Below the pieces are notes generated by a model that was not told the origin of the DNA, ran no database searches, and was given only the letters and a program-made list of their open reading frames with translations. A program made the translations under genes and the position numbers. This document shows, piece after piece, positions 1 to 64,000 of a DNA stretch of 64,000 nucleotides. The stretch lies in assembly GCA_951406725.2 (NCBI GenBank), contig OX597841.1, forward strand, positions 9,362,001 to 9,426,000, written 5' to 3'. How positions within the stretch are numbered: position 1 is the first letter of the stretch; the number at the start of each line of letters is the position of its first letter. The stretch is from Octopus vulgaris (lineage: Eukaryota).

Positions 1-255
1 AGAAGGCGAGGACAGAAGCAGTGACCGAGAGAGAGAGAGGGAGAGAAGGAATCAGAGAAGAAGCAGTGATCAAGAGAGAGAGGGAGAGAAGGAATCAGAG
101 AGGCTGGGAGAAAAAGGCGCCAAAACAATTTGGCAACGAAGCAATGGCGAAGGAAAGAAAATAGTTTAAAGACATCGTGCAGGGGTTTTGATATGATAAA
201 CATAAAGAAGTTATTATGCACGTACGCTGCGAAATATATAATAAACCTTTACATA

Positions 256-644
256 AATAAATAACGTGAAATACACGAAGGGACGAACAAAAAGACAAAC
301 GGGTCATTCAAAGCCTTCATCCTCAGTCAGAAACTGATCCCTCATCGCAGATTTCGGCTGTTTAATTCTGAGATCCGCTCCGAATCAGCCAGCCACAGAA
401 GGAAAGAATGCAACGCAACAGAGACGAACATGAAACACACACACACATATATATACATACACACACACACATATATATACATACACACATACATATATAT
501 ATATATGTATATAATAAACCTTTACATAAATAAATAATAACATATATATATATATATATACATACACACACACATATATATACATACACACATACATATA
601 TATATATATGTATATAATAAACCTTTAGATAAATAAATAATAAC

Positions 645-675
<31 letters not shown>

Positions 676-968
676 TATATATATATATGTATATAATAAA
701 CCTTTGGATAAATAAATAATAACATATATATATATATATACATACACACACACATATATATACATGCACACACAAACATATATACATACACACACACACA
801 TATATACATACACACATACATATATATATATATGTATATAATAACTTTTAGATAAATAAATAATAACACATATATATATATATATACACATACACACACA
901 CATATATATACATACACACATATATATATATATGTATATAATAAACCTTTGGATAAATAAATAATAAC

Positions 969-999
<31 letters not shown>

Positions 1000-1385
1000 T
1001 ATATATATATGCATATAATAAACCTTTAGATAAATAAATAATAACATATATATATATATACATACACACACACATATATACACATACACACACACATATA
1101 TATACATGCACACACACACATATATATACATACAAACACACACATATATATATACATACACACACAAACACACATATATATACTTACACACACACACACA
1201 TATATATATACATACACACACAAACACACACATATATACATACACACATATATATACATACACACACACATATATATATATACACACACACACATATATA
1301 CATACACACACACACATATATATATATACATACACACACACATATATATATACATACACACATATATATATATACACATATATAT

Positions 1386-1416
<31 letters not shown>

Positions 1417-1661
1417 CATACATACACACATATATATATATATATATAATATATATATATATATAATAAACATTTACATAAATAAATAACGTGAAATACA
1501 CGAAGGGACGAACAAAAAGACAAACGGGTCATTCAAAGCCTTCATTCTTCAGTCAGAAACTGATCCCTCATCGCAGATTTCGGCCGTTCAATTCTGAGAT
1601 CCGCTCCGAATCAGCCAGCCACAGAAGGAAAGAATGCAACGCAACAGAGACGAACATGAAA
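256..1661 (-). repeat. Two ~180-bp direct repeats enclosing ~1 kb of compound (TA)/(TG) minisatellite with a TTATTATTTATTTATCTAAAGG spacer motif
   Basis: 256..435 and 1478..1661 are near-identical. The same cassette occurs at 56012..57365 and 61625..63030, and partially at 29555..30238. Confidence 0.85.
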
Positions 1662-1683
1662 CGAAAAATCTCTTTTGGAGACA

Positions 1684-1994
1684 TGATTGATTGATTGATT
1701 GATTGATTCTAGTTTCAGCTTATGAGCTGTGGCCATGCTGGGGCACCGCCATTTGGTGTTGCTACTTGGTTTTACTTAACGAAAGCTTTTTTGCAACTGC
1801 CATTTGGTGCATGAGAGAGTTCGATGCAGCTGCCCTCATCTGCACCTCCTGCCGTGACGTTGGTTCATCTGGGACACCTGACAGGAAGAGATCCAGTTTC
1901 ATTTTAAAGACATGTGCATCCACCCCATGCAGGTCTCTCAGGTTCTTCGGGAGGATATTGAAGAGCTGTGGGCCTCGGAAGCCAGGCTATCACA
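1684..1994 (-). mobile_element. 3' end of the CR1-type LINE with (ATCA)n tail, fused to LTR element A1
   Basis: Near-identical to 61294..61602 (GFRGPQLFNILPKNLR...AKKLS); (TGAT)n at 1684-1707. Confidence 0.9.
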
Positions 1995-3036
1995 CTGCTT
2001 CCTCCACTCCACGCGGAGTGGAGGAAGCAGTGTTAGGGCAGTCGACGGAAGGGAAGTGCACGTGGAGTGGAGTAAGCAGTGTTAGGGCAGTCGACGGAAG
2101 AGAAGTGCACTGCGAAGTGGTTACCGATGCGCAGATTGTGGTGCAGGGACTACAGCTGATGTTGCGAGAAATTGTGGTTGGTCACTTGGTGGACGAGATT
2201 GACGTGGTGATGGGGATGGATGCAATATTCCGCTTTGGAGGTGTCACCGTCAACGAGGCTGGCGTCACGTTTGGGTTAGCGGGGAAACCGTGTAGGGCGA
2301 GACCACGCACCGACGACAAGCGTGAGGAAAAGGATGCGGCGCACACCATTGAAGACCAGGATTTTCGGGCTGTCTTTGATGGCAAGAGGTGGACAGTGGA
2401 GTGGCACTGGAAGGGAGAGCCCCCGATGTTAAAGAATAAAGTGGGCTGCTATCAGCATACTCTAAAAGGAGATGCCAGAAGTGAGTTCGAGGGGGAAGTG
2501 GAGCGGTGGATTAAGGAGGGCATACTGATCCCTTGGGAAAAAGAAGAGAGCGGAGTCCTGCCACTGATGGCGGTGATACAGCCCACAAAGCATAAGGTCA
2601 GGCCAGTGCTCGACTTCCGAGAGCTGAATCACCACGTGTTGTGTCATACAGGCGGCGAGGCCACGTATGTCTGCGGAGACACCTTGCGAGAGTGGAGGCA
2701 GACGACGGGGGCCTCCACGATTGTCGATTTGAAGTCGGCATACCTACAGGTGCATGTGGCTGAGAAATTATGGAAGTACAAGCTCGTCCACCAAGTGACC
2801 AACCACAATTTCTCGCAACATCAGCTGTAGTCCCTGCACCACAATCTGCGCATCGGTAACCCCTTCGCAGTGCACTTCTCTTCCGTCAACTGCCCTAACA
2901 CTGCTTCCTCCACTCCACGTCTCTGCCACTTCTGTGGTCATCAGAGTCGTCGTACAGCCCGCGTCCACCAGGGCTCGCGACATCTTCCCCTTCACCAGAA
3001 TGTCGACCACAGGTAACGATGATAAACGCGCCGCTA

Positions 3037-3792
3037 CTAATCCAAAGGGATAACTACCGGCGCAGTAGTCTCCCGCGGTCCGTTTCCCCGCAGACACTCG
3101 CTGGCTACATGCCCTGGCTCTCGACACCGGTAGCAAACCACCTCTCGCTTGGGCGACGCGCAGTCGCGGACCATGTGTGGGCCTTGGCACCGGAAACACT
3201 GTCCTTTGAACGATCGCACGCGTTCTTTCCTCAGCCCCTCTCCGTTGCTCCTAGCTGGGCCACTTTTCGACGTTACAGTCGCTGCTACCGACGTCAACCT
3301 GCTGCACGAAACCAGTACACGTGCCCGCGATATGATATCGGCCATCGGCATCGAACGCACGTTCGGGAGCTTCTGTAGCTCGACCGACATGATGTCGGGA
3401 AAGCCGGTCACGAACGCTAACCTAACCGTCCGTTCTAGCGACTCTCCCTCATATCCCGCCAGTTTAGCCAACCTTCTAATCTCACCGGCGAACACGTCCA
3501 CCTGTTGTCCGGTCCATCTCATTCTACCCAGCCGAGCGTACGCTTCAAATATTCCTTCCGCGAAGGGCTCCATAAGTCAGATCTCCACTTTATCTTCGCT
3601 GAGTTGGTCCGTCTCCTCCATCTCTAAATATAACGCCAAGGCCGGGCCATCCAAATACAACGGCATAAAACTAGCCAGGTCAGCTATACCGTGGAGCTTC
3701 GCCACCAACTTTACCCTCTTCAACCAAGCGACCACATCGGTGTCGCCGCAAAACGGTGTTATAGGCTCGCGTGAAACCATAGCACTCTGCAT
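3037..3792 (-). pseudogene. gag: gag of copy A1, interrupted by an in-frame TGA (3577-3579)
   Basis: Two in-frame ORFs separated by one stop; CFRCQGPHMVRDC and CYRCREPGHVASEC knuckles; homologous to family-B gag. Confidence 0.9.
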
Positions 3793-3833
3793 AATTTTCT
3801 ACTTTTATTTTTTACGAAACCGAATGATTATTT

Positions 3834-3845
3834 GCCGAAATAGCT
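3834..3845 (-). promoter_or_regulatory. Primer-binding site of A1 (AGCTATTTCGGC)
   Basis: Directly follows the 5' LTR end (...ACTACA); identical to the family-B PBS; complementary to tRNA-Phe nt 1-12. Confidence 0.8.
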
Positions 3846-4156
3846 TGTAGTATGAAAAGAGTACAACAGAACAAGGAAAGGAATGGAAATGTAATTGGGT
3901 CTTACCTGGCCGGAGATGAACTCGGATCGCCTTTAGCCAACTCGCTCGCGTCGTGTCTTCTCGGTGTCTTCGTCGTGTCTGGCGCAACTGGTCAATGCCG
4001 CACGTGCGTTCTGTCTGTCACTTCCGCTTCCGCTCGCGCATGCGCCCTGCAAGACCTGCAAGCCCCATTTCCGCTCCCCCCCCATTCCGTCACACTCCTT
4101 CACCATCACACCACATATACAAGCATATACATACGTGCTTACATAATACATATATG

Positions 4157-4377
4157 CATTTCTTTACTACCCACAAGGGGCTAAACACAGAGGGGACAAA
4201 CAAGGACAGACAAACGGATTAAGTCGATTATATCGCCCCCAGTGCGTAACTGGTACTTAATTTATCGACTCCGAAAGGATGAAAGGCAAAGTCGACCTCG
4301 GTGGAATTTAAACTCAGAACGTAACGGCAGACGAAATACGGATATGCATTTCGCCCGGCGTGCTAACGTTTCTGCCA
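4157..4377 (-). mobile_element. tRNA-derived SINE (GGCGGCGAGCTGGCAG-head family)
   Basis: Same sequence as the copies at 18089..18502, 20647..20872 and 31513..31818; B-box-like GAGTTCAAATTCC in family members. Confidence 0.85.
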
Positions 4378-4448
4378 CGCACATCATCTTGGTAGTCTAC
4401 GCACATGCACAGAAGCAGACGCAACAAAACGCGCCTGCGAGCGCGCAT

Positions 4449-5858
4449 GCACTGACACACACAGCAATCAAACACACACTGACACACACAGCAATCAAAC
4501 ACACACTGACACACACAGCAATCAAACACACACTGACACACACAGCAATCAAACACACACTGACACACACAGCAATCAAACACACACTGACACACACAGC
4601 AATCAAACACACACTGACACACACAGCAATCAAACACACACTGACACACACAGCAATCAAACACACACTGACACACACAGCAATCAAACACACACTGACA
4701 CACACAGCAATCAAACACACACTGACACACACAGCAATCAAACACACACTGACACACACAGCAATCAAACACACACTGACACACACAGCAATCAAACACA
4801 CACTGACACACACAGCAATCAAACACACACTGACACACACAGCAATCAAACACACACTGACACACACAGCAATCAAACACACACTGACACACACAGCAAT
4901 CAAACACACACTGACACACACAGCAATCAAACACACACTGACACACACAGCAATCAAACACACACTGACACACACAGCAATCAAACACACACTGACACAC
5001 ACAGCAATCAAACACACACTGACAACACACAATCAAACACACACTGACACACACAGCAATCAAACACACACTGACACACACAGCAATCAAACACACACTG
5101 ACACACACAATCAACAACACACACACAGCAATCAAACACACACTGAGCAATAAACACACACTGACACACAGCAATCAAACACACACACTGACACACACAG
5201 CAATCAAACACACACTGACACACACAGCAATCAAACACACACTGACACACACAGCAATCAAACACACACTGACACACACAGCAATCAAACACACACTGAC
5301 ATACACAGCAATCAAACACACACTGACACACACAGCAATCAAACACACACTGACACACACAGCAATCAAACACACACTGACATACACAGCAATCAAACAC
5401 ACACTGACATACACAGCAATCAAACACACACTGACATACACAGCAATCAAACACACACTGACACACACAGCAATCAAACACACACTGACACACACAGCAA
5501 TCAAACACACACTGACACACACAGCAATCAAACACACACTGACACACACAGCAATCAAACACACACTGACACACACAGCAATCAAACACACACTGACACA
5601 CACAGCAATCAAACACACACTGACATACACAGCAATCAAACACACACTGACATACACAGCAATCAAACACACACTGACACACACAGCAATCAAACACACA
5701 CTGACACACACAGCAATCAAACACACACTGACACACACAGCAATCAAACACACACTGACATACACAGCAATCAAACACACACTGACATACACAGCAATCA
5801 AACACACACTGACACACACAGCAATCAAACACACACTGACACACAGCAATCAAACACA
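4449..5858 (+). repeat. 27-bp minisatellite (CACACTGACACACACAGCAATCAAACA)n, about 50 copies
   Basis: Period visible as the 9-codon repeat HTLTHTAIK; mirror at 51832..53420. Confidence 0.97.
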
Positions 5859-6392
5859 CGTTAGTAGATTGACTCAAAATGCGTGTCTGGCGGGATGATG
5901 AAGACAGAGAGATAGAGAATGACTGAAGGAGACCAATAGATACTCACATCTACACACACACAAGCACAAACACACACGCACACATACACACTCACAAACA
6001 CACACACACTCACGCACACATACACACACACACACACATCAAGCACAAACACACACGCACACATATACACTCACAACAAACACACACACACACATACACA
6101 AACTAACAACAAACATACACACTCACGCACACACATCAAACAAACACACACGCACACATACACACTCACAACAAACATACGCACACTCACGCACACATAC
6201 ACACACTCACAACAGACATACACACTCACGCACACACATCAAACACAAACACACACGCACGCATACACACTCACAAGAAACACACACACACACACATACA
6301 CACTCACACACACACACGCACACACACATTTGCAACCAATGTTTTATGTGTTCTTATGATTGCAACAATAGTGGTAAGTATAAGCGGAATAG

Positions 6393-6477
6393 TGGAGGCA
6401 CATAACCTAGTGGTTAGAACAGCGGACTCGCGGTCGAGAATTCGCGGGTTCGAATCTCAGACCGGGGGATGTGTGTG
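6393..6477 (+). mobile_element. 5' tRNA-like head of a SINE split by insertion of LTR element A2
   Basis: A-box-like TAACCTAGTGGTTAGA and B box GGTTCGAATCTC; the (GT)n run resumes at 14486 with the SINE body. Confidence 0.75.
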
Positions 6478-9400
6478 TGTAGTGTGAACGGTGAAAAGAG
6501 TACAACAGAAAAAGGGAGAATGGAAATGTAATTGGGTCTTACCTCGTCGGAGATGAACTTGGATCGCTTTTAGCCAACTCGCTCGTCTGGTCCCTTCGTC
6601 CTGTCTTCCGCAACTCCTCAATGCTGCACGTGCGTTCTGCCTGTCACTTCCGCTTCCTCCGGCGCATGCGCCCTGCAAACCCTGCAAGCCCCACTTCCGC
6701 TCTCCCCCATCCGCCACACTCCTTCACCACACACCACACGCCCCCCTGATCTACAGATCACTGAACCGGCTTCCTCACTCACTCCCGCACCTGAAACTGG
6801 TTTCATAATCAGCCAACCAGGGAGGAGGGTGCCGCTCCCTCTGTGGTCGCAGTGCGACCCTAGGACTTGTACCTGGCGTGTTGCTGCCGACCTCGTCATC
6901 CTGTCTGTTGTTTTCGTCTTGCCCACTGCTGCTGGCCCTATCCTCTGGGGCATGGACAATCCTCCGTATGTCCAAAACGTGGCGTGGCATACCATCGACC
7001 GAGATGTTATTCTTTGAATTTACGGAGGTTATTGTCCCCTTTCCCCATTGCGATGTACACCGTGCGTTTGGGGGTTTTACCCAGACTTCCTCCCCGACCT
7101 GCACGAAGGCGTGCTCTTCCTCTGCCCCGGGTCGCTTTGATGTAGTACACGGATGCCTCCACTCGTACCTGAATATTGCCCTGTGTGGCACCGACTCCTC
7201 AGCCTGTCCTGATCTGGGCACATATTGTACCAAAACACGGCCTCGACTGGTGAAATGTGACCCCTCTCTGCCATGGCCTTGATGGTACGATGATGCCTTT
7301 CCACCACCCCGTTTCCACTTGGCCGGTATGCCGCCCTGAAGAAGCGGTTGACCTTCCACTCATCAAGCATTTCTCTCAGCACATCCGAGCGAAATGCAGT
7401 GCCGTTGTCCAGAAGCAGTTCATCCACGGGGCCTCGTTCCAGGAATATCTCATTCAACACTTTCACAATTTCTTCTGCGGTCCCCGACTTCATCTCCCTT
7501 CACCCGCCCCGGTCTGCAGTCAATCATTGAGAGGTATGTCCCCTGCCGGTAGTGTGTTATGTCCACCGCCAGTCGTCTCCAGTCCTGGTCCACTGGAATA
7601 CTTCCCGCTTCATGCACGACCGGAGCAGGGTCGATGGACTGGCACCTGTCACAACTGCTAACCACTCTCTGCACGCTCTGTCTTGTTACGTCGGAGTCAA
7701 CTTTTCTGGCTAGGAACAATGTCCTGTCCACACCCATGTGATGCATGGTGTGTAGTCTCCGTAACTCCGAGTCGCTCAGACGGCATACTGCAGCTACATC
7801 CTGCTTCGCATTCCTCTGGCACCTTCAACCAGGCTCGCTTTACCCTGGTCAGGACGTCTGCCCTGTTCTTCTCAGAAGGCACAAAGATCACGCTCAGCTT
7901 CAGATTGAACTCAGTGGTTAGTTCACGCAGTATTCCTAATCGACGCTTTACCAGGATCTCTGCAGCCCCTTTGGTCCGCACCCTCCTCTCATCGGTGATG
8001 ACTGCTGTCGCCCAACCAAGTACAGTGGCCGAATCAGTCCTGATTTCTATGGTGTGCAACCCCCACTTCAAGGCTAGGTTCACCCCCTTCAGCACGGCAT
8101 CCAACTCCGCCACGTTGATGTGATTGCAGTCATCCATCTTCCTGAGCCAGGCCGCATCTTCCACCGTGACACCTCCCACTTCCAAGACGACCCCTATTGC
8201 GATGCTACTGGCGTCACACCATACGATCCCGCTCTTTGATTTGGGAACATACCAGCTGCCCCTCACCGGGTCCTCTGCTCCTACTCTGACCAAGACTTCC
8301 TGCATCATGTCGATTGTCCTCTCCCCCACTTTATCATTCCACTTCACTCCTTCGGCTCGTCTCTTGATGAAGCTACATGCTGTCCGGAGCCAGCCTGCAA
8401 TCGGGTAGTGTCCCACCAGCTTCCCACACACAGAGAACAGTTCCCGTCTACTCATGCTGGCGCCCAGTTCAGGGACCTCATTCCCTCGCCGGAACACCAA
8501 GGCGCCGGCCTTGTCTCTCCATAGCTTGAGGCCCAGTGCAGCACCTCCCTCCATAGCCACAATTGCTCGCAACGTCAGCTGTAGTCCCTGCACCACAATC
8601 TGCGCATCCGTAACCCCTTCGCAGTGCACTTCTCTTCCGTCGACTGCCCTAACACTGCTTCCTCCACTCCACGTGGAGTGGAGGAAGCAGTGTTAGGGAG
8701 TGGAGGAAGCAGTGTTAGGGCAGTCGACGGAAGAGAAGTGCACTGCGAAGGGGTTACGGATGCGCAGATTGTGGTGCAGGGACTACAGCTGACGTTGCGA
8801 GCAATTGTGGTTGGTCACTTGGTGGACGAGATTGACGTGGTGATGGGGATGGATGCAATCACCCGCTTTGGAGGTGTCACCGTCAACGAGGCTGGCGTCA
8901 CGTTTGGGTTAGCGGGGAAACCGTGTAGGGCGAGACCACGCACCGACGACAACCGTGAGGAAAAGGATGCGGCGCACACCATTGAAGACCAGGATTTTCG
9001 GGTTGTCTTTGATGGCAAGAGGTGGACAGTGGAGTGGCACTGGAAGGGAGAGCCCCCGATGTTAAAGAATAAAGTGGGCTGCTAGCAGCATACTCTAAAA
9101 GGAGATGCCAGAAGTGAGTTCGAGGGGGAAGTGGAGCGGTGGATTAAGGAGGGCATACTGATCCCTTGGGAAAAAGAAGAGAGCGGAGTCCTGCCACTGA
9201 TGGCGGTGATACAGCCCACAAAGCATAAGGTCAGGCCAGTGCTTGACTTCCGAGAGCTGAATGACCACGTGTCGTGTCATACAGGCGGCGAGGCCACGTA
9301 TGTCTGCGGAGACACCTTGCGAGAGTGGAGGCAGACGACGGGGCCTCCACGATTGTCGATTTAAAGTCGGCATACCTTCAGGTGCATGTGGTTGAGAAAT

Positions 9401-10428
9401 TATGGAAGTACCAGCTCGTCAGGTATAGGGGCCGGACGTACTGTCTGACCAGGTTGGGATTCGGGCTGAATTCAGCGACGAAGATTATGGCAACAATTCT
9501 CAAGGCAATCCTGGGGAAGGTGGACAGAGTAAAAAGGGCCACCAATTCATACATCAACGACATTCTGGTGGATGCCACTTCCGTAGTCATCAGGGTCGTT
9601 GTACAGCCCGTGTCCACCAGGGCTCGCGACATCTTCCCCTTCACCAGAATGTCGACCACAGGTAGCGATGATAAACGCGCCGCTACTAATCCAAAGGGAC
9701 GACTACCGGCGCAGTAGTCTCCCGCGGTCCGTTTCCCTGCAGACACTCGCTGGCTACATGCCCTGGCTCTCGACACCGGTAGCAAATCACCTCAGGCTTG
9801 GGCGACGCGCAGTCACGGACCATGTGTGGACCTTGGCACCGGAAACACTGTCCTATGAACAGTCGCACACGTTCTTTCCTCAGCCCCTCTCCGCTGCTCC
9901 TAGCTGGGCCACTTTTCGACGTTACAGTCGCTGCTACCGACGTCAACCTGCTGCACGAAACCAGTACACGTGCCCGCGACATGATATCGGCCATCGGCAT
10001 CGAACGCACGTTCGGGAGCTTCTGTAGCTTGACCGACATGATGTCGGGAAAGCCGGTCACGAACGCTAACCTAATCGTCCGTTCTAGCGACTCTCCTGTG
10101 GGATGACGTCAGCAGCAGGACGTCAGCCAGCGGGGTGCGTTGACCGGAAGCTGGGGCAAGCGGAAGGGGTCAGCCGTCAAGCGCGCGCAGGGGGCGGAAG
10201 TTGACCTTTCCAACGTGGGTTGACAAGACGTGCGAGGTGACAAGACGTGCGAGGTGACAAGACGTGACAAGACGTGCGAGGAAGTCGCTAAAGGGTTTGG
10301 GGCTAGCAGCTGCTATCGTTAGTGTTCGGGTAGGGGCTGTGAGGAAGGACCAGCCATCTCGGGAGGATCTCCGTCACCACGAAGAGAAGGTAGGTGCCTC
10401 TATATTCAAATCGCACACACTCACTACA

Positions 10429-10440
10429 AGCTATTTCGGC
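10429..10440 (+). promoter_or_regulatory. Primer-binding site of family B (AGCTATTTCGGC)
   Basis: Directly abuts the 5' LTR; absent after the 3' LTR; conserved with family A. Confidence 0.8.
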
Positions 10441-10473
10441 AGTTCGTAAACATTCACATTTTTTTTCAACACG

Positions 10474-11238
10474 ATGTCTGCAAAAATTAGGATCGCCAGT
10501 GACGTCGTCAGACCTTTTAACGGCGAAGGCGATGTAGTGGCCTGGATTCAGAAAATCAGGCTGGTGGCGAGACTGCAGGGCATAAGCGACGTGGCGAGTC
10601 TTATGGCGCTGTATTTGGAAGGGAGTGCGTTGTCACTTTACCTAGAGATGGATGTCGAAGAACGGCTCTGCGATGAGAATATAGAGCGGCGCTTGTGTGA
10701 CGCATACACGGAATGCGAGTACACAGCTTTCGCTAAGCTAGGTGCAATCAGGTGGACGGGAGGCCAGGTGGATGATTTTGCATCGGAAGCTAGAAGGCTA
10801 GCGACTCTGGCCGGGTTTGCCGGAGAAGAACTGGAGAGAGCAGCCCGACTGGCGTTCGTGAATGGGTTCCCCGACGATGTAGGGATTCACCTACAACGAC
10901 TGCCCGGGGTCAAAAAGATGCCATTGAGCGAACTTGTAACTCATGCTCGCGCGTTGACGAGACACTCTGGGCGGAAGGCGATAGCGATGGCGGTGACGGA
11001 GGCGCGTAAAGACGGACGACGTCCCGAGAAAGAGGTACAGAAGCCCACCGTGCAACGAGAGCGGCCGTTCTCAGGACGGTGTTTTAGATGCCAGGGACCG
11101 CACATGGCGCGGGACTGTACGCAGCCGGGGCCCGTTTGCTATCGATGCAGGCAGACAGGGCACATTGCCCGTGATTGCGGCCGGGGAAACGACCGCGGGG
11201 AAGTTGCTGCCTCTCGAACTTTCCCCTCAAACGAGTAG
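10474..11238 (+). CDS. gag: Gag with two zinc knuckles (family B)
   Basis: 254-aa ATG-initiated ORF; CFRCQGPHMARDC and CYRCRQTGHIARDC. Confidence 0.95.
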   Translation: MSAKIRIASDVVRPFNGEGDVVAWIQKIRLVARLQGISDVASLMALYLEGSALSLYLEMDVEERLCDENIERRLCDAYTECEYTAFAKLGAIRWTGGQVDDFASEARRLATLAGFAGEELERAARLAFVNGFPDDVGIHLQRLPGVKKMPLSELVTHARALTRHSGRKAIAMAVTEARKDGRRPEKEVQKPTVQRERPFSGRCFRCQGPHMARDCTQPGPVCYRCRQTGHIARDCGRGNDRGEVAASRTFPSNE

Positions 11239-37813: not shown

Positions 37814-38180
37814 TAGTGTGTTTATTTGATCAAATTTAATGATGAGCGAGCAGCTGTTTAAAACAAAAAGAGATGAGAAGATAAAGATGAGTGGATGAAA
37901 CGAAGGAACACAACAGCAAAAGCTCTCCAAATTAACCATTCTCGTTCAATAACACACGTGCACATGCCTACAAAGTCAGAAAACAGCACAGCTCCCATGA
38001 CTTTCGGAAACATTTTTTCACGCTCAGGGTTGCTGAAGCGTGGAATAAACGGCCTGCATCAGTTGTTGACTGCCATGACACTGCATCCTTTAAGGCCCTC
38101 ATGCTTCCCGAAATCCGTCGAAACTACACCTGATTATACATACACTTTAGATGAGTTGTAGTGCACCTGAGCACTGTACA

Positions 38181-38270
<90 letters not shown>

Positions 38271-39342
38271 ATTGAGAACAGCAACTCTTCCTCTGCCTAC
38301 CACTCAAGCCATGCATCTGAAACCGCACAACTGGCAATATTTTGCCGACCCCCATATGCGTAGTACCCCAGTATTATTGGATTACCATAAGGCGGCGAGC
38401 TGGCAGGAACGTTAGCACGCCGGCCAAAATGCCTTGCGGTATTTCGTCCGCCGCTGCGTTCTGAGTTCAAATTCCGCCGGGGTCGACTTTGCCTTTCATT
38501 CTTTCGGGGTCGATAAACTAAGTACCAGTTACGCACTGGGGTCGTTATAATCGACTTAATCCGTTTGTCTATCCTTGTAGTTGTCCGCCGCTACGTTCCC
38601 CAAATTCTGTGCTTTTAGCCCTTCGGGGTGTAGTAAAGTTATAAATAATCCGGTATCCTTGTTTGTTTTCATCCGCCGCTACGTTCTGAGTTCAAATTCC
38701 GCCGAGGTCGACTTTGCCTTTCATCCTTTCGGGGTCAATTAAATAAGTACCAGTTACGCACTGGGGTCGATATAATCGACTTAATCAGTTTGTCTGTCCT
38801 TGTTTGTCCTCTCTGTGTTTAGCCCCTTGTGGGTAGTAAAGAAATAATTATTGGATTACCATGATTCTATTGGTCCGTTCATAGTTCTTGAGGAGGGGAC
38901 TCTGTGGGGGATGGTCTTGCCGGTTGTCGAAAATCACCCCCTCACCGACAACTAAACTGGTAGAATCACAAGTTCAGTTGTCGGCGACAAAAACATGCAG
39001 CGGATTGCACTGATTCTGGGTTAACAACAGGATTCTCGCCTCACATAATTGCACGTATACAAATGTGTGTGTGTGTGTGTTTAGGTATGTTCTATGTACG
39101 TACTTACGTACGTACGTACGTACGTATGTATGTATGTATGTGTGTGTGTGTGTGTATATATATATATAAATATATAATACATATGCATATGTATGCATAT
39201 ATTATTATGCTATAGACATACTCATATACGCACACACACACACACAAACATACATACATACATGCATGCATGCATACATACATACATACATATATACATA
39301 CATACATACATGCATGCATACATACATACATACATACATACA

Positions 39343-39373
<31 letters not shown>

Positions 39374-39375
<2 letters not shown>

Positions 39376-41643
39376 TATGGCTGCCCCCTCGTTATCGAGT
39401 ATGGCCATTGCACGAAGCTTAACTGTTATTGGTGCTGTGATCGAATGTGACTTTTTAGCCCAGCTAAAGATCTACAATGTCTTGTACAGAATTGGCAGCT
39501 AAAACCTTTACCGGTAATAGCCGGCTGTAGTTGTAACTGGGCTTCATGTACCTTTGCATGTCGTTTAAGTCCACCTGCCGAATTACACTCTCTTCCACAT
39601 GCCCGACAGATATGATTAGTATGGTGTGTTACACCACATTGGCTCATGCATACATACATACATACGGAAGACAGTAGGGGGCGATTTGAGGGAGTTTTGG
39701 CTGCTATTTCTGTCAGATCTGTCTTACATATAGATGTTTCTCACATTTGTTCATACATGCATATATACACACATAAGTCGTGAGTATGATTTGGAGGGAC
39801 GTTTGGCTGCTTTTTCTGCCAGGTCTACCCTAATATAGAGAGGTTTCCCTCATTGGCTCATTATGGCTGCCCCCTCGTTATCGAGTATGGCCATTGCACG
39901 AAGCTTAACTGTTATTGGTGCTGTGATCGAATGTGACTTTTTAGCCCAGCTAAAGATCTACAATGTCTTGTACAGAATTGGCAGCTAAAACCTTTACCGG
40001 CAATAGCTGGCTGTAGTTGTAACTGGGCTTCATGTACCTTTGCATGTCGTTTAAGTCCACCTGCCGAATTACACTCTCTTCCACATGCCCGACAGATATG
40101 ATTAGTATGGTGTGTTACACCACATTGGCTCATGCATACATACATACATACGGAAGACAGTAGGGGGCGATTTGAGGGAGTTTTGGCTGCTATTTCTGTC
40201 AGATCTGTCTTACATATAGATGTTTCTCACATTTGTTCATACATGCATATATACACACATAAGTCAGTGAGTATGATTTGGAGGGACGTTTGGCTGCTTT
40301 TTCTGCCAGGTCTACCCTAATATAGAGAGGTTTCCCTCATTGGCTCATTATGGCTGCCCCCTCGTTATCGAGTATGGCCATTGCACGAAGCTTAACTGTT
40401 ATTGGTGCTGTGATCGAATGTGACTTTTTAGCCCAGCTAAAGATCTACAATGTCTTGTACAGAATTGGCAGCTAAAACCTTTACCGGTAATAGCCGGCTG
40501 TAGTTGTAACTGGGCTTCATGTACCTTTGCATGTCGTTTAAGTCCACCTGCCGAATTACACTCTCTTCCACATGCCCGACAGATATGATTAGTATGGTGT
40601 GTTACACCACATTGGCTCATGCATACATACATACATACGGAAGACAGTAGGGGGCGATTTGAGGGAGTTTTGGCTGCTATTTCTGTCAGATCTGTCTTAC
40701 ATATAGATGTTTCTCACATTTGTTCATACATGCATATATACACACATAAGTCAGTGAGTATGATTTGGAGGGACGTTTGGCTGCTTTTTCTGCCAGGTCT
40801 ACCCTAATATAGAGAGGTTTCCCTCATTGGCTCATTATGGCTGCCCCCTCGTTATCGAGTATGGCCATTGCACGAAGCTTAACTGTTATTGGTGCTGTGA
40901 TCGAATGTGACTTTTTAGCCCAGCTAAAGATCTACAATGTCTTGTACAGAATTGGCAGCTAAAACCTTTACCGGTAATAGCCGGCTGTAGTTGTAACTGG
41001 GCTTCATGTACCTTTGCATGTCGTTTAAGTCCTCCTGCCGAATTACACTCTCTTCCACATGCCCGACAGATATGATTAGTATGGTGTGTTACACCACATT
41101 GGCTCATGCATACATACATACATACGGAAGACAGTAGGGGGCGATTTGAGGGAGTTTTGGCTGCTATTTCTGTCAGATCTGTCTTACATATAGATGTTTC
41201 TCACATTTGTTCATACATGCATATATACACACATAAGTCAGTGAGTATGATTTGGAGGGACGTTTGGCTGCTTTTTCTGCCAGGTCTACCCTAATATAGA
41301 GAGGTTTCCCTCATTGGCTCATTATGGCTGCCCCCTCGTTATCGCGTATGGCCATTGCACGAAGCTTAACTGTTATTGGTGCTGTGATCGAATGTGACTT
41401 TTTAGCCCAGCTAAAGATCTACAATGTCTTGTACAGAATTGGCAGCTAAAACCTTTACCGGTAATAGCCGGCTGTAGTTGTAACTGGGCTTCATGTACCT
41501 TTGCATGTCGTTTAAGTCCACCTGCCGAATTACACTCTCTTCCACATGCCCGACAGATATGATTAGTATGGTGTGTTACACCACCCCCAGTGGCCAGGTT
41601 CTCACTCATCTCTCTCGCTTTATGACTACGAAGTCTATTCCTG
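39374..41643 (-). repeat. Five-copy ~487-bp array of RTE-derived double C2H2 zinc-finger units
   Basis: ORFs ending at 39426, 39912, 40399, 40886 and 41373; the first unit extends further 5' (RNRLRSHKAREMSENLATGG). Confidence 0.92.
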
Positions 41644-43818
41644 TATGTATGTTTGTGTGCATGCATGTATTATATATTTATATATGTATACACACATAGA
41701 TACATACATACATGTATATACACACACATACATACATACATGCATACACACCCATACCTACATACATACATACATACACACCCATACATACATGCATACA
41801 TACCCATACATGCATGCATACATACATACATACATACATACATACATACATACATTCATACATACATACATACATACATGCATGCATACGTACATACATA
41901 CATACATACATACATACATACATTCATACATACATACATACATGCATGCATACATACATACATACATACATACATACATACATTCAAACATACATACATA
42001 ACTGCATGCATACGTACATACATACATACGTACATACATACATACATACATACATACATACATACATGCATACACACCCATACCTACATACATACATGCA
42101 TACATACCCATACATGCATGCATACGTACATACATACATGCATGCATGCATGCATACATACATACATACATCTATACATACATACATACATACATACATA
42201 CATACATACATACATACATGCATGCATACATACATACATACATACATACATGCATGCATGCATACATACATACATACATACATACATACATACATACATA
42301 CATACATACATACATACATACATACTCACAAACGCATACACATGTCATATGTGTGTATTGAATAAATTTGAATAATTGTGTGTATGTGTGTGTGTGTGCA
42401 TTTGCGTGTGTGTTTGTGAGTGTGTGCGCGCGCGCGCGACAGAAAGACAGACAGAGAATGAGATTGAAGCATCTACTTTCTAATCCAAAGTAATATAATT
42501 GTTTCCATATTGTGTTTATGACGTCACAATATCGTTGACGTTTTTTTTTTTTTTTTCGTGAGATTTGGTTTGAAAACTCTTCAGTCTCTTTCAACCTTTC
42601 TCGGTGATTAGAAGCTAGGGAATGTGTGCGCCAGGGGGCATACCCAGACATCTGAAGACTAGGGTGAAGTAACAGACATCTTCAGCTTGTTTTTGATGTT
42701 TGTGAGGTTGTTTTATGCACCTTTGAGTTCTTAAGCACCCAATCTAACATGCTGGTTGGTAGCATAACATAGTGACAAGGTTTCCGGTAGCATTCCTGTA
42801 CCCGGATGAACTGTTAACCAGGCCATTTCAGGAGAGAAAACCTGGGGGTTCCAACCAGAAACATATACCTCACTCGCAATACATTCAATAATATATTTTA
42901 TTATAAATAGTGAGAAAGTAAAGAATGTGACGTTAAATAATAAAGATGATGGAAACGAAATACTGCTTCCTCAAGTTATAATCATTCGTGTGTCAAGAAA
43001 ATATACTTATAAACATGGTAAGTATTTAAATGAATATAAAAAATATTGTCTGTTGCTATTAAACTGTTTGAAGATCTTTTTAAGAGATTTTTTTTTATAG
43101 TAAAGCAAAATAAATTCTTCATTAGATGTTCGATATTCTGCTTAAACACTATTTTTTGTTCCTTCTCGAGTCATGCCTGGCTCATGAGGGTCGGTTTCCC
43201 TCTTTCATTGGCGTATAGGTTCCCTACCTGGACAGGATACCGGTCTCTCGCATGTGAGCTGCTAGATGCAGGAGGAAAGTGTGAGAGGAAGTTGTGGCGA
43301 AAGAATCAGCGAAAGTTAACTATTTCATTACCTTCTGCCGGAGCCACGTGGTGCTTATGTGTTTTGCTCATAAACCATAAACACACTGTGGTGTGTGGTG
43401 AAGGAGTGTGACGGATGGGGGAGAGCGGAAGTGGGGCTTGGGGAGAATGAGATGGACTGGGCAACAGGTGGACGTGTTTGCCAATGAGCTTAGAAGACTG
43501 GCTAAATTGGCGGGTTATGAGGGAGTGTAGTGAGTGTGTGCGATTTGAATATAGAGGCACCTACCTTCTCTTCGTGGTGACGGAGATCCTCCCGAGATGG
43601 CTGGTCCTTCCTCACAGCCCCTACCCGAACACTAACGATAGCAGCTGCTAGCCCCAAACCCTTTAGCGACTTCATCGCACGTCTTGTCACCAGCACAACC
43701 CACGTTGGAAAGGTCAACTTCCGCCCCCTGCGCGCGCTTGACGGCTAACCCCTTCCGCTTGCCGCACCCCGCTGGCTGACGTCCTGCTGCTGACGTCATC
43801 CCACACGCCACCCTGATC

Positions 43819-46698
43819 TTAAAGATCACAATCTCTCCGCTCCATGTTGTAGTCTACCATCCAACCGGGAGAACGCCTTGCTCGTCGAGATCTTCTCAAG
43901 CTGGGCTCCTCACTCTCCCCCTCTCCCGAATCATCGTCCGTCGAAGCAACAATCCTGCGAAGGTCCAAGACATGTCGTGGTGTGCCATCTACGGATACGT
44001 TGCTTCTGGAATTGATCGCCGTCACCGTTCCTCTGCTCCATTGAGACGTACAGCGCGCCTTTGGTGGCTTGACCCAGACTTCCTCCCCTATTTTCACGCG
44101 AACGGGTCCCTTCTCTTCCTCGTGACCCTCTGGCGCTTTGCTCGGGTGCCTCCATTCATATTTGAACACAGCTCTCTGCGGCACAGATTCCTCAGCCTGT
44201 CCGGATCGGGGAGACAAGTTGTACCAAAAAACTGCTTCAAGCGGCGAAATGTGCCCTCTTTCCGCTATGGCCTTGACTGTCCGATGGTACCTCTCCACGA
44301 TCCCGTTACCGCCCGGCCTATACGCTGCTCTGAACAAGCGTCGCACGTTCCACCGATCAAGCATAACCCTCAATGCTTCCGAACGAAACGCCGCCCCGTT
44401 GTCCATCAGTAGTTCTTCCACGGGACCTCTCTCTAAAAATATCCCGTTCAGGATCTGCACGATCTCGTCAGCAATGCCCGATCTCAACTCCCTCCAAATG
44501 GCCAGCCGGCCCGGCCCACAGTCGACCATGGAGAGGTACATTCGCTGACGGTAGTGTGTCACATCCACAGCTAGTCTTTTCCAGTTCTGCTCCACGGAAA
44601 GGCTTCCCTGTTCATGCCCACACGGAGCAGGGTCGATGGACTGACACCTGTCGCAGCTCCCGACCACCTTCCGGACGCTTCTCCTAGTGACGTCAGCATC
44701 AATTTTCTTCGCCAGATACAGGGTCCTGTCCACACCCAGGTGATGCATAGCGTGCAGTTTCTTCAGTTCAGAGTCATCCAACCGACACGCCGCAGCTATC
44801 CCTTTCCGGGCCTCCTCCGGTTCTTCCAACCACGCCCTTTTCATCCTGGTCAGTACGTCCGCCTTGTTTTTCTCCGAAGGCACGAAGACCACGTTCAGCT
44901 TCAGTCCGAATTCGGCGATCAATTCACCTAGAACTCCTAGACGGCGCTTCACTAACATCTCCGCAGCACCTTTCGTCCGCACTCTCCTGTCACCGGTGAT
45001 CACCGATCCTACCCAGCCAAGCACAGTGGCCGAATCCGTCCGCATTTCAATCGTGCGCAGCCCCCATTTCAAGGCCAAGTTCACCCCTTTCAGCAGCGCG
45101 TCTAATTCGGCGACATTGATGTGGTTGAAATCGTCTGCTTTCCGAAGCCAGGCGGCGTCCTCCACCGCAGTGCCTTCGATTGCCAACACCACCCCTATCG
45201 CTATACTGCTAGCATCACACCAGACGGTCCCGCATTTCGTCTTGGGCACGTACCAGTTCCCCCTGACCGGGTCTTCCGCTCTTGTCCTCTCTAGGATCTC
45301 CTGCATCATCGCCACCGTCCCTTCTCCCACCTTGTCGCCCCACCTCTCTCCTTCTGCTCGTCTCTTGGTGTAACTACACGCCGTGCGCAGCCATCCAGCG
45401 ATCGGGTAGTGACCGACCAACTTCCCACACACCGAGAACAGCTCTCTCCTGCTGACGCTGGAACTCAGCTCTGGGATTTCATTTCCTCTCCGGAACACCA
45501 ATTCACCTGATCTATCTCTTCGCAGCTTCAGCCCCAGCGCGGCTCCCCCTTCAATCGACTCCGGTGGCTTAGCAACCAGTCCGAACTTCTCCAGATGTCT
45601 CACTACCTCGTCGGCTGGCACTACAGTTTCGTCCACCAAAATGTCGTCAATGTAGGAGCTGGTGGCCTTCCTAATCTTGCCGTCTTTCCCTAGGACGGAC
45701 CTAAGCACTGCCGCCATGATCTTCGGAGCGGAATTCAGCCCGAAACCCAGCCTGGTTAGACAGTACGTCCGGCCCTTGTACCGCACCAGCTGATATCGCC
45801 ATAGTTTGTCGCTCACATGGAGCTGCAAGTATGCCGATCTCAAGTCGACAATCGTCGCTGCCTCAATCGACTGTCTCCACTTACGTAATGCCTCACCACA
45901 AACGTCTGTCGCCTCACCTCCCGTGTGACACGATATGTGCTGGTTTAGCTCCCTGAAGTCCAGCACCGGTCTGACTTTTCCCTTCGTAGGCTGCACCACC
46001 GCCATCAGGGGTAGCACTCCGCCCGCTACCTCCTCCTTCCAAGGGACAAGGACCCCTTCCTCGATCCACCTCTCCACCTCGTCTTCAAACCCAACCCTGG
46101 CGTGGCCTTTCAGGGTATGCTGGTAACAGCTCACCCTGTTCTCCAGTGTCGGGGGCTCGTCCTTCCATTTCCACTCTATCGTCCACCGCTGACCATCGAA
46201 CGCCGTCTGGAAGTCTTTGTCCTCGATGGTGTAAGCGGCGCAGTCCCTCGTGGGGCTCTGCTCCCTCTGGCGATCCTGACTCGCAGTGCACGACGCCCCC
46301 ACGCTTCCGAACGTGACCTCATTTCCCACAACACTGACGCCACCGAGGCAGTTGATGGCGTCCATCCCCATCACCACATCAACTCCATTTATCACGCGTT
46401 CGGCCACAATTGCCTGTAGCCTTAGCGTCGCGCCGCGCACCACTATCTCTACCTTGCTGCTGCCTCTGCAACGGATTTCGCTGCCGTCGACCGCCCGGAC
46501 ACTACACACCCCGTTCCATTCCTTCGTCACCCTCGAAGTCACCAGGGTGGTCGTACAGCCCGTATCCACAAGGGCCTTGAACGTCTCCCCCTCGGCCTCC
46601 ACGTCAATCAATGGCAGCGTCTCCAATAGCGCCTCTACTCGTTTGAGGGGAAAGTTCGAGAGGCAGCAACTTCCCCGCGGTCGTTTCCCCGGCCGCAA
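43819..46698 (-). CDS. pol: Uninterrupted Pol (protease, RT, RNase H, integrase), reached by -1 frameshift
   Basis: 959-codon open frame with DTG, YIDD, RNase H D-E-D-D, H-x3-H...C-x2-C and D,D(35)E-type motifs. Confidence 0.96.
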   Translation of the reverse strand: MRPGKRPRGSCCLSNFPLKRVEALLETLPLIDVEAEGETFKALVDTGCTTTLVTSRVTKEWNGVCSVRAVDGSEIRCRGSSKVEIVVRGATLRLQAIVAERVINGVDVVMGMDAINCLGGVSVVGNEVTFGSVGASCTASQDRQREQSPTRDCAAYTIEDKDFQTAFDGQRWTIEWKWKDEPPTLENRVSCYQHTLKGHARVGFEDEVERWIEEGVLVPWKEEVAGGVLPLMAVVQPTKGKVRPVLDFRELNQHISCHTGGEATDVCGEALRKWRQSIEAATIVDLRSAYLQLHVSDKLWRYQLVRYKGRTYCLTRLGFGLNSAPKIMAAVLRSVLGKDGKIRKATSSYIDDILVDETVVPADEVVRHLEKFGLVAKPPESIEGGAALGLKLRRDRSGELVFRRGNEIPELSSSVSRRELFSVCGKLVGHYPIAGWLRTACSYTKRRAEGERWGDKVGEGTVAMMQEILERTRAEDPVRGNWYVPKTKCGTVWCDASSIAIGVVLAIEGTAVEDAAWLRKADDFNHINVAELDALLKGVNLALKWGLRTIEMRTDSATVLGWVGSVITGDRRVRTKGAAEMLVKRRLGVLGELIAEFGLKLNVVFVPSEKNKADVLTRMKRAWLEEPEEARKGIAAACRLDDSELKKLHAMHHLGVDRTLYLAKKIDADVTRRSVRKVVGSCDRCQSIDPAPCGHEQGSLSVEQNWKRLAVDVTHYRQRMYLSMVDCGPGRLAIWRELRSGIADEIVQILNGIFLERGPVEELLMDNGAAFRSEALRVMLDRWNVRRLFRAAYRPGGNGIVERYHRTVKAIAERGHISPLEAVFWYNLSPRSGQAEESVPQRAVFKYEWRHPSKAPEGHEEEKGPVRVKIGEEVWVKPPKARCTSQWSRGTVTAINSRSNVSVDGTPRHVLDLRRIVASTDDDSGEGESEEPSLRRSRRARRSPGWMVDYNMERRDCDL

Positions 46699-47399
46699 TC
46701 ACGGGCAATGTGCCCTGTCTGCCTGCATCGATAGCAAACGGGCCCCGGCTGCGTACAGTCCCGCGCCATGTGCGGTCCCTGGCATCTAAAACACCGTCCT
46801 GAGAACGGCCGCTCTCGTTGCACGGTGGGCTTCTGTACCTCTTTCTCGGGACGTCGTCCGTCTTTACGCGCCTCCGTCACCGCCATCGCTATCGCCTTCC
46901 GCCCAGAGTGTCTCGTCAACGCGCGAGCATGAGTTACAAGTTCGCTCAATGGCATCTTTTTGACCCCGGGCAGTCGTTGTAGGTGAATCCCTACATCGTC
47001 GGGGAACCCATTCACGAACGCCAGTCGGGCTGCTCTCTCCAGTTCTTCTCCGGCAAACCCGGCCAGAGTCGCTAGCCTTCTAGCTTCTGATGCAAAGTCG
47101 TCCACTTGGCCTCCCGTCCACCTGATTGCACCTAGCTTAGCGAAAGCTGTGTACTCGCATTCCGTGTATGCGTCACACAAGCGCCGCTCTATATTCTCAT
47201 CGCAGAGCCGTTCTTCGACATCCATCTCTAGGTAAAGTGACAACGCACTCCCTTCCAAATACAGCGCCATAAGACTCGCCACGTCGCTTATGCCCTGCAG
47301 TCTCGCCACCAGCCTGATTTTCTGAATCCAGGCCACTACATCGCCTTCGCCGTTAAAAGGTCTGACGACGTCACTGGCGATCCTAATTTTTGCAGACAT
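46635..47399 (-). CDS. gag: Gag (family B)
   Basis: 254 aa, same protein as 10474..11238. Confidence 0.95.
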   Translation of the reverse strand: MSAKIRIASDVVRPFNGEGDVVAWIQKIRLVARLQGISDVASLMALYLEGSALSLYLEMDVEERLCDENIERRLCDAYTECEYTAFAKLGAIRWTGGQVDDFASEARRLATLAGFAGEELERAARLAFVNGFPDDVGIHLQRLPGVKKMPLSELVTHARALTRHSGRKAIAMAVTEARKDGRRPEKEVQKPTVQRERPFSGRCFRCQGPHMARDCTQPGPVCYRCRQTGHIARDCGRGNDRGEVAASRTFPSNE

Positions 47400-50300
47400 C
47401 GTGTTGAAAAAAATGTGAATGTTTACGAACTGCCGAAATAGCTTGTAGTGAGTGTGTGCGATTTGAATATAGAGGCACCTACCTTCTCTTCGTGGTGACG
47501 GAGATCCTCCCGAGATGGCTGGTCCTTCCTCACAGCCCCTACCCGAACACTAACGATAGCAGCTGCTAGCCCCAAACCCTTTAGCGACTTCCTCGCACGT
47601 CTTGTCACGTCTTGTCACCTCGCACGTCTTGTCACCTCGCACGTCTTGTCACCTCGCACGTCTTGTCAACCCACGTTGGAAAGGTCAACTTCCGCCCCTT
47701 CCGCGCGCTTGACGGCTGACCCCTTCCGCTTGCCCCAGCTTCCGGTCAACGCACCCCGCTGGCTGACGTCCTGCTGCTGACGTCATCCCACAGGAGAGTC
47801 GCTAGAACGGACGATTAGGTTAGCGTTCGTGACCGGCTTTCCCGACATCATGTCGGTCAAGCTACAGAAGCTCCCGAACGTGCGTTCGATGCCGATGGCC
47901 GATATCATGTCGCGGGCACGTGTACTGGTTTCGTGCAGCAGGTTGACGTCGGTAGCAGCGACTGTAACGTCGAAAAGTGGCCCAGCTAGGAGCAGCGGAG
48001 AGGGGCTGAGGAAAGAACGTGTGCGACTGTTCATAGGACAGTGTTTCCGGTGCCAAGGTCCACACATGGTCCGTGACTGCGCGTCGCCCAAGCCTGAGGT
48101 GATTTGCTACCGGTGTCGAGAGCCAGGGCATGTAGCCAGCGAGTGTCTGCAGGGAAACGGCCCGCGGGAGACTACTGCGCCGGTAGTCGTCCCTTTGGAT
48201 TAGTAGCGGCGCGTTTATCATCGCTACCTGTGGTCGACATTCTGGTGAAGGGGAAGATGTCGCGAGCCCTGGTGGACACGGGCTGTACAACGACCCTGAT
48301 GACTACGGAAGTGGCATCCACCAGAATGTCGTCGATGTATGAATTGGTGGCCCTTTTACTCTGTCCACCTTCCCCAGGATGGCCTTGAGAATTGTTGCCA
48401 TAATCTTCGTCGCTGAATTCAGCCCGAATCCCAACCTGGTCAGACAGTACGTCCGGCCCCTATACCTGACGAGCTGGTACTTCCATAATTTCTCAACCAC
48501 ATGCACCTGAAGGTATGCCGACTTTAAATCGACAATCGTGGAGGCCCCCGTCGTCTGCCTCCACTCTCGCAAGGTGTCTCCGCAGACATCGTGGCCTCGC
48601 CGCCTGTATGACACGACACGTGGTCATTCAGCTCTCGGAAGTCAAGCACTGGCCTGACCTTATGCTTTGTGGGCTGTATCACCGCCATCAGTGGCAGGAC
48701 TCCGCTCTCTTCTTTTTCCCAAGGGATCAGTATGCCCTCCTTAATCCACCGCTCCACTTCCCCCTCGAACTCACTTCTGGCATCTCCTTTTAGAGTATGC
48801 TGCTAGCAGCCCACTTTATTCTTTAACATCGGGGGCTCTCCCTTCCAGTGCCACTCCACTGTCCACCTCTTGCCATCAAAGACAACCCGAAAATCCTGGT
48901 CTTCAATGGTGTGCGCCGCATCCTTTTCCTCACGGTTGTCGTCGGTGCGTGGTCTCGCCCTACACGGTTTCCCCGCTAACCCAAACGTTACGCCAGCCTC
49001 GTTGACGGTGACAGCTCCAAAGCGGGTGATTGCATCCATCCCCATCACCACGTCAATCTCGTCCACCAAGTGACCAACCACAATTGCTCGCAACGTCAGC
49101 TGTAGTCCCTGCACCACAATCTGCGCATCCGTAACCCCTTCGCAGTGCACTTCTCTTCCGTCGACTGCCCTAACACTGCTTCCTCCACTCCACGTGGAGT
49201 GGAGGAAGCAGTGTTAGGGCAGTCGACGGAAGAGAAGTGCACTGCGAAGGGGTTACGGATGCGCAGATTGTGGTGCAGGGACACAGCTGACGTTGCGAGC
49301 AATTGTGGCAATGGAGGGAGGTGTTGCACTGGGCCTCAAGCTATGGAGAGACAAGGCCGGCGCCTTGGTGTTCCGGCGAGGGAATGAGGTCCCTGAACTG
49401 GGCGCCAGCATGAGTAGACGGGAACTGTTCTCTGTGTGTGGGAAGCTGGTGGGACACTACCCGATTGCAGGCTGGCTCCAGACAGCATGTAGCTTCATCA
49501 AGAGACGAGCCGAAGGAGTGAAGTGGAATGATAAAGTGGGGGAGAGGACAATCGACATGATGCAGGAAGTCTTGGTCAGAGTAGGAGCAGAGGACCCGGT
49601 GAGGGGCAGCTGGTATGTTCCCAAATCAAAGAGCGGGATCGTATGGTGTGACGCCAGTAGCATCGCAATAGGGGTCGTCTTGGAAGTGGGAGGTGTCACG
49701 GTGGAAGATGCGGCCTGGCTCAGGAAGATGGATGACTGCAATCACATCAACGTGGCGGAGTTGGATGCCGTGCTGAAGGGGGTGAACCTAGCCTTGAAGT
49801 GGGGGTTGCACACCATAGAAATCAGGACTGATTCGGCCACTGTACTTGGTTGGGCGACAGCAGTCATCACCGATGAGAGGAGGGTGCGGACCAAAGGGGC
49901 TGCAGAGATCCTGGTAAAGCGTCGATTAGGAATACTGCGTGAACTAACCACTGAGTTCAATCTGAAGCTGAGCGTGATCTTTGTGCCTTCTGAGAAGAAC
50001 AGGGCAGACGTCCTGACCAGGGTAAAGCGAGCCTGGTTGAAGGTGCCAGAGGAATGCGAAGCAGGATGTAGCTGCAGTATGCCGTCTGAGCGACTCGGAG
50101 TTACGGAGACTACACACCATGCATCACATGGGTGTGGACAGGACATTGTTCCTAGCCAGAAAAGTTGACTCCGACGTGACAAGACAGAGCGTGCAGAGAG
50201 TGGTTAGCAGTTGTGACAGGTGCCAGTCCATCGACCCTGCTCCGGTCGTGCATGAAGCGGGAAGTATTCCAGTGGACCAGGACTGGAGACGACTGGCGGT

Positions 50301-51831
50301 GGACATAACACACTACCGGCAGGGGACATACCTCTCAATGATTGACTGCAGACCGGGGCGGGTGAAGGGAGATGAAGTCGGGGACCGCAGAAGAAATTGT
50401 GAAAGTGTTGAATGAGATATTCCTGGAACGAGGCCCCGTGGATGAACTGCTTCTGGACAACGGCACTGCATTTCGCTCGGATGTGCTGAGAGAAATGCTT
50501 GATGTGTGGAAGGTCAACCGCTTCTTCAGGGCGGCATACCGGCCAAGTGGAAACGGGGTGGTGGAAAGGCATCATCGTACCATCAAGGCCATGGCAGAGA
50601 GGGGTCACATTTCACCAGTCGAGGCCGTGTTTTGGTACAATATGCCGCCCAGATCAGGACAGGCTGAGGAGTCGGTGCCACACAGGGCAATATTCAGGTA
50701 CGAGTGGAGGCATCCGTGTACTACATCAAAGCGACCCGGGGCAGAGGAAGAGCACGCCTTCGTGCAGGTCGGGGAGGAAGTCTGGATAAAACCCCCAAAC
50801 GCACGGTGTACATCGCAATGGGGAAAGGGGACAATAACCTCCGTAAATTCAAAGAATAACATCTCGGTTGATGGTATACCACGCCACGTTTTGGACATAC
50901 GGAGGATTGTCCATGCCCCAGAGGATGGGGCCAGCAGCAGTGGGCAAGACGAAAACAACAGACAGGATGACGAGGTCGGCAGCAACACGCCAGGTACAAG
51001 TCCTAGGGTCGCACTGCGACCACAGAGGGAGCGGCACCCTCCTCCCTGGTTGGCTGATTATGAAACCAGTTTCAGGTGCGGGAGTGAGTGAGGAAGCCGG
51101 TTCAGTGATCTGTAGATCAGGGGGCGTGTGGTGTGTGGTGAAGGAGTGTGGCGGATGGGGGAGAGCGGAAGTGGGGCTTGCAGGGTTTGCAGGGCGCATG
51201 CGCCGGAGGAAGCGGAAGTGACAGGCAGAACGCACGTGCAGCATTGAGGAGTTGCGGAAGACAGGACGAAGGGACCAGACGAGCGAGTTGGCTAAAAGCG
51301 ATCCAAGTTCATCTCCGACGAGGTAAGACCCAATTACATTTCCATTCTCCCTTTTTCTGTTGTACTCTTTTCACCGTTCACACTACACACACACATCCCC
51401 CGGTCTGAGATTCGAACCCGCGAATTCTCGACCGCGAGTCCGCTGTTCTAACCACTAGGTTATGTGCCTCCACTATTCCGCTTATACTTACCACTATTGT
51501 TGCAATCATAAGAACACATAAAACATCGGTTGCAAATGTGTGTGTGCGTGTGTGTGTGTGAGTGTGTATGTGTGTGTGTGTGTGTTTCTTGTGAGTGTGT
51601 ATGCGTGCGTGTGTGTTTGTGTTTGATGTGTGTGCGTGAGTGTGTATGTCTGTTGTAAGTGTGTGTATGTGTGCGTGAGTACGTGTATGTTTGTTGTGAG
51701 TGTGTATGTGTGCGTGTGTGTTTGTGCTTGTGTGTGTGTAGATGTGAGTATCTATTGGTCTCCTTCAGTCATTCTCTATCTCTCTGTCTTCATCATCCCG
51801 CCAGACACGCATTTTGAGTCAATCTACTAAC

Positions 51832-53420
51832 GTGTGTTTGATTGCTGTGTGTGTCAGTGTGTGTTTGATTGCTGTGTGTGTCAGTGTGTGTTTGATTGCT
51901 GTGTGTGTTTGATTGCTGTGTGTGTCAGTGTGTGTTTGATTGCTGTGTGTGTCAGTGTGTGTTTGATTGCTGTGTGTGTCAGTGTGTGTTTGATTGCTGT
52001 GTGTGTGTGTGTGTTTGTGTGTGTTTGATTGCTGTGTGTCAGTGTGTGTTTGATTGCTGTGTGTGTCAGTGTGTGTTTGATTGCTGTGTGTGTCAGTGTG
52101 TGTTTGATTGCTGTGTGTGTCAGTGTGTGTTTGATTGCTGTGTGTGTCAGTGTGTGTTTGTGCTGTGTGTGTGTGTTGTTTGATTGCTGTGTGTGTCAGT
52201 GTGTGTTTGATTGCTGTGTGTGTCAGTGTGTGTTTGATTGCTGTGTGTGTCAGTGTGTGTTTGATTGCTGTGTGTGTCGTGTGTGTTTGATTGCTGTGTG
52301 TGTCAGTGTGTGTTTGATTGCTGTGTGTGTCAGTGTGTGTTTGATTGCTGTGTGTGTCAGTGTGTGTTTGATTGCTGTGTGTGTCAGTGTGTGTTTGATT
52401 GCTGTGTGTGTCAGTGTGTGTTTGATTGCTGTGTGTGTCAGTGTGTGTTTGATTGCTGTGTGTGTCAGTGTGTGTTTGATTGCTGTGTGTGTCAGTGTGT
52501 GTTTGATTGCTGTGTGTGTCAGTGTGTGTTTGATTGCTGTGTGTGTCAGTGTGTGTTTGATTGCTGTGTGTGTCAGTGTGTGTTTGATTGCTGTGTGTGT
52601 CAGTGTGTGTTTGATTGCTGTGTGTGTCAGTGTGTGTTTGATTGCTGTGTGTGTCAGTGTGTGTTTGATTGCTGTGTGTGTCAGTGTGTGTTTGATTGCT
52701 GTGTGTGTGTCAGTGTGTGTTTGATTGCTGTGTGTGTCAGTGTGTGTTTGATTGCTGTGTGTGTCAGTGTGTGTTTGATTGCTGTGTGTGTCAGTGTGTG
52801 TTTGATTGCTGTGTGTGTCAGTGTGTGTTTGATTGCTGTGTGTGTCAGTGTGTGTTTGATTGCTGTGTGTGTCGTGTGTGTTTGAGTGTGTGTTTGATTG
52901 CTGTGTGTGTCAGTGTGTGTTTGATTGCTGTGTGTGTCAGTGTGTGTTTGATTGCTGTGTGTGTCAGTGTGTGTTTGATTGCTGTGTGTGTCAGTGTGTG
53001 TTTGATTGCTGTGTGTGTCAGTGTGTGTTTGATTGCTGTGTGTGTCAGTGTGTGTTTGATTGCTGTGTGTGTCAGTGTGTGTTTGATTGCTGTGTGTGTC
53101 AGTGCATGCGTTTGATTGCTCGCAGGCGCGTTGTTTTGCGTCTGCTTCTGTGCATGTGTGTAGACTACCAAGATGATCTGTGTGTGTCTGTGTGTGTTTG
53201 ATTGCTGTGTGTGTCTGTGTGTGTTTGATTGCTGTGTGTGTCTGTGTGTGTTTGATTGCTGTGTGTGTCAGTGTGTGTTTGATTGCTGTGTGTGTCAGTG
53301 TGTGTTTGATTGCTGTGTGTGTCAGTGTGTGTTTGATTGCTGTGTGTGTCAGTGTGTGTTTGATTGCTGTGTGTGTCAGTGTGTGTTTGATTGCTGTGTG
53401 TGTCAGTGTGTGTTTGATAT
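51832..53420 (-). repeat. 27-bp minisatellite (mirror copy)
   Basis: (TGTTTGATTGCTGTGTGTGTCAGTGTG)n. Confidence 0.95.
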
Positions 53421-53577
53421 CCGTATTTCGTCTGTGTGTGTTTCAGTGTGTGACTTTGCCTTTCATTGAGTGTGTGTGTCAGTGTGTGTTTGATTAATCC
53501 GTTTGTGTGTGTCAGTGTGTGTTTGATTGCCCTTGTGTGTGTCAGTGTGTGTTTGATTGCACGTATGTTTGTTGATA

Positions 53578-55681
53578 TGTGTGTGATGGTGAAGGAGTGT
53601 GTCAGTGTGTGTTTGATTGCTGTGTGTGTGCGCGAGTGTTTGATAGCGGAAGTGACAGACAGAACGCACGTGCGGCATTGACCAGTTGCGCCAGACACGA
53701 CGAAGACACCGAGAAGACACGACGCGAGCGAGTTGGCTAAAGGCGATCCGAGTTCATCTCCGGCCAGGTAAGACCCAATTACATTTCCATTCCTTTCCTT
53801 GTTCTGTTGTACTCTTTTCATACTACAAGCTATTTCGGCAAATAATCATTCGGTTTCGTAAAAAATAAAAGTAGAAAATTATGCAGAGTGCTATGGTTTC
53901 ACGCGAGCCTATAACACCGTTTTGCGGCGACACCGATGTGGTCGCTTGGTTGAAGAGGGTAAAGTTGGTGGCGAAGCTCCACGGTATAGCTGACCTGGCT
54001 AGTTTTATGCCGTTGTATTTGGATGGCCCGGCCTTGGCGTTATATTTAGAGATGGAGGAGACGGACCAACTCAGCGAAGATAAAGTGGAGATCTGACTTA
54101 TGGAGCCCTTCGCGGAAGGAATATTTGAAGCGTACGCTCGGCTGGGTAGAATGAGATGGACCGGACAACAGGTGGACGTGTTCGCCGGTGAGATTAGAAG
54201 GTTGGCTAAACTGGCGGGATATGAGGGAGAGTCGCTAGAACGGACGGTTAGGTTAGCGTTCGTGACCGGCTTTCCCGACATCATGTCGGTCGAGCTACAG
54301 AAGCTCCCGAACGTGCGTTCGATGCCGATGGCCGATATCATATCGCGGGCACGTGTACTGGTTTCGTGCAGCAGGTTGACGTCGGTAGCAGCGACTGTAA
54401 CGTCGAAAAGTGGCCCAGCTAGGAGCAACGGAGAGGGGCTGAGGAAAGAACGCGTGCGATCGTTCAAAGGACAGTGTTTCCGGTGCCAAGGCCCACACAT
54501 GGTCCGCGACTGCGCGTCGCCCAAGCGAGAGGTGGTTTGCTACCGGTGTCGAGAGCCAGGGCATGTAGCCAGCGAGTGTCTGCGGGGAAACGGACCGCGG
54601 GAGACTACTGCACCGGTAGTTATCCCTTTGGATTAGTAGCGGCGCGTTTATCATCGTTACCTGTGGTCGACATTCTGGTGAAGGGGAAGATGTCGCGAGC
54701 CCTGGTGGACGCGGGCTGTACGACGACTCTGATGACCACAGAAGTGGCAGAGACGTGGAGTGGAGGAAGCAGTGTTAGGGCAGTTGACGGAAGAGAAGTG
54801 CACTGCGAAGGGGTTACCGATGCGCAGATTGTGGTGCAGGGACTACAGCTGATGTTGCGAGAAATTGTGGTTGGTCACTTGGTGGACGAGCTTGTACTTC
54901 CATAATTTCTCAGCCACATGCACCTGTAGGTATGCCGACTTCAAATCGACAATCGTGGAGGCCCCCGTCGTCTGCCTCCACTCTCGCAAGGTGTCTCCGC
55001 AGACATACGTGGCCTCGCCGCCTGTATGACACAACACGTGGTGATTCAGCTCTCGGAAGTCAAGCACTGGCCTGACCTTATGCTTTGTGGGCTGTATCAC
55101 CGCCATCAGTGGCAGGACTCCGCTCTCTTCTTTTTCCCAAGGGATCAGTATGCCCTCCTTAATCCACCGCTCCACTTCCCCCTCGAACTCACTTCTGGCA
55201 TCTCCTTTTAGAGTATGCTGATAGCAGCCCACTTTATTCTTTAACATCGGGGGCTCTCCCTTCCAGTGCCACTCCACTGTCCACCTCTTGCCATCAAAGA
55301 CAGCCCGAAAATCCTGGTCTTCAATGGTGTGCGCCGCATCCTTTACCTCACGCTTGTCGTCGGTGCGTGGTCTCACCCTACACGGTTTCCCCGCTAACCC
55401 AAACGTGACGCCAGCCTCGTTGACGGTGACACCTCCAAAGCGGTATATTGCATCCATCCCCATCACCACGTCAATCTCGTCCACCAAGTGACCAACCACA
55501 ATTTCTCGCAACATCAGCTGTAGTCCCTGCACCACAATCTGCGCATCGGTAACCACTTCGCAGTGCACTTCTCTTCCGTCGACTGCCCTAACACTGCTTA
55601 CTCCACTCCACGTGCACTTCCCTTCCGTCGACTGCCCTAACACTGCTTCCTCCACTCCGCGTGGAGTGGAGGAAGCAGTGT
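53578..55681 (+). mobile_element. Mirror copy of LTR element A1
   Basis: LTR ending 53827, PBS 53828..53839, gag 53881..54636, protease, inverted PR-RT ~54890..55660. Confidence 0.9.
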
Positions 55682-55989
55682 GATAGCCTCGGCTTCCGAG
55701 GCCCACAGCTCTTCAATATCCTCCCGAAGAACCTGAGAGACCTGCATGGGGTGGATGCACATGTCTTTAAAATGAAACTGGATCTCTTCCTGTCAGGTGT
55801 CCCAGATGAACCAACGTCACGGCAGGAGGTGCAGATGAGGGCAGCTGCATCGAACTCTCTCATGCACCAAATGGCAGTTGCAAAAAAGCTTTCGTTAAGT
55901 AAAACCAAGTAGCAACACCAAATGGCGGTGCCCCAGCATGGCCACAGCTCATAAGCTGAAACTAGAATCAATCAATCAATCAATCAATC
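55679..55989 (+). mobile_element. CR1-type LINE 3' end with (ATCA)n tail
   Basis: Direct repeat of 61292..61602. Confidence 0.9.
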
Positions 55990-56205
55990 ATGTCTCCAAA
56001 AGAGATTTTTCGTTTCATGTTCGTCTCTGTTGCGTTGCATTCTTTCCTTCTGTGGCTGGCTGATTCGGAGCGGATCTCAGAATTGAACGGCCGAAATCTG
56101 CGATGAGGGATCAGTTTCTGACTGAAGAATGAAGGCTTTGAATGACCCGTTTGTCTTTTTGTTCGTCCCTTCGTGTATTTCACGTTATTTATTTATGTAA
56201 ATGTT

Positions 56206-56251
<46 letters not shown>

Positions 56252-56258
56252 ATGTATG

Positions 56259-56289
<31 letters not shown>

Positions 56290-57036
56290 ATATATATGTG
56301 TATATATATATATGTGTGTATGTATATATATATATGTGTGTGTGTATGTATATATATATATGTGTGTGTGTGTATGTATATATGTGTGTGTGTATGTATA
56401 TATGTATGTGTGTGTGTATGTATATATATATGTGTGTGTATGTATATATGTGTGTTTGTGTGTGTATGTATATATATATGTGTGTGTGTGTGTAAGTATA
56501 TATATGTGTGTTTGTGTGTGTGTATGTATATATGTGTGTGTGTGTATGTATATATATGTGTGTGTGTGCATGTATATATATGTGTGTGTGTATGTGTATA
56601 TATGCGTGTGTGTATGTATATATATATATATATGTTATTATTTATTTATCTAAAGGCTTATTATATACATATATATATATATGTGTGTGTGTGTATATAT
56701 ATATATATATGTTATTATTTATTTATCTAAAGGTTTATTATATACATATATATATATATGTATGTGTGTATGTATATATATGTGTGTGTGTATGTGTATA
56801 TATATATATATATGTGTTATTATTTATTTATCTAAAAGTTATTATATACATATATATATATATGTATGTGTGTATGTATATATGTGTGTGTGTGTATGTA
56901 TATATGTTTGTGTGTGCATGTATATATATGTGTGTGTGTATGTGTATATATATATATATATGTGTTATTATTTATTTATCTAAAAGTTATTATATACATA
57001 TATATATATATGTATGTATGTGTGTATGTATATATA

Positions 57037-57069
<33 letters not shown>

Positions 57070-58161
57070 GTTATTATTTATTTATGTAAAGGTTTATTAT
57101 ATACATATATATATATATATGTATGTGTGTATGTATATATATGTGTGTGTGTGTATGTATATATATGTGTGTGTGTGTTTCATGTTCGTCTCTGTTGCGT
57201 TGCATTCTTTCCTTCTGTGGCTGGCTGATTCGGAGCGGATCTCAGAATTAAACAGCCGAAATCTGCGATGAGGGATCAGTTTCTGACTGAGGATGAAGGC
57301 TTTGAATGACCCGTTTGTCTTTTTGTTCGTCCCTTCGTGTATTTCACGTTAGTTATTTATGTAAAGGTTTATTATATATTTCGCAGCGTACGTGCATAAT
57401 AACTTCTTTATGTTTATCATATCAAAACCCCTGCACGATGTCTTTAAACTATTTTCTTTCCTTCGCCATTGCTTCGTTGCCAAATTGTTTTGGCGCCTTT
57501 TTCTCCCAGCCTCTCTGATTCCTTCTCTCCCGCTCTCTCTTGATCACTGCTTCTTCTCTGATTCCTTCTCTCCCTCTCTCTCTCTCGGTCACTGCTTCTG
57601 TCCTCGCCTTCTACCCTCCTTGGTCCCCTCTCTCTCTTAGCACCTCCTCTCTCTTACCCTCTTGCGACTTGCTGCCTCAGCCATTCTCTTTCCATCGGCC
57701 ACTTGTTCAACATGTGTCTTAACACCGAAAAGGTAATTATTTTTCCACGCTTGCTGATATTGTTTTTGTGTCTCTCTTTTTGTGTTAAAGTCATAGGGCG
57801 CCTGTGTCATCCATGTTTTTAACCGTTACCGGTCGCACATTGGCGCACTTGATGCCATCTTTGAGAACGAGCGGGGCAAAGATGGCAAGAATGGAGACGA
57901 TGAAAGAGGTCACCCCCACCTGGTGGATTCCCGGGAGGAGGTTTTGAGTGAGAAACCTGCCCGGGAAGTGATCCCAGGTGCAAGTTCTCCAACGGCAGCA
58001 AGGGCCATGGAGACGGAGAACCCGGTGAAGAGGTAGAGGGAGGAGGAAGAACTAAAAGAAGGACTGGAAGAGCTAAAGGAAAAGCTCAAGCAGGACCAAA
58101 GGGTGAAACAACCAGGAATAGAAGTGGAACCGCAAAAGATGGAAACAAACAGCGCACACGG

Positions 58162-58557
58162 GTGTGTAGGTTCTACCTGAGAGGTTCCTGCTTGCATGGA
58201 AAGCAAGGTGCAGGCTGCCGCTTTGCACATCGGGGACCCTGCCACAGAGACACGAAGCAGATGGACAAACCATCAACACAAGGAAAAAGGATGGACCACG
58301 CACCACCTGCCCCAAAGCGGAGGTACGCAGATGTTGTGCATGCCACAAACCGCCAACATGATGTTGTCGAAAGGGCAGCTGCTGAGCAACAATCTTTTTT
58401 GTGCATGGCACAAAAGATTGTACAGCAGCTGACCTGGCTTCATCAAACCCAAGCCCGCAGGTGGGACTACCCACTATATACAAGACCACCACAGCAAACA
58501 GACCCAGGATGGACACCGCCGGCAACAACGTACACCTCACCTCGATGCTCCTACTGA
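58162..58557 (+). pseudogene. LINE ORF1 C-terminal part with CCCH zinc finger (upstream part frameshifted)
   Basis: CRFYLRGSCLHGKQGAGCRFAH; overlaps the start of ORF2. Confidence 0.6.
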
Positions 58558-61510
58558 ACATCAGAGGGCTGCAAACCCTCAGTAACAGGACAAAAATCCC
58601 GTTCCTGAGAGACTTTGTTGCATGCAATCAAGCCTTATGCATAGCACTTACGGAAACGCACCTGAAACCGGACATAGCAGATGCGGAGTTACACATACCA
58701 CAGTATGCTGTACTACGGACCGACAGAAAAGAAAGGAGTCATGGAGGTGTTGCTATGTACATCCGTGAGGACCTCACACCCCAGGTCCTCTTGTCATACT
58801 CAAACTCGGTGTGTGACACACTAATTGTACATATTAGGCAACTTGATGTAGTTGTGTGTGCTACATATCGCCCTCCAGATGCCCCAAGCCATGTGGGCAA
58901 GTTTGAAGACTGCCTTATAAAAATAGAAGAAGTTCTAACCACATTAGAACAACACATAAGTGTACTTCTTATGGGAGACTTCAATCTGCCCAGTGTCAGA
59001 TGGCCCGAGGGCCTTTCTCTCCCAGGAATGACAAGATGTGAACGAGGACAGGCGAGGTCCCTCCTGAACCTCATCAACACCCTGTACATGGAGCAGGTAA
59101 TACTCCAACCAACCAGGGCAGGTAACACACTGGATCTCTGCTTCACAAATGACATGGATCTCATCCATAATGTGAAAGTGACACCGACACTACTCTCGGA
59201 TCACAACATGATAGAGCTGACCAAAAGAGTACGGGCCAAAAGAGAGCACGGACATGCAGCCTACAAGAAACCCTCAGAATCTTTCCAGCTTGAACTACCA
59301 TAAGGCAAACTGGAAACAAATTGAGAAAGAGATCCTCAAACAAAACTGGCCTAAATGTCTCTCCTCGCCAGACATCGACGTGAAACTTCAACAATTCATG
59401 TCTGTAATGCAAGCCATATGCTACAAATGTGTCCCAGAGAGAAAGGCCACTGTACACAAGAACAAAATCCCCAGAGAGAGGATAATTTTAATGAGACGGC
59501 GTACAAAATTTTCAAATCGCCTAAGCAAACAGATTGAAAGCAGTGAGAAGTCCCGCCTAAAAATAAAACTGTTGGAAATCGAAAAATGTCTGCAACTCTC
59601 TCATGAAAAAGAAAGAGCAGACAAGGAAGCCTGGGCTATAGACAACATAAAATCTAACCCCAGAGCTTTCTACAGGTATGCCAAAGAAACAGCTACGGTG
59701 CACTGTAGAATAGGGCCACTCCTCGAAAAGGATGGCACACTTACAGGAAAACCAATGAGGGTAAGTGAAATACTGAATGAGCAATTCAAGAGTGTTTTCA
59801 CTCCACCCCTTGGGCATCTCCAAATCACCAATCCAACTGACTTTTTTTACCACTGCAGATATAAAATCAGAGGCGGCGACGATAGATTACATCGATATAA
59901 AGGAAGACGATGTAATCAAGGCTATAGATGAAATGAAAACAGACTCAGCTACTGGCCCCGATGGATTCCCGGCAATCCTCCTAAAAGCATGTAAGAGAGT
60001 CCTAGCAAGACCACTGCAGTTCCTCTTTCAGAGCTTCCTTGCAGCTGGCAAACTTCCAAGAAAACTGAAGGAAGGTAAAATATGCCCCATTCATAAAGGA
60101 GGTAGCAGAGCGGAAGCCAAGAACTACAGACCTATCTCTCTGACCTCACACATCAGCAAGGTCATGGAACGAATAGTCAGAAGGAAGCTGATCACCTTCC
60201 TTGAAGAGAATGACTTGCTGCCCGACACCCAACATGGTTTCCGACCAGGGAGAAGCTGTTTAACTCAGCTCCTACAACACTATGACTGGGTGCTGAAACG
60301 GCTGCTCAACCACTCAAATGTGGAAGTGATATATCTCGACTTTGCAAAGGCCTTTGATAAAGTCGATCATGGAATGATATGTCACAAACTGCGTGATCTC
60401 AACATAGTTGGAAAACTGGGAGAATGGCTCCATGACTTTCTGAAAGATAGAAGTCAGGTGGTAGTAGCCAATGGGGCCACTTCCATTAACACGCAAATAG
60501 TGAGCGGTGTCCCGCAGGGCACTGTTCTGGGACCACTACTGTTCATAATGGCCCTCTCAGACATGCCCTCAGCCACGCAGAGAGCCACGATCACAAGTTA
60601 TGCAGATGATACAAAAGTTTCACAGGCAATACAGAACCCTGAGGACACTAAGCACCTGCAATGTGAGCTGGACAAAATATACAAGTGGGCTGAAAAGAAT
60701 AGCATGCAGTTCAATGCTGAAAAGTTTCAAGCTCTATACTATCAGCATGCAAAACTAAATGCAATACCCAATGAATACACCGGACCCGGAGGAATAGCAA
60801 TCCCAGAGGCACAATCAGTGCGTGACCTAGGTATTTACATGAGTGATGACGCGACCTTTCGTGTACATGTTGCTAAATTGGCAATGAAATGTAGAAGACT
60901 GGCCGGATGGATCCTCAGAACCTTTAGAACAAGAGAACAAGAAACCATGATGGTCCTCTGGAGGACACTTGTCCTAAGCCACTTTGACTACTGCTCTCAG
61001 TTATGGTCACCATCCAGTGTCAAGTTGATCACAGAGCTCGAGGCGATCCAACGTAGCTACACGAAGAAGATAGCCTCTATGCAGAATGTAAGCTACTGGG
61101 AAAGACTGAAGAGATTAAAACTGTATTCCCTGGAGCGTAGGCGGGAAAGATATGCCATAATATACATCTGGAAGATCCTGGAGGGACGTGTCCTAAACTT
61201 TAGCATCGAGAGTTACGCAAATGCCAGAACTGGGCGCCACTGCGTGGTGCCTAGGACTCCAAACTCGCCATCAAGATGTAGGACAAGATTCTGTGATAGC
61301 CTGGGCTTCCGAGGCCCACAGCTCTTCAATATCCTCCCGAAGAACCTGAGAGACCTGCATGGGGTGGATGCAGATGTCTTTAAAATGAAACTGGATCTCT
61401 TCCTGTCAGGTGTCCCAGATGAACCAACTTCACGGCAGGAGGTGCAGATGAGGGCAGCTGCATCGAACTCTCTCATGCACCAAATGGCAGTTGCTAAAAA
61501 GCTTTCGTGA
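58509..61510 (+). pseudogene. LINE ORF2 (endonuclease and reverse transcriptase), split by two frameshifts (~59230-59260 and ~59845)
   Basis: Three consecutive overlapping ORFs 58401..59303, 59254..59931 and 59777..61510; the second break is at a T7 run. Confidence 0.9.
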
Positions 61511-62599
61511 AGTAAAACCAAGTAGCAACACCAAATGGCGGTGCCCCAGCATGGCCACAGCTCATAAGCTGAAACTAGAATCAATCAATCAATCAATCAA
61601 TCATGTCTCCAAAAAAGATTTTTCGTTTCATGTTCGTCTCTGTTGCGTTGCATTCTTTCCTTCTGTGGCTGGCTGATTCGGAGCGGATCTCAGAATTGAA
61701 CGGCCGAAATCTGCGATGAGGGATCAGTTTCTGACTGAAGAATGAAGGCTTTGAATGACCCGTTTGTCTTTTTGTTCGTCCCTTCGTGTATTTCACGTTA
61801 TTTATTTATGTAAATGTTTATTATATATATATATATATATTATATATATATATATATATGTGTATGTATGTATATATGTATGTATGTATGTATGTATATA
61901 TATATATGTGTGTATGTATATATATATGTGTGTGTGTATGTATATATATATATGTGTGTGTGTATGTATATATGTGTGTGTATGTATATATGTATGTGTG
62001 TGTGTATGTATATATATATATGTGTGTATGTATATATATGTGTGTTTGTGTGTGTATGTATATATGTGTGTGTGTGTGTGTGTAAGTATATATATGTGTG
62101 TTTGTGTGTGTGTGTATGTATATATGTGTGTGTGTGTGTATGTATATATATGTGTGTGTGTGCATGTATATATATGTGTGTGTGTATGTGTATATATGCG
62201 TGTGTGTATGTATATATATATATATATGTTATTATTTATTTATCTAAAGGCTTATTATATACATATATATATATATGTGTGTGTGTGTATATATATATAT
62301 ATATGTTATTATTTATTTATCTAAAGGTTTATTATATACATATATATATATATGTGTGTATGTATATATATGTGTGTGTGTATGTGTATATATATATATA
62401 TATGTGTTATTATTTAATTATCTAAAAGTTATTATATACATATATATATATATGTATGTGTGTATGTATATATGTGTGTGTGTGTGTATGTATATATGTT
62501 TGTGTGTGCATGTATATATATGTGTGTGTGTATGTATATATATATATATATGTTATTATTTATTTATCCAAAGGTTTATTATATACATATATATATATA

Positions 62600-62632
<33 letters not shown>

Positions 62633-63790
62633 GTTATTATTTATTTATCTAAAGGTTTATTATATAATATATATATATATGTATGTGTGTGTATATATAT
62701 ATGTGTGTGTGTATGTATATATATATATATATATGTTATTATTTATTTATGTAAAGGTTTATTATATACATATATATATATATGTATGTGTGTATGTATA
62801 TATATGTGTGTGTGTGTATGTATATATATGTGTGTGTGTGTTTCATGTTCGTCTCTGTTGCGTTGCATTCTTTCCTTCTGTGGCTGGCTGATTCGGAGCG
62901 GATCTCAGAATTAAACAGCCGAAATCTGCGATGAGGGATCAGTTTCTGACTGAGGATGAAGGCTTTGAATGACCCGTTTGTCTTTTTGTTCGTCCCTTCG
63001 TGTATTTCACGTTAGTTATTTATGTAAAGGTTTATATATATATTTCGCAGCGTACGTTTGCAGGAAATAACTATATAAGCATTTTTATGTTATATCATAT
63101 CAAAAACCCCTGCACGATGTCTTTAAACTATTTTCTTTCCTTCGCTCATTGACTTCGTTGCCAAATTGTTTTGGCGCCTTATTTTCTCCCATGCCTCTCT
63201 GATTCCTTCTCTCCCTCTCTTTGATCACTGCTTCTTCTCTGATTCCTTCTCTCCATTTCTCTCTCTCGGTCACTGCTTCTGTCCTCGTTGTTCTACCCTC
63301 CTTGGTCCCCTTGACAACGCTTAGCCCCTCCTCTCTCTTACCCTCTTGCGACTTGCTGCCTCAGCCATTCTCTTTCCATCGGCCACTTGTTCAACATGTG
63401 TCTTATCAAAAAATGGTAATTATTTTTCCACGCTCATCTGATATTGTTTTTGTGCTCTCTTTTGTGTTAAAGCCATAGGGCGCCTGTGTCATCCGAATTT
63501 TTTAACTGTTACCGTCGCACATTGGGAGTAGTTGATGCCATCTTTGAGAATCGAGCGGGGCAGAGATGGCAAGAATGGAGACGATGAAAGAAGTCACCCC
63601 CACCTGGTGAGATTGACCGGGAGGAGGTTTTGCATGAATTAACCTGAAAGTTCGGAGTGATCCCAGGTGCAAGTTCTGACAACCGGCAGCAAGGGCTCAA
63701 TGAATGGAGACGGAGAACCCGGTGAAGAGGTACGAGAGGAGGTTTTCAGGATGTCCTTAAAAGAAGTTCTACAGATCTTCAGGAAAAGCT
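61294..63790 (+). repeat. Direct repeat of 55681..~58090 (period ~5.6 kb): LINE tail, minisatellite cassette and LINE 5' end
   Basis: 55681 aligns with 61294; the last ~750 bp contains many 1-3 nt indels. Confidence 0.9.
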
Positions 63791-64000
63791 CGTCTTCTAG
63801 GCTGTAGTTTATGGCTCGGGATTTCTGGAACCACCATTGACACTGCCTTACGCTTATTGTCCAACCCCATATACTGCATTAATATTTCTTGTACTTTGCA
63901 CACATTTATATTCTGTTATTCTTTTATATGTTTCAGCCTTGAGAGTTGTGGCCATGCTGGATCATGGTGTGTGTGTGTGTGTGTGTGTGTCTATCTGTCT

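Follow-up and report, generated by a model that had tools for sequence, protein, structure and literature searches.

Inverted duplication and nested LTR retrotransposons

The window—the whole 64,000-nucleotide stretch of Octopus vulgaris DNA that we analysed—is for the most part taken up by an inverted duplication (1-57612), centred near 28 kb and with arms that are about 94-100% identical. It harbours LTR retrotransposons of two families, here called A and B. Element B, about 4.2 kb in size and laid out as LTR-gag-pol-LTR, is inserted within a family-A copy, with a 4-bp target duplication. The relevant features are:

10097-10428, plus strand: element B 5' LTR, TG...CA, 332 nt, delimited by alignment to the 3' LTR, which stops exactly at 10428
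10388-10394, plus strand: splice-donor-like motif inside the element B LTR, 41 nt before the primer-binding site (PBS)
10429-10440, plus strand: element B PBS, which complements nt 1-12 of mature tRNA-Phe(GAA) exactly and directly abuts the LTR
10474-11238, plus strand: element B gag, 254 aa, two CCHC zinc knuckles
11184-11190, plus strand: G-GGA-AAC heptamer where gag and pol overlap, predicted site of -1 frameshifting
11175-14053, plus strand: element B pol (PR-RT-RNase H-IN), two reading frames in this copy (11175-12671 and 12500-14053)
14051-14066, plus strand: element B polypurine tract (PPT) region, before the 3' LTR
14067-14346, plus strand: element B 3' LTR, TG...CA, then the 4-bp duplication CTCC
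43526-47792, minus strand: inverted duplicate of the whole of element B, comprising 5' LTR (47444-47792), PBS (47432-47443), gag (46635-47399), pol (43819-46698, 959 codons) and 3' LTR (43526-43805)
3834-4115, minus strand: family A 5' LTR (3846-4115) and PBS (3834-3845), interior truncated and rearranged
53645-53839, plus strand: family A LTR end with its PBS (53828-53839), in inverted duplicate
6492-10096, minus strand: second family-A copy (3' LTR and part of pol), which hosts the element B insertion and has lost its own PBS

The heptamer is read here as a putative slippery site for -1 frameshifting. The window also contains a LINE-type (non-LTR) element with endonuclease and RT domains (58386-61510), as well as tandem arrays of 27-bp and about 487-bp repeats (4288-5900, 51756-53300, 15900-17600 and 39294-41584).

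Because the window is largely an inverted duplication, its four PBS sites represent two insertions, not four. The same B-in-A insertion recurs elsewhere in the genome, on C28, C27 and C18 (L336-L338), assigning the window to a family of segmental duplications. The LTRs of families A and B are unalignable, yet the two families share 76% identity in RT-RNase H, and we found hybrids that combine a family-A-type LTR with a family-B-type gag (L343, L345 and L355; a B-type pol was checked in L343). The LTR pairs of these hybrids are 99-100% identical, and the hybrids reflect recent recombination between families having one PBS in common. The original prediction had listed four sites in two families with unrelated LTRs and clearly diverged gag/pol; the LTRs indeed do not align, but the insertions number two and the families are kin.

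The PBS complements the 5' end of host tRNA-Phe

At all four sites, the same 12-mer directly follows the LTR-terminal ...ACTACA. That it lies flush with the LTR end is evident from the two LTRs of element B, whose similarity extends from TG to CA and breaks off at precisely the nucleotide that precedes the PBS. The PBS does not start with TGG, leaves no spacer after the LTR, and lacks the canonical complementarity to a tRNA CCA end. The initial claim of a flush complement to tRNA-Phe nt 1-12 is thereby borne out by every site and by the LTR alignment.

The predicted 5' end of the host tRNA was confirmed as well. A 15-nt extension of the PBS complement returned 94 matches in the genome, as compared to 0 for the control, and ARAGORN called tRNA-Phe(GAA) at 10/10 of the fetched match loci, with the genes starting at the match. 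Pairing of tRNA-Phe at the PBS is limited to nt 1-12. A shared thirteenth base had been proposed to pair with a U at position -1 of the pre-tRNA, a suggestion that we discard: across 30 loci of the octopus genome itself ('own' loci hereafter), the base after the 12-mer varies (A in 18, G in 5, C in 5 and T in 2), and the base before G1 is A in all ten distinct host tRNA-Phe genes. Since the thirteenth base is not conserved, the match ends at tRNA G1, that is, at the mature end. A separate observation concerns C18 (30147732-30157146), where about 45 tRNA-Phe 5'-end matches form a tandem array with 200-bp spacing.

Conservation within the host genome

Genome-wide, the junction of LTR end and PBS gave 279 matches versus 3 for the reversed pattern, and gag or pol lay downstream in 27 of the 30 loci fetched. 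When own loci were chosen by Gag, the PBS was exact in 26/30 and carried one mismatch in 4/30; this set comprises the best 30 of 150, all near B and with the window's two copies among them. Target-site duplications were sought in 20 own-genome stretches and proved to be exact 5-bp repeats in ten and repeats with one mismatch in one; two of the others share the window's 4-bp site, and seven were unreadable.

Each of the nine own elements tested carries a splice-donor-like motif (AG/GTAAG or AG/GTAGG) 39-69 nt upstream of the PBS, kept though the LTRs are otherwise unalignable. It might suppress polyadenylation in the 5' LTR or give rise to an RNA devoid of the PBS; no spliced joint at this donor appeared in element-covering contigs from four sequencing runs. 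Fossils of a longer primer—an LTR end followed by a complement that reaches tRNA nt 14—were sought, with 0 found. We likewise considered, and rejected, the possibility that the PBS is copied from a minor host isodecoder: that variant showed no enrichment, with two genome copies versus two of another single transition, the latter counted among the first 100 of 261 matches listed.

PBS variants across the lineage

To look beyond the host genome, we assembled 73 foreign loci picked by Pol alone (66 from metagenomes and 7 from GTDB). The gag 5' region is missing from 25 of them, which makes these uninformative, and 48 are informative in that they include the gag 5' region or the PBS. In 42 of the 48, the PBS complement reads GCC-NNNN-TAGCT; four differ by one or two letters, and two have none. 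Searching with the strict pattern yielded 40 exact sense matches in the 73 loci, 0 antisense matches and a mean of 0.19 in shuffled sequences. The two pattern-fitting loci outside these 40 have a changed LTR end.

PBS variation is almost confined to the positions opposite tRNA nt 4-7. Named by these four letters, the variants are TAGA (14 loci), GCGA (10), GAAA (9) and GTGA (4), and more rarely CGGA (2), GGGA (1), GTGT (1) and GGAA (1), counts that are not independent because several loci are duplicates, three GAAA loci stem from one contig and the TAGA loci form one clade. Four of the eight variants, accounting for 35/42 loci, equal real tRNA 5' ends. GAAA is the 5' end of the host tRNA-Phe, and GCGA that of the planarian tRNA-Phe(GAA) as given in supplementary Table S1 of PMC7962491. 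TAGA corresponds to the start of a eukaryote-type tRNA-Phe in an IMG/VR contig, a match that is weak taken alone, since with five GCC-starting Phe genes in the set and seven variants it would arise by chance in about 13% of cases. CGGA corresponds to the 5' terminus of one copy of host tRNA-Lys(CTT), and some members may therefore use Lys, so that the primer would not always be Phe; the own genome held 0 PBSs of the Lys type. The remaining four variants (7/42 loci) had no match among the eukaryotic tRNAs compared.

The proposed covariation of the PBS with host tRNAs in Pol homologues receives partial support. The common pattern and the four variants fit it; a match between a PBS and the tRNA of its own host is available for this genome only, the planarian and IMG/VR tRNAs being matches in kind and not host pairs. 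In a quick maximum-likelihood tree of 53 rows, from which five loci with short RT matches were excluded, well-supported branches force at least five changes for GCGA and at least four for GAAA. The presence of the same variants on distant branches is as expected if the PBS were refitted to each host; alternatively, it is possible that the recurring variants descend from one ancestral variant lost several times.

IMG/VR returned no Pol relative, and gag or Pol was found in 0/80 loci picked there by pattern. Three GTDB bacterial MAGs hold contigs with these LTR elements (L176-L182), one of the contigs containing a tandem array. These contigs are probably eukaryotic contamination; a eukaryote-type tRNA-Phe was detected in 0/3 of the MAGs concerned.

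Element proteins and classification

The elements display the full set of LTR-retrotransposon traits, namely direct TG...CA LTRs, a target duplication, appropriately positioned PBS and PPT, a CCHC Gag, and a Pol that combines protease, RT and RNase H with a DDE integrase. The Pol domains follow in the order protease, RT, DUF7047, RNase H and DDE integrase, a Ty3/gypsy-like PR-RT-RH-IN arrangement without a tether domain. Catalytic and zinc residues of RT, RNase H and integrase are invariant in 23/23 aligned Pol relatives, and so are the D-E-D-D residues of RNase H, a conservation that any LTR element would be expected to show and that does not imply cleavage of an RNA duplex. The predicted structural model aligned with the CaMV RT-RH structure 8r0s over 478 columns (TM 0.66, 15% identity). 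DUF7047 (residues 416-620 of P0001) separates the catalytic core of RT from RNase H; the model shows it as helical, and it likely represents the RT thumb.

All 23 Pol proteins matched RVT_3 and DUF7047, and none matched a gypsy-type RNase H (Pfam RT_RNaseH or RT_RNaseH_2) at E 0.01, while gypsy elements of the host match PF17917 strongly. The BEL/Pao hallmark Peptidase_A17 (PF05380) was likewise found in 0/23. Membership in Ty1/copia is ruled out by the integrase, which is C-terminal and not upstream of RT. Troyka and the Kuafuorterviruses form a deep-branching animal LTR lineage that also has PR-RT-RH-IN; however, Troyka elements have CG...CG ends and 3-bp duplications and Kuafu RTs an I/V/LADD motif, whereas the elements described here have TG...CA ends, 5-bp duplications and YIDD, which rules out membership there too. 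We therefore leave the lineage unclassified: its domain order is gypsy-like, but it is without the gypsy or BEL Pfam hallmarks. Its RNase H motifs are closer in appearance to those of DIRS-type RNase H than to gypsy, and the lineage may deserve a classification of its own.

Argonauta, Aplysia, Petrolisthes, Oratosquilla, Macrosteles and Hydra supply the named Pol relatives, a range that extends over molluscs, crustaceans and an insect as well as Hydra; Argonauta is the closest among them at 67%. A profile search returned 1322 cluster representatives at E up to 1e-30, a number that may include sister groups. One sister group (P0432, P0435, P0440 and P0446) has longer proteins of about 1340-1420 aa, with PR-RT-RH in common.

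Candidate primer sources within the elements

In agreement with the original prediction, the LTRs hold no unspliced copy of the primer; none arises over GT..AG junctions either. Across nine complete own elements, the best unspliced LTR match to the primer had 3-6 mismatches of 12 in every case, and the best match over all GT..AG junctions had 2-3. Foreign loci gave the same picture, with at least three mismatches in 40 of the 41 that were testable (up to 600 nt upstream scanned); the match in the single exception is located 327 nt upstream and probably falls outside the LTR. ARAGORN called no tRNA gene in 57 metagenome loci, and Rfam reported no family in the window and none above the gathering score in five loci. 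In one locus (L085, about 1860-1920), a tRNA-like stretch with A- and B-box-like words sits between PBS and gag and is called by neither ARAGORN nor Rfam. We also looked for additional conserved pairing to the remainder of the tRNA and found none.

Comparison with known priming systems

A plant-wide survey from 2019 distinguishes three primer types for LTR elements: a whole tRNA, an anticodon-cut half tRNA and a self-primer (PMC6317226). The PBS of the present lineage fails the defining test of all three, and the priming proposed for it is closest to Tf1 in its geometry and to half-tRNA priming in the origin of the primer. Canonical Ty3/gypsy elements and retroviruses have the same LTR-gag-pol-LTR layout, TG...CA ends, 5-bp duplication and PR-RT-RH-IN order, and IAP is also primed by tRNA-Phe (PMC7472051). 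Canonical elements pair with the tRNA 3' end, however, and the PBS of ERVs lies 2-4 nt from the LTR (PMC7472051), whereas TGG and spacer are both missing here.

Half-tRNA priming, as in the Ty1/copia lineages Osser, Bryco and Bianca, likewise draws on a cleaved fragment of a host tRNA and not on its CCA end; there, the cut falls in the anticodon stem and the fragment amounts to about half a tRNA (PMC6317226). Here, in contrast, the match to nt 1-12 would imply a cut in the D stem and a wholly paired fragment; the tRNA is that for Phe, and by its domain order, PR-RT-RH-IN, the lineage stands apart from copia. Half-tRNA priming is also used by Drosophila copia and Ty5; to our knowledge, the mechanism by which such primers are cut is still open.

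Tf1/Tj1 and Tf1/sushi elements have in common with what is proposed for the present lineage a short primer (11 nt versus 12 nt here), taken from the very 5' end of an RNA and paired with the PBS over its full length (PMC7175516, PMC4600332). The RNase H of Tf1 cuts between bases 11 and 12 of the paired RNA 5' end (PMC7175516). Because the PBS complement here lies at a tRNA 5' end and not in the element's LTR, any primer cut would act in trans. The Pol, furthermore, is not of the Tf1/gypsy RNase H type.

Proposed priming mechanism

On sequence evidence, the lineage possesses a real, lineage-wide, non-canonical PBS that points to a primer made up of the first 12 nt of a tRNA. Throughout this broad group, the PBS reads as the complement of tRNA nt 1-12, with both ends fixed. 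The 12-bp duplex has a computed stability of -18.7 kcal/mol, against -8.8 for the acceptor and -3.8 for the D helix that would be displaced, and its greater strength makes strand invasion plausible. The geometry suggests an extendable 3'-OH at about U12; since the LTR ends at U12, where DNA synthesis would begin, the remaining tRNA would have to be removed. By analogy with Tf1, the element's RNase H may cut the RNA duplex at the LTR edge, in trans. Plus-strand synthesis would then copy the fragment and run off at G1, which would explain both the sharp G1 edge and the refitting of the PBS to the host tRNA. Retroviruses copy their primer into the PBS during second-strand synthesis (PMC7472051). 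Two nucleotides separate the G-run of the PPT from the TG, so 2 nt may be removed by the integrase, which would place the end of the primer at nt 10-12.

That minus-strand synthesis is primed by a tRNA fragment of nt 1-12, cut by the element's RNase H in trans, is the reading we lean towards, at somewhat better than even chances; we favour it over a host-made fragment because the geometry is that of Tf1, with a tRNA replacing the element's own leader. Priming by a short 5' tRNA fragment, whether cut by RNase H or made by the host, is a conclusion we hold with considerable confidence. The notion of a 12-nt 5' tRNA-Phe fragment as primer is accordingly well supported by the host match and the variants, with the qualification, raised by the Lys variant, that the tRNA may not always be Phe. 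More tentatively, and at slightly less than even chances, we put forward the full proposal of a fourth, undescribed LTR priming mode, in a large, unclassified and deep-branching lineage whose RNase H cuts the D stem of a host tRNA after nt 12.

A host-made 5' fragment (tRF-5 or 5' half) might instead anneal to the PBS, after which a host or packaged nuclease would cut its unpaired 3' tail back to nt 12; or a fragment of 12 nt might pre-exist. All of the PBS evidence is equally compatible with this scenario, no acceptor stem would need unwinding, and 5' tRNA fragments are abundant in animals, as illustrated by planarian tRF-5s and 5'-tsRNAs (PMC7962491). We nevertheless judge it unlikely, if worth serious attention. 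The planarian tRF-5 sizes reported are 18, 21 and 24 nt, with shorter ones perhaps unsampled (PMC7962491). In addition, nt 12 falls within the D stem and not in a loop. Many host tRNA cuts, moreover, leave a 3' phosphate, which is not extendable.

Returning to the PBS itself, it is improbable that it merely anchors the 5' end of an intact tRNA, with priming from the freed CCA end or another 3'-OH. The bipartite arrangement of Ty3 provides a model for such a scheme, in which pairing of nt 1-7 would free the 3' acceptor strand and cleavage would be unnecessary. Yet the LTR end coincides with PBS position 1, the expected place of the primer 3' end, and no complement of at least 8 nt to the tRNA 3' end region is common to nine own elements, in a comparison where the mature CCA fell outside the scanned sequence.

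Still harder to sustain is a primer supplied by some other small RNA, or by the RNA of a tRNA-derived SINE, that carries the 12-mer at its 3' end by chance. The tRNA-Lys-fitting variant does indicate that primer identity is not fixed, and the scan covered a subset of host RNAs; however, the near-restriction of variation to the nt 4-7 positions and the identity of four variants with real tRNA 5' termini argue against a chance match, as does the lack of a tRNA gene or Rfam family in the elements scanned. Tf1-type self-priming in cis, possibly through an LTR splice junction, would accord with the flush 12-nt PBS, as in Tf1, and with the splice-donor-like motif, but we consider it largely refuted by the mismatches counted above and by LTRs that become unalignable while the PBS stays unchanged, and give it scarcely any credence.

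Implications

The original prediction knew of no account of this priming mode, and our search of the full-text literature with PBS sequences and tRNA-Phe-end phrases likewise found no description of priming by a tRNA 5' end, with Repbase Reports, GyDB, most subscription journals and bioRxiv supplements outside its scope. A Repbase-based study is said to have dealt with unusual gypsy primers, and an earlier description of this priming may exist. The motifs searched were absent from the scanned portions of the supplements of PMC2770079, PMC9023262, PMC6238403 and PMC11673190. As PBS-finding tools look for tRNA 3' ends, they likely report such elements as lacking a PBS.

With this lineage, one could test directly whether the RNase H of a retroelement processes a host tRNA in trans, and how tRNA priming relates to self-priming. 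If the proposal is true, a tRNA would be the substrate, in trans, of the Tf1 reaction, which might connect the two modes of priming. The PBS would then be rewritten in each cycle from the host tRNA, such that the element records the 5' end of that tRNA, and these elements would be fed or blocked by small RNAs of the 5' tRNA fragment type, not by 3' ones.
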